From NCBI GenBank assembly GCA_963708075.1, contig OY970194.1:1888001-1952000 (forward strand): a stretch of 64,000 nt of DNA, in the 5' to 3' direction. Source of the DNA: Sedimentisphaerales bacterium (GTDB taxonomy: Bacteria > Planctomycetota > Phycisphaerae > Sedimentisphaerales > Anaerobacaceae). Shown in pieces: positions 1 to 64,000 of this stretch. The position numbers and the translations under genes were made by a program. How positions within the stretch are numbered: position 1 is the first letter of the stretch; every line of letters starts with the position of its first letter. The notes beneath the pieces were generated by a model. It ran no database searches. It had not been told where the DNA came from and saw nothing but the letters and a program-made list of their open reading frames with translations.

Positions 1-448
1 CCAGATCGAGAATATCGTTACGCGTCTTTGGGTCGATGTGAGCACTGATCTGCCGATCCGTGCTGAGGTTGACTGCATTCTGACTGACAACGCAAAGGCT
101 CGTGTGGTGATGTTCGATCCCCAGTGGAATGTTGAGCTGGAATCCGATTTCTTTGAGCCGAAGATACCGGCCGGCTACGTGGAACCTGAGCAGCGTGGTG
201 TTATAGGGATCGATCTTGAGAATTGGCCGGCGCTCAAGGTTGTCCCCGGCATGGCCGCAGAAAAGGCGGGAGTCAAGAGTGGAGACGTTGTCCTAAGATT
301 CAACGGCAACAGCATCTCGCATATTGAATCTTCAAGCGACGCCCTGAGTCTATTGTCCGGCAAGGTTGGGGAAAAGGTCGCGCTTACCGTAAAGCGAGGG
401 GAACAAATCCTTACCTTTGAGATTGAAAGAGCACCTGCGCCAAAATGA
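1..448 (+). CDS. C-terminal part of a probable anti-sigma-type protein (LolA-like region plus C-terminal PDZ domain); 5' end outside window
   Basis: Frame is open to the window edge (QIENIVTRLWVDVSTDLPIR). The motif FFEPKIPAGY resembles the neighbouring anti-sigmas. PDZ-like GVIGIDL...VVPGMAAEKAGVKSGDVVLRFNG...GEKVALTVKRG. Confidence 0.7.
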   Translation, partial: QIENIVTRLWVDVSTDLPIRAEVDCILTDNAKARVVMFDPQWNVELESDFFEPKIPAGYVEPEQRGVIGIDLENWPALKVVPGMAAEKAGVKSGDVVLRFNGNSISHIESSSDALSLLSGKVGEKVALTVKRGEQILTFEIERAPAPK

Positions 449-578
449 GCGGACGGTTTCAGAAGATTGACGGGCCATGCGGAGGTAGAGATTATGCACC
501 GCGCATCAAGTACTGTACCTATTCATGACCGCGTATCTGGGTATGGAAGCCATAACGGCGCACACGCAGGCCTGGCAC

Positions 579-681
579 CACGACAAGAGGAAGACCAGAA
601 CTGACGATGCCGGCGGTTCCGCGGTCGTGTCCACCGAACCTCCGTGAGGAAACGGCCCGCCTCAATGACGCCATCACCCAA
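579..681 (+). pseudogene. Possible decayed ECF sigma factor fragment
   Basis: Two broken frames read HDKRKTRT...VVSTEPP and REETARLNDAITQ, resembling RDQKRR...VSNDPP...EQASRLNEAVAQ of the adjacent sigma. Confidence 0.35.
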
Positions 682-804
682 GGCCAAGCCTCCACCGCCT
701 GGCCTTTTCTTTTGCGCGGGGAAAATCCACCGGCTACTATATACTAAGGACACACGTCGGACGTGGTACATGTGAGAACGGCCGTTTTTTGAGCCTGTGA
801 GTGA

Positions 805-1350
805 GTGGACATGCTGGAAGACGAACTGCTCAAGTGGAAATTCCGGCGGGGCAGCCAAGAGGCGCTGGCGAGGATCTATGAGAAGTACCTCGACTCAATG
901 CTGACTCTTGCGGTGGGCCTGCTGCATGACGTGAGCGAGGCGCAGGACGTCGTGCACGATGTCTTCGTCTCCTTCGCGAAATCCGCAGGCAACTTTCAGA
1001 TACGGGGCAGCCTCGGCGGCTACCTGGCCACCAGCGTCGTCAATCGCATACGGGACCAGAAGAGGCGATTGCGAAGGCAGAGCCGTAGAGATGCGATACC
1101 TTGCGTCTCCAACGACCCGCCGGAGCCTGACCAGACAGTCATCTTCACAGAGCAGGCGAGTCGCCTCAACGAGGCAGTTGCCCAACTGCCGGACGATCAG
1201 CGCGAGGTAGTGTTACTCCGACTCACGGCCGGCATGAAGTTCCGCGATATCGCAAAGCTGCAGCAAATCTCAATCAACACGGTCCAGGGCCGTTACCGGT
1301 ACGGCTTGGATAAGCTTCGGTCCATGTTGAACGGCGAGGTGGACGAATGA
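805..1350 (+). CDS. ECF RNA polymerase sigma factor
   Basis: Region 2 (AQDVVHDVFV) and region 4 (LPDDQREVVLLR...FRDIA...INTVQGRYRYGLDKLR); ATGA overlap with the next gene. Confidence 0.93.
   Translation: MDMLEDELLKWKFRRGSQEALARIYEKYLDSMLTLAVGLLHDVSEAQDVVHDVFVSFAKSAGNFQIRGSLGGYLATSVVNRIRDQKRRLRRQSRRDAIPCVSNDPPEPDQTVIFTEQASRLNEAVAQLPDDQREVVLLRLTAGMKFRDIAKLQQISINTVQGRYRYGLDKLRSMLNGEVDE
1085..1113 (+). repeat. GTAG-type REP-like palindrome inside the sigma factor CDS
   Basis: GTAGAGATGCGATACCTTGCGTCTCCAAC: GTAG tetramer plus imperfect hairpin, in the sigma2-sigma4 linker. Confidence 0.55.
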
Positions 1351-3152
1351 AACCCAAAGACAAGGTGGAAGAGATAATCCAAAAGAGACTGCGTTTCACC
1401 GCCGGCTCGACACTGCGCCGCCGATTTCTGGCTGATGTTCTGCACGCACAAGAGGAATCCAGACAAACAGATCCGGCTCTTCACCGGGCCGGCATAGGGA
1501 GAATCATCATGAGAAGTCCATTTATGAAACCGTTCTCCGTCGCCGCCGTTATTGCGATGGCGGTCCTTTCAATCACCTTTTGGGACAAGTGGTCCCCTTC
1601 GGCATACGCCATAGCGCAGACCTATGAGGCGCTCCAGAATGTCCGCTTCCTGCACATCGTACAACGTGATGCAGCAAGGCAGATTACGGATGAACGATGG
1701 ATCGAGATCGGCGACAATGGGTACCAGCTCCGCTACCGGCAGGACAATCCCGCCCCGGTGAATTTCGGCGCCATTGAGGACGGCGAATCCACGGCGGTCT
1801 ATCGCCATGACAAGAAAGCGGTGATCATCTACGACCGCAAAGACCAGCAGTTCCAGTGGGTGGGTCCGCTGGGCGAAATGTTCGAGAATCTTCGCCAGGA
1901 AGGCAAGATCCTCCAGGATAACGCTGAGTACAAGGGCAGGCCGGCTCACAAAGTCTGGTGGCCTTTCCTGAGCGCCGAGTGCTACGTCGATCCCGAGACG
2001 AAGCTGCCCTTCGCCGTCGGAGACACGGAGCTTAGTTACGAGGAGCCTCCGGCGGGAACCTTCGAGATCGTCATTCCGGAAGGCTACGCCGTGCTCGACA
2101 AACGCCCCGGCGTTCCCACAGGGCCGACGCCGGCATGGCTCCTGGAGGACGAAAGCGAAGCAAAGAAGAAGGATGAATGCTTCAACCAGGGAGTCCGTGC
2201 CCTTGTCAGCGGGGACTATGCAAGAGCCGTGGAACAGCTCGAACAAGCCCTTGGCAGCGACAGTTGGGCCGCCTTTTGGCTCGGCAGCGCCTACTACGGA
2301 CTCGGCAAGTATGATCTGGCTATCAAGAACTACAACAAGCTATACGAAGCATTTGGCGGCAATGGGACGGAGGCAGTGCCCTACTGCAGCTACGCCCGGG
2401 GCTTAGCCTACGCGAGAAGCGGTGACATGGAAGCGGCAGAGAAGGATTTCCATGCCTGTCTGCCCGCGATGATCAGAACACTGCAAACCCCCTCCGGCGG
2501 GGCCATGTTCGAGTATGCGGATAACCCTCTTATTCGATTCGGTCGGTATCAGCCCGGCGAACGTGAGATCGTCATCAAGATGATCAATCGCCTCCGGCTC
2601 ATCACCGGACAGGATTTCGGCTATGATCCCAACGCCACGGACGCGGAGAACGAGCCGGCCGTTTCCGCCTGGGAGCAATGGTTCAAGAACGACGGGCAGA
2701 TCCGGTTTACACCCGACGCCAAGCCCCTTCCCATCCTGGCCGAGTGGATCTGTAAGATGGGCTGGGGACGCAAACCGAACCAGGAAATCGCGTCGCGATA
2801 CCGAAGGGAATGGCTGGAGCAGATCACATCCCCCACGGCCTGGCAGAAGACTGGATTTGCCCTCTATGATGCCAGGCGGTACGACGACGCGCTGGCGGCG
2901 TTCGAGAGGATGCAGGAGACGGCCGGCGATGATCCACATACCCAGACAATAGCGACCATCTGGCAGGGACACATGCTGGACCTCCTGGGAAGAAGGAACC
3001 AGGCGGTCGCCAAGTATCGAAGAATCGCAGACGCCGGACTGACGTCGGGCACAACGCACAGCAATTATGGCCTCTCCTACAGCTTCAGCTCCTACGCCCG
3101 GGAACGGATGGACACACCCTTCACACGCATCGAAAACGCGTATGAAGACTGA
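1347..3152 (+). CDS. Membrane-anchored anti-sigma factor-like protein with LolA-like domain and TPR repeats
   Basis: Coupled to the ECF sigma; short N-terminal domain, one TM helix (SVAAVIAMAVLSITFW), SAYA motif, TPRs (AFWLGSAYYGLGKYDLAIKNYNK). Confidence 0.8.
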   Translation: MKPKDKVEEIIQKRLRFTAGSTLRRRFLADVLHAQEESRQTDPALHRAGIGRIIMRSPFMKPFSVAAVIAMAVLSITFWDKWSPSAYAIAQTYEALQNVRFLHIVQRDAARQITDERWIEIGDNGYQLRYRQDNPAPVNFGAIEDGESTAVYRHDKKAVIIYDRKDQQFQWVGPLGEMFENLRQEGKILQDNAEYKGRPAHKVWWPFLSAECYVDPETKLPFAVGDTELSYEEPPAGTFEIVIPEGYAVLDKRPGVPTGPTPAWLLEDESEAKKKDECFNQGVRALVSGDYARAVEQLEQALGSDSWAAFWLGSAYYGLGKYDLAIKNYNKLYEAFGGNGTEAVPYCSYARGLAYARSGDMEAAEKDFHACLPAMIRTLQTPSGGAMFEYADNPLIRFGRYQPGEREIVIKMINRLRLITGQDFGYDPNATDAENEPAVSAWEQWFKNDGQIRFTPDAKPLPILAEWICKMGWGRKPNQEIASRYRREWLEQITSPTAWQKTGFALYDARRYDDALAAFERMQETAGDDPHTQTIATIWQGHMLDLLGRRNQAVAKYRRIADAGLTSGTTHSNYGLSYSFSSYARERMDTPFTRIENAYED

Positions 3153-3500
3153 AATGTAGAATCCGATCAACGCATCGAGGGAAAGACCGGGGATGGCATG
3201 GCCGGGCCTGTTTGGGCTCGGCCCCTCTTATCCACCCTCGACCCACGAGGGGACGGTCCTGCCTTCTGCGCCATCTACACGCGATCCAGTGAAGACGCCG
3301 GCCCGTTAAGTTGGGACGCACAAGTCTTCTCGGGACAGGGCGGCACCTGGAAGAAGCTGTTCAGCATGGGCAGCACCGGCTTCGCGCGGAGAAAGCACCT
3401 TCCCACCTACCCTTAAAGGTGGGAAAATGGTACAATAGAACCATTGAGGCAGGGATCGTGCCTGGCTGGAGTATGTTTCTCTTTCGGTTGGAGGATATCC

Positions 3501-6197
3501 GTGAGGTGCTTACAGAGTCTCGTCACTCCGTGTGAAAGCCCATGTATCTGGTCACGTCCAAGGGTGATATGGTCAGTAGCTTCGCTCGCGTGCCTGTTCA
3601 TACCGGCCGCATCCGCGTTGGCGGCGATCACCATAGACGGCGTCACGGACAAGAAGGTGTACGCGAATCTCGTCTCGTTTACGGTCCGCTCGGAGGCAGG
3701 GTACGACTATACGGCGGAGTTGAATGGGGAGTCGGTGGCTGTGGGCGTCCCCGTAGAGGTCAACGAGCCGCAATACTATGAACTGAATGTGGAAAGGCGG
3801 CAGAAGTCGTCCGGGGCGCAGGAGAGCCAACTGGTTCGATTCATCGTCCGGGCGACCGACCGGGGCAACAGCGAATGGGGGCTTCCCCCCTGGGTCCCCT
3901 ATCCGGTGATAGACTCGGCCGCGGCGGAGTTCACTGGGGCCCGGCTTATAGTTGTCACACCTGCTAAATTCCCGGTAGGACTCGAAATTCCCGTCATCGC
4001 CCGCATGGAGGACGAGTCCGGGAAGCGAGTTGGTGTCAACGGCGTTGTCACGGCCGATGGCTTCGAGAGATACCCGCTACAACTGCTGCGCGGGGTTGGC
4101 TCCGTCTTTCTGCCGCCAGCGGTTGAACCAGGCGTCATCTCTTATGCCGCCCAGGTCCACTCGCTGCAAACGCCGAAGGATATTGTGATTGAGAGCGTCA
4201 CGAACTGGCAGACGGTCTCGACAGATATTGTCGCTTCGACCGACTGGGGCAAGAACGCCCGCATTCGTGTCATGGGCGATGCCGATGGCGCACTGACGAT
4301 CGCGCTGGGCGCCACGTTGACCATCGGCAGTGGCAGCGTGATCGTAGTCGATCCCGATGTCGAGATTACGGTGGATGGTCATATCGCAGTGAACGGGACC
4401 GTGCAGCAGCCCGTCGTCTTCACCAGCCGGGATCGAACCGAGCCCTGGGGTGGGTTCATCTTTGAGAAGAGCACATCGCGAGGCGAATTCACCGGTACGA
4501 TCCTGACCGGCAGCGGCGCAGACCCAGATTGGTTCGATAACAACCCTGGGCACGGCCACAGCCATCGCAGCGAGCAACCCCTGGTCTTCGTATCCAATGG
4601 AGCCCGCGTAACGTTGACCGACTGCTATCTCACGGAGAACAGCGGGCAGGGAGGACACGGCGAGGGCGGCTACCTCACAATGACGCGGTGCCTGATCCAG
4701 AAATGCATCAGCGCCGGCCAGTATAATGGCGGAGCGGTGACCTTCAGTGACTGCGCACTGATCGAGTTCCCCTCGGCGACAGCCCCCTTTGAAGACAACG
4801 ACAACGATGCCCTCTACCTCACAGGCGGGGCGCATTCATTGAAGGACTGCCTCGTCGGCTGGGCTCTGGATGACGGGATCGACGCCGGGTCGGGCTCAAA
4901 CGGCTCAGTCACGGTCGATCACTGCTGGATCGAATCAACCTATCATGAGGCGCTGGCCTGGTCGGAGCAAGGGACTCGCTCCGCCAGCGACACGGTCACG
5001 ATGAACTGCGGACAGGGAATCGAGTGCGGGTTCGGCTCGCCCAAAGTGGATACGGTGCATTGCCTCAGCACGGGCAACGTCATCGGGGCCCGCTTCGGCG
5101 ACAACTATGACTGGAGCTACAACGGCTTTCTGAAAATCCGCGATTCGCTCTTGCTGTTCAACAAGCGCGACATCTGGGGCCGGGCGTGGGACAACTGGGA
5201 GGTGCATCAATCCCAGATGGATATCAAGGACTGCTACGTCACCACCGCTTACGCTGATTTTCCCGGCAACTGGCTTTGGGACCCTCAGGCTGATCCGAAT
5301 CAGCTCGCTGAGCTGGTGCCGTTCCTGCCCTGCCCTGCCGATACAGTCGGCATCGGCTTTGCAGCGTGGGAGGATGCCGTCGATCTGACCTCGCTGTCCA
5401 AGGGCATTCCCGTCCGCCTGAGCACCTTCACGACTAAGCCGGTCTCGGTGGACTACTCGATTGATACAGCAAAGAAGCAGCTTGCCGGGGGCACGCTGCA
5501 CTTTGTGCCAGGGGAGACTGTGAAGCAGATCGTCTTCGACATCCCGTCCGACCAGGACCTCTGCCAGATCCACGTGACGCTGGGCAATCCGGTCAATGCC
5601 GAGCTGACGGGATATCAACGATTGAGCCACAAAGGAATGTGCGGGACGGTTGTGCCATTGGTCCGTGAAGGCGATCAATGGCGATACTTCAAGGGCACGC
5701 AGGAGCCTCCGGCAACGTGGAATGCCCTGGCATTCGATGACAGCACGTGGCTCACCGGGCCCACGCCCATTGGGTACGAAACGAGCAGCGGCTATGAAAA
5801 GCGGATTGCCACGAATCTCGGCGACATGCGGAACAAGTACATCAGCGTGTACGCCCGCCGGACCTTCTCTGTGGACGATCCATCGCAACTGACCGCCCTG
5901 CTCCTCGCGGTGGATGTTGACGACGGCTACATCGCCTATATCAACGGCGTCCGGGTCAGTGCCCTGGCCGCGCCGGCTTCCCCCAAGTACGATCAGGCGG
6001 CCACTGCCAACCGGGAGGCTTGCTGCGGTACCGGCACGCCGACGGGCCCCTGCCCGCCCGCACAGATCGACCTGAGCAAGTACATCAAGGACCTGGTCCC
6101 TGGAGAGAACGTGCTGGCCGTCCAGGTCCACAACACATCCCTGTCCAGCTCGGACCTGATCTTCATCCCCGAGTTATCCGGCGTGTTCGCTCCGTAG
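3501..6197 (+). CDS. Large secreted protein (beta-helix region, Calx-beta-like and carbohydrate-binding-like C-terminal domains)
   Basis: GGAGGA upstream of GTG 3501; signal peptide ending ASALAA; DDGIDAG beta-helix motif; GTLHFVPGETVKQI; WRYFKG...DDGYIAYINGV...GENVLAVQVHN. Confidence 0.65.
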   Translation: MRCLQSLVTPCESPCIWSRPRVIWSVASLACLFIPAASALAAITIDGVTDKKVYANLVSFTVRSEAGYDYTAELNGESVAVGVPVEVNEPQYYELNVERRQKSSGAQESQLVRFIVRATDRGNSEWGLPPWVPYPVIDSAAAEFTGARLIVVTPAKFPVGLEIPVIARMEDESGKRVGVNGVVTADGFERYPLQLLRGVGSVFLPPAVEPGVISYAAQVHSLQTPKDIVIESVTNWQTVSTDIVASTDWGKNARIRVMGDADGALTIALGATLTIGSGSVIVVDPDVEITVDGHIAVNGTVQQPVVFTSRDRTEPWGGFIFEKSTSRGEFTGTILTGSGADPDWFDNNPGHGHSHRSEQPLVFVSNGARVTLTDCYLTENSGQGGHGEGGYLTMTRCLIQKCISAGQYNGGAVTFSDCALIEFPSATAPFEDNDNDALYLTGGAHSLKDCLVGWALDDGIDAGSGSNGSVTVDHCWIESTYHEALAWSEQGTRSASDTVTMNCGQGIECGFGSPKVDTVHCLSTGNVIGARFGDNYDWSYNGFLKIRDSLLLFNKRDIWGRAWDNWEVHQSQMDIKDCYVTTAYADFPGNWLWDPQADPNQLAELVPFLPCPADTVGIGFAAWEDAVDLTSLSKGIPVRLSTFTTKPVSVDYSIDTAKKQLAGGTLHFVPGETVKQIVFDIPSDQDLCQIHVTLGNPVNAELTGYQRLSHKGMCGTVVPLVREGDQWRYFKGTQEPPATWNALAFDDSTWLTGPTPIGYETSSGYEKRIATNLGDMRNKYISVYARRTFSVDDPSQLTALLLAVDVDDGYIAYINGVRVSALAAPASPKYDQAATANREACCGTGTPTGPCPPAQIDLSKYIKDLVPGENVLAVQVHNTSLSSSDLIFIPELSGVFAP

Positions 6198-6222
6198 GGG
6201 CGGGTTTCCAACCCGCCCGCAC
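6194..6222 (+). repeat. GTAG-type REP-like palindrome that contains the stop codon of the upstream gene
   Basis: GTAGGGGCGGGTTTCCAACCCGCCCGCAC; stem GGGCGGGTT/AACCCGCCC; TAG 6195-6197 is the stop. Confidence 0.75.
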
Positions 6223-6275
6223 AGTGGTTGCCACGATTTTTCTGTAGACGGGGCCTCGCTGTTCGTCTTGATTGT

Positions 6276-6302
6276 GTAAGGGCAGGCTCCAAACCTGCCC
6301 GC
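6276..6302 (+). repeat. REP-like palindrome
   Basis: GTAAGGGCAGGCTCCAAACCTGCCCGC, a near copy of the 10531 element. Confidence 0.65.
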
Positions 6303-6315
6303 TCAGGAGCTCCGA

Positions 6316-6843
6316 TTGAACGATCCAGCAGACGAAAGCGTGGTCGGTGCCTGCCGGGGTGACGACAATGCGGCGTACGCGATACTCGTGCGAAGGCATT
6401 ACCGGCACGTGTTTGCCTTGTGCCTCGGCATACTCGCGAATGTTCACGATGCCGAGGACGTGGCTCAGGAAACCATGTTGAAAGGGCTTCTGAGCCTTCG
6501 CCGACTGGCCAAGCCGGAACAGTTTGAGTCATGGATTCTGCGGATTGCAAGAAACCTGTGCATCGACCTGCTCCGGCGACGCAAGCGCACGAAGACATCG
6601 CCCGTCGAAGCTGAGACTATCCCGACGCAGAAGGCACAGGAGAACCACGATCTCGAAGGCGCCATTCGCCGGCTGCCTCGGGAGCTTCGTCTGCCTCTGA
6701 CGCTGTTCTACTTCGAGCACAAAGACGCCGGGAGCATCGCGAGGAAGCTGGATATCTCGCCGTCCCTGGTCTACGAGAGAATCCGGACGGCCCGAAAGGA
6801 GCTGCATCGGCTGCTGACCGAAAGGGGTACCCATGAGTCATGA
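6316..6843 (+). CDS. ECF RNA polymerase sigma factor
   Basis: DAEDVAQET, FESWILRIARNLCIDLLRRR, LPRELRLPLTLFY. Confidence 0.93.
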   Translation: MNDPADESVVGACRGDDNAAYAILVRRHYRHVFALCLGILANVHDAEDVAQETMLKGLLSLRRLAKPEQFESWILRIARNLCIDLLRRRKRTKTSPVEAETIPTQKAQENHDLEGAIRRLPRELRLPLTLFYFEHKDAGSIARKLDISPSLVYERIRTARKELHRLLTERGTHES

Positions 6844-8380
6844 TTGCCACGCATTCAGGGACCAGATCGCGGACTTCGTCACCGGCATCCTGCCGGAGCC
6901 GGACAGCCGCAGGTTGCAGGACCATTTGAGCACCTGCGCCCCCTGCCGTGACTATCTGCACGCCCTGAAGCAGGAAGATGCCTCGTTGACCGAGTACATC
7001 GCAGGGATCGACGGGGACATGGCACATCGTCAAGAGCGCGCGCTCCAAGTGATCGAGTGTTCCCGCACGAAGGAGAAGACAGACACCACCTCCGTGTGGA
7101 CCGAGATCATGAGAAATCGATACAGCAGACTGGCGACGGCCGCAGTGATTCTCATATTGACCGGCATCTCCATCATTCTCCTGGACAGAATGACATCGTC
7201 GGCCTACGCCTTACATCAGACAGTTGAAGCCTTCAAAAGCATTCGGTTCCTGCACATCGTCGAGCGTGATGAGGCTGGTGGTATCGAGAATGAACGCTGG
7301 ATTGAGGTCGGCCCGGATGGCCGGCAAGTCCGCTACCGGCAGGACAAGCCACCGCACATCCTCGTGATCGACGACGGTGAATCCATAGCCCGCTACCACA
7401 ATCACGGGAATACCATGACCATTTATCATAGCCCCGAGATGCGGTACGAGTGGATCAGGCCTTTGGGACGTGCTTTCGAGAACCTGCTCCGGGCAGGGCT
7501 GATTCTTGAGGAAGATGCCGCCTATCATGACCGGGTTGTCCACAAGGTTTGGTGGCCGGCGATGCGCGGCGTGTGTTACGTGGACCCCGCAAGCAGGCTG
7601 CCTGTCGCCATTGAGGATATGGAGTTGAGCTATGAAGAGCCGCCGGCCGGGACTTTCGAGATCGTCGTTCCCCAAGGTTATACCATTGTCGATGATACTC
7701 AACAGAGCGATTTCTATGCTGCCGTGGAGCTGATTCAACCTGCGACGCCGCTCATGGAAATCGTCAACCGGGACGAGGTCGTCGGACTCCATCGCACGGG
7801 TCCGCGCAGCTATGCGGGGGACCTGGATATAGAGATCACATGCAATACCGACATCACGTGGGCTCTTTCCGTCACGAAAACAGGTTTGGTCCAAGGCGAC
7901 TACTCGTGTTCGATCGACAAGTGGGACATGGCGCCGCCCGGCGGAATCGCAACAGTGGCTGTGGCACTCACGGAAGTGCAGGCGGAGAACGCCCCGAGAG
8001 GCACTCAGGTCGCCCTTGTGACACTGCGCGTCAAACCGAGGCCTGAGCCGATGAATGATGCCCGTGCTCTGAGGACGCTTGGACTTGCGCTTTATGACGC
8101 GAAACGCTACGAGGAAGCCTTGACCGCATTCGAGAGAATAGAGCAGCAAGACAACGCTGACCAGGAGGAACTGGCCATGGCAATCATCTGGCAGGGACAC
8201 ATGTTGGATCTCCTTGACAGGAGAGATGAAGCCATCGGGAGATACGGGAGAGTCGTTGGCATGGGCCTGGAAGGCGGCGTGCATCAGGGCCAATACGACC
8301 TCCGCTACGAGTTCACACCCTACGCCAAAGAGAGAATGATCACGCCCTTCACTCGCGTCGAAAGACTGGACAGTAAATGA
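6833..8380 (+). CDS. Zinc-finger (zf-HC2) anti-sigma factor with LolA-like and TPR domains
   Basis: CHAFRDQI...HLSTCAPC zinc motif, TM helix, strong paralogy to 1347..3152. Confidence 0.85.
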   Translation: MSHDCHAFRDQIADFVTGILPEPDSRRLQDHLSTCAPCRDYLHALKQEDASLTEYIAGIDGDMAHRQERALQVIECSRTKEKTDTTSVWTEIMRNRYSRLATAAVILILTGISIILLDRMTSSAYALHQTVEAFKSIRFLHIVERDEAGGIENERWIEVGPDGRQVRYRQDKPPHILVIDDGESIARYHNHGNTMTIYHSPEMRYEWIRPLGRAFENLLRAGLILEEDAAYHDRVVHKVWWPAMRGVCYVDPASRLPVAIEDMELSYEEPPAGTFEIVVPQGYTIVDDTQQSDFYAAVELIQPATPLMEIVNRDEVVGLHRTGPRSYAGDLDIEITCNTDITWALSVTKTGLVQGDYSCSIDKWDMAPPGGIATVAVALTEVQAENAPRGTQVALVTLRVKPRPEPMNDARALRTLGLALYDAKRYEEALTAFERIEQQDNADQEELAMAIIWQGHMLDLLDRRDEAIGRYGRVVGMGLEGGVHQGQYDLRYEFTPYAKERMITPFTRVERLDSK

Positions 8381-8603
8381 GTCCCCACTGTACGTGGCAC
8401 CGTCGTATTGTCCGCTGCTAAGCATTGTGAAACCATGGGAACGCAACTCGTCATGCCAGGCAAGGAAGAAAATCGGTCGCCCCTTATAGCCCGACCTGTT
8501 TCGCACGCAACATCAACAAATCTGCCTTTCCCGGTAGAGGAATCGACCGTCTTCATGCGTTATATTGGTGAATGTTGATGGTTCTGACGTCAGGTCACCA
8601 ACG

Positions 8604-9153
8604 ATGATGCTCGAAGATCGATATCTCGTCTGGCGGCTCAAGCAAGGCAGCCCGCGGGCCTTGTGCCGGATCTACAACCGGTACGAGAACCGACCTGCTC
8701 ACGCTGGCCAGGAGCCTGCTCGGCCGAACAGACCAGGCGGAGGATGTTCTGCAGGACGTGTTCGTCCGGCTCATCGAGTCCATCGATACCTTCGAGCTCA
8801 CGGGCAGCCTGAAAGGCTATCTCGTCACGTGCGTGGCAAATCGCGCACGGGACTACCTGCGGAAAGACCGTCGCCGCACAGGCGAGCCGATGGAAGCGGC
8901 GTACGCCGTCGCGTCGCAGCAGAGCGGGCCGCTCCAAGAGGTCATCGCCGATGAGCAGCAGCAACGGCTGACAGCGGCCCTGGCCGAGCTGCCCTACGAG
9001 CAGCGGGAAGCCGTCCTGCTCCACCTGCAGGCGGGCCTGAAGTTCCGCGAGATCGCCCGTGTGCAGGGCGTGGCCGCCAAGACGGCGTGGAGCCGGTACC
9101 GGTATGGATTGGACAGACTGCGGTCTTTATTGAATGGTCAGGCGGAAACATGA
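8604..9153 (+). pseudogene. ECF sigma factor interrupted by a +1 frameshift near 8690 (pseudogene or sequencing error)
   Basis: MMLEDRYLVWRLKQGSPRALCRIYNRYEN continues as DLLTLARSLLGRTDQAEDVLQDVFV in another frame; removing one C restores a full paralog of 805..1350. Confidence 0.85.
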
Positions 9154-10385
9154 TTCGTGCAAGAGATGTTCAGAAGCTGGTGAAAGACCTGCATCATCCA
9201 GCCAGTGTCCAGACGCATGACAGAATTGTCGGCCACCTGCTCGCTGTGCTGAGACGAACGAAACCACAAGCGGCTGGCCAACAGCCGGCTGTAAGGAGAA
9301 CCTTCATGAGAAGTCCGATTATGAAACTCGCGGCAGCGGCCGGCCTCATTCTGGCCGTGATGCTGCCCGTCACTTTGCTTATAAAGTCAACCCCCACTGC
9401 CTCTGCCGCCGTGATCTTTCAACAGGCGGCCGAAGCCATGGAGAAGCTGAAATCTTTTCACATTCAGGTGGAGATGCGCACTCTCCCGCACGACAATTTC
9501 GCTTTGATCGTACTGGATCACGATTTCGTCCCCATCGATTTCTGGAAGCAATTCACCGATGATCCGCGGGGCAAATGGCGACTGGAAGAGCCGGGCCGGG
9601 TCGTCGTCATGGACGGCGGCATGTCCACGATGCTCATCAAACACCTCAACGAGGTCCACGAGGTCGCCGACCCGAATCCGGAGCGGTACTGGGACGAGTG
9701 CCTCGTTGAAGTAGACAAGGTCACGGAGCGGGAGGCCAGGAACGCATCGGAGCACCCGGCGGAGTTCTCCTTGTATCGCGAACAAGGGGAGGACGGCCGC
9801 GAAGAGATCATCATCTCTGTGGAGGTCCAGTCACGCGTGCCGGAGACGGACCACCTCCGAGACAGGTACATCAAGAATTCCGATCACCTGAAGGTTTACC
9901 GGTTTGATGCCCAGACGAAGCTGCTGGAGAACCTTGAGATCTACATGCATCACAAGGGCCAGGACATCCTGGTATTGCGACTGGTGCAGGCTGAGTATGA
10001 TATCGAGCTCGATCCGGCCCTGTTCCGCCTTGATCTGCCCGAGGACGTCATTCGGACTGTGCCTCTGGCCGTCCTGCCGGACAACGCCAGGTACGAACAG
10101 ATGACGCCGGAAGAGGCGGCGACGGCCTTCTTCACGGCCTGTGCTAAGGAGGACTGGGACGAACTGGTCAAGTTCCTGGGCCAGACCGGTGTCCCGCAAC
10201 TGATGAAGGACTACCTCGGCGGGCTGGAGATCATCTCGATCGGAGAGGCGTTCCAATCCGCCAACTATCCGGGCTGGTTCGTGCCCTATGAGGTCAAGCT
10301 CAAGTCCGGCCAGATCAAGAAACACAATCTCGCCATTCGCAAGGACAACCCGGCCAATCGTTTCGAGTATGACGGCGGGATATAG
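9150..10385 (+). CDS. Anti-sigma factor-like membrane protein with LolA-like periplasmic domain
   Basis: ATGA overlap with the sigma; RRTFMRSPIMKLAAAA plus TM helix; YRFDAQTKLL...LFRLDLPED. Confidence 0.78.
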   Translation: MIRARDVQKLVKDLHHPASVQTHDRIVGHLLAVLRRTKPQAAGQQPAVRRTFMRSPIMKLAAAAGLILAVMLPVTLLIKSTPTASAAVIFQQAAEAMEKLKSFHIQVEMRTLPHDNFALIVLDHDFVPIDFWKQFTDDPRGKWRLEEPGRVVVMDGGMSTMLIKHLNEVHEVADPNPERYWDECLVEVDKVTEREARNASEHPAEFSLYREQGEDGREEIIISVEVQSRVPETDHLRDRYIKNSDHLKVYRFDAQTKLLENLEIYMHHKGQDILVLRLVQAEYDIELDPALFRLDLPEDVIRTVPLAVLPDNARYEQMTPEEAATAFFTACAKEDWDELVKFLGQTGVPQLMKDYLGGLEIISIGEAFQSANYPGWFVPYEVKLKSGQIKKHNLAIRKDNPANRFEYDGGI

Positions 10386-10530
10386 TCGATACATCCACGA
10401 ACAACCCAGGGGTCACAACGGGCCAGGCCACAAGGGCTTGGCCCTTTCCATGTGCCGGCTGAGCCCGGCCGCTGGTGAAATTCTGTTGCCAAAGCTCTGA
10501 TTCTGCCTATAACATGCTTCGGCAGGGACT

Positions 10531-10559
10531 GTAGGGGCAGGTTTCAAACCTGCCCGTAC
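10531..10559 (+). repeat. GTAG-type REP-like palindrome
   Basis: GTAGGGGCAGGTTTCAAACCTGCCCGTAC with perfect stem GGGCAGGTTT/AAACCTGCCC. Confidence 0.75.
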
Positions 10560-10590
10560 CTTGGATGCGTGTAGAGCAAGGAGCTTCGGC

Positions 10591-12441
10591 ATGAAGTCAT
10601 GTGGATTGTCTCTGTTGTCCGCCGTTTGTCTGGTCGTCACGGGCGGTTGTGCGGTCCGGCATCTCGCGGGGTTTGATAGGCCCGCCATCTCCGGCGAGTT
10701 GAAACAGTGGCATACTGTCACGCTCACGTTTGCCGGTCCGCCGGCAAGCGAGATTGGCGAGCCGAATCCATTCCTGGATTGTCGGCTGACAATCACGTTC
10801 TCCCGAATTGAGGAAGACTCGGAATCCGATGTAGGGGCGAAACGTGTTTCGCCGGTACTCGTGCCGGGCTACTATGCGGCGGACGGTGACGCGGGTCAGA
10901 CCGGCGCCTCGCTGGGCAACAAGTGGCAGGCGCATTTCCTGCCCCCTGAGCCGGGCCGATGGCGGTACGTCGCTTCGTTCCGGATGGGCAAGGATATCGC
11001 GATCGACCCCTGTGTCGCAGGAGAGCCGATTGCCTTCGACGGGGCCAGAGGGACATTCGAAATCGATCCGACCGACAAGATCGGCCGGGACTTCCGCGCC
11101 CAGGGACTGCTGCGGTACATCGGGCAGCGGTACCTGCAGTTCGCCCACACTCGCACGTACTTCATCAAGGCCGGCGCCGACAGTCCGGAGAACTTCCTGG
11201 CCTATGCCGATTTCGACGGGACCTACGACAGCGGCGCGCTGACCCGCGAGGGCGAGGCGGCAGGCGACGAGTTCATTCACCACTACCAGCCACACGTGCA
11301 GGACTGGCTCACCGGCGACCCCACCTGGAAGGACGGCAAGGGCAAGGGCATCATCGGCGCCCTGAACTATCTCGCCTCCAAAGGCATGAACAGCGTCTAC
11401 TTCCTGACCTACAACGTGGACGGCGGGGACGGCAAAGACGTCTGGCCCTGGATCGATCCGAATGACAAGCTCCACTTCGACTGCAGCAAGCTGGCCCAGT
11501 GGGAAATCGTCTTCTCGCACATGGACAGACTCGGCCTGATGCTCCACGTCGTCACGCAGGAGACGGAGAACGACCAGGGCTTGGACAAGGGCGAGTTGGG
11601 CCGCCAGCGGAAGCTCTACTATCGCGAGTTGATCGCCCGCTTCGCGCACCATCCCGCACTCGTCTGGAACCTCGGCGAGGAGAATACCAACACCGACGAG
11701 CAGCGAAAGGCATTCGCCACGTACATCCGCGACCTGGACCCGTACGATCATCCAATCGTCTGTCATACGTTCCCCGGACAATATGATGCGGTGTACAATC
11801 CCCTCCTTGGATACGGGGATTTTGAGGGCCCCTCTCTGCAGACGAACGATACGCACAACCAGACGGTCAAGTGGATCGATCTATCCGCCAAGGCCGGGCG
11901 GGCGTGGTTCGTCTGCCTCGATGAGATCGGACCATCGCACACGGGGGCCAAGCCCGATAATGACGATTACTGGCACGACGAGGTGCGGAAACAGCATCTG
12001 TGGGGCAACCTGATGGCCGGCGGGGCCGGCGTCGAATGGTACTTCGGCTATCAGTTCCTCCACAATGACCTCAATTGCGAGAACTGGCGTAGCCGCGATC
12101 ACCTCTGGGACCTGACACGATACGCCCTGGACTTCTTCCAGAATCATCTGCGGTTCGCCAGAATGCATCATCACGACGAGCTGACGTCCGCCCCGGATGA
12201 CTATTGCCTTGCCAGCCCTGGGTATATGTATGCGATCTACCTGCCTTCCGGGGGAACGACCGACTTGGAGCTTGGCCCCCCGGCCGGGACGTTCCGCATC
12301 CGCTGGTTCAACCCCAGGCAAGGCGGCCCGATGGAATTGGGAACCCTGGTGTCGGCGACCGGGCCGGGAAAGATCAACATCGGCCAGCCGCCGAGGGATA
12401 CGGACAAGGACTGGGTCGCCCTCATCGACCGGGGCCGGTGA
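10591..12441 (+). CDS. DUF5060-like secreted lipoprotein/putative glycoside hydrolase with C-terminal collagen-binding-like domain
   Basis: Lipobox-like VTGGC; NPFLDCRL...VPGYYAADG; WNLGEEN; WFNPRQG...DWVALI. Confidence 0.72.
   Translation: MKSCGLSLLSAVCLVVTGGCAVRHLAGFDRPAISGELKQWHTVTLTFAGPPASEIGEPNPFLDCRLTITFSRIEEDSESDVGAKRVSPVLVPGYYAADGDAGQTGASLGNKWQAHFLPPEPGRWRYVASFRMGKDIAIDPCVAGEPIAFDGARGTFEIDPTDKIGRDFRAQGLLRYIGQRYLQFAHTRTYFIKAGADSPENFLAYADFDGTYDSGALTREGEAAGDEFIHHYQPHVQDWLTGDPTWKDGKGKGIIGALNYLASKGMNSVYFLTYNVDGGDGKDVWPWIDPNDKLHFDCSKLAQWEIVFSHMDRLGLMLHVVTQETENDQGLDKGELGRQRKLYYRELIARFAHHPALVWNLGEENTNTDEQRKAFATYIRDLDPYDHPIVCHTFPGQYDAVYNPLLGYGDFEGPSLQTNDTHNQTVKWIDLSAKAGRAWFVCLDEIGPSHTGAKPDNDDYWHDEVRKQHLWGNLMAGGAGVEWYFGYQFLHNDLNCENWRSRDHLWDLTRYALDFFQNHLRFARMHHHDELTSAPDDYCLASPGYMYAIYLPSGGTTDLELGPPAGTFRIRWFNPRQGGPMELGTLVSATGPGKINIGQPPRDTDKDWVALIDRGR
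10831..10858 (+). repeat. GTAG-type REP-like palindrome in frame inside the CDS
   Basis: GTAGGGGCGAAACGTGTTTCGCCGGTAC, stem GGCGAAAC/GTTTCGCC; encodes VGAKRVSPV. Confidence 0.7.
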
Positions 12442-12449
12442 AATACCTA

Positions 12450-12477
12450 TTGCAAAACGTTTTGCCGTCCGTATAAT
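12450..12477 (+). promoter_or_regulatory. Sigma70-type promoter overlapped by a 14-bp palindrome
   Basis: TTGCAA-16 nt-TATAAT; GCAAAACGTTTTGC at 12452-12465. Confidence 0.6.
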
Positions 12478-12554
12478 ACTCGCTCGTCAAGACTAGGGGT
12501 CTACACGAAACAGAACGAGTTTTGAACTCAAAAAGCAACTGGGAGACGATATCC

Positions 12555-13865
12555 ATGGAGCAGATGACTGAAGTAGGGATTAATCTCTTCGGAGACCAAT
12601 TGCCCTCGATGGAGGAATTGCGGACACTGTCTCATGCCGTGCATGCCAGTGAGGCGAGCCAGGCGAAATTCGCGCAGCAGGTCGAGGAGAACAAGAGCAA
12701 GACATCCGGGCACGTGGCCCTGGCGACCGGGATCGGTCTGTTCATGCTCGGCCGGTACCAGGAGGCGATAGAGAAATTGCGCAAGGGCCAGGACAGCAAG
12801 GAAAGGTACATGTACCTGGCGTTCACTCTGCGGCGCGTGAGACGATACGACGAGGCGATCGAGAGCCTCAAGAAAGCGAAAGACTCCGGGGCAGAGGCCC
12901 TGAATGTGAGCTTGGAGAAAGCCGCGACGTACCGGCAGGCGGGCAATCTGGAGGCGGCCACCAAGGAGATGCAGGCCTGCGCGAACTTCGAGAACGTCAG
13001 TGCCGAGTATCATTACCAGTTGGCCCGTCTGCAGGAGGCGCGAGGAGAATATGACAGGGCGCTGGGCAACTACCGGACGGCCCTTCAACTGGCCCCCGGG
13101 CACCAGCGGGCTCTGTTTCATTTGGCCTACCGTTATGACCTGTCCGGCCAGGAGGATGCGGCCATCGAAACCTACAAGCAAGTGGTAGCATCCTCCCCGG
13201 CGTACGTCAGTGCCCTGCTGAACCTGGCCGTGCTGTACGAAGACCGCGGCGACTTCCTCAAGGCAAGCAACTGCGTGGACAAGGTCCTGGAAGCCCACCC
13301 GAATCACCCGCGGGCCGTCCTCTTCAAAAAGGACATCGAAAGCTCCAAAACCATGTTCTATGACGAGGAGAAGGAAAAGAAGCGAACCCGCAAAAACCAG
13401 ATCCTCGAAACTCCGATCTCCGATTTCGAGCTCTCGGTGCGCAGCCGCAACTGCCTGCGAAAAATGAACATCCGCACGCTCGGGGACTTGCTGAACATCA
13501 CCGAGGCGGAGCTGCTCTCCTATAAGAACTTCGGCGAGACCTCGCTGAGGGAGATCAAGGCCATCCTGGAGCAGAAGGGCTTGCACCTCGGCATGGCCAT
13601 CGAGGACAAGCAGTTCCAGGCGGAGAGCACTCCCGGCGTCGAGACCGTGGAGAACCAGGGGCTGTTGACCAAGACCGTCGATGATCTGCAGTTGTCCGTT
13701 CGCTCTCGCAAATGCCTGCAGAAACTCAATATTCGCACGCTTGCCGAGCTGACACGGACGACGGACGCCGAGCTTCTGGGTTGTAAGAACTTCGGGGTGA
13801 CGAGCCTGAACGAGATCAAAAAGGTCCTGGCCAACGTCGGGCTGTCGCTTCGCAGCCTCGATTAA
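12555..13865 (+). CDS. TPR protein with two tandem RNA polymerase alpha-subunit C-terminal domains
   Basis: Several TPRs, then ELSVRSRNCL...KNFGETSLREIK and QLSVRSRKCL...KNFGVTSLNEIK. Confidence 0.88.
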   Translation: MEQMTEVGINLFGDQLPSMEELRTLSHAVHASEASQAKFAQQVEENKSKTSGHVALATGIGLFMLGRYQEAIEKLRKGQDSKERYMYLAFTLRRVRRYDEAIESLKKAKDSGAEALNVSLEKAATYRQAGNLEAATKEMQACANFENVSAEYHYQLARLQEARGEYDRALGNYRTALQLAPGHQRALFHLAYRYDLSGQEDAAIETYKQVVASSPAYVSALLNLAVLYEDRGDFLKASNCVDKVLEAHPNHPRAVLFKKDIESSKTMFYDEEKEKKRTRKNQILETPISDFELSVRSRNCLRKMNIRTLGDLLNITEAELLSYKNFGETSLREIKAILEQKGLHLGMAIEDKQFQAESTPGVETVENQGLLTKTVDDLQLSVRSRKCLQKLNIRTLAELTRTTDAELLGCKNFGVTSLNEIKKVLANVGLSLRSLD

Positions 13866-13880
13866 CCTGCACCGTCTTCT

Positions 13881-15236
13881 TTGATGGCTCACTGGTTGCG
13901 CAACAAGCTGCTGGCTGGTCGGACGCCCGATGGAACGGTTCGAAGGCCGCGTCATTACTGGCTGTGGTCCTGTTCCATTGGTTTCGCGTGCATGGTTCTG
14001 CTCGCCGTGTTCTTTCACGGCTGTGAGCAGAGGGAGATTGTCCGACCGACGCCGCAGATGGACACCGAGTCCCAGTTCTGGATCCGTGTTCTCCTGGTGT
14101 CGAACACGACCGAGTGCAGCCTGGCGACGCCCTCCGCCGTCAACGTGTCTCAAGGCCGTCTGGGCCCCGCCCTCCAGGCGGGATCCTTACTGGAGCCGAT
14201 TCGCAATCCAACGAAGGTCACCCTTTCCGGCGGCCGGCTTATGCTCGGCGACACGGTCCTGCCCGGCAACGAGGTGATTCTCAGCCCGCAGTCCCCTTAC
14301 GTCTTCAACCTGAACGGCGACGATTATCGCGGCAAGCTCCTGCTCGTCGCCGGCTCGCAGGGACGGGGATTCGACGTGATCAACCTGATTCCGCTCGAGC
14401 CGTACCTGGCGGGCGTCGTGGGCGAGGAGATGCCGGACTACTGGGAGCCGGAAGCCTTGAAGGCGCAAGCCATCGCCGCAAGGACCTACTGCCTCTATAC
14501 GAAGAACCGCTTCGGGGCCGGCCGCAACTGGGATGTCAGCCGCACACAGGCAAGTCAGGTGTACGGCGGCGTCCGGGCGGAATCCTCACAGGTCTGGAAT
14601 GCGGTGAACAGCACCGCCGGCAGGGTCGTAGTGACCCCGGGACAATCATCGGGGCCCCGTTTCGGATCAGAGGGGCTCAGCCGGGCCATTTTTCCAGCGT
14701 ATTTCAGCTCCGTCTGCGGCGGCCATACTACCGACAGCGAGCATGTCTTCGGCGAATCGTTTCCGACATTGAAAGGGGTCGCTTGTCCCTACTGCAAGGA
14801 CGTGGCCAAGCTGGGGTTGTTCTACTGGCCGATGGCCCAGTTTGACCGCGGGACTGTGACGAAGCAGTTGACGCAGCGATACCCAAAGCTCGACGCGATT
14901 GGCGAGATCCAGGATATTGTCGTTACCGAGAAGCAGGATTATGGCGAGTTCTCCCGGTTGACAAGGATCAAGCTCGTGGGAGCAACAGGCAAGACGGACA
15001 CGCTTCGGGCCGAGGACTTGCGATTGGCGATCGATTCGACGGGCCGCAAGATCAAGAGCACGGCCTGCCAGATCGTTTCCTGGGGCGATGGCTGGGCCTT
15101 TCTGTCGGGCAGAGGTTGGGGGCATGGCGTTGGCCTGTGCCAGTGTGGCGCCGAAGGCATGGCGAGGACAGGCCACAACGCGGAGGCGATGCTCCAGTAC
15201 TATTATCCCGGCTGTGAGATTGTAAGCATCTATTGA
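13881..15236 (+). CDS. SpoIID/LytB domain protein
   Basis: LEPYLAGVVGEEM...EALKAQAIAARTY, SQVYGG, GRGWGHGVGLCQCGA. Confidence 0.92.
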   Translation: MMAHWLRNKLLAGRTPDGTVRRPRHYWLWSCSIGFACMVLLAVFFHGCEQREIVRPTPQMDTESQFWIRVLLVSNTTECSLATPSAVNVSQGRLGPALQAGSLLEPIRNPTKVTLSGGRLMLGDTVLPGNEVILSPQSPYVFNLNGDDYRGKLLLVAGSQGRGFDVINLIPLEPYLAGVVGEEMPDYWEPEALKAQAIAARTYCLYTKNRFGAGRNWDVSRTQASQVYGGVRAESSQVWNAVNSTAGRVVVTPGQSSGPRFGSEGLSRAIFPAYFSSVCGGHTTDSEHVFGESFPTLKGVACPYCKDVAKLGLFYWPMAQFDRGTVTKQLTQRYPKLDAIGEIQDIVVTEKQDYGEFSRLTRIKLVGATGKTDTLRAEDLRLAIDSTGRKIKSTACQIVSWGDGWAFLSGRGWGHGVGLCQCGAEGMARTGHNAEAMLQYYYPGCEIVSIY

Positions 15237-15245
15237 CAGAATCGA

Positions 15246-16388
15246 ATGTCCCACTTGGAAATCCTCAGTACCGACCCGCATTGTGCCGCCCGGCGTGGGG
15301 TCCTGCACCTGGCTCACGGCGACGTCCAGACGCCGGCATTCATGCCGGTGGGGACCGCGGGGGCCGTCAAGGGGGTTGTCCCCAGTCTGCTCGCAGAGAC
15401 TGCCACGGAAATCATTCTGGCGAATACCTACCACCTCATGCTCAGGCCGGGCGTCGACGCGGTGCAGCGCATCGGAGGCCTGCATCGGCTCATGGCCTGG
15501 AATCGCCCGATCCTGACCGACAGCGGCGGCTACCAGGTGTTCTCTCTGAGCGCCCTGACTCGGATTGACGATGAGGGTGTCGAATTCAGCAGTCATATCG
15601 ACGGAGCCCGCGTACACCTGAACGCTGAGATCGCCACCGACATCCAGCACCGGCTCGGAGCCGACATCATTATGTGCTTCGACGAGTGCACTCCATTTCC
15701 AGCGGACCAAGGGCACATAGAGACGGCTGTAAGAAGAACCACTGAATGGGCGAGGCGATGCAAGCGCGAGTTCTCAGTTCTCGGTTCTCAGTTGTCAGCG
15801 GACAACCGGCAACTGCTTTTCGGCATCGTCCAGGGCGGGATCGATCCGGAGCTTCGACGCCGTTGTGCCGAGCAGATCGTGGAAATCGGCTTCGATGGAT
15901 ACGCCATCGGTGGCCTGAGCGTCGGGGAAGGTCACGATAACATGGTGCGCACGGTCGAGTTCACCGCCCCCCTGCTGCCGCATGAGCATCCGCGCTACCT
16001 GATGGGCGTGGGTATGCCGGTGGACATCCTGGCCGCCGTCCGGGCCGGCGTGGACATGTTCGATTGCGTCCTGCCCACCCGCAACGGCCGCAACGCCTTT
16101 GCGTTCACTGAACAAGGCCCCTTGCGACTGCGTAACTCTGTTCATGGCGACTCTACGGAGCCGGTGGAGCCGGGCTGCGACTGCTACGGTTGCCGGCATT
16201 TCACGCGGGGGGCAATCAGGCACTTTTTCAACAGCGGCGAGATGCTCGGCCCGATTCTGCTGTCGCTGCACAATCTGCGGTTCTATCAAAGACTCATGGC
16301 GAATATCCGCAAGCACATTGAGCAAGGCGATTTTGATGCCTGGGCGGCCGCCGAAATGGAGAGGTATGCATGGACCGATAATAAGTAG
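15246..16388 (+). CDS. tgt: tRNA-guanine transglycosylase
   Basis: TPAFMPVGT, LANTYHL, LTDSGGYQVFSL, DMFDCVLPTRNGRN, CDCYGC zinc motif. Confidence 0.97.
   Translation: MSHLEILSTDPHCAARRGVLHLAHGDVQTPAFMPVGTAGAVKGVVPSLLAETATEIILANTYHLMLRPGVDAVQRIGGLHRLMAWNRPILTDSGGYQVFSLSALTRIDDEGVEFSSHIDGARVHLNAEIATDIQHRLGADIIMCFDECTPFPADQGHIETAVRRTTEWARRCKREFSVLGSQLSADNRQLLFGIVQGGIDPELRRRCAEQIVEIGFDGYAIGGLSVGEGHDNMVRTVEFTAPLLPHEHPRYLMGVGMPVDILAAVRAGVDMFDCVLPTRNGRNAFAFTEQGPLRLRNSVHGDSTEPVEPGCDCYGCRHFTRGAIRHFFNSGEMLGPILLSLHNLRFYQRLMANIRKHIEQGDFDAWAAAEMERYAWTDNK
15770..15815 (+). repeat. Heptamer tandem repeat/hairpin in frame inside tgt
   Basis: GTTCTCA GTTCTCG GTTCTCA GTTGTCA GCG GACAACC GGCAACT. Confidence 0.7.
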
Positions 16389-16432
16389 ATAGCGTCAGGT
16401 CCACTCTTTTCAACGGCAAATCTCATTTGAAT

Positions 16433-16461
16433 TTGACATTTCCACTCTCCTGATATAGGCT
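16433..16461 (+). promoter_or_regulatory. Putative sigma70 promoter for yajC-secDF
   Basis: TTGACA-17 nt-TAGGCT. Confidence 0.5.
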
Positions 16462-16499
16462 ATTGGGTTTGTGGCATGGTCCTTGGAAAGGAACCCATC

Positions 16500-16925
16500 A
16501 TGGATAACGTGTGGATATTGGCACAAACGGAGTCGGGGCAGGCCCCCTCACGAGTCGGTTCAGAGCCCGTGGAGACCGAGGGTGGAGCGACGACCACCGC
16601 GCCGGGTGAACCCCCGCGGCCGACGGACATCCCGCCCAAAAAGCAGGGATCGCCTTTGATGAGCCTGCTGCCGCTGATCTTGATCATGGTATTCATGTAC
16701 CTGCTGTTGTTCCGCGGGCCCCGAAAGCAGCAGCAGCAACAACGCCAGATGGTCCAGACGCTGAAGAAAAACGACCGGGTCCGCACGATCGGAGGGATCA
16801 TCGGGACCATCGTGGAGGTCCGGGACGATGAGGTCCACCTCAAAATCGATGAGGCAAACAATACGAAGATTTGGATCAGTGCTTCCGCCATTGGCAAGAA
16901 TCTCTCCGAGGAGAAAAAGGATTAA
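16500..16925 (+). CDS. yajC: Preprotein translocase subunit YajC
   Basis: TM helix, then LKKNDRVRTIGGIIGTIV; canonical tgt-yajC-secD order. Confidence 0.93.
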   Translation: MDNVWILAQTESGQAPSRVGSEPVETEGGATTTAPGEPPRPTDIPPKKQGSPLMSLLPLILIMVFMYLLLFRGPRKQQQQQRQMVQTLKKNDRVRTIGGIIGTIVEVRDDEVHLKIDEANNTKIWISASAIGKNLSEEKKD

Positions 16926-16985
16926 GAGCGTTTCGTGGATGGTCGAAATAGTTCCGATCTGGAGGCTCACTGAGTAGGAATAGTT

Positions 16986-19900
16986 ATGAATAAGAATCTG
17001 CTGCCGAAATCTGTTTTCATCATCATCCTGGTAGTTCTGGCGATCTACATGCTGTTTCCGCCGAGCAAGACGCTCAAGCCCGGAATCGACCTGGCCGGCG
17101 GGACGAGCCTGATCTATGCCATCGATACCGAAGGCCTCGGCGCCGACGGAAAAAGGGACTTGGCCGAGAAGATGATCCAGATCCTGCGAAGGCGTATCGA
17201 CCCGGCGAACATCCAGAACCTTGTCTGGCGGCCCATGGGCGACACACGGTTCGAGATCCAGATGCCTCTGGCGAGCCAGGAGACGCAGGACCGGCGCAAG
17301 AGCTACGAGACGGCCCTGAACGATCTGCTCGCTCGCAACGTGAATGCCGCGACGATCATGCGCTCGCTTCAACTGGCCCCGGAGGAGCGGACCAAAGCCT
17401 TCCAGAAGATCATGCAGAACGATCCAAACCGGCTGAAGATCCTGGAGGAACTTGCGTCCGTTCACGACGAGCGACAGGCAACGCAGAAGAAGAGGGACGA
17501 GCTGTACGCGAAGGTGGCAGAGACCGAGAAGAAGATCTCGGAAGCCGGCCTGGCACTGGATCGAATCCAGGCGAACAGGAAGGACTGGGTCAAGCTCGAT
17601 GATGAGAAGCTCAAGACGACGCTCAAAGATTTCCTGGGCTCCGAGGAGCACATCGGACTGCTCACGGACTACGTCAAGACAAACTCGGAGCTGACGAGCA
17701 CCCTGAGCCGGCTCACCGATGAGTCGGGCCTCAACGACCGCTACGAAGCGGCGAAACGCGAATTGGATCGGCTCAACCTGACCCAGGAACAGATCAGCTA
17801 CATGCTGGAGTTGCCCGAGAACGCGCCCCGCCGTGTGGAACGTATTGCAGAGTACAAGGCGGAGTTTCCGGACCGCGGAGCGCAGATCGATACGGTCGTG
17901 GCGGCTTTTGACAAGTACCGGGAGTACCAGGGCCGGCTCGATGACCCGAGCGACCTGAAGCGCATGCTCAAAGGCGCCGGCATTCTCGAATTCCGGATTC
18001 TGCCCACGCAGGACCGGACGGAGCTGAGCGGCACCGAGATCGAGCGATACTCGCAGGTCTTGACCGAGAAGGGCCCCAAATCCGCCTCCGACGCCAACTA
18101 CAAGTGGTTCGAGATCGAGAACATGGAGGAGTGGCACAATCCTTACTCGATTATGGGCAAGTTCGGCGACAAGGTCTACGTTCTGGCCAGCAACAGGCCC
18201 GGCGAGAGGATGCTGCACGACGCGACCGGCCGCGATTGGAGGCTGGACAACTCCTACCCCACAAATGACGAGATGGGCAAGAGAGCCATCGGGTTCCATC
18301 TCGACGTCAAGGGCGGGAACCTGTTCTACGACATCACGAGGAAGAATGGCGCGCGGCCCCTGGCCATCCTGCTCGACGACATCGCCATCTCCGCCCCGCA
18401 GATCAACCCCGAACACCCCATCGGACAGAGCGGCATCATCATGGGCAGCTTCACGCAGACGCAAGTCAACGACATGGTGAACAAGCTGAATGCCGGCTCG
18501 CTGCCCGCCCGCTTGATCGAGCAGCCCATCTCGGAAAGGGTCATTGGACCGTCCATCGGCGCCGATAACCTCCAGAAAGGTATCCGCTCGGGCATGATCG
18601 GCCTGGTGCTCGTCATCAGCTTCATGATCGTGTACTACTTCGTCGGCGGCTCCATCGCCGACGTGGCCCTGCTGCTGAACATCCTGTTCACGCTAGCCAT
18701 CATGGCCGGGATTCGATCCACGTTTACCTTGCCCGGTATCGCCGGCTTCATCCTGACGATCGGCATGAGCGTCGATGCCAACGTGCTGATCTTCGAAAGA
18801 ATCCGCGAGGAGCAGGAGCGAGGCGCGGGCATCGCCACGGCCATCAAGAACGGCTATCAACGGGCGTTCAGCGCCATTTTCGACTCCAACCTGACGACCA
18901 TCATGACGGCCGCGATCCTCTACTACGTCGCAGCAGAGGACGTCAAAGGCTTTGCCATCGTCCTGATGCTCGGTATCGCGGCGAGTATGTTCACCTCGAT
19001 CTACGTGACGCGGGTGATCTTCGATATTCTGGTTTCCAAGCGGATCCTCAAGGACCACCTGTTCATGCTCCGGCTCATTCGCACGCCGAACATCGACTGG
19101 ATGGGCCTGCGACCGGTGTTCTTTACCATCTCGGCCATCCTCGTCTTCGGCGGCGTGATCTTGTTCTTGGTCCGCGATGACTCGAAGTATGACATTGAGC
19201 TGACCGGCGGTACGAGCGTTCAGATCAATCTGAAGCCCGAGGTATCGCTCACTCGCCAGGACGTGGAAGACCGCATCGTGCAGATTGCGAAAGAGTCGGG
19301 GAATGCCGATCTGCAGGCGGTCAGCGTCTACAGCGTCGGCGAGTTGAAGAACCCCGACGTGAAGAACATCTACGACGAGTACGAGATTACCACGCCGGCT
19401 GCCAACACGCTTGAGACCACGGTCACATTCGGCGAGGGCAGCACGGAGACGGTCGATACCGTAAGAGCAACCATTCAGAAGGTACAGGCAAAGGAAGCGT
19501 ATGATCTGGGCGAAATCAAGGTGACCGCCGGCGCGGACAGGTCGTTTGTCGTCACGGGCAACCGCATCAACCCGACGGGAGCCCAGACTTTACTCAAGAG
19601 CGCCTTCCCCAATGCCGAAGTCTCGGCATCCACGATCATTGAAGTCGTCTCCAGCGCCGTCCGCAACGCTTTCGAGGGACAGTTGGAGATCCAGCAAAAC
19701 CTTCAACCCACGATCGCTTCGACCGACAAGATCACCAGTGCGATGGTCGAGAAGTATCCTGAGCTTGCGGACTACATCGGCGGCGTCAAGATGGACGTCA
19801 GCCTTGCCAGACCCGCCTCACGGGATGAAATCGATCAGCGACTGAGGCAGTTGCGGTTCCGGCCTGACACACAGGACCTGGCATCGTACCCCTACCAGCT

Positions 19901-20666
19901 CTTCGGCGCCGAGCTGAAGCTCGTCGAGTCTAACCAACCGGCCAACGCAGTCACCTTTGTCAGTATGCAGCCGGACGCCGGCTTGCGAGAGCTCACGCCG
20001 GACGAATGGACGCAATTCGTGGACAACGAAAAGACCCGGGTCCTGCAGGCGACGCAGCACGAAACCTCGCTTCCGCGTGTGACCCAGATTGATCCGTTCA
20101 TCGGGGCCGAGGCACGGACGCGCGCCATCATCTCCATCGTGCTGGCGCTGGCCGCGATTGTAGCCTATATCTGGCTGCGATTCGGCACCTTGCGGTTCGG
20201 CCTGGCGGCTATTATCGCCTTGTTCCACGACGTCTCGGTGGCGCTGGGTGCGATTGCGATCTCGGCGTTCCTCGCCAAGACCGCCATCGGCCAGGCGCTG
20301 CTCATCGGCGACTTCCGGATCAACGGAACGGTCATCGCCGCGATCCTGACCCTGCTCGGCTATTCGCTGAACGATACCATCGTCGTGTTCGACCGAATTC
20401 GCGAGAACCGGCGCAAGGTGCAACTGACAGCGCAATCCATTACGAGCAGCATCAACCAGACACTGTCCCGAACCTTGATCACGGGTATTACGACGATGAT
20501 GGTCGTGCTCGTGATGTACATCTTCGGCGGCCCCGGGCTGAGAGGCTTCAACTTCGTGATCTTCCTCGGCCTGGTCGTCGGTACGTATTCCTCCATCGCC
20601 ATCGCCGCCCCGCTGCTGCTGGTCGGCCTGGGCCGGGCACGGGAAACGGAGAAGATGGCGGCCTGA
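16986..20666 (+). CDS. secDF: Fused protein translocase subunit SecDF
   Basis: GIDLAGG, IGPSIG, GMSVDANVLIFERIREE, DIELTGG, GYSLNDTIVVFDRIREN. Confidence 0.96.
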   Translation: MNKNLLPKSVFIIILVVLAIYMLFPPSKTLKPGIDLAGGTSLIYAIDTEGLGADGKRDLAEKMIQILRRRIDPANIQNLVWRPMGDTRFEIQMPLASQETQDRRKSYETALNDLLARNVNAATIMRSLQLAPEERTKAFQKIMQNDPNRLKILEELASVHDERQATQKKRDELYAKVAETEKKISEAGLALDRIQANRKDWVKLDDEKLKTTLKDFLGSEEHIGLLTDYVKTNSELTSTLSRLTDESGLNDRYEAAKRELDRLNLTQEQISYMLELPENAPRRVERIAEYKAEFPDRGAQIDTVVAAFDKYREYQGRLDDPSDLKRMLKGAGILEFRILPTQDRTELSGTEIERYSQVLTEKGPKSASDANYKWFEIENMEEWHNPYSIMGKFGDKVYVLASNRPGERMLHDATGRDWRLDNSYPTNDEMGKRAIGFHLDVKGGNLFYDITRKNGARPLAILLDDIAISAPQINPEHPIGQSGIIMGSFTQTQVNDMVNKLNAGSLPARLIEQPISERVIGPSIGADNLQKGIRSGMIGLVLVISFMIVYYFVGGSIADVALLLNILFTLAIMAGIRSTFTLPGIAGFILTIGMSVDANVLIFERIREEQERGAGIATAIKNGYQRAFSAIFDSNLTTIMTAAILYYVAAEDVKGFAIVLMLGIAASMFTSIYVTRVIFDILVSKRILKDHLFMLRLIRTPNIDWMGLRPVFFTISAILVFGGVILFLVRDDSKYDIELTGGTSVQINLKPEVSLTRQDVEDRIVQIAKESGNADLQAVSVYSVGELKNPDVKNIYDEYEITTPAANTLETTVTFGEGSTETVDTVRATIQKVQAKEAYDLGEIKVTAGADRSFVVTGNRINPTGAQTLLKSAFPNAEVSASTIIEVVSSAVRNAFEGQLEIQQNLQPTIASTDKITSAMVEKYPELADYIGGVKMDVSLARPASRDEIDQRLRQLRFRPDTQDLASYPYQLFGAELKLVESNQPANAVTFVSMQPDAGLRELTPDEWTQFVDNEKTRVLQATQHETSLPRVTQIDPFIGAEARTRAIISIVLALAAIVAYIWLRFGTLRFGLAAIIALFHDVSVALGAIAISAFLAKTAIGQALLIGDFRINGTVIAAILTLLGYSLNDTIVVFDRIRENRRKVQLTAQSITSSINQTLSRTLITGITTMMVVLVMYIFGGPGLRGFNFVIFLGLVVGTYSSIAIAAPLLLVGLGRARETEKMAA

Positions 20667-20677
20667 TACGGTTGCCT

Positions 20678-21205
20678 ATGGGCAAGGACTACAAGATAGG
20701 ATTGGCCTCAGGTTCGGTCGTGGCCGTCATCGCCCTGATCTGGGTGGCGACCCGGCCGAGCCTGAGTCCCGAAGCCAGGATACTTCGGTCGTCGCAAGCG
20801 GCGCCCTCCAGTTCCGGCGTGGGACTTGCGGATCGGCGACCAAGCCAGACCCGCAGCGATGTCACAACGCCGGAAACTCGTGGTTCGCTGGGAAGCGTCA
20901 TAGACTCTCCGCAACAAGGCAAGAAGCAGCAAGCCGGGAACGATGAGTCTCCCGGCCCTGTGGCTCAGGTTCCAGCCCCCAATCCGCAATCCACCACGGG
21001 CCCGGACCTGACGGTCTACGAGAGAGCCGAAAAGATCAAGACCATTCGCTTCCACATCGTCCGCAGAGAGGACACGCTCTCGGCTATCTCGCGGCAATAC
21101 TATGGCACCCCGAACAACTGGAAAAAGGTCCTTGAGGCCAACAAGCGAGTCATCAAGGATCCCAACAAGCTCCAGCCCGGAACGAAGCTGACCATCCCGG
21201 AGTAG
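20678..21205 (+). CDS. Membrane-anchored LysM domain protein
   Basis: N-terminal TM; HIVRREDTLSAISRQYYG...LQPGTKLTIP. Confidence 0.9.
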   Translation: MGKDYKIGLASGSVVAVIALIWVATRPSLSPEARILRSSQAAPSSSGVGLADRRPSQTRSDVTTPETRGSLGSVIDSPQQGKKQQAGNDESPGPVAQVPAPNPQSTTGPDLTVYERAEKIKTIRFHIVRREDTLSAISRQYYGTPNNWKKVLEANKRVIKDPNKLQPGTKLTIPE

Positions 21206-21234
21206 CAAACCTCTTTAGTGTGGCAAGTCCCACC

Positions 21235-22002
21235 CTACTGGCCGCTGACCACCAGGCTGGCGGCGTCGACGTCGATAAGCCAGATGATCTTGTTCAGCGC
21301 CGGCCACAAAACGTGTATCGGATACTTCACTTCGTCCGGCTCGCTGGTCAGCACCTCCTTGAGGATCTGCGCCTTTTCCTCCCCAGACACCAGCACTGCT
21401 AGCCGCTTGGCCGCCAGCAGCACCGGATGCGTCAGGGTCACGCGATTGAGCGTATCGTCCAGTACATAGACGGCACAGACCAAGTCGCTGACATCGAACG
21501 TGGCATAGGAGCGCGGAAACAAGGATCCGGTATGGCCATCCACCCCCATGCCCAGGATGATCAGATCGAATTCCGGCATCTCCTTGTCGCGCAGGTCGAA
21601 CACCTCGCGGATCGCCCGCTCGTACGTGAGTGCCGCTACGGTGATGTCCTCGTACTCCGTCGGTATCCGGTGGATGTTGCCGGGCGGAATACTGACCTTA
21701 CCCAAAAAGGTATCGGCCGCCAGCTTATAGTTGCTGTGTGGCGAATCCGGCGGAACGTACCGCTCGTCCACCCAGAATATGTGGATCTTCTCCCACGCCA
21801 GGGCGCGAGCATCGGGCGAAGCCGCCAGCATCTCGAAGAAGCGTTTCGGCGTCTGGCCGCCCGAGATCGCCACATGGAATCGGTCGTGCGACCGAATCGC
21901 ATCCAGGGCGGAGGAAACAAACAGTTGCACGGCCTTGCGGGCAAGGCCCTCCGGATCAGAGGCAATCTGCACGTTCGGCTTGTACTGGGTAGTCGTCTCC
22001 AT
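21235..22002 (-). CDS. pgl: 6-phosphogluconolactonase
   Basis: AISGGQTP, FWVDERYVP...SNY, LGMGVDGHTGSLFP. Confidence 0.95.
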   Translation of the reverse strand: METTTQYKPNVQIASDPEGLARKAVQLFVSSALDAIRSHDRFHVAISGGQTPKRFFEMLAASPDARALAWEKIHIFWVDERYVPPDSPHSNYKLAADTFLGKVSIPPGNIHRIPTEYEDITVAALTYERAIREVFDLRDKEMPEFDLIILGMGVDGHTGSLFPRSYATFDVSDLVCAVYVLDDTLNRVTLTHPVLLAAKRLAVLVSGEEKAQILKEVLTSEPDEVKYPIHVLWPALNKIIWLIDVDAASLVVSGQ

Positions 22003-22085
22003 GTGAATCGATCCCCGCGAGCAACACCTTTACCTCTCACGAGCACAGTATACCACCCGAAGCACGAGGCCCGAGGCTCACACTT

Positions 22086-22376
22086 CTAAGTAATATCCTG
22101 TATCTCCCACAGGAAGGCTTTGACCCCCTCCGAGCCGTGCGTCTGTCTCATCCGCCGGACGCTGTCCATGGCAACGCGGGCCTTGTCATCCTCGACGATC
22201 ACCAGGGTCGCGTAGTTGATGCCGGGCCACACCTCCGTGTTCAGGTGAGGCTCACTGAGCTGCCCCCGACCCAGGACATCGGCGAATTTCGTGTAGCAGG
22301 CTATGCCCGCCGAGGTCAGAAGATCGTTAACTTCGGCATCGATGGCGGCGTTGTGTACGATCAGAACGGCTTTCAC
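22086..22376 (-). CDS. PII-like, transporter-associated protein (PG0541-like)
   Basis: 96 aa, GRGQLSEPHLNTEVWPG, last gene of the RND operon. Confidence 0.72.
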   Translation of the reverse strand: MKAVLIVHNAAIDAEVNDLLTSAGIACYTKFADVLGRGQLSEPHLNTEVWPGINYATLVIVEDDKARVAMDSVRRMRQTHGSEGVKAFLWEIQDIT

Positions 22377-22385
22377 AAGCTCCCT

Positions 22386-25300
22386 TTACTTCAAATCGGA
22401 AACCTTCACACCTTCGAACAGACTGTAAAGCGTCGGCATCAGGACCAGGGTGATGAGCGTGCTGAGCGTCATGCCGCCGATGCTGGCGACGGCAAACGGA
22501 CCCCAGATCTCTGAGCCGGCCCCGTGCGAGATGGTCAGCGGCGCCACGCCCAGCAGCGTGGTCAGCGTCGTGCTCACGATCGGCCGCAGGCGGCTGCGAC
22601 CGCCCTCTATGATCGCCGCCACGGCGTCATAACCGCGATGGCGAAGAATTCCTATGTAGCTGATCAGGACGATTCCGTTGTTGACCACCAGGCCGATCAG
22701 CAAAATCAACGAGATGAACGTCACGATGCTCATGGGGATGCCCGTCAGCGCCAGCACCATGGTCACCCCGACAATGCCGAACGGGACGGACAGGAAGATG
22801 ATGAACGGATCGCGGTAGGACTCGAACTGAGACGCCATGACCATGTACACCAGGACCATGCCCAGCACCATGGCGAGGATCAACAGCCGGAAGGCCTCCT
22901 CTCTCTGCTCCTCCGCCCCCGCGATTTTGTGGCCGAACCCGGGCGGCGCGGGGATCTTCCCGAGGGCCGCTCGAACGTCCGTTGCCACCGAGCCCAGATC
23001 ACGCCCACGGACCTGGCTGGAGACCGTGATATAGCGGGCCTGGTCCTTGCGCTCGATTCGGCTGGGCCCGTACCCCTGCTCCATCTCGGCGAAGTTCGCC
23101 AGGCAGACCTGCCCGCCCAGCGGTGTATTCACATACACGTCCCGCAAGTCCTGAATTCTCTGCCTGTCCTCGGGCCGCAGCCGGATGCGGACATCGTACT
23201 CATCGCCGCCCTCGCGATACCGCGTGGCGGTGGTGCCGGCGAACATAGTCTCCACGGCTTTGCCGATGGTGCGGACATCGAGCCCGAGCCTGGCGGCCTT
23301 CTCCCGGTCCACGATTACCTTGATCTCGGGCTTCTCCTCCGTGCGGCTGATGCTGACATCCTCGATACCGGCGATGCGGGTGATCGCCCGCTGCACCTGT
23401 TCGGCATACTCCATCGCCTTGGCCATGTCATGGCCGTACAATTCGATTGACAGAGCCCCGGCGGTGCCGAAGATCATCTCCTCAAAGGGATCGCGGGCGT
23501 TGTAACGGACCACCGCGCCCGGCATCCCATCGATGACTGGCCGCACCCGCTCGATGATCTCCTTCGGCGACGCATCTCGCTTCTCCTTGTCCACCAGCTT
23601 GACAAAGACCATCCCCATGTAGGTTTCCATGTCCCCGATGAATTCCTGGGCGCCGGCCTCGTCCACCACGCCCCACCGCACGTACACATCCTGGCTCTCC
23701 GGCACATGGGCAGCCACGATCTTGCCTATCTGCTGACCTACGCGGCCGGTCCGCTCGTATCGTGTGCCCACGGGCAGCTCAAACTCCACCTCCAACTGGC
23801 TTTGATCCTCCTGGGGAAAGAACTCGCGTCCGACGAACATGGTCAATCCCAGGCACCAGAGGAAGATCAGCACGCAGGATACGAGCACGGTCTTGCGGTT
23901 GCGAAGCGACCAGGCCAGAAGCCTGCAGTAGCCATCTTCCATCCCGGTCAGGACCCTTTCGCCCCAGCGAGAGAAAAGGCCCAGGCCGGTGGTCCTGCCC
24001 GCCTCTTCGTTCTTGAGGAATTTCGAGCAGAGCATTGGCACGAGCATCAACGACGTCAACAGGGAGGCCACGAGCGACATCGTGACGATCATGGCAAACT
24101 GCCCGAAGATGATCTCCGTGATGCCGCCCACGAACATGACGGGCACGAAGATAGCTATCGTCGTCAACGTGGAGGCCACCACGGCCACACCCACCTCGTT
24201 CGTGCCGTGGATCGCACTTTCGCGAGCCCGCTGGCCTCTCTGATGACGACGGTGAATGTTGTCGACGACTACGATCGCGGCATCCACAACCTCCCCGACG
24301 GCAATGGCCAGGGCCGCCAGGCTCGTCGTGTTGATTGTGTAGCCCGCTATGTGCATCAGCAGAAAGGTGATAATCAGCGAGGTCGGCACGGATGTCGCCA
24401 CGATCAGGCTCGCCCGCAAGCTGCCCACGAAGAACAGGATCACGAAGAAAACGCCGAGGATCGCCCAGAAGACGTTGTCGCGCAGGTTGCGCATGGAGGC
24501 CATGATGAAGTCGGAGTTGTCCATGACCACGCCCATCTTCACGTCGGGCGGCAGGTTCGCCCTGACTTCCTCCAGCTTGGCGCGAACAGCCCGGGAGACC
24601 TCGACGGTGTTGCCGCCGCTTTGTTTTTGCACGAAGACCGCCATCGCCCGCTGGCCGTTGAGCCGGACGTCATAGCCGCGCTCCTTGAAGGCATCCTTGA
24701 TCTCCGCGATGTCCTTCAGCTTGACGGGGATCCCCCCCGGCGAGGCGACGATGACCTCGCCGACTTCCTCGGGAGTGGCAAACTCCTCGGGCGTGCGCAC
24801 GAGGAAATCCTTGTACCCGGTGCGGATGTTGCCGCCCGGGACGCTGATGTTCTGCGAGGCCAGGATCGCCGTGAGCTGCCCGAACGAGAGATTCAGCGCC
24901 GCCAGCCGGTCCTGCTGAATTTCGACCCGGACCTGCCGCTCCAGCCCCCCATGCACGGCAGCCGCGGCCACCCCATCGACCCGCTTCAGTGGATCGGCGA
25001 CCTGATCCTCCACGATCTTCTGCAGCCGGGGATAGCTGTCCCCGGCTGTGATGCCGATGATCATGACCGGGAACATGTCGATGTCGAACTTGAACACGAT
25101 GGGCGTCTCCGCCTCCTCCGGCAGGCGCTCCTTGACCATGTCGAGCTTCTCCCGCACGTCGTTGGCAGCCTCGTCGATGTTCTCGCCCCAGTCGAACTTC
25201 AGGGTGACCGTGGACACCCCTTCCTTGGAGACCGACAGCACCTCATCGACGCGGGAGATCGTGCTGAGGATATCCTCAATGGGCTCAGTGATCAGCGTCT

Positions 25301-25478
25301 CCATTTCCTCCGGTCCCGCCCCTTCATAGAGCGTCACAACAGAAATGGCCGGAATCTCGATCTCGGGCAGCAGATCGATCCCCAGCAAGCTCATGGAGGT
25401 CAGCCCGAGCACCACCATGGCGATGAAGATCATCAACGTCGTGACGGGCTTGTTGACGGAGAATTGCGCCAGCTTCAT
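22386..25478 (-). CDS. RND efflux transporter permease (AcrB family)
   Basis: 1030 aa; GEVVDAAIVVVDNI, MASQFES, GLVVNNGIVL, RLRPI. Confidence 0.95.
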   Translation of the reverse strand: MKLAQFSVNKPVTTLMIFIAMVVLGLTSMSLLGIDLLPEIEIPAISVVTLYEGAGPEEMETLITEPIEDILSTISRVDEVLSVSKEGVSTVTLKFDWGENIDEAANDVREKLDMVKERLPEEAETPIVFKFDIDMFPVMIIGITAGDSYPRLQKIVEDQVADPLKRVDGVAAAAVHGGLERQVRVEIQQDRLAALNLSFGQLTAILASQNISVPGGNIRTGYKDFLVRTPEEFATPEEVGEVIVASPGGIPVKLKDIAEIKDAFKERGYDVRLNGQRAMAVFVQKQSGGNTVEVSRAVRAKLEEVRANLPPDVKMGVVMDNSDFIMASMRNLRDNVFWAILGVFFVILFFVGSLRASLIVATSVPTSLIITFLLMHIAGYTINTTSLAALAIAVGEVVDAAIVVVDNIHRRHQRGQRARESAIHGTNEVGVAVVASTLTTIAIFVPVMFVGGITEIIFGQFAMIVTMSLVASLLTSLMLVPMLCSKFLKNEEAGRTTGLGLFSRWGERVLTGMEDGYCRLLAWSLRNRKTVLVSCVLIFLWCLGLTMFVGREFFPQEDQSQLEVEFELPVGTRYERTGRVGQQIGKIVAAHVPESQDVYVRWGVVDEAGAQEFIGDMETYMGMVFVKLVDKEKRDASPKEIIERVRPVIDGMPGAVVRYNARDPFEEMIFGTAGALSIELYGHDMAKAMEYAEQVQRAITRIAGIEDVSISRTEEKPEIKVIVDREKAARLGLDVRTIGKAVETMFAGTTATRYREGGDEYDVRIRLRPEDRQRIQDLRDVYVNTPLGGQVCLANFAEMEQGYGPSRIERKDQARYITVSSQVRGRDLGSVATDVRAALGKIPAPPGFGHKIAGAEEQREEAFRLLILAMVLGMVLVYMVMASQFESYRDPFIIFLSVPFGIVGVTMVLALTGIPMSIVTFISLILLIGLVVNNGIVLISYIGILRHRGYDAVAAIIEGGRSRLRPIVSTTLTTLLGVAPLTISHGAGSEIWGPFAVASIGGMTLSTLITLVLMPTLYSLFEGVKVSDLK

Positions 25479-26611
25479 CGGATGTCCTCTAACCGCACGA
25501 CTTCGACAGCGGTGCCGTCGGCGAGGTGATGCATGCCGTTGACGACGAGACTCTCACCGGACTGGAGGCCGCTGACAATCTCACACTGCGGGCCGTCCGT
25601 CAGGCCGATTTCCACGATGCGTTTTTTCGCGCATCCGTTCTCCGCCACAAAGACGTACGGCGAGTCGATCTTGCCGCCGAGAATGACATCGCGCGCAATG
25701 ACAACCGCCGTGTCCCTGCGATTGAGGACCAGCTTCACACGGGCGAACATCCCCGGCCGAAGCAGCAGGTCGCCGTTCCGCAGCCGGATTTCCAACCGGA
25801 TGGTGTGGGTCTGCTCGTCAAGAGCCGGATAGATGCAGTAGACCTCCGTCTCGAACACGCGGTCCTTGAATGCATCCACAGCGATCTTTACCGCCATGCC
25901 TTGACAAATCTGCGGCGAGTACCGCTCCGGCACGGCGGCCAGCACTTTCACCGTCTTGATATCGGCAAGGCTGACAATCCGCTGCCCCTGAGCGACCAGG
26001 TTGCCCTCATCGATGTACCGGGTGGTGACGAAGCCGTCGATGGGACAGACGATCGTGGACTCGCGAAGATTGATCTTCGCCAATTCGAGATTCGCCATGG
26101 CGAGGTTCAGGCCCGCCGCCGCCAGTTCAGAGGCTGTCACTGCCTGATCTCTCGCCTGCTCCGTGGCCGAGCCCGCCTCAAATAGTCCGACAATTCGCTT
26201 GCTCTCGCGCTGTGCCTCTGCCAGTTGCACTTGCCTGGCCCTGACCTCGGCTTCCGCGACGGCCACCTGCGCCTGATGCATGTCATGGTCGATCACGGCC
26301 AACTCCTGCCCCTGCGAGACAGGCAGGCCGACATCGACACTCTGGCGGCTCCCATCAGGCATCACCACCGCCAGCGACTCGATCCGGCCGGCGACCTTCG
26401 AGGCGAGCTCCACACGCTTGTTTGCCATGATTACGCCCGTCAGCTCCAACGTCTGCTCGATTGGCGCCATGCTGACAGGTTCGACCTCGATGGGCACGGG
26501 CCGCTCCTCGGCAGGCGCTTCCACGGGCTTGCGCACGTAGCCCCACCAGAACGTGCCCAGCACAATGGCCACAGCCGCGGCCCAGTACAATCCTCGCCTA
26601 ACCATTCTCAT
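25475..26611 (-). CDS. RND periplasmic adaptor (MFP)
   Basis: N-terminal TM, ASKVAGRI, CPIDGFV, LRPGMFARV. Confidence 0.93.
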   Translation of the reverse strand: MRMVRRGLYWAAAVAIVLGTFWWGYVRKPVEAPAEERPVPIEVEPVSMAPIEQTLELTGVIMANKRVELASKVAGRIESLAVVMPDGSRQSVDVGLPVSQGQELAVIDHDMHQAQVAVAEAEVRARQVQLAEAQRESKRIVGLFEAGSATEQARDQAVTASELAAAGLNLAMANLELAKINLRESTIVCPIDGFVTTRYIDEGNLVAQGQRIVSLADIKTVKVLAAVPERYSPQICQGMAVKIAVDAFKDRVFETEVYCIYPALDEQTHTIRLEIRLRNGDLLLRPGMFARVKLVLNRRDTAVVIARDVILGGKIDSPYVFVAENGCAKKRIVEIGLTDGPQCEIVSGLQSGESLVVNGMHHLADGTAVEVVRLEDIR

Positions 26612-28079
26612 TCTGCTCGCTCCTGCTCCCCGTCTGCACCTTCGACCCATCCGCCGCCACGCCGCTTGCGATCGTGCCCATCGCCCGCTGCAGAGCGAGC
26701 TTGGCAGCGATGTGGGACCAGATCGCTTGATAATAATTCACGCTCGCAGTGGTCAACGCCGCCTGCGCGTCGATCATCTCCACTTGCGTGTTGATCCCCT
26801 GCTGGTAACCCACCTCGGCCAGACGCAGCCCCTCCTTCGCCCGCGTCAGGTTCAACTGCTGCGACTGCACGAACTCCACCGCGTTCTCCATACTCAGCAG
26901 CGCTTGGGTCAGCTCGTACAGTGCCGTCTCCTCCGTGTCCACCAGGTCGATCTGCGCCTGTCGCAGCCGGGCCTTCTCCTGGATGATCTGGCCCTCGCGC
27001 TGAAAGCCATTGAAGATCGGCCACGCCCCCTGCACGCCCGCCTGCCAGGCTTCGCCCCACGTGGTGTTGGTCTCCACGGAGTGCGGGTCCGGCCTGGCCC
27101 ACGTGTTGCCGAAGAATCCGCTGATATTCGGCAGATAGCGGCTGCGCGCAATCTGGAGTTGCTCTCGTTGCTGGCGAATCTGGTATTCCTGCCTGTACAA
27201 ATCCGGGCGATTCGTAAACGCCTCCCCCACCGCCTGTTCCATCGATACCTCGATGGGGGCGTACACAAGCGCGTCGGAGAGGACGAAATCGCTGTCCTGC
27301 GAAACGCCCATGATCTTGATAAGATTGGCCCGGGCAAGATCGATGGCGTTTTTACTGCGAATGAGATCGGCCTCGAAATTGGACAGCTCCACCTGTGCCC
27401 GCAGGACATCGAAGTCGGACGCCACGCCGCCGGCCCGCCGCTTCTCGACCTGGTCCAGATGGACTTTCGCCGAGCGAACGGCGTCCGTGCTGACATCCAC
27501 CAAGTGCTGGTTGAGCACGAGGTCATAGTACGCCGTCTCAGCGGCGTAGACCACATCCTGCACGGCGGCCCGAACGACCTCGTCGGTGAGCAGGGAAAGA
27601 AGCCGGGCGGCACGCACCTGCGCCGAAATCGCCCCGCCCGCGTAGATCGGCTGGGTGACATTTAAGACCGCCGAGTAATTGTCCAGTGTGCCGAATTGAA
27701 TAGCAGGCATGCCTGCAACAGCGAGGGAGCTGACCTCATCCTTACGCAGGTATTGGCCGGACACGCTGACGTTCGGCAGGTAGGCCGAGCTCGCGATCAG
27801 ACGGGCCCCGCGTGCGATCTCCTTTTCCTCCATCGTCCGCTGGAGCATCTTATTGTGGACCAGCGTGAGCTTGAGGCAGTCCTCCACGCTCAGCTTGCCG
27901 CTGATGCGCGGCTGGGCGATGTCCTCCCGGGCCTTGCGAGTCTCCCACTGCCGGTACGCCGCCTCCCGCGAGAGGCCCACGTCCCTGCGAAATTCCTCCT
28001 GGCTCGTACATCCGCCGAGGAACACCGATCCGGCCGTGACGAACACGGCACGACAGAACACAGCTCGCAGCGTCTTCAT
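26598..28079 (-). CDS. TolC family outer membrane factor
   Basis: Lipobox FLGGC; TQPIYAGG; GVASDFDVLRAQVEL. Confidence 0.9.
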   Translation of the reverse strand: MKTLRAVFCRAVFVTAGSVFLGGCTSQEEFRRDVGLSREAAYRQWETRKAREDIAQPRISGKLSVEDCLKLTLVHNKMLQRTMEEKEIARGARLIASSAYLPNVSVSGQYLRKDEVSSLAVAGMPAIQFGTLDNYSAVLNVTQPIYAGGAISAQVRAARLLSLLTDEVVRAAVQDVVYAAETAYYDLVLNQHLVDVSTDAVRSAKVHLDQVEKRRAGGVASDFDVLRAQVELSNFEADLIRSKNAIDLARANLIKIMGVSQDSDFVLSDALVYAPIEVSMEQAVGEAFTNRPDLYRQEYQIRQQREQLQIARSRYLPNISGFFGNTWARPDPHSVETNTTWGEAWQAGVQGAWPIFNGFQREGQIIQEKARLRQAQIDLVDTEETALYELTQALLSMENAVEFVQSQQLNLTRAKEGLRLAEVGYQQGINTQVEMIDAQAALTTASVNYYQAIWSHIAAKLALQRAMGTIASGVAADGSKVQTGSRSEQNENG

Positions 28080-28128
28080 ATTCCTCCCTGCTTGTCTCTC
28101 ATGGGCTTTCCGCCGCCCCCGCGAAAGT

Positions 28129-29655
28129 TCATTCCCCTGCTGCCACCTGGCCTTCCTCCGAAGCCTCGCCGCGATTCCAGTCTCCACCAAGCGCCAAGTG
28201 CAGATTGATCCGGGTGACCCAGATCTGCCATTTGAGGAGCACCAACTGCTCCTCTGCTATCCGTAGCTGCCGTTGGGATTCCAGGACGGTGAGAATGTTC
28301 TCGGCGCCCAATTCATATCGTTGCTGCGCCAACTGCTCGCCTGCCTGGGCCTCGCGAACCCGCAGCACGACATGTTCAAGTTCCTCCCGGAGCAACCGCT
28401 CGCTGATCAGGGCGTCCTCGACCTCGCGCATCGCCGTCAGGACGGTGCCGGCATATACCAACGCAAGCTCTTCGAAGCGGGCTTTGGCCGCCCTGACCTG
28501 GGCACGAAGCTGACCGCCCTGGAAAATCGGGGCCGACAAGCTCATGATCGTCGAGTAGACCTCTGATTGAGCGCTGGGCGCCCAGATATCGTTCCAAGTG
28601 GTGCCGCTGAAGCCATAGAGGCCGGTCAGCGCCAGGTCAGGATACAGTTGAGCGATACTGATGCCCACGCGCTCATTGGCAGCCACCAACTGGAACTCAG
28701 CCGTCCTGATGTCGGGCCGCCGATCCAGCAGTGCGGCGGGAACACTCACCGGCACGGCCTCCAGTTCCGGCAGATCGGGCAGGGTCGCAGCCAGTGATGG
28801 CGAGGCACCAGGCGCTTGTGCCAGAAGCACATCGAGCGCATTAGCCGCCGTGGCCAGCGATAGCCGCACGCTCGGCTCCTGTGCCCTGGCCGCTTCCAGA
28901 TTGGTGCGGGCCAGTCGTACGTCCACCGGGCTGATGATACCCTGTTCATACCGACGCTCCGTAATCTCCAGAGTCCGTTCCCAACTCTTGACATTCGCCT
29001 GTGCTATCTCGAACCGCCGTTGCAGCGTGGCGATGTTCACTCGCGCTTGGATGACACTGGCGATCACGGAATTGGTCACTGCCTGTTGTGATGCGCCGGT
29101 CGCCAGCAGAGTCGCCCATGCAGCTCGCTCTGCGTGTCGGAGCTTGCCGAACAAATCCACGAGATACGTCACGGAGATGCTCTGCGACCAGGTCGTGACC
29201 ACCGGGCTGAATTTCAGCCCCGAGAAATCAAAGGGCGAGTTCGGGTCGGGTGGGCCGAAAAGGCTGTCGCTGTCGTCCCCGCCGAAGTTGAAGAACCGCT
29301 TGCTTCGGTCGCCCGTCAGGCCGTAGGAGGCGGTGGGCCAAAGCTGTCCCCTCGCCTGGCCCAACACCGCCTGAGCCTGCAGGACACGAGCCGCCCCGGC
29401 TTTCAAGTCATAGTTCTGCTCCAATGCTCTTTTCACCAGATCGGCGGTGGTCGGATCACCGAAGCGCTCCCACCACTGGTCGGGCTGTCCCACCTCATTG
29501 GCGTCCAGCGTCTTCTGCGGCGCGTTCGCATAGCCATCGACCCGGTTCGCCATTGTCTCCGGCCTCTTGTACTTCGGACCCACCATGCACCCCGCCGTCA
29601 GCCAGAGAAAGACAAGCGCCGTCCACAGTCTCCAATTCCAACCACAATACATCAT
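28129..29655 (-). CDS. NodT/OprM-type outer membrane efflux lipoprotein
   Basis: AGCMVGPKYKRP, WWERFGDP, LLDRRPDI, LHLALGGDW. Confidence 0.92.
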   Translation of the reverse strand: MMYCGWNWRLWTALVFLWLTAGCMVGPKYKRPETMANRVDGYANAPQKTLDANEVGQPDQWWERFGDPTTADLVKRALEQNYDLKAGAARVLQAQAVLGQARGQLWPTASYGLTGDRSKRFFNFGGDDSDSLFGPPDPNSPFDFSGLKFSPVVTTWSQSISVTYLVDLFGKLRHAERAAWATLLATGASQQAVTNSVIASVIQARVNIATLQRRFEIAQANVKSWERTLEITERRYEQGIISPVDVRLARTNLEAARAQEPSVRLSLATAANALDVLLAQAPGASPSLAATLPDLPELEAVPVSVPAALLDRRPDIRTAEFQLVAANERVGISIAQLYPDLALTGLYGFSGTTWNDIWAPSAQSEVYSTIMSLSAPIFQGGQLRAQVRAAKARFEELALVYAGTVLTAMREVEDALISERLLREELEHVVLRVREAQAGEQLAQQRYELGAENILTVLESQRQLRIAEEQLVLLKWQIWVTRINLHLALGGDWNRGEASEEGQVAAGE

Positions 29656-30326
29656 TATTCTCCCGATTCACTCTGGTACGCGCGGATTCCCGCGGCCGAG
29701 AACTTCACAATGTGCTCCACCATTTCCTCCAGGTCCAGCTTCGGCATTGCTGGATGGCTGCCCTCCTCGAACATGCCTTTGGACAGGACGGTCTGCATGA
29801 GCTGGCCTACAACGGACAGGATCACCAGACGCGCACGCCCCTCCTCCAGCCAGGGACAAATCTGTCGCAGTGCCTGTGCGAACGCGCCCATGACCGGCAC
29901 GATCATCTCGTTGAGAAACATGTCGCGAGGAAGATGCGGATCGACCATCTCTCTGGCCATGAGATTCACGAATCGCTCGCTGCGGCCGCCATCGACCAGC
30001 GGCTCGATGAACGAATTCGCGTAGGACCGCAGAAGGTCCTCCAATTGGGGCCGCCCGCCCCTGGACATGACCTCGGCGATGCTGGCAAGCCGGACATCAC
30101 GCAACTCGGCCAGACGACGACGCCAGACCTCTACGTACAGGTTGTCCTTGCCCCCGAAGTAATAGTTCACCGAGGCGATGTTGCAGTCGGCAATGGCGGC
30201 AATATCGCGGACGCTCGTGTCGTTGAATCCACGCTTGCAGAACAACTCCTCCGCCGCCTCTACCAGCCGGTCCTGCACCCCTCTCTCCGCAGGCCCTCCG
30301 TGCGCGTTATGTCCTGGCGTTGTCAT
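29655..30326 (-). CDS. TetR/AcrR family regulator (CecR-like)
   Basis: LVEAAEELF...SVRDIA...VNYYFGGKDNLY. Confidence 0.92.
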   Translation of the reverse strand: MTTPGHNAHGGPAERGVQDRLVEAAEELFCKRGFNDTSVRDIAAIADCNIASVNYYFGGKDNLYVEVWRRRLAELRDVRLASIAEVMSRGGRPQLEDLLRSYANSFIEPLVDGGRSERFVNLMAREMVDPHLPRDMFLNEMIVPVMGAFAQALRQICPWLEEGRARLVILSVVGQLMQTVLSKGMFEEGSHPAMPKLDLEEMVEHIVKFSAAGIRAYQSESGE

Positions 30327-30339
30327 ACCCTATCTCTCC

Positions 30340-30387
30340 AAACAAACGTTTAATACGCCAGTTTAAAACGCCCGTTTGAAATGTCAA
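30340..30387 (-). promoter_or_regulatory. Promoter with three tandem operator-like boxes upstream of tetR
   Basis: Minus strand TTGACA-16 nt-TAAACT; boxes AAACAAACGTTT, ATACGCCAGTTT, AAACGCCCGTTT at a 13-bp period. Confidence 0.65.
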
Positions 30388-30572
30388 GGGATTTGGGGCG
30401 ACTCAACGAACAAATGTACCCGGCCCGCAAAAAAGCATTCTCCCTGGAACCGCTGCCCGTGAATCCGCCTACCGTTCCGAATGACCGGCAGGCGGACACA
30501 TCACCATAACTCCTGTCACCGGCTGAACATACGTGATTTGAGAATTTGCCGCAAATTGTGTTAAAAACCCCG

Positions 30573-30602
30573 TTGACATAACTGCCCTCCAGACGCTATA
30601 TT
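30573..30602 (+). promoter_or_regulatory. Sigma70 promoter of the tRNA gene
   Basis: TTGACA-18 nt-TATATT. Confidence 0.65.
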
Positions 30603-30620
30603 ACGGTTTTTGCAGAACTC

Positions 30621-30694
30621 GGGGCCGTAGCTCAATTGGCTAGAGCATCGGACTGTCGATCCGAAGGTTGAGGGTTCGAGCCCCTTCGGCCTCG
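30621..30694 (+). tRNA. tRNA-Asp (GTC)
   Basis: Acceptor GGGGCCG/CGGCCTC, D arm TAGCTCAATTGGCTAGAGC, anticodon arm TCGGA-CTGTCGA-TCCGA, T loop GGTTCGAGCC; no encoded CCA. Confidence 0.96.
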
Positions 30695-30794
30695 TTAAGA
30701 AATGCAGTTTTGAGGGTAAGAACGCGGATTATCATTCCGGGTCTTCTCACCAATTCTCATCGTTTCTCACAAATTGCGCCAATATTCTCGACCC

Positions 30795-31241
30795 TCATTT
30801 TCCCTCGGTGCCTGTGGCTCGCAACTTGTTCCTTAGTTTCATCGTTGGCATCTTTGCCACCGCCTCTCTTTTCATGGCCAGCCAGTCGGGGTGGGTGTAG
30901 ATTGCCCCCATCGCCGTCGACTTGTGCCCGAAGATCTGCATAATGATCTGACGGGGGACGCCGCGGCTCTCCAGCCACTCCATCAGCTCCGGCGTCGGCG
31001 GCTGCCCACTCATCCGCCTGGCCTGAAGCGCCTCGACATTGACCGCCCAGATCTCGGCCAGCCGCCTGTCGAGGCACTTCGGCAACGGGATCTTCTGCTC
31101 CCGGCGACCGCGGCGGTCCCTGAAAAAAAGATAGAAGTTCTTTGTGGCATACGAACGACCGCTGCCCCTGGTGTGGTGTTTGCCTACCCTCATAGCGGTA
31201 CGACTCCTATGAGTAAGGACGGCCCACGGTGCAATGTTCAA
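30795..31241 (-). pseudogene. Tyrosine integrase remnant with internal deletion
   Basis: Only an N-terminal segment plus the terminal box GVPRQIIMQIFGHKSTAMGAIYTH in 148 aa; adjacent to the tRNA 3' end. Confidence 0.75.
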
Positions 31242-31295
31242 GTGAGAGTATTGTGACGTGAACCCGCGGGCCGGTAATCGTCACCGCCGGCACTC

Positions 31296-31530
31296 CTACT
31301 CGAACATCGCGCCTTTAGCCTGCCAGCGGCGCTTCTCCATGTCAAGCCACTTCTGGCGATTGGGACACCGGGCTTCCACCCATCGCTCCACTTCGTCCAC
31401 CCGCCACAGCCTGCGGCCCCCAAGCTTGATGGATTGTGGCCCAAGACGGCCGAGGGCGTCCCACCGATACACCGTGCTTTGCCCGATCCCGAGCCGGTGA
31501 GCCACCTTCGCCACATCAATGAGTCTGGCG
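31296..31530 (-). CDS. AlpA/excisionase-like regulator (start unclear, possibly truncated)
   Basis: RLIDVAKVAHRLGIGQSTVYRW...SIKLGGRRLWRVDEVERWV. Confidence 0.78.
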
Positions 31531-31551
31531 AAAAGAAAGGTCGGACAAAGC

Positions 31552-31582
31552 TTGTCACAACTTAATACGTGATTATAATATG
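31552..31582 (+). promoter_or_regulatory. Promoter and ArsR operator-like box
   Basis: TTGTCA-16 nt-TATAAT; AATACGTGATTATAATATG recurs imperfectly at 31986-32004. Confidence 0.55.
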
Positions 31583-31621
31583 TTATAGTCGCACGTGGTT
31601 TCCAGTTAGGTGGATGTGCAT

Positions 31622-31948
31622 ATGGATGCAAATGCAAAGAGATTCTACGAGTTGAAAGCTGAGATCATCCAAGCGGCCGGCCACCCTATCCGGCTGGCCA
31701 TCATTGAATTCCTGAGCCAGGGTGAGCAGTGTGTCTGCGATATTGTCGAGCATGTCGATGCGCAGCGATCCAATGTGTCCAGACACCTGTCCGTCATGCT
31801 GAAGGCCGGGGTGCTGGAGAGCCGCAAAGATGGCCTGAAGGTGATCTATAGGCTCCGTACCCCATGCATCGTCCAGTTCCTAGCATGCGTCGATCAGGCA
31901 TTGCGGGAAAGGATGCAGCGCGAGGCAGCGCTCTTGAGGAAACTCTAG
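31622..31948 (+). CDS. arsR: ArsR/SmtB family regulator
   Basis: HPIRLAII...EQCVCDI...SNVSRHLSVM. Confidence 0.92.
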   Translation: MDANAKRFYELKAEIIQAAGHPIRLAIIEFLSQGEQCVCDIVEHVDAQRSNVSRHLSVMLKAGVLESRKDGLKVIYRLRTPCIVQFLACVDQALRERMQREAALLRKL

Positions 31949-32043
31949 CCAAACTCCAATACGACTGAAGGAATTGTCTGTGACCAATATGTGAGTATTA
32001 CATGGTATAATGGCATACTTGCGTGCCTTTGAGGAATCGTTCG

Positions 32044-32334
32044 ATGAATGCATCTGCAAATCTCTTGAGGTCCCTGGCTGCGATCAGACGCATCCAGATC
32101 CTGGATGCATTGAGAGACGGCTCCAAGAACGTTGGTCAGTTAGTGGCGCGTGATCTTGGGTGTCAGGCCGCTGTATCAACGCATCTGCAAGTCCTGCGTA
32201 GCTGTGGATTGGTCAACCGTGAAAAGGATGGCCAACAAGCAGTCTACAGCATCTCTCCGGCTGTGAAACAACTGTGCGTCGAGTTGGATGCCGTCGCCAG
32301 GTGCGCCCTTGCGAGACAATTGAGCCAACAGTAG
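32044..32334 (+). CDS. ArsR/SmtB family regulator (divergent, lacks the CVC motif)
   Basis: RRIQILDALRDG...QAAVSTHLQVLRSCGLV. Confidence 0.8.
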   Translation: MNASANLLRSLAAIRRIQILDALRDGSKNVGQLVARDLGCQAAVSTHLQVLRSCGLVNREKDGQQAVYSISPAVKQLCVELDAVARCALARQLSQQ

Positions 32335-32428
32335 TGGAAGGCAAGCCACAATATGAATGGGACAGACAAGTGGAAGAACCTGGCAGGTGACGCAAGCAGT
32401 ATCGCGGGAATAGTCAACGGGTAACACT

Positions 32429-32720
32429 GTGGCTGAGTTTTGCATAGGGACGTTTGCGAATCGTGCCGAGTTTGAGAAGGCCAGGACCGTCCTGGACAGT
32501 GTGTCCCTGCCCTATCAACTCATCTCGCCGGAGCCGGTCTTCCGGCATGTGGGCGTTCCTTCGCTCGTTCTGGAGGAAGATATCCACCGACATCAACGCG
32601 ATTATGAGCTTTGGCGTAATGGTGACACCGGCCTTGGCCGTGGATGGCCAGGTGAAGACCGTCGGCAAGGTGCCCTCGCCGGATGAAATCAAGACGATGT
32701 TAGCAGGCCAGCAGGAGTAA
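32429..32720 (+). pseudogene. Chimeric remnant: N-terminus of an unknown gene joined out of frame to the C-terminal half of an ArsE/MTH895-like thioredoxin
   Basis: TDINAIMSFGVMVTPALAVDGQVKTVGKVPSPDEIK matches the C-half of 34218..34451 but lacks the GCxxC N-half. Confidence 0.7.
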
Positions 32721-32726
32721 CGGTTC

Positions 32727-34204
32727 ATGGATGTAGTGGATTTGTTGATGAGACTGCTTCAAGGAGGGCTCGGCAACCTGGCTGCCTATCTGGCCGCGCA
32801 CGTTCTGCTGTGCCTGGTGCCCGCCTTCTTTATCGCAGGTGCCATGACGGCTCTGATTCCCAAGAACACGGTGACCCATTTCCTGGGCGCACCACCCCCA
32901 AGTACCAGTCCTACCCTGCGGCGGCACTGGCTGGGTCCGTACTGGCCGTCTGCTCGTGTACCATCGTCCCTATCTTTGCAGGGATCTACAAGAAGGGCGC
33001 CGGCATAGGACCAGCGATCACCTTTTTGTTCTTTGCACCGGCGGCGAATATCCTCGCCCTGGTGTACACCGGCGGGATCATTGGACCCGATCTGGCATTT
33101 GCGCGGCTGTTTCTGTCCCTGGCCTTCGGTATTGGCATCGGCATGATCATGGCCCTGATCTTCAGCCGGGAGGATGCTACCCATGACGAGACGACGGGCG
33201 CCATGTTCGCTGGAGAGGGCCACATGCACCGCGCGGCGATGTTTCTGCTGCTGGTGCTCGTGGTACTGCTATTGTCCGGCACTCTCAAGATTGGCCTGCT
33301 GACCGGCACCTATGGCCAAGTTACTGTGCCCATTCCCGGAACGGACCGCCTTGAGGCCGCTTTGCAGCGTCTGGTGCCCTTTGACGCCAGTAAGGGCGAG
33401 GAGGGGGTGACCGTCCAAGGAGCATTCCTGCTGGTCCTGCTGGTCCTGATTGGCATCACGGCATGGAAAGGTCTGGAAGACGTCTCGGAACGGTTCATCG
33501 GTTGGACTTGGGCGGCACTGGGGTTGGTCCTGCTGACACTGATCACGGCCTCCGTCGGGATGAAACCCCATGAGGGCGGACTGGACATCCAACTCACCGG
33601 CAAGTCGGTGGGCGTGGTACTGAGTCTTGCGGTCCTCTTTTACCTGGCTCGCTATCGGCTCCAGAGAGAGCAACTGCGGGAATGGCTTGCAGAGTCCTGG
33701 CGGTTCGTCAAGCAGATCTTCCCGCTGCTGGTCGTGGGCGTATTTGCCGTCGGTGTCATCCGGCAGATCATCCGGCCGGAGTGGATCGAGTCCCTCGCGG
33801 GACGCAATTCCCTGCTCGGGAATGTGGCTGGCGTGGTATTCGGCGTGTTCATGTACTTCCCCACACTGGTCGAGGTGCCCGTGGCCAACATGTTTTTGAG
33901 CCTGGGCATGCACCGAGGTCCGTTGCTCGCCTACTTGATGGCCGACCCCGAACTGAGCCTGCAGAGCATCCTTATCGTCTCAGCGATCATTGGGCGGCTC
34001 AAGACATGGACCTACGTCGGATGGGTCGCCGTGTTCAGCACGCTGGCGGGCCTGATCTACGGGGCCTGGGTAGATGGTGCGCATGTCGGGATGATCGTCT
34101 TATATCTGACGCTGTCACTGGGTGCTCTGGCGTCTGGATTGTATCTGATCGGCAAACGAGTTCGTCGCGAGATGATTCCATTGCCCAGTAAAGTCGAGAA
34201 CTAG
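32727..34204 (+). pseudogene. ArsP/DUF318 family permease with a -1 frameshift near 32888 (pseudogene or sequencing error)
   Basis: AAHVLLCLVPAFFIAGA in one frame; LAVCSCTIVPIFAGIYKKGAG and FMYFPTLVEVP in the next. Confidence 0.82.
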
Positions 34205-34217
34205 GAGTCCATGCCGT

Positions 34218-34451
34218 ATGAAGACACTGCAAATCCTGGGCACGGGATGCCCGAAGTGCAAGAAGCTGGCAGAGAACGCACAAGCCGCCACCAAGGAGGC
34301 GGACATCGAGTGCCAGATTGTCAAGGTGACCGATATCAATGAGATCATGAAGTTCGGTGTGATGATTACTCCGGCGCTGGTGATTGATGGCCAGGTCAAG
34401 GTCGTCGGCAAGGTGCCCTCGCCGGATGAGATCAAGAAAATGCTGGCATAA
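34218..34451 (+). CDS. Small thioredoxin-like protein (MTH895/ArsE family)
   Basis: ILGTGCPKCKKL...GVMITPALVIDG. Confidence 0.9.
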   Translation: MKTLQILGTGCPKCKKLAENAQAATKEADIECQIVKVTDINEIMKFGVMITPALVIDGQVKVVGKVPSPDEIKKMLA

Positions 34452-34484
34452 GCAGTGCCGGACAAGAGGCAGAAAGGACAAGAG

Positions 34485-34862
34485 ATGAGCAATCAGCAAT
34501 CCTGTGGGTGCAGTGGTGGACCGAAACTGATCTTTGCGTGCAGCGGTGCCGCGGATGTAGGGGAAATTGCCGACAGGGCCGCAAGGAAGTTGACCCGCGA
34601 CGGGGTGGGCCGTATGTTCTGTACAGTCGGACTTGGCGGGCGGATCAGCGGCATTCTCAAGACCACGGAAGCGGCTGATAGCGTTCTTGCCATTGACGGC
34701 TGTCCGCTGAACTGTGTCAAGTCCAGCCTGGAGCAGGCGGGGTTCACGGCCTTTAAGCATCTGCAACTGGCCGACCTGGGGCTGGAGAAATGCAAGAGCC
34801 CGGCGACGGACGAGAGCGTCAGCAAAGTGGCGGCACGGGCGGCAGAAATGATCGGCTCATAG
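34485..34862 (+). CDS. DGC domain putative zinc-binding protein
   Basis: FACSGAADVG, IDGCPLNC. Confidence 0.9.
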   Translation: MSNQQSCGCSGGPKLIFACSGAADVGEIADRAARKLTRDGVGRMFCTVGLGGRISGILKTTEAADSVLAIDGCPLNCVKSSLEQAGFTAFKHLQLADLGLEKCKSPATDESVSKVAARAAEMIGS

Positions 34863-34874
34863 AAAGGGTCGCGC

Positions 34875-35369
34875 ATGACCATTCGATGCTTTCTCATGCT
34901 GGCAGCGTGCCTGTCCTGTCTGGGCTGTCGGGCAGTAGACCCCTCAAATCCCAAAGCTCCTGCCCCATCGTCAGCGGGAGATCCGCCAGTGACGCAGGCT
35001 CAGGTGCAATCTCCTGCCGGCCCTACCGTGGTGTACGCCTATTATTTCCACCGAACCTTTCGCTGCGTTTCGTGTCTTTCGATGGAGGAGATGGCCGCTC
35101 GCACGATTGAGGAGCACTTCGCTCGGCAGGTACGGAACGGGCAGGTGGTTTGGACAACCATAAACATCGAAGACCCGGCGACTGCGCCTCTCCGGCAGCA
35201 GCTCGATGTACGAAGCAACGGACTGGTGCTGGTCCGGATGGAAGACGGTGTATACAAGGGCTCGAAGCCACTGGATTCACTGTGGGGACTTCTGGACCGG
35301 CCGGAGGCTTTCTCAAAGTACGTGGTCGATGAGGTCAATGCGTTCCTGGTCGCGGGGAACAAGAGGTGA
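34875..35369 (+). CDS. ArsF-like exported thioredoxin-fold lipoprotein
   Basis: Lipoprotein signal; YYFHRTFRCVSC motif. Confidence 0.75.
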   Translation: MTIRCFLMLAACLSCLGCRAVDPSNPKAPAPSSAGDPPVTQAQVQSPAGPTVVYAYYFHRTFRCVSCLSMEEMAARTIEEHFARQVRNGQVVWTTINIEDPATAPLRQQLDVRSNGLVLVRMEDGVYKGSKPLDSLWGLLDRPEAFSKYVVDEVNAFLVAGNKR

Positions 35370-35496
35370 GACCATGATGCTTGCACAGTATTGCAGGTGT
35401 AGTCCGGCGAATATCGCGCTTCTGCTGACTACTGCGGTAGGAATGTGGTGCATCTTCGTGTGGGTCCCTTCGGTATTGAGATCAAAAGGAGATCGT

Positions 35497-36783
35497 ATGA
35501 CTAAGGCGTTGAAGATCGTGGTGGTCGCGGCTCTGATCCTATCCGTGGCAGCCATCGTGCAGATCAAGCAGCGGGGCAAGCAGACAGATGCCGTGCAGGG
35601 CCTAGCCACACCAGCCGTCGCCGCTGAACCAACGGCCTCGGGCCTGCCTCGCCTGGTGGACCTGGGTGCGGATAAATGTATCCCATGCAAGATGATGGCC
35701 CCAGTCCTCGAAGAACTGAGGGAGCAATACAAAGGCCGGCTGGACGTGGTCTTTCTGGATGTGTGGAAGAATCCCAACGTCAGCAAGCAGTACGGCATCC
35801 AGGTGATCCCGACACAGATCTTTTATGACGCCACGGGCAAAGAGCGGTTCCGGCATGAGGGTTTCTTCTCGAAGGACGACATCTTGGCCAAGTGGAGAGA
35901 GCTTGGTGTCGATCTATCGAGCGGCGCTGCGCAGACACCGGCGTTCGAGCAGCTCACACCTGCCAAGCCTGACGAACGCCCGAAGGAAAGCATCTGCTAC
36001 ATGTGTGACGGCGGCATGAATCCGAGGACTCTCGTGACCGTTCAGACGGATAAAGGTCCAGTCAGATTGTGCAGCCCCCACTGCTACTGGATCATGTATT
36101 CCTGCCTCACCGAGGACAAGACCGGTTTCGAGAAGAAAGTCACGGTCACTGACTGGGTCACAGGCAAGCCAATTCCGCTTTCCGAAGCCGCCTTTCTGTA
36201 CGGTGAGGACGAAGCGACAGGCAAGCCGTGGATCAAGGCTTTTGCCGGCCGGGATGCCGCCGTCGCGGAGCGAGCCGCCAGTGGCGGCAGTGTCCTGGCC
36301 CTTGCCGCACTCCAGGAGAAGGAATTGTCGCATCGCTGCGGGTTCTGTGAGCGTGCGTGCTATCCGCAAGATGCCTCTGAAGTGATCGTTGAAGGCGGGG
36401 TGCATACCTGGGGTTGCTGCTCCCACTGCGCCTTGGGCGTGGCCGCTCGGACCGGCAAGAATATCGAGGTACGTGAAAAGGACCGCCTGACAAAGCAGGC
36501 GATTGTGGTCAAGACGCTCGATGGCAAAGTCGCCTCGCTGGAACCGGCCACAGCGGTCGCATGGTTCGGCCAACGAAGAAAGCCCGACGGCGCCTGGGCA
36601 TCCGCCGGGTGCTTCCACCAGGGCTTCTTCACCGGCGTAGACAATCTCAAGAAGTGGGTCGAGCTGAACCCCTACGAGACGGGCCGGCTCATCAGTATCA
36701 GCCAGGCGCTGGCCGACAAGATGAAACTGTCGCCTGAGCAAATCCAGAAGGCATGCAAGATCGGCGAATGTGCACCAAAGTAA
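35497..36783 (+). CDS. Membrane-anchored thioredoxin fused to NosL-like and MerB-like Cys-rich domains (alternative in-frame start at 35374)
   Basis: DLGADKCIPCKMM; CYMC...CSPHC...VTDWVTGKPI...AFAGRDAA...GGSVL; HTWGCCSHC...LEPATAVAWF...GCFHQGFF...KKW. Confidence 0.72.
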   Translation: MTKALKIVVVAALILSVAAIVQIKQRGKQTDAVQGLATPAVAAEPTASGLPRLVDLGADKCIPCKMMAPVLEELREQYKGRLDVVFLDVWKNPNVSKQYGIQVIPTQIFYDATGKERFRHEGFFSKDDILAKWRELGVDLSSGAAQTPAFEQLTPAKPDERPKESICYMCDGGMNPRTLVTVQTDKGPVRLCSPHCYWIMYSCLTEDKTGFEKKVTVTDWVTGKPIPLSEAAFLYGEDEATGKPWIKAFAGRDAAVAERAASGGSVLALAALQEKELSHRCGFCERACYPQDASEVIVEGGVHTWGCCSHCALGVAARTGKNIEVREKDRLTKQAIVVKTLDGKVASLEPATAVAWFGQRRKPDGAWASAGCFHQGFFTGVDNLKKWVELNPYETGRLISISQALADKMKLSPEQIQKACKIGECAPK

Positions 36784-36789
36784 CCGCAT

Positions 36790-37767
36790 ATGGATTCGTA
36801 TATGAAGGGTACAACCATGATGACAAGAAGCGTTCTTCCAACAATCATCGTGCTGTTCGGAATATCCACCCTTCCTGTTTGGGCGAATGAATCGCCGGCG
36901 GCGCCAGTCGATGTCCAGGAGAAGCCGTCCCTGGTCCGGGATGTCTATCCGGGTCTGGCGTCAAACAGTCTGACTTACGCGACGCTGTCCGACCTGCCCT
37001 CTGGGGTGCTCCTGAAGGCCGAGGGTGTCACTGTCACAGACAAAGATGTCACTGACCAGATCGCGAAAGTGCCGCAGGAGATGCAGGCCCAACTCAAGAA
37101 AAACGCCTTTTTCATGCTGGAGAACCTGGCGACACGTCAGCTCCTGATCGCTCTGGCCAAGGCGAAGATACCTGAGCCAAACGCTACGGCCTCTTCTGAC
37201 GAGAAGCAGATGATCCAGACGTACCTCAAGGGGCTGGTCGCCAACGTGCAGGCCAGTGACGCGGAAGTGACCAGGTTCTACGAGGAGAACAAGGACGCCT
37301 GCGGCGGCGCAACCCTGGACCAGGTGAAGGACCAGTTGAAACAGCTCGTCGTCCAGCAGAAACAACAGGACCTCGTGGATGAGCACGTCCGCACGCTGGG
37401 GCAGCGCATATCCATCGAGATTTCCGCATCCTGGACGAAGGAACAGGCGGTGCTGGCCAAAGACAATCCCGTGGACAAGGCCCGGTCCAGCGGCAAGCCC
37501 TCGCTGGTGGATTTCGGCTCCACCGGTTGCCGGCCGTGTGACATGCTTGCTCCAATCCTGGAGACGCTGCAGACGAAATACGCCGGCAAGGTGAACGTGC
37601 TATTCATTCACGTCGGCCAGGAGCAGATCCTGGCCGCCAGGTACGGCATCCAGACAATCCCGACGCAGTTCTTCTACGATAAGGACGGCAAGGAGACATT
37701 CCGTCACGTCGGGTTCTGGCCGCAGGCCGAGATTGAAAAGAAGCTGGCGGAAATGGGGGTCAAATAG
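36790..37767 (+). CDS. Exported thioredoxin with SurA-like helical N-terminal region
   Basis: Signal peptide; DFGSTGCRPCDML...IPTQFFYD. Confidence 0.8.
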   Translation: MDSYMKGTTMMTRSVLPTIIVLFGISTLPVWANESPAAPVDVQEKPSLVRDVYPGLASNSLTYATLSDLPSGVLLKAEGVTVTDKDVTDQIAKVPQEMQAQLKKNAFFMLENLATRQLLIALAKAKIPEPNATASSDEKQMIQTYLKGLVANVQASDAEVTRFYEENKDACGGATLDQVKDQLKQLVVQQKQQDLVDEHVRTLGQRISIEISASWTKEQAVLAKDNPVDKARSSGKPSLVDFGSTGCRPCDMLAPILETLQTKYAGKVNVLFIHVGQEQILAARYGIQTIPTQFFYDKDGKETFRHVGFWPQAEIEKKLAEMGVK

Positions 37768-37770
37768 GCC

Positions 37771-38469
37771 GTGGAAAAGCTGTTCACAACGTTGACGCAC
37801 GCCGTCGAGGGCACGCCGGCAATTGCCCTGACGGCTGCCTTCGTATGGGGCATTCTCAGCATTCTGCTGAGTCCGTGTCACCTGTCCAGCATCCCGCTGA
37901 TTGTCGGATTCATTGACAAACAGGGCCAGATGTCCACGAAGCGGACGTTCGCCATTTCCGCGCTCTTTGCGGGCGGGATCCTGATTACGATTGCGGCCGT
38001 GGGCGCTGTCACGGCCGCCGCCGGCCGGATGATGGGCGATGTCGGACGCTACGGCAATTACTTCGTTGCCGCTATCTTCTTTCTCGTGGGCCTGTACCTG
38101 CTGGACATCATCACTTTGCCCTGGTCAGGTCCGGGCCAGATCGGCATGAAGCGAAAGGGTATGCTGGCCGCGTTCGTCCTCGGCCTGGTCTTCGGTATTG
38201 CCATCGGCCCCTGCACATTCGCCTACATGGCCCCGATGCTCGCTGTCACGTTCCGCGTGGCCTCGACCGCCCTGGCCTACGGGATCGCCCTGCTCGTCGC
38301 CTACGGCGTTGGCCATTGCTCGGTCATTGTCGTCGCCGGCACCAGCACGGGATGGGTGCAACGCTATCTCAACTGGAATGAGAAATCCAAAGGGGCTGTC
38401 ATTCTCAAGAGAATCTGCGGCGTCCTGGTCCTGCTCGCCGGCCTGTATCTGATCTACATCGCGCCTTAA
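37771..38469 (+). CDS. CcdA/DsbD-family transmembrane electron transporter (ArsG-related)
   Basis: GILSILLSPCHL and GPCTFAY Cys motifs, about 6 TM helices. Confidence 0.85.
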   Translation: MEKLFTTLTHAVEGTPAIALTAAFVWGILSILLSPCHLSSIPLIVGFIDKQGQMSTKRTFAISALFAGGILITIAAVGAVTAAAGRMMGDVGRYGNYFVAAIFFLVGLYLLDIITLPWSGPGQIGMKRKGMLAAFVLGLVFGIAIGPCTFAYMAPMLAVTFRVASTALAYGIALLVAYGVGHCSVIVVAGTSTGWVQRYLNWNEKSKGAVILKRICGVLVLLAGLYLIYIAP

Positions 38470-38523
38470 AGGGCCTTTTGCGATAACCCAAGCAATCCAG
38501 ACATCAGCAAAGGACGTTCGAGA

Positions 38524-38819
38524 ATGAATCGAAGGGAATTCCTGACAACCACACTGGCAGCGGGCACAACGGGATCGTCGCCGTCGGTGCCGCCCGCAAC
38601 GGCGGCCAGGAGCTGGCGATTCGATCCGTACAGGCAGCGCTGCTGTGCCAGGAGATGATCATCGTCGGCGACGGTCAGCCCACGGCCCATTTCGGAGCCA
38701 CGCTGGTCAACGATGGCAAGGACAGTATCGCGGGCGACGAAGTCGGCGTTTCCACAGCCAAGAACCTCGGCCGGCACATTGCCGAAGTCGCTCTCAAGCC
38801 GGCGCGGACTGGCGGTTGA
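38524..38819 (+). pseudogene. Tat-signal flavodoxin/iron-sulfur flavoprotein remnant with internal deletion
   Basis: MNRREFLTTTLAAG joined out of frame to AVGAARNGGQE...HFGATL...TAKNLGRHIAE-stop. Confidence 0.7.
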
Positions 38820-38839
38820 CTGTGAATGAATTTTTGCCA

Positions 38840-38887
38840 TTGACATAGGACTCCTGCTTCAGTATAATTCGTCAAATGGCGAAATAT
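38840..38887 (+). promoter_or_regulatory. Consensus sigma70 promoter and ArsR operator-like inverted repeat
   Basis: TTGACA-17 nt-TATAAT, followed by TTCGTCAAATGGCGAA. Confidence 0.8.
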
Positions 38888-38892
38888 AAGGG

Positions 38893-39264
38893 ATGCCTAT
38901 GCGTGAAATTCTCGACGTAACCAAGGCTCTGGCGGATGGAAACCGGCTCCGCGTGCTGATGGCACTGGCGGGCGGCGAGTTGTGCGTCTGTCAGATCGTG
39001 GAGTTGCTGCACTTGGCCCCTTCGACAACATCCAAGCACATGTCTATCCTGCGACAGGCTCGGCTGGTGGAAAGCCGCAAGGACGGCCGCTGGATGTACT
39101 ACCGGCTGCCGGATCGTGATGCCCCGAAGGCGGTCAAAGGCGCCGTGGCATGGGTGCGGCGCCATCTCGCCGAATCGCCCCGGATCGTGCAGGACCGGAA
39201 AGAGCTTAAGAGAATTCTCAGCATGGACCCGGAGGAAATATGCAAGGGACAGTGCAAAAGATGA
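38893..39264 (+). CDS. arsR: ArsR family regulator
   Basis: KALADGNRLRVL...ELCVCQI...STTSKHMSIL. Confidence 0.93.
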   Translation: MPMREILDVTKALADGNRLRVLMALAGGELCVCQIVELLHLAPSTTSKHMSILRQARLVESRKDGRWMYYRLPDRDAPKAVKGAVAWVRRHLAESPRIVQDRKELKRILSMDPEEICKGQCKR

Positions 39265-39692
39265 AGGTGCTGTTCCTGTGCACGGGCAACTCCTGCCGGA
39301 GCCAGATGGCCGAGGGCTGGGCCCGGCAGCTCAAGGGCGACGTGATTGAGCCCTATTCGGCCGGCGTCGAGCCGCACGGCCTCGATCCCAAGGCCGTCCA
39401 GGTCATGGCTGAGGCCGGCGTGGACATTTCACGCCAGCATGCCAAGCACGTTGACGAGGTCATGGACGTTCCATTCGACTATGTCGTGACCGTCTGCGAT
39501 GACGCACACGAGCGATGCCCGTTTTTTCCGGGCAACGCCAGGATTGTGCATGTCAGTTTCGAAGACCCGCCCCAATTGGTCAAAGCGGCAAAAAGTGATG
39601 AAGAGGCCTTGAACGCCTATCGACGCGTCAGAGACGAGATCAAGGCGTTCGTAGAAACCCTGCCGGAGGGGTTGTCGGAGTCGAAGCACTGA
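39261..39692 (+). CDS. arsC: Thioredoxin-dependent arsenate reductase (LMW-PTP fold)
   Basis: FLCTGNSCRSQMAEG, VTVCD...CP, FEDP. Confidence 0.94.
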   Translation: MKVLFLCTGNSCRSQMAEGWARQLKGDVIEPYSAGVEPHGLDPKAVQVMAEAGVDISRQHAKHVDEVMDVPFDYVVTVCDDAHERCPFFPGNARIVHVSFEDPPQLVKAAKSDEEALNAYRRVRDEIKAFVETLPEGLSESKH

Positions 39693-39723
39693 GCTGAGTG
39701 GAAAACAAGCACGAGGATTAGAA

Positions 39724-40719
39724 GTGGAATCATCCATAGGCACCGTCAGTACAATTTGGACTTGGGCGGATCGGCTGGGAGCCGTAGCAGTTCGCTGCAA
39801 CATTGGCCGGATGCACTACAGCATTGCGCCGGGTCTGTATGCTGTGAACGAACCGGGGCCGGATGCTCCCGTGTTTGTTTCGGCAAACTACAAGCTCTCG
39901 TTTGGCCATCTCCGCCGTGCCCTCAACGGCATTTCCGGATGGATACTCGTGCTCGACACCAAGGGGATCAATGTCTGGTGCGCCGCTGGCAAGGGGACCT
40001 TTGGCACGGTCGAGCTGGTGCAGCGAATTGGGGCCGTGAACCTGGCCAAACGGGTCTCTCATCGAACTGTCATTGTCCCTCAGTTGGGTGCTCCTGGGGT
40101 GGCAGCGCACGAGGTGCACAGGCAGACCGGCTTTCGGGTGGTGTATGGTCCTGTTCGGGCTAAGGACATTCCGGGATTCCTGCGTGGTGGGATGAAAGCG
40201 GATGCCGACATGCGGAGGGTGCAGTTCCGGCTCGCTGACCGCCTCGCGGTCGCCCCCGTGGAATTGATCCTCTCAGCCAAGCATGCGTCGATCGTGGCGG
40301 CCGCTTTCGCAGTTTTGGCCGGGTGGCGCGGCGGCGGCTGGGCCTGGGAGACCTTCCAAACACAAGGAGCGGTCGCAGCCGCATCGGTCCTGGGAGGATA
40401 TATCTTCGCCGGAATCGCTGTTCCCGGCTTGCTGCCCTGGCTCCCCGGGCGGGCTTTCAGCATCAAAGGGGCGTTTGGGGGCCTGCTGGCGTGGCTATTG
40501 CTCTGGGCACTGGGACCGTACACGCAGGCTATTGATCTGGCGGCCTGGCTGATCCTGCTGTGTACGATGGCGTCTTTCATGGGATTGAATTTCACCGGTG
40601 CCTCGACCTATACGTCGCTATCCGGCGTCAAGAAAGAGACGCGTATCGCCATCCCGATAATGGTCGTCGGCCTGTTGGCCGCTCTGGGTCTGTGGATACG
40701 GGCGTGTGGCATCCTTTGA
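39724..40719 (+). CDS. hgcA: Mercury methylation corrinoid protein HgcA
   Basis: Cap-helix motif GINVWCAAGKGTFG, SANYKLSF, PQLGAPGV, YGPVRA, TM tail with NFTGASTYTSLSGVKKE. Confidence 0.95.
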   Translation: MESSIGTVSTIWTWADRLGAVAVRCNIGRMHYSIAPGLYAVNEPGPDAPVFVSANYKLSFGHLRRALNGISGWILVLDTKGINVWCAAGKGTFGTVELVQRIGAVNLAKRVSHRTVIVPQLGAPGVAAHEVHRQTGFRVVYGPVRAKDIPGFLRGGMKADADMRRVQFRLADRLAVAPVELILSAKHASIVAAAFAVLAGWRGGGWAWETFQTQGAVAAASVLGGYIFAGIAVPGLLPWLPGRAFSIKGAFGGLLAWLLLWALGPYTQAIDLAAWLILLCTMASFMGLNFTGASTYTSLSGVKKETRIAIPIMVVGLLAALGLWIRACGIL

Positions 40720-40729
40720 GAGGTGGAAC

Positions 40730-41029
40730 ATGAGCATGTACTTGAAGAATGTGGTGACTCTTGGGCTTGACGCGGACAAATGCATCGGCTGCGGCATGTG
40801 CGCCCAGGTATGCCCGCACGCTGTCTTTGCCATCCATGAGGGCAAGGCCCGGATTGGAGATCGGGATGCCTGTATGGAGTGCGGGGCCTGCGCCAAGAAT
40901 TGCCCGGTCGGAGCCATCTCCGTCCAAGCCGGCGTTGGCTGCGCCCAGGCCGTTCTTCATAGCTGGACCAAAAGCAAGGATGGCTGTTGCTGCGAGGGTG
41001 CTTCCTGCTGTGGACGGTCCGAGTCATAA
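40730..41029 (+). CDS. hgcB: Mercury methylation ferredoxin HgcB
   Basis: CIGCGMC...CP and CMECGAC...CP, GVGCA, Cys-rich tail GCCC...SCC; directly after hgcA. Confidence 0.95.
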   Translation: MSMYLKNVVTLGLDADKCIGCGMCAQVCPHAVFAIHEGKARIGDRDACMECGACAKNCPVGAISVQAGVGCAQAVLHSWTKSKDGCCCEGASCCGRSES

Positions 41030-41087
41030 ACGAGTTAGTAAGGGAACAACACGCGTCGAAGGTGTGAAAGCGTGCCAGGAGCAGAAA

Positions 41088-41369
41088 ATGGATGATAAGA
41101 CCAGAGAATTGATCGCCATCGGAGCGTCCATCACAGCCCATTGCCAGCCCTGTCTGACCTATCACCTGGGTAAGGCTAGGGAGCTGGGGATAGACGAACA
41201 GGAGATCCGGGAGGCCGTCGCCGTTGGCCAGAAGGTTGAGAAAGGATCCATGTCCGCGATGCGGGATTTCACACAACAGTCCCTCGATTCGCTGGCGCAG
41301 GACCCTCAGAATAATTCCGCGCCTTGTACCGGCAAGACACAGCCGAATGGAAAGAGTTGTTGTTCGTGA
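41088..41369 (+). CDS. Carboxymuconolactone decarboxylase/AhpD-like protein
   Basis: ELIAIGASITAHCQPCLTYH; CC tail. Confidence 0.85.
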   Translation: MDDKTRELIAIGASITAHCQPCLTYHLGKARELGIDEQEIREAVAVGQKVEKGSMSAMRDFTQQSLDSLAQDPQNNSAPCTGKTQPNGKSCCS

Positions 41370-41396
41370 AAACCAATATTGAGGAAGGAGTGACCA

Positions 41397-42086
41397 ATGA
41401 ATCTGCCGAACGAAGAACCGAAGCAGACTGGCAACATGGAACGACTGAGACAACAGGCCTCGGATTGTGCACCGGGCTGCGCCTGTCACGGCACTGGATC
41501 ATCGGGACGATTGCGGTGGGTCCTGGGAGTGATCGTGCTGCTCGTCGCCGGCACGCTGGTGGCACGGGCCGTGATCAGAAGCCAAGGATCGTCAACAGAG
41601 CCGGCCTCGCCTGCTTTTGCGCCCCTTGCCCAGGCGACGGCGTCCGAGAACCCGTCTCCTGCAACCCCGCCCGCCACTACCGAGGCGACGGAAGCAGGCA
41701 CGACCAGGAGCATCGCCTCGCTTTCCGAGTTGAACATGCTGGCGGTCGCGAACGATGCTGTCTTTGTATACATCCCTGGCAAAGGCGGGTCACCCAGTGA
41801 TCCCCCCACAGCGGCGATGAAGAGCGCGGCGAGCCGAATCACGTCTCAGGGATACAAGATCGCCCTGTTCACTCTGCAAGCAGGCTCGCGTGACCACGAA
41901 CAACTCGCGGCACAGATGTCCGTGCCGGGGGTTCTCGCGGCAGTCAAAGGACGCGGAATGAGCGCCGTCTCCGGCGAGATCACGGAAACCAAGCTCATCC
42001 AGGGTTTTGTCGGCGCCGCGAACGCGGGCGGCTGCGGACCGGCGGGCTGTGGTCCGGCGGGCTGTCCACCAACGGGAAGCAAGTAA
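41397..42086 (+). CDS. Hypothetical membrane-anchored protein with Cys-rich termini
   Basis: CAPGCAC, one TM helix, C-terminal GCGPAGCGPAGC; RBS GGAG. Confidence 0.7.
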   Translation: MNLPNEEPKQTGNMERLRQQASDCAPGCACHGTGSSGRLRWVLGVIVLLVAGTLVARAVIRSQGSSTEPASPAFAPLAQATASENPSPATPPATTEATEAGTTRSIASLSELNMLAVANDAVFVYIPGKGGSPSDPPTAAMKSAASRITSQGYKIALFTLQAGSRDHEQLAAQMSVPGVLAAVKGRGMSAVSGEITETKLIQGFVGAANAGGCGPAGCGPAGCPPTGSK

Positions 42087-42087
42087 C

Positions 42088-42788
42088 ATGCTCAAGGCAA
42101 TTACGGACGCACTTCAAGCCGCCAGTATGGGGCCGGCAGCGTTGCCGCTGGCTTTTCTCCTGGGATTGGTCAGCGCGGTCGCCAGTGCCTGCTGCACTTT
42201 GCCGGCGATGGGCATGCTCGTAGCCTACTCGGGCACGCGGGAAAACACCAACCGGCGAATGGCATTCACGTCGGCGATCTGGTTCCTGATCGGAACCACA
42301 GTGGCGCTGATCGTACTGGGGCTTGTCGCCGGTTTCGTCGGCCAGACGGCACAGGCGTTTCTTGGACGATACTGGAAGATATTCGCGGGAGCCGTCGCAG
42401 TCCTTCTGGGGCTGGCGACTCTCAAGTTGCTTCCCATCCGTCTGCCGAAACGCATTCAGAAGAATGGTAACCCCTCCGCGTACGGCGCAAAATGGGCGCA
42501 GCGCTCGGAGGGTTGTTTCTTGGCGGCGGCGTGGCAGCGTGCTCGCTGCCCTGCAATCCGGGGATCTTCATTGTGCTCGGCGCCAGTGTGTTGCTGGGCC
42601 GGGTCATGTGGGGCATGGTGCTCATGGCGGCGTTTGCCGTCGGTTTCAGCCTGCCGCTCAGTGCCATTCTCTTCGGCGTCTCATTTGGCAAGGCATCCAT
42701 CAAGATGCAGAAGGTTGACGCGGTGATCCGAACTGTCGCCGGTGTCCTGCTGGCTGGCGCGGGCCTGTATTTGTTGGCGTCATTTTGA
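42088..42788 (+). pseudogene. Second CcdA-like membrane protein, frameshifted in an A-run near 42490
   Basis: SACCTLP in one frame and CSLPCNP in the next; one extra A restores the ORF. Confidence 0.75.
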
Positions 42789-42807
42789 CAAAAAAGGAAC
42801 ATGGAAG

Positions 42808-43137
42808 ATGACAAAACTGGTGGAAGTGTTCGATCCGCCCATGTGCTGCTCCAGTGGCGTGTGCGGCCCGAAGGTGGATAAGAGACTCGTACAGTTCAGC
42901 GCCGCACTGGAGTGGCTGCGCGGTCAGGGCGTTCAGGTGCAGCGATACAACCCGACCCAGCAATATGAAGCATTTGTCAATAACGCCACAGTCGTCAACA
43001 CGATCAACACACACGGCACGGAATGCCTTCCCCTGATCCTGGTGGATGGACAGATCGTCAGCTATGGCGGCTATCCCAGCAAAGAGGACCTCGCCGTGAT
43101 GGCCGGCGTTGAAAGTCAGAGGAAGGCGGAAGCGTGA
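42808..43137 (+). CDS. arsD: Arsenite metallochaperone ArsD
   Basis: FDPPMCCSSGVCGP, LPLILVDG...YPS. Confidence 0.95.
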   Translation: MTKLVEVFDPPMCCSSGVCGPKVDKRLVQFSAALEWLRGQGVQVQRYNPTQQYEAFVNNATVVNTINTHGTECLPLILVDGQIVSYGGYPSKEDLAVMAGVESQRKAEA

Positions 43138-44966
43138 CAAGACAGACCAACCATTTTGAGGCGTTTGTACGCGCTGCCCCCCGCTTTCTGTTCTTCACCG
43201 GCAAAGGCGGCGTCGGCAAGACCACTCTATCCTGTGCCACGGCCGTGGCCCTGGCGGACAGTGGACGCCGCGTGCTGCTGATCAGCACGGACCCCGCGTC
43301 GAACCTGAACGAAGTACTGGGTGCAGAACTGTCCTCAAAACCCGTTCGGTTGGAATCGGTGCATGGGCTGTGGGCCTTGAACATAGACCCCCAGACAGCG
43401 GCCCGCGAGTACCGCGAACGCATGGTCGCTCCCTATCGCGGCGTGCTGCCGCCTGCGGCGGTCGCCGGGATTGAAGAGCAATTGTCCGGCGCCTGCACGA
43501 CCGAGATCGCCGCGTTCAACGAGTTCTCTCGTTTCATTGGCCAGCCGCAGGCCACAGCGAACTATGACCACGTCGTATTCGACACGGCGCCAACCGGTCA
43601 TACCCTTCGTCTGCTCCAACTGCCGGCGGCATGGAACCAGTACCTCGACACCAACACGAGTGGGACCTCCTGCCTGGGACCGCTTTCGGGTCTTCGCGAG
43701 CAGCATGCCCTCTACGCCAGGGCGCTGCAATGCCTGTCCGATTCGGCGAAAACTCAGGTGGCATTAGTCAGTCGCCCCGAGCGTTCCGCGCTGGCCGAAG
43801 CGGAGCGTACGCGATCCGAGCTGGGCGCGCTGGGTCTGAGTAACATTCGGCTCTTACTGAATGGACTATTCGATAACAGTGACAGCGACCCAGTTGCCCT
43901 GGCTATGGCCTCACGCCAGCGACAAGCCCTATCCGGTATGCCAGAGGGCCTGCGGCCACTCGCGCGCACGGAGGTTCCCCTGCTGCCATTCAATGTGACT
44001 GGACTTTCCGCCGTCCGGGCTGTGACCGATCCCGCGTGTTCGGCCGTCGCAGAGGCAAGGGGAAAAGAAACCCGGTCTTTCGCCGGTTGGCCATCGCTAT
44101 CCGCACTGGTCCGTGAGATCGAGGCCGATGGTCACGGCGTCATCCTCGCGATGGGTAAAGGGGGCGTCGGCAAGACAACTATAGCATCGGCCATCGCGGT
44201 CGAACTGGCCTCTCGTGGTCATCGTGTGCATCTGACCACCACCGATCCCGCGGCCCACATCGAACATGCGCTTGGAGAATCCGTGGCGAATCTGGAGACC
44301 AGCAGGATCGATCCGAGAGTTGAGATCGCCGCCTACACCCAGGAAGTCATGGCGTCTACGAGCGCGGACCTCGATGAGGAGGGCCGCAGGCTGCTGGAGG
44401 AGGACCTGCGATCCCCCTGCACCGAGGAGATTGCGGTATTCAGGGCCTTTGCCGCCAAGGTGGACAAGGGCCGGGATGGTTTCGTCGTTCTGGATACCGC
44501 CCCGACCGGGCATACGCTTTTGCTTCTCGATGCCACGGAGGCTTACCACCGCGAGGTGTCACGCACGCAAAGTGATCTGCCCGAGGCGGTCCGGCATCTG
44601 CTGCCGCGTCTGCGAGATCCTGTCTTCAGCAAGGTGATCCTCGTGACCCTGCCGGAGGCGACGCCCGTTCATGAGGCTGCGCAACTGCAGGAAGATCTCC
44701 AGCGTGCAGGGATACGCCCCTTCGCCTGGATCATCAATCAGAGCCTCAGTCCACTTGCCCTGGCCCACCCCCTGCTCAAGGCCAGACGAGCCAATGAGCA
44801 GCGGTTCATTGAAGAGGTCCGGCAGCACACGGACCGCCTGGCGGTCGTGCCCTGGCTGTCCCGAGAGCCAACAGGGGTAGAGGGATTGCGGCGATTGACC
44901 AGTGACTTGCGTGAACTGGATCCTTCCAGACAGACAAGACAGGAGATGCCCCGTGCCAGGATATGA
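43134..44966 (+). CDS. arsA: Arsenical pump-driving ATPase
   Basis: Two GKGGVGKT P-loops, two DTAPTGHT motifs, Cys in GACTTE, SCLGP, SPCTEE. Confidence 0.96.
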   Translation: MTRQTNHFEAFVRAAPRFLFFTGKGGVGKTTLSCATAVALADSGRRVLLISTDPASNLNEVLGAELSSKPVRLESVHGLWALNIDPQTAAREYRERMVAPYRGVLPPAAVAGIEEQLSGACTTEIAAFNEFSRFIGQPQATANYDHVVFDTAPTGHTLRLLQLPAAWNQYLDTNTSGTSCLGPLSGLREQHALYARALQCLSDSAKTQVALVSRPERSALAEAERTRSELGALGLSNIRLLLNGLFDNSDSDPVALAMASRQRQALSGMPEGLRPLARTEVPLLPFNVTGLSAVRAVTDPACSAVAEARGKETRSFAGWPSLSALVREIEADGHGVILAMGKGGVGKTTIASAIAVELASRGHRVHLTTTDPAAHIEHALGESVANLETSRIDPRVEIAAYTQEVMASTSADLDEEGRRLLEEDLRSPCTEEIAVFRAFAAKVDKGRDGFVVLDTAPTGHTLLLLDATEAYHREVSRTQSDLPEAVRHLLPRLRDPVFSKVILVTLPEATPVHEAAQLQEDLQRAGIRPFAWIINQSLSPLALAHPLLKARRANEQRFIEEVRQHTDRLAVVPWLSREPTGVEGLRRLTSDLRELDPSRQTRQEMPRARI

Positions 44967-45165
44967 CTTCGAATGTCAGGCTTGCCACAAATCATTTGAG
45001 ATTCAGGTGACATTTGCCGAGTACTCGGCCCAGATGAGTGAACACAAGATCGCGTGCCCCACGTGCGGATCGAACAAGGTGGTGCGTGTGTTCAGCCCGC
45101 CGAGCATCCGCTCCAGTTCCTCTCCCCGGTCCGGCGGTTGTTGCCCGGGCGGCAGTTGCGGATGA
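44953..45165 (+). CDS. FmdB-family zinc ribbon protein
   Basis: PGYDFECQAC...CPTCGS; GCCPGGSC tail. Confidence 0.85.
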   Translation: MPGYDFECQACHKSFEIQVTFAEYSAQMSEHKIACPTCGSNKVVRVFSPPSIRSSSSPRSGGCCPGGSCG

Positions 45166-45334
45166 ATGAGCCGTCATGTGCACAGGGGACTCCTGGCGGA
45201 GCCAAAAACCGGGCATGGTGCTGCAAGAGCGATTGCAGGGAAAACTTATCCGCCGTATTGGGCGTATGTAAGATGACTACAGGTGTTTCCTTCCTCTGGA
45301 CGTTCCGCGAAGTTTTTGTGACGGGAGTTTGTGT

Positions 45335-46468
45335 ATGAGCGATGGAATCGCAAAGAGACTTTCATTTCTGGACCGCTTTCTGACGTTGTGGATTTTCCTG
45401 GCGATGGCCATTGGAGTGGCGCTGGGGTATTTTGCGCCGGGCGTTGGCAACTGGATCGGCTCGCTGCGGCCGGAAGGGACGCAGACCAGTATCCCCATCG
45501 CCATTGGGCTGATCCTGATGATGTATCCGCCTTTGGCCAAGGTCAAGTACGAGGAATTGGGCGACGTCTTTCGTAACTGGCGTGTGCTGGGCTTGAGTCT
45601 GGTGCAGAACTGGATCGTCGGCCCGATACTGATGTTTGCCCTGGCCGTGCTGTTCCTGCGCGGCCGGCCGGAGTTCATGATCGGCCTGATCATGATCGGC
45701 CTGGCCCGCTGTATCGCCATGGTCATCGTCTGGAACGATCTGGCCAAGGGAGACACAGAATACGCGGCCGGTCTGGTTGCCTTCAACTCCATCTTCCAGG
45801 TGCTCTTCTACAGCATTTATGCCTGGGTATTCATCACGGTGTTACCGCCGATGCTCGGTCTGTCGGGAGCGGTGGTTAGTATCACCGTCGGCCAGATCGC
45901 CCAGAGCGTCTTCATCTATCTGGGCATCCCGTTCCTCGCCGGAATGATCACTCGCTTCGTACTGGTCAAGGCCAAGGGCAAAGAGTGGTATCACGGCCGC
46001 TTCATTCCCAAGATCAGTCCGATCACGCTCATCGCGCTACTGTTCACCATTGTGGTCATGTTCTCCATGCAGGGCCAGAAGATCATCGACAAGCCGGGGG
46101 ATGTGGTGCTGATCGCCATTCCTCTGCTGATCTACTTCGTGGTCATGTTCCTGGCAAGCTTCTGGATGAGCAAGAAGGCCGGGGCCAACTACGCCAAATC
46201 GGCCACGCTGTCCTTCACCGCCGCCAGCAACAATTTCGAGTTGGCCATCGCGGTCGCGGTGGGCGTGTTCGGTATCAACCATGGTGCGGCGTTTGCCGCC
46301 GTCATCGGTCCGCTGGTCGAAGTGCCTGCACTTATCGGACTGGTGAATGTGAGCCTGTGGCTCAAGGGCAAATGGTTCGCAACCGACCCGGCCGAGTTGG
46401 AGAAGGTCGGCGGCTGCACCACCGGCCGGCCCGCGACGGTAACATCTGCTGAGATTCCTGAATCATAG
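45335..46468 (+). CDS. acr3: ACR3 family arsenite efflux transporter
   Basis: [46 protein letters not shown]. Confidence 0.96.
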
Positions 46469-46505
46469 GTGCTTCTGGGCGCCTTTTAGCAAGGGGGGTA
46501 TAGTC

Positions 46506-47378
46506 ATGTTTGAGACCATCGTGGTAGCCACCGACTTGTCGGAAGCATCCGACATGGTGATCACCTGCCTGCGCGGGCTGCATGATCTTGGGACACGGAA
46601 GGTGGTGCTTGCCCATGCCCTTGGGGTTAGGTACGAGGAGGAGATCGCACGCTTGCTCTCCCAGATGGCCGAGCCCAAACTGACCAACCAACGGGCGGCT
46701 CTTGAGGCGCAAGGGTTTCAGGTCGCCGTAGAGGTGGGTCCTGGCACGGCAATGGTAGAGGTCAATCGGATTGCTGAGAAGCACCGGGCCTCCCTTATCG
46801 TGGTGGGGTCCCTGGGAGCGACCTGTACCCGTGAAGCTCTATTGGGCGGGACCGCTCTGGCGATCCTTCATCGGGCTCAGATCCCTGTCCTGGTCGTGCG
46901 GGTACGAGTGGCCGAGCCGGGTGCGAGCGAAAAATGCCGAGTGATCTGCGAAGACTTCACCAAGCATGTCCTTTTCCCGACGGACTTCTCTGACAATGCC
47001 GAGAAAGCCTTCGAGCAGGTCAGGCAACTGGCGGCGAATGGCGTGCGTCGGGTGACCCTCCTGCATGTCCAGGATAAGATCAAGATTGATCCGCATCTCA
47101 AGGAGCGGCTGGGAGAGTTCAACCGGATCGATCAGGAGCGTCTCGAGCGTCTGAAGGACGAATTGACGCGGCAAGGTGCGACAGATGTGGACATAAAGAT
47201 CCCCTACGAATCGCCCACTCAGGAGATACTGAGATTGGCTTCCCAGGACAAGGATACGCTGATTGTGATGGGAGGCCAGGGGCGAGGCTTCATCCGGGAA
47301 GTGTTTCTGGGAAGCGTCAGTCACAATGTCGCTCGTTACGCTACGGCACCTGTCCTGATCGTCCCGCCCATAAGATGA
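46506..47378 (+). CDS. Tandem-domain universal stress protein
   Basis: VATDLSEAS and FPTDFSDNA; LGSVSHNV. Confidence 0.92.
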   Translation: MFETIVVATDLSEASDMVITCLRGLHDLGTRKVVLAHALGVRYEEEIARLLSQMAEPKLTNQRAALEAQGFQVAVEVGPGTAMVEVNRIAEKHRASLIVVGSLGATCTREALLGGTALAILHRAQIPVLVVRVRVAEPGASEKCRVICEDFTKHVLFPTDFSDNAEKAFEQVRQLAANGVRRVTLLHVQDKIKIDPHLKERLGEFNRIDQERLERLKDELTRQGATDVDIKIPYESPTQEILRLASQDKDTLIVMGGQGRGFIREVFLGSVSHNVARYATAPVLIVPPIR

Positions 47379-47582
47379 AGCCACCTCGCTGGATATGATC
47401 GCACATTTGCGGCTGTGACCGGTCTGCTCGTGCCTGCGCGAGGTCAATAGGAGTTGGTTGTGCACGGCGAAATCTGCTATAATGGGAATGTATGGCAAGA
47501 GTGAACAGCAGATCATGCCGGTTCGCGGCTCGTGTTCCAACCCACGATTGGATACAGGTGGTTTCTCGATGCGGAGGTGATT

Positions 47583-47855
47583 ATGGCCAAAGCAAATGTT
47601 GACCCCGCGGAGTTACGGCGTTTTGCCCGGGATCTGACTCGCTTCAACTCCGACTTGGAAACCTTGCTGGTGGGCCTGCAGGGCCGCCTGAAGGAACTGG
47701 AGAGAAGCTGGGCGGACCAGGAACAGAGACGGTTTGCCCAGGAGTTTGAACTGACCGTGAAGACCCTGCGCCGCTTTCTCGACGCGTCCACCCAGCATGT
47801 GACATTTCTGGCGAAGAAAGCTGGTCACATCGAAGACTATCTACAGCAGCGGTAG
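47583..47855 (+). CDS. WXG100-like protein (WxD variant)
   Basis: 90 aa helical hairpin; ANVDPAELRRFA, central SWAD, KKAGHIEDYL tail. Confidence 0.85.
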   Translation: MAKANVDPAELRRFARDLTRFNSDLETLLVGLQGRLKELERSWADQEQRRFAQEFELTVKTLRRFLDASTQHVTFLAKKAGHIEDYLQQR

Positions 47856-47864
47856 GAATCGAAG

Positions 47865-48527
47865 ATGGGCCAGGAGGCAAGAGTAAGTTCCATCTCCGTG
47901 CTCAAGCAGCTCAGGGCGTCGTTGGGCACCTTCGCGAAGATTGCCTCCATAGCTATGGAGGAGGCGAGCGCGGGGATTCAGCACACGCGTCAATGGGTGC
48001 GGGAGGACCAGAACCGTTTTTGGAAAGCGCAGGTCCAGGCACGCACGGAGCAATTTACGCGTGCGAAGCGTGCCTTGAAGCAGCGTCAGGTGTTCGACAG
48101 GACTCTGGCGGGCACTCCCAGCTCGTGCGTGGACGAAAAGAAAGCCTTACAGGTGGCGGAGGCCCGGCTGCGGGAAGCCGAGTACAAGCTCAGTCGGGTC
48201 AAGGCCTGGAGCCAGCAGATCGAGAAGGAATGGTCGGACTACCGGGCGGCAACACAGAGACTTGTCAATGGGGTCGAGGTGGAGATTCCGAATGCCCGAG
48301 CCCGGCTGGACAAAATGATCGATTCGCTCGAGGCATACTTCGCTCTGCCGCCCCTGGAAATGCCCAGGAGCGGCACGGAGCAACCCGAGGTCGATCTCGT
48401 GCAACCCGGGGAGGCGCCGGCGCCAGTCCCGCCCGAGCACCCCGCCCCTGCGCCGCCGAGCGCCGCAGAGACGGTCGAGGCGCCGCCCGAGACAACGCCG
48501 ACGTCACACGGTAATTCTATACCCTGA
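47865..48527 (+). CDS. Coiled-coil protein with Pro-rich tail, probable T7SS-like substrate or partner
   Basis: In operon between WXG100-like genes; RLDKMIDSLEAY echoes the WXG100 C-terminus. Confidence 0.65.
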   Translation: MGQEARVSSISVLKQLRASLGTFAKIASIAMEEASAGIQHTRQWVREDQNRFWKAQVQARTEQFTRAKRALKQRQVFDRTLAGTPSSCVDEKKALQVAEARLREAEYKLSRVKAWSQQIEKEWSDYRAATQRLVNGVEVEIPNARARLDKMIDSLEAYFALPPLEMPRSGTEQPEVDLVQPGEAPAPVPPEHPAPAPPSAAETVEAPPETTPTSHGNSIP

Positions 48528-48541
48528 CAAAGGGAGGTTAC

Positions 48542-48769
48542 GTGAGTACCATCGAAAGCCGTGCCAAGTTTATCCAGGCTGCCAAGAAGCTGATGGCGGA
48601 CTGGCAGCAGGCCCAGGAAGAGTGGCGGGATGACAACTGCCGACAGTTCGACAAGAAGTATATGGCGCCGCTGGAGTCGAGTATCCGCTCGGCAGCCTTG
48701 GCCATGGAACGCATGGAGACAATACTCGAGAGTGCACAACAGGATTGTGCCGACAGCACGGGACCTTAA
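48542..48769 (+). CDS. Small WXG100-like protein (WRD motif)
   Basis: 75 aa, helical, EEWRDD; RBS GGAGG. Confidence 0.65.
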   Translation: MSTIESRAKFIQAAKKLMADWQQAQEEWRDDNCRQFDKKYMAPLESSIRSAALAMERMETILESAQQDCADSTGP

Positions 48770-48772
48770 TCC

Positions 48773-51700
48773 ATGAATACTCATTTGCAGGCCTATCTTC
48801 CGGGCCCGGAGCCGTTGCAGAACAACGACCACACAAGTCTCCAGCGTCAGGCGATGGGCGAAGTGCTTCGACTTTCGCCTGCCGTCTTGCGGCCCCTGGA
48901 ATCCCAGATCGCATCCGACTATCAAGTGGCCGTGCAGCGGGCGCAGGAACGGCTCGCCGCGGACAAGAGCAAGATAGAAGCCGCGCTGCAGGCCGGGAGC
49001 CAGGAGATTCAACGCCAGTATGATGCCCGGCGCGAGGCGACCCGAGCTGACTACGAGGCACGGCTCAGCACCATCAAGGTGGACGCCCAACACGCGCACA
49101 ACCGGGTCAACCAGAAAGCGACGGAGCTGAAGAGCAAGGCGGAGAAGGAATACCAGGATCAGGTGATGGTCGTGGAATATGTGGCCGAGGGGGCGACCAC
49201 CAAGGTCCAGCAGGGACGCATGACGGCGCAAGCGGTGGTTCAAGCCGCCCGCCAATATCTCGACGCCCTTGGCATGCAGGCGGATGAACTCCTGCGGCTC
49301 TACCGGCAGTCCGTCCCTCCCCTTGGCGAGAGAGCCCAACCCGATACGGACGTGGGCCCGTCTCCCGCTGAGGTTTACCGCTCCCAGCAGGCCTTGGCCG
49401 AGCTACATCTGAAGACACTCAGGCGGCTATTTGCCGCTCAGCTTTTCGTCGGCATTTACCCGCTGTTGTTCATCGGTGGAGTTCTCGGCATCGCTGTGAT
49501 GTTGCTGACGCTCCTGTACCTTCTGAAAGTCCCCGGCCTGCCCCCCCTTCTGGTGACAGGTCCGGTCACGGTTGGTTTGGTGATCGTTCTGGTCGGCTTG
49601 GGTGGGCGTGCCCTGTGGCGGCTGGCGAAGCGTCAGGTCCGGCGGGAGTTCACGGCATTCCAGGAAGCATTGACAGTGGCGCGCCGCGCTCTCGACCAAC
49701 AGCAGGAACTGACATTGCAGGACATCGAAGGGCAGTCGCGGACCTCCCTGGAGCAAACGGAGGCGGAGTCGCGGAAGGCCCGCGAGGCCCTCGAAGCGAC
49801 CAAGATACGGATTGCGAAGCAGCGCAGCACATCCCTGCAGGAGGTCGATCAGCGCGGGCGGGAAGCCTTGGATCGTCTTAAGCAACAAAGAGACAAGGCC
49901 TTGAACGAAGCGGAACGCGACTACCGGGAGCACCGGTTGGCGCTGGAGCAGCGACACCGCCAGGAATTGGCGCAGGTGCAGGCAAGATATGACCAGGACA
50001 TGGCTGCATGTGAGCACGAGCATCGGACTTCCCGCCAGAGGTTGGAGGAGCGATTGGACAAAGGCCTCACCTGCGTTCGGGCCATGCTCCAGGATACGGC
50101 CGATCTCAGCACGAGGGGTGTCGCAGGCTGGGACCACTTGCTGGTTGAATCCTGGACACCCCCCCAGACTCCCCCGTCTGCGGTCCGGTTTGGAGCATTT
50201 GCATTGGACTTACGGTCGTTGACGGACGTCGTACGGGCTCGGCTCGGGCCGGGCCTGGAGCCGACCGGACCCGTGGTTCTTCCGGCCCTGCTGGAATTCC
50301 CCCGGCAGTGTTCCATGCTACTTCAGTCCCCGCGTGAAGGGCGAGAGCTGGCGCTCGAGACTCTGCGAGCAGTGATGATGCGGCTCTTCACATCTCTCCC
50401 ACCGGGCCGGGTCCGCTTCACGATTCTCGACCCCATAGGCCTGGGCGAGAGCTTTGCCGGTTTCATGCACGCGGGGGACTACCAGGAGGCCCTGGTCGGC
50501 GGCCGCATCTGGACGGAGGCCCCCCAGATCCAGCAGCAACTGGAAGACCTCACGCAGCACATGGAGACCGTGATCCAGAAATACCTCCGCAACGAGTTCG
50601 AAACCATTGAGCAGTACAACGAGCAGGCGGGCGAGCTGGCGGAGCCGTATCGCTTCCTGGTGATCGCCGACTTCCCCACGAATTTCAATGAAGAAGCAGC
50701 CCGGCGTCTGAGCAGCATCGTTCACAGCGGTCCGCGGTGCGGCGTCCATACGCTCATCGCATACGACACGCGTCACGAGCTGCCGGCCGGCATCGATATA
50801 CAGGACGTGAGCGCCAACAGCATTCACCTCCTGTATGAAAAGGGCTGCTATGTCTGGCAAGACCCGATCCTGCGGCAATTCCCGCTCACCCTGGACCAGC
50901 CCCCGGACGAGACCACGTTGACGAAAATCATGCACGTGATCGGCAAGGCCGGCGCCCGGGCGGCCCGGGTCGAGGTTCCCTTCGAGGCGGTCGCTCCGGC
51001 CCAACACCAGACTTGGTCGCTCGATAGCCGGGCGGAGATTTGCGTTCCGCTGGGCCGCACGGGCGCGACGCGCCTGCAATATCTGCGTCTGGGTCGTGGG
51101 GTGGCCCAGCACATGTTGATCGCCGGCAAGACCGGCTCCGGCAAGTCCACTCTCCTCCACGTCATGGTTACCAACCTCGCCCTGTGGTATGCGCCCGACC
51201 AGGTGGAGCTCTACCTGGTCGATTTCAAACAGGGAGTGGAATTCAAAACCTACGTCACCCATCATCTCCCCCACGCCCGCGCGATCGCCATCGAGAGTGA
51301 CCGCGAATTCGGGCTGAGCATTCTGCGGCGCCTGGATGCCGAAATGGCCCATCGGGGCGAGCTGTTCCGCAGCTCCGGCGTGCAGGATATCAACGCCTAT
51401 CGTCAATCCACGGGAAAGACCATGCCGCGCACCGTACTCATCGTGGACGAGTTCCAGGTTTTCTTCGCGGAAGACGACAAGCTGGCCCAGGACGCAGCCG
51501 TGCTCCTGGAACAGCTCGTTCGCCAGGGACGAGCTTTTGGCATCCACGTGGTCCTGGGATCGCAGACGCTGGGCGGCGTGTTCGGCCTGGCTCGCAGCAC
51601 AATCGGACAAATGGCCATACGCGTCGCGTTGCAGTGCTCGGAGGCGGATTCCCAACTCATTCTCGACGACGAGAACGTCGCCGCCCGGCTGCTGTCAAGG

Positions 51701-52765
51701 CCAGGGGAGGCGATCTACAATGACGTTGGCGGCCGGGTCGCGGGGAACAGTCCCTTCCAGACGGCGTGGCTATCGGATGCCTGCCGGGATTCCTGCCTGA
51801 GCCGGGTCACCGAGCTCGCACGTACCCGGCAGCAGTCGCATGTGCCCATGGTCGTTTTCGAAGGCAGCGCGCCCGCCGACATCACAGAGAACCGCCTCCT
51901 GGCCGAATGCCTGGAACAAGCGGAGAGTTCTCAGTCAACCGTCAACCGTCAACTGTCAACTGTCAACTCGTCGGTGCGAATTTGGCTGGGAGCGCCGGTG
52001 ACGATGAAAGACCCCACCGTGGTGACGCTGCGCCGGCAAGGCGGGGCGAACCTCTTGCTCGTCGGGCAGAGAGATGAGGTGGCCCTGAATCTGTTGTCCG
52101 CCGCTCTGGTCGCTTTGGCCGCACAGCTCCCCCGCCGGTCAGCCCAGTTCGTAATTCTGGACGGCAGTGCGGCTGACTCCCCGCACGCCGGCGTGCTGGC
52201 ACGCGTGGCGTCGGCACTGCCACACAGTTGTCGGTTTGTCCCCTGGTCCGATGTTCAAACGGTGCTCGCGGAATTGGCCCGGGAAGCCCAAAGACGTGTG
52301 CAGGACAATCAGCATGATGCGCCGGCCCTCATCCTGATCGTCTATGGGTTGCAGCGCTATCGCGTCCTGCGCCGCAGCGAGGATGCTTTGGGGTTGTCTT
52401 TCGACAGTACGGCGGAGCCTCGGCCGGATGTGCAATTCTCGGAACTGCTGCGGGAAGGCCCCGGCGTCGGCATTCATGTCCTCGCGTGGGCCGATACGCT
52501 CAGCACGTTGGAGCGGACCGTGGACCGCCAGACCCTGCGCGAATTCGACTACCGTGTGCTCTTTCAGATGAGTGCGGCTGACTCAAGCAATCTGATCGAC
52601 TCGCCCATAGCCAATCAACTGGGGCTGCACCGCGCCCTTCTCTATAGCGAGGAACAAGGCGGGCTGGAGAAATTCCGTCCCTACAATACCCTCAGAGATG
52701 ACTGGTTGGCTTGTGTCCGCAGGAAACTGATGCCGGAGGCGGCTGCGGCGGACCACGAGGCGTAG
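48773..52765 (+). CDS. FtsK/SpoIIIE family membrane ATPase (EssC/EccC-like)
   Basis: Coiled coils, two TM helices, Walker A GKTGSGKS, Walker B LIVDEFQ, RQGRAFGIH...SQ, flanked by two degenerate ATPase-like domains. Confidence 0.9.
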   Translation: MNTHLQAYLPGPEPLQNNDHTSLQRQAMGEVLRLSPAVLRPLESQIASDYQVAVQRAQERLAADKSKIEAALQAGSQEIQRQYDARREATRADYEARLSTIKVDAQHAHNRVNQKATELKSKAEKEYQDQVMVVEYVAEGATTKVQQGRMTAQAVVQAARQYLDALGMQADELLRLYRQSVPPLGERAQPDTDVGPSPAEVYRSQQALAELHLKTLRRLFAAQLFVGIYPLLFIGGVLGIAVMLLTLLYLLKVPGLPPLLVTGPVTVGLVIVLVGLGGRALWRLAKRQVRREFTAFQEALTVARRALDQQQELTLQDIEGQSRTSLEQTEAESRKAREALEATKIRIAKQRSTSLQEVDQRGREALDRLKQQRDKALNEAERDYREHRLALEQRHRQELAQVQARYDQDMAACEHEHRTSRQRLEERLDKGLTCVRAMLQDTADLSTRGVAGWDHLLVESWTPPQTPPSAVRFGAFALDLRSLTDVVRARLGPGLEPTGPVVLPALLEFPRQCSMLLQSPREGRELALETLRAVMMRLFTSLPPGRVRFTILDPIGLGESFAGFMHAGDYQEALVGGRIWTEAPQIQQQLEDLTQHMETVIQKYLRNEFETIEQYNEQAGELAEPYRFLVIADFPTNFNEEAARRLSSIVHSGPRCGVHTLIAYDTRHELPAGIDIQDVSANSIHLLYEKGCYVWQDPILRQFPLTLDQPPDETTLTKIMHVIGKAGARAARVEVPFEAVAPAQHQTWSLDSRAEICVPLGRTGATRLQYLRLGRGVAQHMLIAGKTGSGKSTLLHVMVTNLALWYAPDQVELYLVDFKQGVEFKTYVTHHLPHARAIAIESDREFGLSILRRLDAEMAHRGELFRSSGVQDINAYRQSTGKTMPRTVLIVDEFQVFFAEDDKLAQDAAVLLEQLVRQGRAFGIHVVLGSQTLGGVFGLARSTIGQMAIRVALQCSEADSQLILDDENVAARLLSRPGEAIYNDVGGRVAGNSPFQTAWLSDACRDSCLSRVTELARTRQQSHVPMVVFEGSAPADITENRLLAECLEQAESSQSTVNRQLSTVNSSVRIWLGAPVTMKDPTVVTLRRQGGANLLLVGQRDEVALNLLSAALVALAAQLPRRSAQFVILDGSAADSPHAGVLARVASALPHSCRFVPWSDVQTVLAELAREAQRRVQDNQHDAPALILIVYGLQRYRVLRRSEDALGLSFDSTAEPRPDVQFSELLREGPGVGIHVLAWADTLSTLERTVDRQTLREFDYRVLFQMSAADSSNLIDSPIANQLGLHRALLYSEEQGGLEKFRPYNTLRDDWLACVRRKLMPEAAAADHEA
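51925..51968 (+). repeat. Five GTCAAC(C/T) heptamers in frame inside the FtsK-like gene
   Basis: GAGTTCTCA followed by GTCAACC x2 and GTCAACT x3. Confidence 0.85.
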
Positions 52766-52820
52766 GAATGCATGGCTGCGATTGCGATACCGAGGCGATG
52801 CGGTGCCACTCTTAGCGGGA

Positions 52821-55391
52821 TCACATGCTATCCGGGTTGGGCGGCAACGATTGGAGCACCGCCCACATCAGGACGGCGGAGGCGGTGCCGTCCATAGTTG
52901 GCTCGTTGCTTGCGTAATCCTGAAAGTCGTCGTGATAAACCGCGCGAGGGTCCTGAAATTCGGCCAGCGGATCGGGTTCGGTAATGCTCACGCCTTTCAG
53001 GGACTTGAAGATGCGTTCGTAGACCGGGCCGTCTACCAGGCCGCCTCTCACGGCGCGTCCGGTCAGGCGCGTGGTCATCAGGTGCACGTTCCTCGGTGAC
53101 ACGGTGCCCACCGCCATGAATTGCGTAGTGCCCCACGGGTTTCGGCCGAGCAGCCAATCGCGATGCCGGGCGGCGAATTCGCGATAGCGGCCGTCGCCGG
53201 TCATCTGTTCGTAGAGCTGACATTGGGTCACCAAAGCCACCATCAGGTTGTTCGAGCACCAGATGAACGGGACGCCGACACCAAAGGGGTTCTTCTCGCC
53301 GGCGGCGCGGCAGCGTTCGATCCCCTCACGATACCAGCCTTCCAGCAACTTCTGGAATTCGGCATCAACGACGCCATGCAAGCGGAAATGGCCGGCATTG
53401 AAGAACGGGTAGAACTGGTAGTGGCCGGTCTGCTCACGGCCCATCCAGGATTCCGATCCGGCCAGGCGCGCGTAGCGTCTGGCGTCGTCGAGGTATCGCC
53501 GGTTGCCCGTAGCCCGAAAGAGCTCCGCCGCACCCCATTCCATGTCATCGGCCCAGGTGGTTTCGGCATAACGATAAGGCGCCCCGTACGAGTTGCCCTG
53601 CTGGACACCTTCTCTGTCCCGACCGAGTTGGTAGACCTCTTCCCCCGCCGTCAGACACCGTCGCGCGAACGCAGTCAGGTTCGGATCGTCCTTCCAGACT
53701 TGGAAGGCCAGGGCCATGGCGGCGGCGTAGCGTCCGGCGAGGTTGGCCAAGCCGGTGGATTCGCTCGGGTAGCGTCCGAGCCCCTGAGGCCGGCCATCGG
53801 CGCCATACACCACGCGGTGGCTGCCTTTGCCCCAACCGTAGTCCGCGCGCTCATCCTGCGGCAGCCGCCAGCCCCAGTGATCGCGGTCATCCGCCACCTG
53901 ATGGTACAACTGGTCCGGCGCCGGATGCAGCTTCAGCATCCACTCCAGACCCCAGCGCGCTTCGTCGAGAAGATCGGGCAGGCCGTTGCCGCCGGCTTGG
54001 CCGAGGGCGTCGAACCGATCGTTGAAGAGCGACGGCTGGTGCTGCTCCGGAGTGCGATGGTGCATTTCCCACGCGAGCAACATCTGCGCTGTAGCGTTGC
54101 TCGAAGTGAGCAGGTATTTCAGAAGGTCGGCGGCATCGTGCCAGCCGCCCCGGGCATCGATGACTGTGCCGGCGGCAAGCGGTCCGTAGGCGGTGCGGCC
54201 GTCCAGTTGATGACACTGCGCATTGAGCCACGGGTTGAATCCGCAGCGCTGCTGGCGCATGAACTCCAACAGGAGATCCGGCAGCGGCTGGAAGACCGCG
54301 TCGTCCACGAAAATTGGCAGAGAGACGGCTCCGCCGAGGCGAAGGCGGAAGCGTCCAGGCTGGCGGAGCGCCGAAAAGTCGAGTTCCGCAACGTGGTTGA
54401 ATCGGCTCCAGTTCATTCCCATTGCCGGGCGTGTGGCGCCCTGGAAGACCGACCGGCCGGAGTCCAATTCAATGACATCAAAACGCTCCGGAAGAGGCTC
54501 GCAGGCGATGGCGACAGCGAGTTTTGGGCTTTGCACAGGGTAGCCAACCTGGCTGGCGCGAAGATGACGCCCCAACAGGCGGTCGATGCGCTCGAACGCG
54601 TAACCGCGCTCCTTGAGCCGGCTTAGCAGTTCAGGCAGACGGAGGTGCATCTTATCCGCGCGCTCGGGGCCGCTGCCCAAGTGCATGAGCAGCAGAAAGC
54701 CATTGAGCCCCGCCGAGTCTTGCGACTCGCGTCGCAGGACGCTGTCCAGAATTGCATGGGAAGACACGAAATTAGCGTCTTTCTCGAGAGTGTAGTCCGC
54801 CGCCGAACGGGTGCCGGGCGAGAGATTGACCAGCGTCAAACCCATCGTATGGGTCCAGTCGCTGATGTCACGATTGTGATGCTCGTAGGCGGGCAGGAAG
54901 AACCGTGCCTGCATGCGCGTGACGCCGAAACGCTCCAACTCACGCAGGTTGTCGTTCAGATCCGCCTCAAACTCGGCGTGTGTCAGCAGAGTCCGGCGGT
55001 CGGGTGTCCACTCGCAGTAGAGCCGGTGCCGGTCGGAATGCGGACCCACGTAATGGCCCTCGGCCAGCATCCGCCGGATCAGCGGCGCGAACTCCGCGTT
55101 GCGCAGGAAGTCGCCGGTCAGGAAGAAAGACGCCTTTGCCCCATGCCGGGACAGTGCCTCCAAGATGGGACCGGCTCCCTCCGCGAACTCATGGCCGGTG
55201 AACACCAACGCCAACTGCCGGGTGGATCTCGATCCGCGCACAACCGCGCCGTCCTGGTAGGCAAATGAGTCCTCGGCCGTGAGATGAGCAGCCGTTTCCT
55301 CAGCCGCGACAGGCCGCAGCGATGAGGGAATACAGAACGCAAGCCATGCAACCAGTGTGAAGGAAAGACATCGAATACGATCCATAGTCAT
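52821..55391 (-). CDS. Secreted polysaccharide deacetylase-like (CE4) plus glycoside hydrolase family 9 fusion
   Basis: LVFTGHE...HYVGPHSDRH...LLMHLG; GGWHDAAD, DWLLGRNPWG, NEPTMDGTA. Confidence 0.85.
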   Translation of the reverse strand: MTMDRIRCLSFTLVAWLAFCIPSSLRPVAAEETAAHLTAEDSFAYQDGAVVRGSRSTRQLALVFTGHEFAEGAGPILEALSRHGAKASFFLTGDFLRNAEFAPLIRRMLAEGHYVGPHSDRHRLYCEWTPDRRTLLTHAEFEADLNDNLRELERFGVTRMQARFFLPAYEHHNRDISDWTHTMGLTLVNLSPGTRSAADYTLEKDANFVSSHAILDSVLRRESQDSAGLNGFLLLMHLGSGPERADKMHLRLPELLSRLKERGYAFERIDRLLGRHLRASQVGYPVQSPKLAVAIACEPLPERFDVIELDSGRSVFQGATRPAMGMNWSRFNHVAELDFSALRQPGRFRLRLGGAVSLPIFVDDAVFQPLPDLLLEFMRQQRCGFNPWLNAQCHQLDGRTAYGPLAAGTVIDARGGWHDAADLLKYLLTSSNATAQMLLAWEMHHRTPEQHQPSLFNDRFDALGQAGGNGLPDLLDEARWGLEWMLKLHPAPDQLYHQVADDRDHWGWRLPQDERADYGWGKGSHRVVYGADGRPQGLGRYPSESTGLANLAGRYAAAMALAFQVWKDDPNLTAFARRCLTAGEEVYQLGRDREGVQQGNSYGAPYRYAETTWADDMEWGAAELFRATGNRRYLDDARRYARLAGSESWMGREQTGHYQFYPFFNAGHFRLHGVVDAEFQKLLEGWYREGIERCRAAGEKNPFGVGVPFIWCSNNLMVALVTQCQLYEQMTGDGRYREFAARHRDWLLGRNPWGTTQFMAVGTVSPRNVHLMTTRLTGRAVRGGLVDGPVYERIFKSLKGVSITEPDPLAEFQDPRAVYHDDFQDYASNEPTMDGTASAVLMWAVLQSLPPNPDSM

Positions 55392-55585
55392 TCCCCGTCT
55401 TCTGCCGGCGATTGCTCCTGCCCTCAGGTCAGTTTTGACCACGCACAGACGGACGCATTCTCCTGTGTCACATGGATTCCGGCCACCCGAGAGCCACACG
55501 GGGGGCGATCGTCCCCAGTGAACCGAGGCAGCCCATTCGTGTGCGCAGACATCGTCAACCTGCCGGCCCGTGTATGGGACGGCGG

Positions 55586-58213
55586 CTATTCCGCGGTCAG
55601 CACAATGCTGTCGATGATGATAATGCCCAGCCCGCCGGTCGCGGGTGCGGCCCGGGTGCCGATGCCGAGGAACAGGTGCGTCACCTTGGTCAGGTCCACG
55701 CCCGCCAGTTGGGTGAACGGGACCGATTTCTGCAGCCAGTAGAACTTACGCAGGTCGGCCGCCGGAGCGACGGTTGCCACGGCTTCCCGACCCGCCGCAT
55801 CCTTCACACCCAGATACAGGACATCGCCGGCCTCCACAGTGTTATTGACGTCGCCCTGGATCCAGAGAGTCACGCCGGTGCTGCCGCTGCGCGTGAAGTC
55901 CTGGGCCGGGCTGAAGGAGCGCATGATTTCCGATAAGAGAACACCGGCCACCTTGCCCTCGAAGTCGACGAACTGACCGGTGTTGTTGTATCCGAGCGGC
56001 AAGCCCTGGCCGGCATCAACCACCATGCTGCGCGTCATGAGCGGCTCCTGGGTGTAGCCGGCGGTGGAGCCGGTTCCATTGCCGCCGTAGCCATCCGACC
56101 AGACGTCCCAGACGTCCTGGCCTCCCTCATCGAAGTAGGTGTTGTAGGCGTCGAAATCGTCGATCGCCAGCGGATTCTCCTGGCGCTCGGGTTTCGTCCC
56201 CGCGGCTGCGACAGCGGCCACCTCATCCTTGCTCAAGGCCCGGCTGTAAAACCGCAGGTCATCCAGAGCCCCAACAAAACGGCGGTCTGCACTCAGCGTA
56301 TCGGAGCCCAGCGTCATGTTCCCGCTGAACGTCACGGGGTCGTGGAGCCGGGCGAGCTCCCGCGAGATATTCACGCCGTCGAGATAGAACGTGACCTTCT
56401 CGGGCACCGCGACCATGGCCACAAAGGACCACTCATCGACGGGCACGATCAGGTCGCAAGCGTATTGCCAGCTCTCCGTGGCATCCAGCCAGTGATAGCC
56501 GAGCTGATTGTCGGGCATCAGGTTGATGCCAGCGGTTGAGGTACCGGCGCGCATGAAGACGATTCCCGTGCGACCATGGACCTTCGCCGGCTTGACCCAC
56601 GCGGTCATCGTAATCGTACTGGTGGTGACATTCGCCGGCGGCGTGGTGATCAGATCGTCCGCCGTCAGCTCGATGGCTGAGCCGTCCACGCCCTCTGTCC
56701 AGTCGATCTGCCCCTGGATCGCGCCGTGCAGGCCGTGGCCGGACATATCCACGATCGACACGCTGCCGACCTGATCCATGGTCCACCAGCCCAGTAGCGA
56801 ATCGTCCTGTACGGGAATCACGCCAACGGTGGAGAAACTCCAGACCGGGCCCTTGACGGTGCCGCCGACAGTGGATTCGTCCACGCGCCAGTAGTAGGTC
56901 TTGTCCGGCTCCAGACCTTGCGGTGCATGTGAGTTTTCCGCCTGAGGGACGCCGCCCGTCGCCTCGGCAACTGTGGCGGCGTCGGTGCCGACATACACGG
57001 TGTGCAGCAGGGCGCCCAACCCGGGTTTCCAAGTCAATACCTGGTCGGGTCGGGCATAATCGCCGCCCTCGGCGGGGACCGGATCATATGTCGTGGTCGG
57101 CGGCACGCTGAAGCTCCAGACCGGTCCGGCTGTGAGGTCGCCGCCGGCCGCGACCTCATCCACGCGCCAGTAGTATGTGGCGCCGGGGGTCAGGCCTTCG
57201 GGCATCAGTTGGCCGGCTGTACCCAGCAGCACAGGGGGCTGGGTGGCCACGGCCCCGAGCGCCGATTCCTCGGCGTTGGCTACCGCGTCGCGGTTCGGAC
57301 TCACGTAGACCCGATGGGTGCCGGCTCCTTCACCGCTGTCCCACGCCAGGGCGACGTAGGTCTCGCTGAGCAGAGTTTCGGAGGCCGGTTGGGGGTTCGC
57401 GGCGGCCTTGTGCACCAGATACTCGTTGCGAAGATACTGTGTCAGGGTCGCTACCTCCTCTGCGGAGAGCACGCGGTTGTACACGATCAACACGGCCAGG
57501 TCGGCCGTGACGAGGTCACCGCTGTAGAAGGTCCCACCCGGACTGTGGCCACCGCCTACGGACACGATATTGCCGCTCTCCGGGAAGGTCACGGTGTTGT
57601 TGGGCTTGTTCTGCTTGAGGATCTGCTGTACGCCATCGACGTAGTAGACTAGAGCGGATTGCTTGGTCCCCTGAGCCGCCTGCCATACCCCGACGTGGAA
57701 GTTCGTGTCCATCGGATTCGGATTGCTGGCCAGGGACCATCCGTTGTTCAAACGAAATCCCGACCCCTCGCTCGTGCCCTGTTGGGTACAGACATCCAAC
57801 GCGATCAGGGCGCCGCCCACGGCATCGTAGGCGCCGAAGTGCGCCAGACGCTCGTGGAGGATGCCGCTCTTGTCGCCGGTGGCGACCGCGACGGCCGTGA
57901 CACCGGCCTGAACGTCCGGGATGGAGAATTGTGCCGAAGACAGCGCCTCGGCGCCGTTGAACCGGACCACCGGTTTGCCGTAGAGCGCCTCGGCCTTGTA
58001 CTGCGGCGTCCCCGAGCCGACGTCGCGCACCGTCCCATCGACGGGATCGTCCTGCGCCGAGTCGATCCACAAGGCAACCGGGTCGCCGTCCTGCAGGCCG
58101 GTGATGGAATCCGCCCGCAGATGGACGATCAAACCATCAGTGACCGGCAGTTGCCCATACCCGCCGGATGCGAAACACAGACACAGCACTACCGCCAAAA
58201 CACTCTTACCCAT
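55586..58213 (-). CDS. Secreted LamG/concanavalin-like multidomain protein
   Basis: Signal peptide; two YYWRVDE...GPVWSF repeats; GALDDLRFYSRALS. Confidence 0.8.
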   Translation of the reverse strand: MGKSVLAVVLCLCFASGGYGQLPVTDGLIVHLRADSITGLQDGDPVALWIDSAQDDPVDGTVRDVGSGTPQYKAEALYGKPVVRFNGAEALSSAQFSIPDVQAGVTAVAVATGDKSGILHERLAHFGAYDAVGGALIALDVCTQQGTSEGSGFRLNNGWSLASNPNPMDTNFHVGVWQAAQGTKQSALVYYVDGVQQILKQNKPNNTVTFPESGNIVSVGGGHSPGGTFYSGDLVTADLAVLIVYNRVLSAEEVATLTQYLRNEYLVHKAAANPQPASETLLSETYVALAWDSGEGAGTHRVYVSPNRDAVANAEESALGAVATQPPVLLGTAGQLMPEGLTPGATYYWRVDEVAAGGDLTAGPVWSFSVPPTTTYDPVPAEGGDYARPDQVLTWKPGLGALLHTVYVGTDAATVAEATGGVPQAENSHAPQGLEPDKTYYWRVDESTVGGTVKGPVWSFSTVGVIPVQDDSLLGWWTMDQVGSVSIVDMSGHGLHGAIQGQIDWTEGVDGSAIELTADDLITTPPANVTTSTITMTAWVKPAKVHGRTGIVFMRAGTSTAGINLMPDNQLGYHWLDATESWQYACDLIVPVDEWSFVAMVAVPEKVTFYLDGVNISRELARLHDPVTFSGNMTLGSDTLSADRRFVGALDDLRFYSRALSKDEVAAVAAAGTKPERQENPLAIDDFDAYNTYFDEGGQDVWDVWSDGYGGNGTGSTAGYTQEPLMTRSMVVDAGQGLPLGYNNTGQFVDFEGKVAGVLLSEIMRSFSPAQDFTRSGSTGVTLWIQGDVNNTVEAGDVLYLGVKDAAGREAVATVAPAADLRKFYWLQKSVPFTQLAGVDLTKVTHLFLGIGTRAAPATGGLGIIIIDSIVLTAE

Positions 58214-58370
58214 TTTTCATCCTCCTGGATCTTGTGGCCTGCTACACATGTACTCTCATCCACTCCACCGGCACGAACCAACACCCTGAACGGACGGGTG
58301 CCCCATCTTGTCCTCGAATCATAGTCGCCTGGTTTCTCGGGCCTACTTATGTGACAAGCGATGAACAACA

Positions 58371-59606
58371 TCACTCCATGGTCCACAAGGCAACCGAGTC
58401 CTTGTCCCGGATGAAAATGCTCTTACCGGCGACAATGGGGTGAGCCCAGATTTCGGGGTCGCCTACTTTGTAGCGGGCCAGTTCCATATACTGCTTGTCA
58501 CTGGGCAGATAGATGGCCAGCTCTCCGTTGACTGCCAACGCCATCAGGCAGGAACCAGCATCAACGATGGCGGCACTCGGGCCCCGGGCGGCCGTGTCGG
58601 CCCAGAGCAGCTTGCCTGTCTGGGCACTGAGGCACAAAAGCTTGGTAGCAGCATAACCGAACAGCAGGCCATCCCGCAGCACAGGGGTGGTGAACGTCGA
58701 ACCCGCCTGCGTGTCGCTATTGGTCCATACCGATTCCGCCGCGAATTTACCTTCCTTCTTGACGACCTTGATGGCCAGTGTGCCCATGCCTTGTCCCGTG
58801 ACGTACACCGTCTGCCCATCGATCACAGGAGTGGTCGTGTTGACCGGCCGGGCCTTGAACGGCACCTGCCACAGGAGAGTCTGGTCGGCTAAGCTGATCC
58901 CGATCACCTGCTTCTCGTTGATCGTCACAATCTGCTTGGTGCCCTCCACGATCATGATAACCGGCGACGAGGGGGCGGGGGCATCACCGGTGTACTTCCA
59001 CTTCGCGTGCCCGCTGGCCAGGTCGAACGCGATCAGTGCCCCCTGGCCCTTGCCGCCGACGTACACGACGCACAGCCCATCGACGATGATCGGAGACATC
59101 GATGACTCAAATTGGTGGGCGATGTCCAGATAATCTGCGGCGGACTGCTTGCGCCAGAGGACCTTGCCTGTGGCGGCATCCACGCAGGAGAGAATCCCCC
59201 CGACGCCCAGCACGCAGACCTTGCCATCGGCCACAACCGGCGAACTGCGCGTGCCGGGGTGCCGCGAGCTGACACCGGTGACGACAAACTGCGAAGGATA
59301 GACCTCCTGCCAGAGTATCTTGCCGGTGACGGCATCGATGCAACTCATGACTTCGTTGTCCTCCTGACGGCCGAAGGTGTACAGCTTGTCGCCCACCAGG
59401 GCGGGCGAGGAATCGCCGACGCCCACCGCCACTTTCCACTTCCGCGTCAGTTCCTTCGGCCAACTCTGCGGCGGGACAAATCCACTCAACTTCCCGTCGC
59501 GGTCGGGCCCCCGCCATTGCGGCCAGTCCTGCGCGAAGACGTGACCTGCACCGGCCAGAATCACGATCCCGGCCACTATCGCTGCCAACCTGCCTGCGCT
59601 CATCAT
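58371..59606 (-). CDS. PQQ-like beta-propeller repeat protein
   Basis: DWPQWRGPDRDG, SSPVVADG, WAHPIVAG. Confidence 0.88.
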   Translation of the reverse strand: MMSAGRLAAIVAGIVILAGAGHVFAQDWPQWRGPDRDGKLSGFVPPQSWPKELTRKWKVAVGVGDSSPALVGDKLYTFGRQEDNEVMSCIDAVTGKILWQEVYPSQFVVTGVSSRHPGTRSSPVVADGKVCVLGVGGILSCVDAATGKVLWRKQSAADYLDIAHQFESSMSPIIVDGLCVVYVGGKGQGALIAFDLASGHAKWKYTGDAPAPSSPVIMIVEGTKQIVTINEKQVIGISLADQTLLWQVPFKARPVNTTTPVIDGQTVYVTGQGMGTLAIKVVKKEGKFAAESVWTNSDTQAGSTFTTPVLRDGLLFGYAATKLLCLSAQTGKLLWADTAARGPSAAIVDAGSCLMALAVNGELAIYLPSDKQYMELARYKVGDPEIWAHPIVAGKSIFIRDKDSVALWTME

Positions 59607-59839
59607 GATAGTAACCTCTCGTTCTCCCCCAAGAATTCCGATTGAATGCCCCATGCGGCAACGATGGGTCACTGCTTATCCAGACGCTGTACTATGCGTG
59701 TTTTCTGTTGGGCATGTTTCACCACTGATTCCATGAGGTCTTTGATATACCCTATGGCAAACAATGTCCCTATGTCGCTGTAATCAGGGCGTTCATTGCC
59801 GTCTCCTACCGCCGTTGGAACAGGATCGAGTCAGAGCGG

Positions 59840-60381
59840 TCATCGAAAGCCGACATCATAATAAGTTCTTACGGCTTCGTACATATCCATCTTGTCGTTA
59901 CCGGAACTTGAATGCGCCGGGTCTGCTCGTCCAAACCCTCCAATGATTCGATGTGCCGCACGGACAACCTGCGGCATCACAGAAGCCACTTCCGATGACA
60001 GATACAGTCCGAGCCCCCTCTGCCGCGGCTGAACCCCAAGGATGTGCACTTCAGGACGCTGCTTTTCATCGAGGAATTCCAGAACCCCGAGCAACCCCAA
60101 CCCGTGCAGGGAGTGTCTCTGGCCAGACTCTGCAAGATCTCCGCTACGGCAGTAGTACAGAGTTCCCGGCGGCTGGCCCGCGTCCATCGCGTCAATCACC
60201 AGAGCCTTGACACATCGCTCAAGGAAGGGAAGTGCGCGAGGAAGTCCGTCTCAGTGGCCAGGACCGTCGTCTCAGGAGGAGGTCCCCCCTGAAGGGCACG
60301 AGCTGCGTGGACACCGATCCCGTCATCGGATAGCAGACAATTTCCAATCCCAAGGATCAGATAGGGTTGCCAAGGATCCAT
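59840..60381 (-). pseudogene. Hydrogenase maturation protease, frameshifted near 60235
   Basis: ILGIGNCLLSDDGIGV in one frame; ALVIDAM...HSLH...ILGVQP in the next. Confidence 0.82.
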
Positions 60382-60393
60382 ATGCGACAGAGC

Positions 60394-61818
60394 TCAGAAC
60401 ACGATCACGCGCGCAGGATTGGACGGCCGGCAAACATGGACCGCACAAGCCAGACACGGGTCAAATGAATGAATGATGCGCAAGACCTCGATAGGCTGCC
60501 TGGAATCTGCCACCGGCGTCCCGACCAGGGCCTTCTCCATCGGCCCCGGCTTCTGTTGGTCATCTCTGGGCGAACCATTCCAGCAGGTCGGCGTGACCAC
60601 CTGGTAGTGGGCGATCTTCCCGCCCCGAATCTTCAGCCAGTGTCCCAAGGCCCCGCGCGGGGCTTCGGTCAGTCCGGCCGCCTCTGCGTCGGCCGGGGCG
60701 GCCCACCCCGTGTAGACCGGTTCATCCACCTTGATCTCGTTAAGCCAGCCCGGCAGCGCTTCCACGATCTCCCGAGCCTCGACGGCCCGTGCCCGATGTC
60801 GATCATGAACGGAGATCCCCTTTCGATACGAGCCACTGATCATCATCCGGGCCAGTGGACCTGTTTCATAAGGTTGGCCTTCATACCGGGGAGCCTTGAG
60901 CCACGAATACGCCCCCTCTTTGGGATACACGGCCTGAGTTGCACCATTGGAGGGGTGGCGGTTCGTCGAGCCATCATCGTACCATGAACACCTGACCTGT
61001 TCTGTGACAGCATCGGGATTCATCGGCTGGATCTGCAAACCTCCGTCGGTCAGCCGCCCAGCGGTGAAGAACTGTCCTTTCCCGGCCGCATCCAACGCGA
61101 ATCCCCCGAACGCCAGCAAGTTCCCGTATCCTCGGCCAAGCTGGTTATACTCAGGATACTGCGAAGCCACGAAATCCACGTCGGGCGCGTACACGCTCCG
61201 GATGAATTCAGCGACGATCCCGCAGTACTTGCGAAACTCGGCAATCTGGGCCGTCGTTGGCACATTCGTGAAACCCCCGGGGACGAACGCCGGCGAGTGC
61301 GGCTGGCGACCTGCAAACACGGCGGCCATCTCATTCGTCTGCCGGACAACCTTGAGCGCGGCCTTGTAGTGATCCACCAGTCGTGCCGAATCATCGGCGC
61401 TGATCCGGCGGTCCACATTCCACTGCGGCTCCCACGGCGGCATCTTGGGTCCCCCGACATAGTCCAGCAGCGACAGGTGATAGAAATGAAGGATATGGGA
61501 CTGGATGAAATTCGCCCCCATCACCAGATTGCGTAATACGCGAGCATTCTCTGGGATTGTCCCTTGCCCCGCCTTTTCCAGTGCCATCGCTGCAGCTACT
61601 CCGTGAGGTACCGAACAGACTCCGCAGATCCGTTGCGTCAGGTGAGGCGCCTCCGACGGGTCCCGATCCACGAGCATCGTTTCGAAGCCGCGGAAAGAGG
61701 TCCCGGATACGCGTGCATCAACAACCTGCGGCTTCCCTTCGATGGAATCAATGGTCACATCGACCCGCAGATGACCTTCCAATCGTGTCACAGGATCAAT
61801 CGTAACAACAGTCGGCAT
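60394..61818 (-). CDS. [NiFe]-hydrogenase large subunit (group 1-like)
   Basis: IDPVTRLEGH, QRICGVC, EAPRGALGHW, DPCLACAVH plus a cleavable tail. Confidence 0.95.
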   Translation of the reverse strand: MPTVVTIDPVTRLEGHLRVDVTIDSIEGKPQVVDARVSGTSFRGFETMLVDRDPSEAPHLTQRICGVCSVPHGVAAAMALEKAGQGTIPENARVLRNLVMGANFIQSHILHFYHLSLLDYVGGPKMPPWEPQWNVDRRISADDSARLVDHYKAALKVVRQTNEMAAVFAGRQPHSPAFVPGGFTNVPTTAQIAEFRKYCGIVAEFIRSVYAPDVDFVASQYPEYNQLGRGYGNLLAFGGFALDAAGKGQFFTAGRLTDGGLQIQPMNPDAVTEQVRCSWYDDGSTNRHPSNGATQAVYPKEGAYSWLKAPRYEGQPYETGPLARMMISGSYRKGISVHDRHRARAVEAREIVEALPGWLNEIKVDEPVYTGWAAPADAEAAGLTEAPRGALGHWLKIRGGKIAHYQVVTPTCWNGSPRDDQQKPGPMEKALVGTPVADSRQPIEVLRIIHSFDPCLACAVHVCRPSNPARVIVF

Positions 61819-61855
61819 AACCCAAGCTCCCGTATCTGATCTTACTCTTGCGGCG

Positions 61856-62776
61856 TCATCCTCGACCGCGGCCCGGGCCACGCGGCCCACCCCGGCCACG
61901 CCGGCGCGATAAGCTGGCGCCGGGGAAGGTTGGCTCCGTGCAACCCAGACACGGCGAGCCCGCGGCGATACACCAGTTCACCCGGTTGTTCCATTGCGTC
62001 GTCGGACAGGGAGCCGATGCGTCCTCGCCTCGACAACCGAGCGCCTCCATACACTGCCCCCTCACGCCAAGACTTCTGGTCTCTCCCCGGTCATGGAACG
62101 GACACTGATCGCACATTCTTCCGCTGGGATAGATAGAGGCAGGCCGGCCCGAGTTGTCCAGAGGGACGGTCTTTCCCTGGAGCAACTGAACCAGTGTCTC
62201 GACGATCCAATTCGGATGTGGCGGACAGCCGGGGACATTGATGGTGTCTTTTCCAATCGCTTCCCGGACGCTCTTGACAGCCGTCGGATTGGCTCCCATT
62301 GCGGAAACCCCGCCATAGGCCGCGCAGGTCCCGACACAGACAACCCGCGTTGCTTTTTCTGAGAGGGTCCGCACCGCCTCCTGGAAAGGCACTTCCCTGC
62401 CTCCGTCCGACCATGGGATACAGGCATGGCCGCCAAAGGCCGTCGGCACACCTCCCTCGACGAGCAAAATGAAGTTCGTCGCCGCCTTGACGCCTGTTAC
62501 GACCGATTCTCCCGCTCCGGCAGACAGAGTCGGGTGATAGACAAGATTCATGCTCTTGATCAGCACATCGGTGGCGTCGACCGGCTCCGATGACGAGATG
62601 TAGTTCAGGAATGAGATCGTGCATCCGCTGCAGCCACTGCCCTGAAGCCACAACACCGATGGAGTGTTGGGGTCGGCCAGTGCCGCCTCCAGTCCCACCA
62701 GGTCCTCCGGACCCAATCCCAGTGCTGTCGATGCCAGTGCACAGTGCTTTAGAAATGTTCGGCGAGAAATCTGCAT
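61856..62776 (-). CDS. [NiFe]-hydrogenase small subunit with Tat signal
   Basis: SRRTFLK, GCSGCTIS, GTCAAYGG, GCPPHP, WCIAAGSPCLGCTEP. Confidence 0.95.
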   Translation of the reverse strand: MQISRRTFLKHCALASTALGLGPEDLVGLEAALADPNTPSVLWLQGSGCSGCTISFLNYISSSEPVDATDVLIKSMNLVYHPTLSAGAGESVVTGVKAATNFILLVEGGVPTAFGGHACIPWSDGGREVPFQEAVRTLSEKATRVVCVGTCAAYGGVSAMGANPTAVKSVREAIGKDTINVPGCPPHPNWIVETLVQLLQGKTVPLDNSGRPASIYPSGRMCDQCPFHDRGETRSLGVRGQCMEALGCRGEDASAPCPTTQWNNRVNWCIAAGSPCLGCTEPTFPGASLSRRRGRGGPRGPGRGRG

Positions 62777-63050
62777 TCGCAATCACCTCTCACTGATGGC
62801 TATACGTCCTGATCAGCCGCGCAATCCCCAAGCCGGGTGAGCTTCCCGATGGGCGAAACCGCCTGCATTACACAACTTGTGCATCTGCCTTGATAGTGGC
62901 TGAATGCCAGAAACGGTGACAAGAAATCCTCTTGTTTTACCGTCAGCCCTGATTGCTGACCGCGCAGACGGCCTCCACCCGAGGCTCCAGCGTGTCGGCC
63001 CTTGGCGTCTTCGCGCATCTTGGTCGAACTACGACCTCGTTCGCTCCCAC

Positions 63051-64000
63051 TCAGAACTCGTAGCGCAAGCCGCCGATGACAGCCTGGGAATCATAATGGC
63101 TGCGGATCTCGCCGGTATAGTGGATGGCCAGGCTGAGGCGATCCTTGTTGATCAGGGTCAGGCCCGCGCCAAGGAGGACGCCGTCCCGGTCGATGTCCCG
63201 GCTGTCGATGGCAAATGCAGTCGTCGGTGCACCATCGAATCTGGCCACGATGGTGCGATCGTCGATGTCGAAATCGTGGTCCCAGGCGACCGTCAACTCG
63301 GGAATGACGAGCCAGGAGTCCTTGTGGAACGGGCGCGTCAGTCGCAGGCCAAGGTCGGAGATCAGGGCGTCGGTCTTGCGCTCGCCGACGACGAGGTTCG
63401 CGCCGCCCGCGCCGGTTCCACGGAACCCTTCCTCATCGAGATAGAGGCACCGCAGGGCGGCAAACGGCTGGAGGACCCAACGCCCCACATCGAGGTTGCA
63501 GCCGGTCTCGGCATAGGCCGAGTAGAGGTCGCCATCGTGGTCGCTTTGAGCCACGGTGGACAGGTCGCCGATATCGATTTGACGCACGTTGCCATAGCCT
63601 TGGCGTCCGTAGGATAGCGTCGTATCGACGTACCGCCGGCCGGTGAAGTAACTGCCGTACAGAGAGCCGAAGTAGCTGTCGACATCACCCTGGGACAGGT
63701 CGCCATCGGTACGGATATCGGCGCGGGATTCGCTATAGCTGACGCCCGCGAGCACGTTGTCCTCCAGGAGGTAATCGAGACCGAGCGCCGCGCCGGCGAG
63801 GTGGTAGTCGAACCCGGTGAAACCATCGTGGGATTCCGCGTTGGCCCAATGACCGAATCCCTCGGTCCACGTGCCGTAACGTGGCGTCCCCTCGCTCAGA
63901 GAGCCGCCGGCCTCCTGAACGTGCCGACGCAGGCTGTGCATCCGTTTGACCAGAGTCTGCGTGTATTGATAGCTCACGTCGAACGTGCTGGTGGTCAGGA
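63051..64000 (-). CDS. Autotransporter beta-barrel domain protein (5' part outside window)
   Basis: WTEGFG...GFDY...LGLDY, QPFAAL, terminal GLRYEF. Confidence 0.9.
   Translation of the reverse strand, partial: LTTSTFDVSYQYTQTLVKRMHSLRRHVQEAGGSLSEGTPRYGTWTEGFGHWANAESHDGFTGFDYHLAGAALGLDYLLEDNVLAGVSYSESRADIRTDGDLSQGDVDSYFGSLYGSYFTGRRYVDTTLSYGRQGYGNVRQIDIGDLSTVAQSDHDGDLYSAYAETGCNLDVGRWVLQPFAALRCLYLDEEGFRGTGAGGANLVVGERKTDALISDLGLRLTRPFHKDSWLVIPELTVAWDHDFDIDDRTIVARFDGAPTTAFAIDSRDIDRDGVLLGAGLTLINKDRLSLAIHYTGEIRSHYDSQAVIGGLRYEF

Follow-up and report, generated by a model that had tools for sequence, protein, structure and literature searches.

A thioredoxin–NosL–MerB-fold protein with a cysteine-only MerB-type site, encoded in arsenic operons of planctomycetes

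Here we describe a conserved and uncharacterised protein of 428 amino acids from arsenic operons, whose gene is real and whose MerB-type site is unusual in being built from cysteines only. It is encoded in the genome of a Sedimentisphaerales bacterium, within the window (the whole stretch of 64,000 nucleotides that was analysed), and it consists of an anchor, a thioredoxin domain, a NosL fold and a MerB catalytic fold. Based on sequence, gene neighbourhood and predicted structure, we propose that the protein is exported and acts on trivalent (methyl)arsenic as a thiol trap or chaperone, which CcdA supplies with electrons and whose site is shaped in advance by zinc; we give this reading a probability of about one half.

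Domain architecture and predicted structure

The gene is a single open frame with a GGAG ribosome site upstream. The protein and its parts are located as follows.

35497..36783, + strand: 428-aa anchor–thioredoxin–NosL–MerB-fold protein (P0001; open reading frame, Pfam, AlphaFold2 models)
35509..35565, + strand: N-terminal hydrophobic anchor or signal, residues 5–23 (117 of the 118 homologues scored)
35632..35913, + strand: thioredoxin domain with C61-I-P-C64 (Pfam PF00085; AlphaFold model)
35977..36324, + strand: NosL-fold domain, with C167/C170/C192/C196 as predicted Zn site (structure and profile alignment)
36325..36750, + strand: MerB-catalytic-fold domain, with the treble-clef set C281/C284/C307/C311 (structure and sequence/profile alignment)
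36751..36780, + strand: C-terminal tail with C420 and C425 (120 of the 120 close homologues listed)

Residues 5–23 are the sole hydrophobic stretch of the protein; two basic residues precede it and three follow, so that the membrane topology is not clear-cut. In the Pfam profile search, the thioredoxin domain matches PF00085 at 51.6 bits, and its motif is CIPC or CVPC in 118 of 119 homologues. Residues 297–405 match the MerB family PF03243 at 58.8 bits (cut-off 27). The NosL-fold domain alone has no Pfam NosL match, whereas homologues do match (P0139 at 24.0 and P0163 at 33.5 bits).

The AlphaFold2 model of the protein, which is based on an alignment of 114 sequences, has a mean pLDDT of 88.6 and a pTM of 0.77, with low confidence at the very end of the C-terminal tail. 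When comparing the full model to known structures, we find that residues 161–276 align to NosL 7og7 (Z 12.4, rmsd 2.5, 109 aligned) and residues 277–418 to MerB2 5c17 (Z 12.5, rmsd 3.3, 132 aligned). A second, two-domain model (residues 160–428) recovers MerB2 5c17 (Z 12.6) and NosL 7og7 (Z 12.3, rmsd 2.5, 109 aligned), then MerB 3f2g (Z 11.7) and apo-NosL (6.7), followed by unrelated chains at 4.3 or below. Foldseek detects the MerB fold of the C-terminal domain with E 2.6e-8.

Cysteine sites in the NosL and MerB folds

In sequence and profile alignments, C308-S-H-C311 aligns to MerB C96-A-L-D99 without a gap. The two cysteines with which MerB binds mercury are thus both kept, with C308 at Cys96 and C372 at Cys159, whereas C311 stands at Asp99 and D329 at Cys117. 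The motif reads CCSHC in 75 of the 79 locus proteins and CCPHC in one, and it is unread in three; none of the 76 with the motif read has an Asp at the Asp99 position. All site cysteines are invariant in the 120 close homologues listed, and C281, C284, C307 and C311 are invariant in 23 of 23 diverse homologues.

The two Cys-rich domains are homologous to each other according to hhalign (probability 95.5, E 1.4e-8), with C167/C170/C192/C196 corresponding to C281/C284/C307/C311; pairwise BLAST between the NosL-fold and MerB-fold domains found no match, whereas the profile comparison did. As in TRASH/treble-clef zinc fingers (L24e, YHS), both domains contain CxxC...CxxxC, and weak L24e matches are found in the Cys-rich domains (E 0.004). 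Unlike in these fingers, the clef is here embedded in full NosL and MerB folds. According to an earlier proposal, MerB and NosL descend from duplicated TRASH/treble clefs and lost zinc binding (PMC4999995); the 428-aa protein retains all four clef cysteines, which are gone from MerB.

The middle domain resembles NosL (7og7; PF05573) in its fold (Z 12.3), in its N-terminal CxxC and zinc-site spacing and, presumably, in its exported location. The NosL zinc positions Cys59, Cys88 and Asp92 are occupied in the alignment by C167, C192 and C196, so that the fourth zinc ligand position is a Cys instead of an Asp. Zinc pre-forms the cargo site of NosL (PMC8457098). Of the NosL copper ligands, Cys62 is kept as C170, whereas Met64 is replaced by G172 and the M145 loop contains no Met. 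As the copper Met ligands are absent, the protein is not a NosL; it is also not a lipoprotein and has no nos context.

In the simplest reading of these positions, zinc would occupy two sites, and C308 and C372 would remain as a free pair at the place of mercury in MerB. We infer this split between zinc site and cargo site, as C311 falls on the position of Asp99 as well as on that of the fourth zinc ligand. Without zinc, C308, C311 and C372 would form a three-thiol site.

An earlier note, made from the sequence alone, had read an anchor, a CIPC thioredoxin and NosL-like and MerB-like modules in this gene. The hydrophobic stretch, the PF00085 and PF03243 matches and the comparison of the AlphaFold models to MerB and NosL, which the note had proposed, bear this out, as both folds match. 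The suspected replacement of the aspartate in the MerB WCxxD motif is also confirmed by the gap-free alignment. The CGFC and CCSHC cysteines, which had been regarded as extra, are present and can now be described as a repeat of the four-Cys motif of the NosL domain. Lastly, the architecture had been called uncharacterised, and we found no description of a thioredoxin–NosL–MerB architecture in the literature searched, which consisted mostly of openly available papers.

The arsenic island and its relatives

To describe the neighbourhood of the gene, we use a scan of GTDB that resulted in 317 matching stretches, of which the best 80 were analysed as related loci. The window contains an arsenic island with two predicted operons, and counts in the list refer to these 80 loci.

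31552..31579, + strand: promoter-like site upstream of arsR1, TTGTCA-16-TATAAT, where operon 1 is predicted to start (11/12 consensus)
31610..31948, + strand: ArsR/SmtB regulator arsR1 (profile matches; arsR in 56/80)
32727..34204, + strand: ArsP-family permease, frame split near 32884 (PF03773, 191.7 bits)
34218..34451, + strand: small cytoplasmic ArsE/MTH895-type thioredoxin with CPKC (TIGR00412, 111 vs cut-off 62; 71/80)
34455..34862, + strand: DGC-domain protein (PF08859; 43/80)
34875..35369, + strand: ArsF-family protein with lipoprotein-like signal and CxxC (NF040494, 85 vs cut-off 60; 23/80)
36790..37767, + strand: second exported thioredoxin with CRPC and a chaperone-like N-terminal region (profile and sequence; 45/80)
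37771..38469, + strand: CcdA/DsbD transmembrane protein (PF02683; ArsG-family NF040495 at 52 vs 200, below cut-off; 74/80)
38571..38804, + strand: remaining 3' part of a twin-arginine flavodoxin-like gene, which relatives have in full (residues 145–221 only; matches in 49/80)
38840..38868, + strand: promoter-like site, TTGACA-17-TATAAT, where operon 2 is predicted to start (12/12 consensus)
38893..39692, + strand: arsR3 and arsC, thioredoxin-type arsenate reductase-like (profile matches)
39724..41029, + strand: hgcA and hgcB, at the position taken by arsM in relatives (NCBIfam)
41088..41369, + strand: stand-alone AhpD/CMD protein, similar to the end of the ArsM-AhpD fusion found in relatives (NF041537 positions 276–330)
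42742..46468, + strand: arsD, arsA and acr3 (all above NCBIfam cut-offs)

The 5' half of operon 1 matches the arsR-arsP-arsE-DGC operon of strain ND132, which is induced by arsenic (10.1101/2022.10.17.512643). Frameshifts are found in arsP near 32884 (a one-base gap) and in a second ccdA at 42488, and contigs of two public runs carry one more base at each position. As these contigs do not share the gaps, the frameshifts are likely assembly errors, and we rejected decay of the island as their explanation. An insert between arsR1 and arsP (31950–32730) contains another ArsR-like gene together with an incomplete second copy of the small thioredoxin. Further loci in the window are an RND efflux operon under TetR control, with genes for two outer-membrane factors, and an integrase fragment, directly upstream of the ars island (22386–31241), a type VII-like secretion locus in this planctomycete with a WXG100 protein and an FtsK/EssC-like ATPase (47532–52765), and genes that, by eye from their N-termini, resemble the large and small subunits of a [NiFe]-hydrogenase (60394–62782).

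Among the at least 120 homologues listed, the identity ranges from 69 to 100%, and the named ones belong to Phycisphaerae/Planctomycetota. Some are already labelled 'organomercurial lyase' in databases. In addition to the counts given in the list, arsP is found in 61, acr3 in 40, arsM in 33 and arsC in 32 of the 80 related loci; these counts are not independent, since the 80 were selected as the best of 317, are mostly kin and in many cases lie on short contigs. For the 30 long loci, defined by at least 8 kb on both sides of the gene, we find the arsE-like gene in 30, ccdA in 29, arsP in 27, acr3 in 22, arsM in 21 and arsC in 19. At least one of arsC, acr3 and arsM is present in 26 of these long loci, and none of the three occurs within 10 kb in the remaining four. 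Furthermore, all seven full-length matches from elsewhere in the phylum have an arsE-like neighbour within 1.5 kb. The conserved order is arsR-arsP-arsE-like-DGC-(arsF-like)-gene-thioredoxin-ccdA.

Strict dependence of the gene on arsM was rejected. When considering 300 other genomes of the class Phycisphaerae, an arsM match (E 1e-60) is found in 14 of the 24 genomes that carry the gene, compared to 122 of the 300 overall, and 10 of the 24 lack it, which amounts to a weak association only. In the genome studied here, neither a second copy nor a canonical merB was found, as there is a single PF03243 match.

Two thioredoxin-less NosL–MerB relatives precede an LolE/FtsX-type permease and not ars genes. 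The two-domain core thus predates its association with arsenic and is not arsenic-specific by descent. These relatives (L081:5622-8061; L082:7902-10674) lie opposite clusters of genes for pilin-like and Cys-rich small proteins. A further NosL-like combination is found in four loci (L083, L084, L088 and L090, near 7300–8400), where probable helix-turn-helix regulators (by eye, DeoR-like) carry a Cys-rich NosL-like domain with two CC motifs; these fusions are possible metal sensors.

The same genome contains a second ars locus without a MerB-fold gene (G000:C1:146619-151250), in the order arsR, arsP, arsE-like, DGC, ccdA fragment, arsR, arsC fragment and arsM-ahpD. An MtrA-like corrinoid protein (e.g. 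L017:2828-3562; NF002126, 174.5 vs cut-off 161) is encoded inside six of the 80 ars operons (L017, L008, L038, L039, L050 and L062), twice directly before arsM. Cobalamin methyl carriers, MtrA-like there and HgcA here, thus seem to have joined such ars operons more than once, which gives a lead for anaerobic arsenic methyl transfer.

The neighbouring hgcAB genes

Both hgcA (398.6 vs cut-off 275) and hgcB (124.7 vs 99) are genuine according to NCBIfam, and hgcA starts 2940 bp downstream of the 428-aa gene. Contigs of the public runs span the arsC–hgcA and hgcA–hgcB–AhpD junctions, so that the arrangement is not a misassembly. The genes arsR3-arsC-hgcAB stand behind their own predicted promoter (38840–38868), separate from the operon of the 428-aa gene. 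After arsC, we find hgcAB here and arsM in 19 of the 27 related loci with sequence beyond arsC. It looks as if one methyl-transfer module, arsM, was swapped for another, hgcAB, under an ArsR promoter. The start codon of hgcA is a GTG behind a GAGGA site, and its product lacks the extension, Cys-Sec or Cys-Cys, that most HgcA proteins are reported to carry at the N-terminus.

We tested for a link between the 428-aa gene and hgcAB on loci and on whole genomes and found none. In the best 80 of the 317 related loci, hgcA is absent throughout, and the five weak ferredoxin matches among them (E 1e-4 to 1e-3) have no hgcA beside them. Of the 300 other Phycisphaerae-class genomes, 24 contain the gene and six contain hgcA above the cut-off, but none contains both; as about 0.5 shared genomes are expected by chance, this shows no enrichment, though it is a weak test with little power. 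None of the six hgcA loci carries the 428-aa gene (one of them is only 2.7 kb long), and ars genes are nearby at two of the six. Co-location of hgcAB with ars genes has already been reported (10.1101/2022.10.17.512643). No merA is found above the cut-off in the genome, which is 92.8% complete; the best match (251.5 vs 454 bits) is a lipoamide-dehydrogenase-like protein without the C-terminal Cys pair.

Considering the absence of hgcA from all 80 loci, the position in the arsM slot and the separate promoters, the distance of about 3 kb is best read as a local insertion of hgcAB into an arsenic island. A mercury methylation–demethylation island is not supported. A methylmercury lyase or carrier that partners HgcAB could be argued from the MerB fold, from hgcAB at 2.9 kb in this genome and from the Cys-rich site, which will bind mercury chemically. 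In view of the distribution of hgcA over loci and genomes, the separate predicted promoters, the lack of a merA above the cut-off and the loss of Asp99, we regard such a function as very improbable.

Thus, the expectations of the earlier note about this region have fared differently. The distance of about 3 kb to hgcAB is correct, and, beyond the lack of merA that it noticed in the window, the 92.8%-complete genome has no merA above the cut-off. The co-occurrence that it asked about is found for ars genes but not for hgcAB. An exported organometal lyase or carrier for methyl-Hg or methyl-As had been suggested; its arsenic or metal-carrier option is supported, whereas the mercury option is not, and a lyase is disfavoured by the loss of Asp99. 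The idea of methylating and possibly demethylating functions in one island is, as far as mercury is concerned, not supported by the loci, the genomes and the promoters.

Comparison to known systems

When comparing the C-terminal domain to MerB and MerB2 (3f0o, 1s6l, 5c17; PF03243), we find the same catalytic-domain fold (Z 11.7–12.6), both cysteines Cys96 and Cys159 (C308 and C372) and a Pfam score above the cut-off. Unlike MerB, the protein has a Cys at Asp99 and an Asp (D329) at Cys117, has no N-terminal helix-turn-helix domain (no PF12324 match), adds the treble-clef cysteines, anchor, thioredoxin and NosL domain, and lies in an ars context without merA instead of a mer operon. It also scores far below the NCBIfam MerB cut-offs (21.1 vs 200 and 20.7 vs 193). 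We therefore rejected an assignment as MerB, given the residues at Asp99 and Cys117, the missing N-terminal domain, the NCBIfam scores and the lack of a mer context. In its accessible text, a survey of MerB-like variants names only the 99Ser and 117alt classes (PMC8261052).

SaoL of the SAO system (NF040728) is similarly MerB-like and occurs in anaerobes; its gene context comprises an ArsP-family exporter and a small thioredoxin but no merA-type resistance genes. Nevertheless, the 428-aa protein is not a SaoL. SaoL is described as a cytosolic MerB-like selenoprotein that keeps Cys, Asp and Sec at the three positions (10.1101/2022.07.06.499078), whereas the 428-aa protein is anchored, has its Asp replaced and contains no selenocysteine; NF040728 does not match it at E 0.01.

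The neighbours arsR, arsP, arsE-like, DGC, arsF-like and ccdA are shared with ArsEFG-type or CcdA–thioredoxin ars modules (PMC2963123; arsR5-arsP-arsE-DGC of ND132). The accessible descriptions of these modules, which we compared via NCBIfam family names and PMC9144182, include no NosL/MerB-fold protein, and the ArsG-family score here is far below the cut-off (52 vs 200). CcdA and thioredoxins in ars operons were noted in 2010, without a clear function in the accessible part of that account (PMC2963123). The 428-aa protein may work like a NosL/MerB-fold metal-binding protein that is attached to an ArsEFG-like or CcdA-type module.

Proposed function and alternatives

We propose that the N-terminal anchor holds the 428-aa protein on the outer face of the inner membrane. 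The protein and two of its neighbours carry export-type N-termini, which would supply the missing outside acceptors for CcdA. Electrons could pass from the cytoplasmic ArsE-type thioredoxin via CcdA to the CIPC thioredoxin of the protein. As in NosL, zinc at C167/C170/C192/C196 and C281/C284/C307/C311 would shape both domains. The C308/C372 dithiol, at the place of the two mercury-binding cysteines of MerB, may then capture an arsenical that is exported by ArsP or Acr3, and the CIPC thioredoxin, perhaps with the C420/C425 tail, could re-reduce or unload this site. ArsP is a methylarsenite exporter (10.64898/2026.08.27.747368). With Cys in place of Asp99, binding rather than cleavage of the carbon–metalloid bond is predicted. 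Binding is the likelier activity because Asp99 is essential in MerB and a natural D99S MerB2 does not degrade methylmercury (PMC10114901); the D99S mutant of MerB binds Cu(II) (PMC10114901). Here, the topology of export, the binding of zinc and of arsenic and the flow of electrons are all predicted from sequences and models.

Alternatively, the protein could be a thioredoxin-recycled redox or repair enzyme in which C308/C372 cycles between dithiol and disulfide. Such an enzyme might strip arsenic from damaged periplasmic proteins or re-reduce them, or it might reduce an organoarsenical, as is said of ArsE/ArsF. Periplasmic reductases such as PilB/MsrAB are recycled by a fused thioredoxin and CcdA, and a thioredoxin fusion adjoining CcdA is the layout that we observe. 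The ArsE-, ArsF- and weak ArsG-family matches that flank the gene and the twin-arginine flavodoxin-like gene of the related loci agree with this as well. Nevertheless, CcdA and thioredoxin would be equally required merely to hold a binding site reduced, and the literature surveyed reports no NosL/MerB-fold protein as a reductase; we thus consider a redox or repair enzyme possible but rather unlikely. A general envelope chaperone for Cu, Zn or another soft metal, which rides along with ArsR-controlled stress operons, would agree with the NosL fold, with the thioredoxin-less relatives beside LolE/FtsX-type permeases and with the ArsP-like permease, which also matches the SO_0444 Cu/Zn efflux family, albeit below the cut-off. 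This appears improbable, since both copper Met positions of NosL are substituted, specific arsenic genes are found in 26 of the 30 long loci and the genome has no Pfam NosL match.

An oxygen-independent C–As lyase would use the same pocket differently, with C308, C311 and C372 holding MAs(III) or aryl-arsenite, protonolysis of the C–As bond and a reset of the site by thioredoxin. The C–As bond is harder to protonolyse than the C–Hg bond, which speaks against such a reaction, as do the absence of the proton donor Asp99 from all proteins read at this position and the probable role of C311 as a zinc ligand. H374 and H310 are conserved in close homologues, which would suit a lyase, but both vary in distant ones. 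The MerB catalytic fold with both catalytic cysteines kept and the arsP and arsM context are in its favour. Furthermore, three-thiol model compounds protonolyse alkylmercury (Melnick and Parkin, cited in PMC10114901). ArsI depends on oxygen, and demethylation under anaerobic conditions is not well resolved, although the same source assigns it to methanogen methyltransferases (10.64898/2026.08.27.747368). Overall, we judge cleavage by this protein to be improbable as well, and we favour the trap or chaperone for trivalent arsenicals.

Implications

Some homologues are labelled as organomercurial lyases, and Pfam-based counts of merB in hgcA-bearing communities may thus be inflated by an arsenic-linked family. 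As the zinc-finger cysteines presumably lost from MerB persist in this family, it also tests the proposed origin of MerB. It is a highly conserved candidate, predicted to be soluble and well folded, for addressing both binding and lyase activity. If, as we doubt, anaerobic planctomycetes demethylate methylarsenite in their periplasm by a MerB-fold enzyme with a cysteine-only site and a built-in CcdA-fed thioredoxin, this enzyme would be the equivalent of ArsI for anaerobes and would represent an extant intermediate that links TRASH zinc fingers, NosL and MerB. A MerB/NosL-fold protein that binds toxic arsenic compounds outside the cytoplasm would show a candidate job for the fold. Both the protection of the envelope of anaerobes from methylarsenite and oxygen-free C–As cleavage would be relevant to the speciation of arsenic in sediments and in rice paddies.
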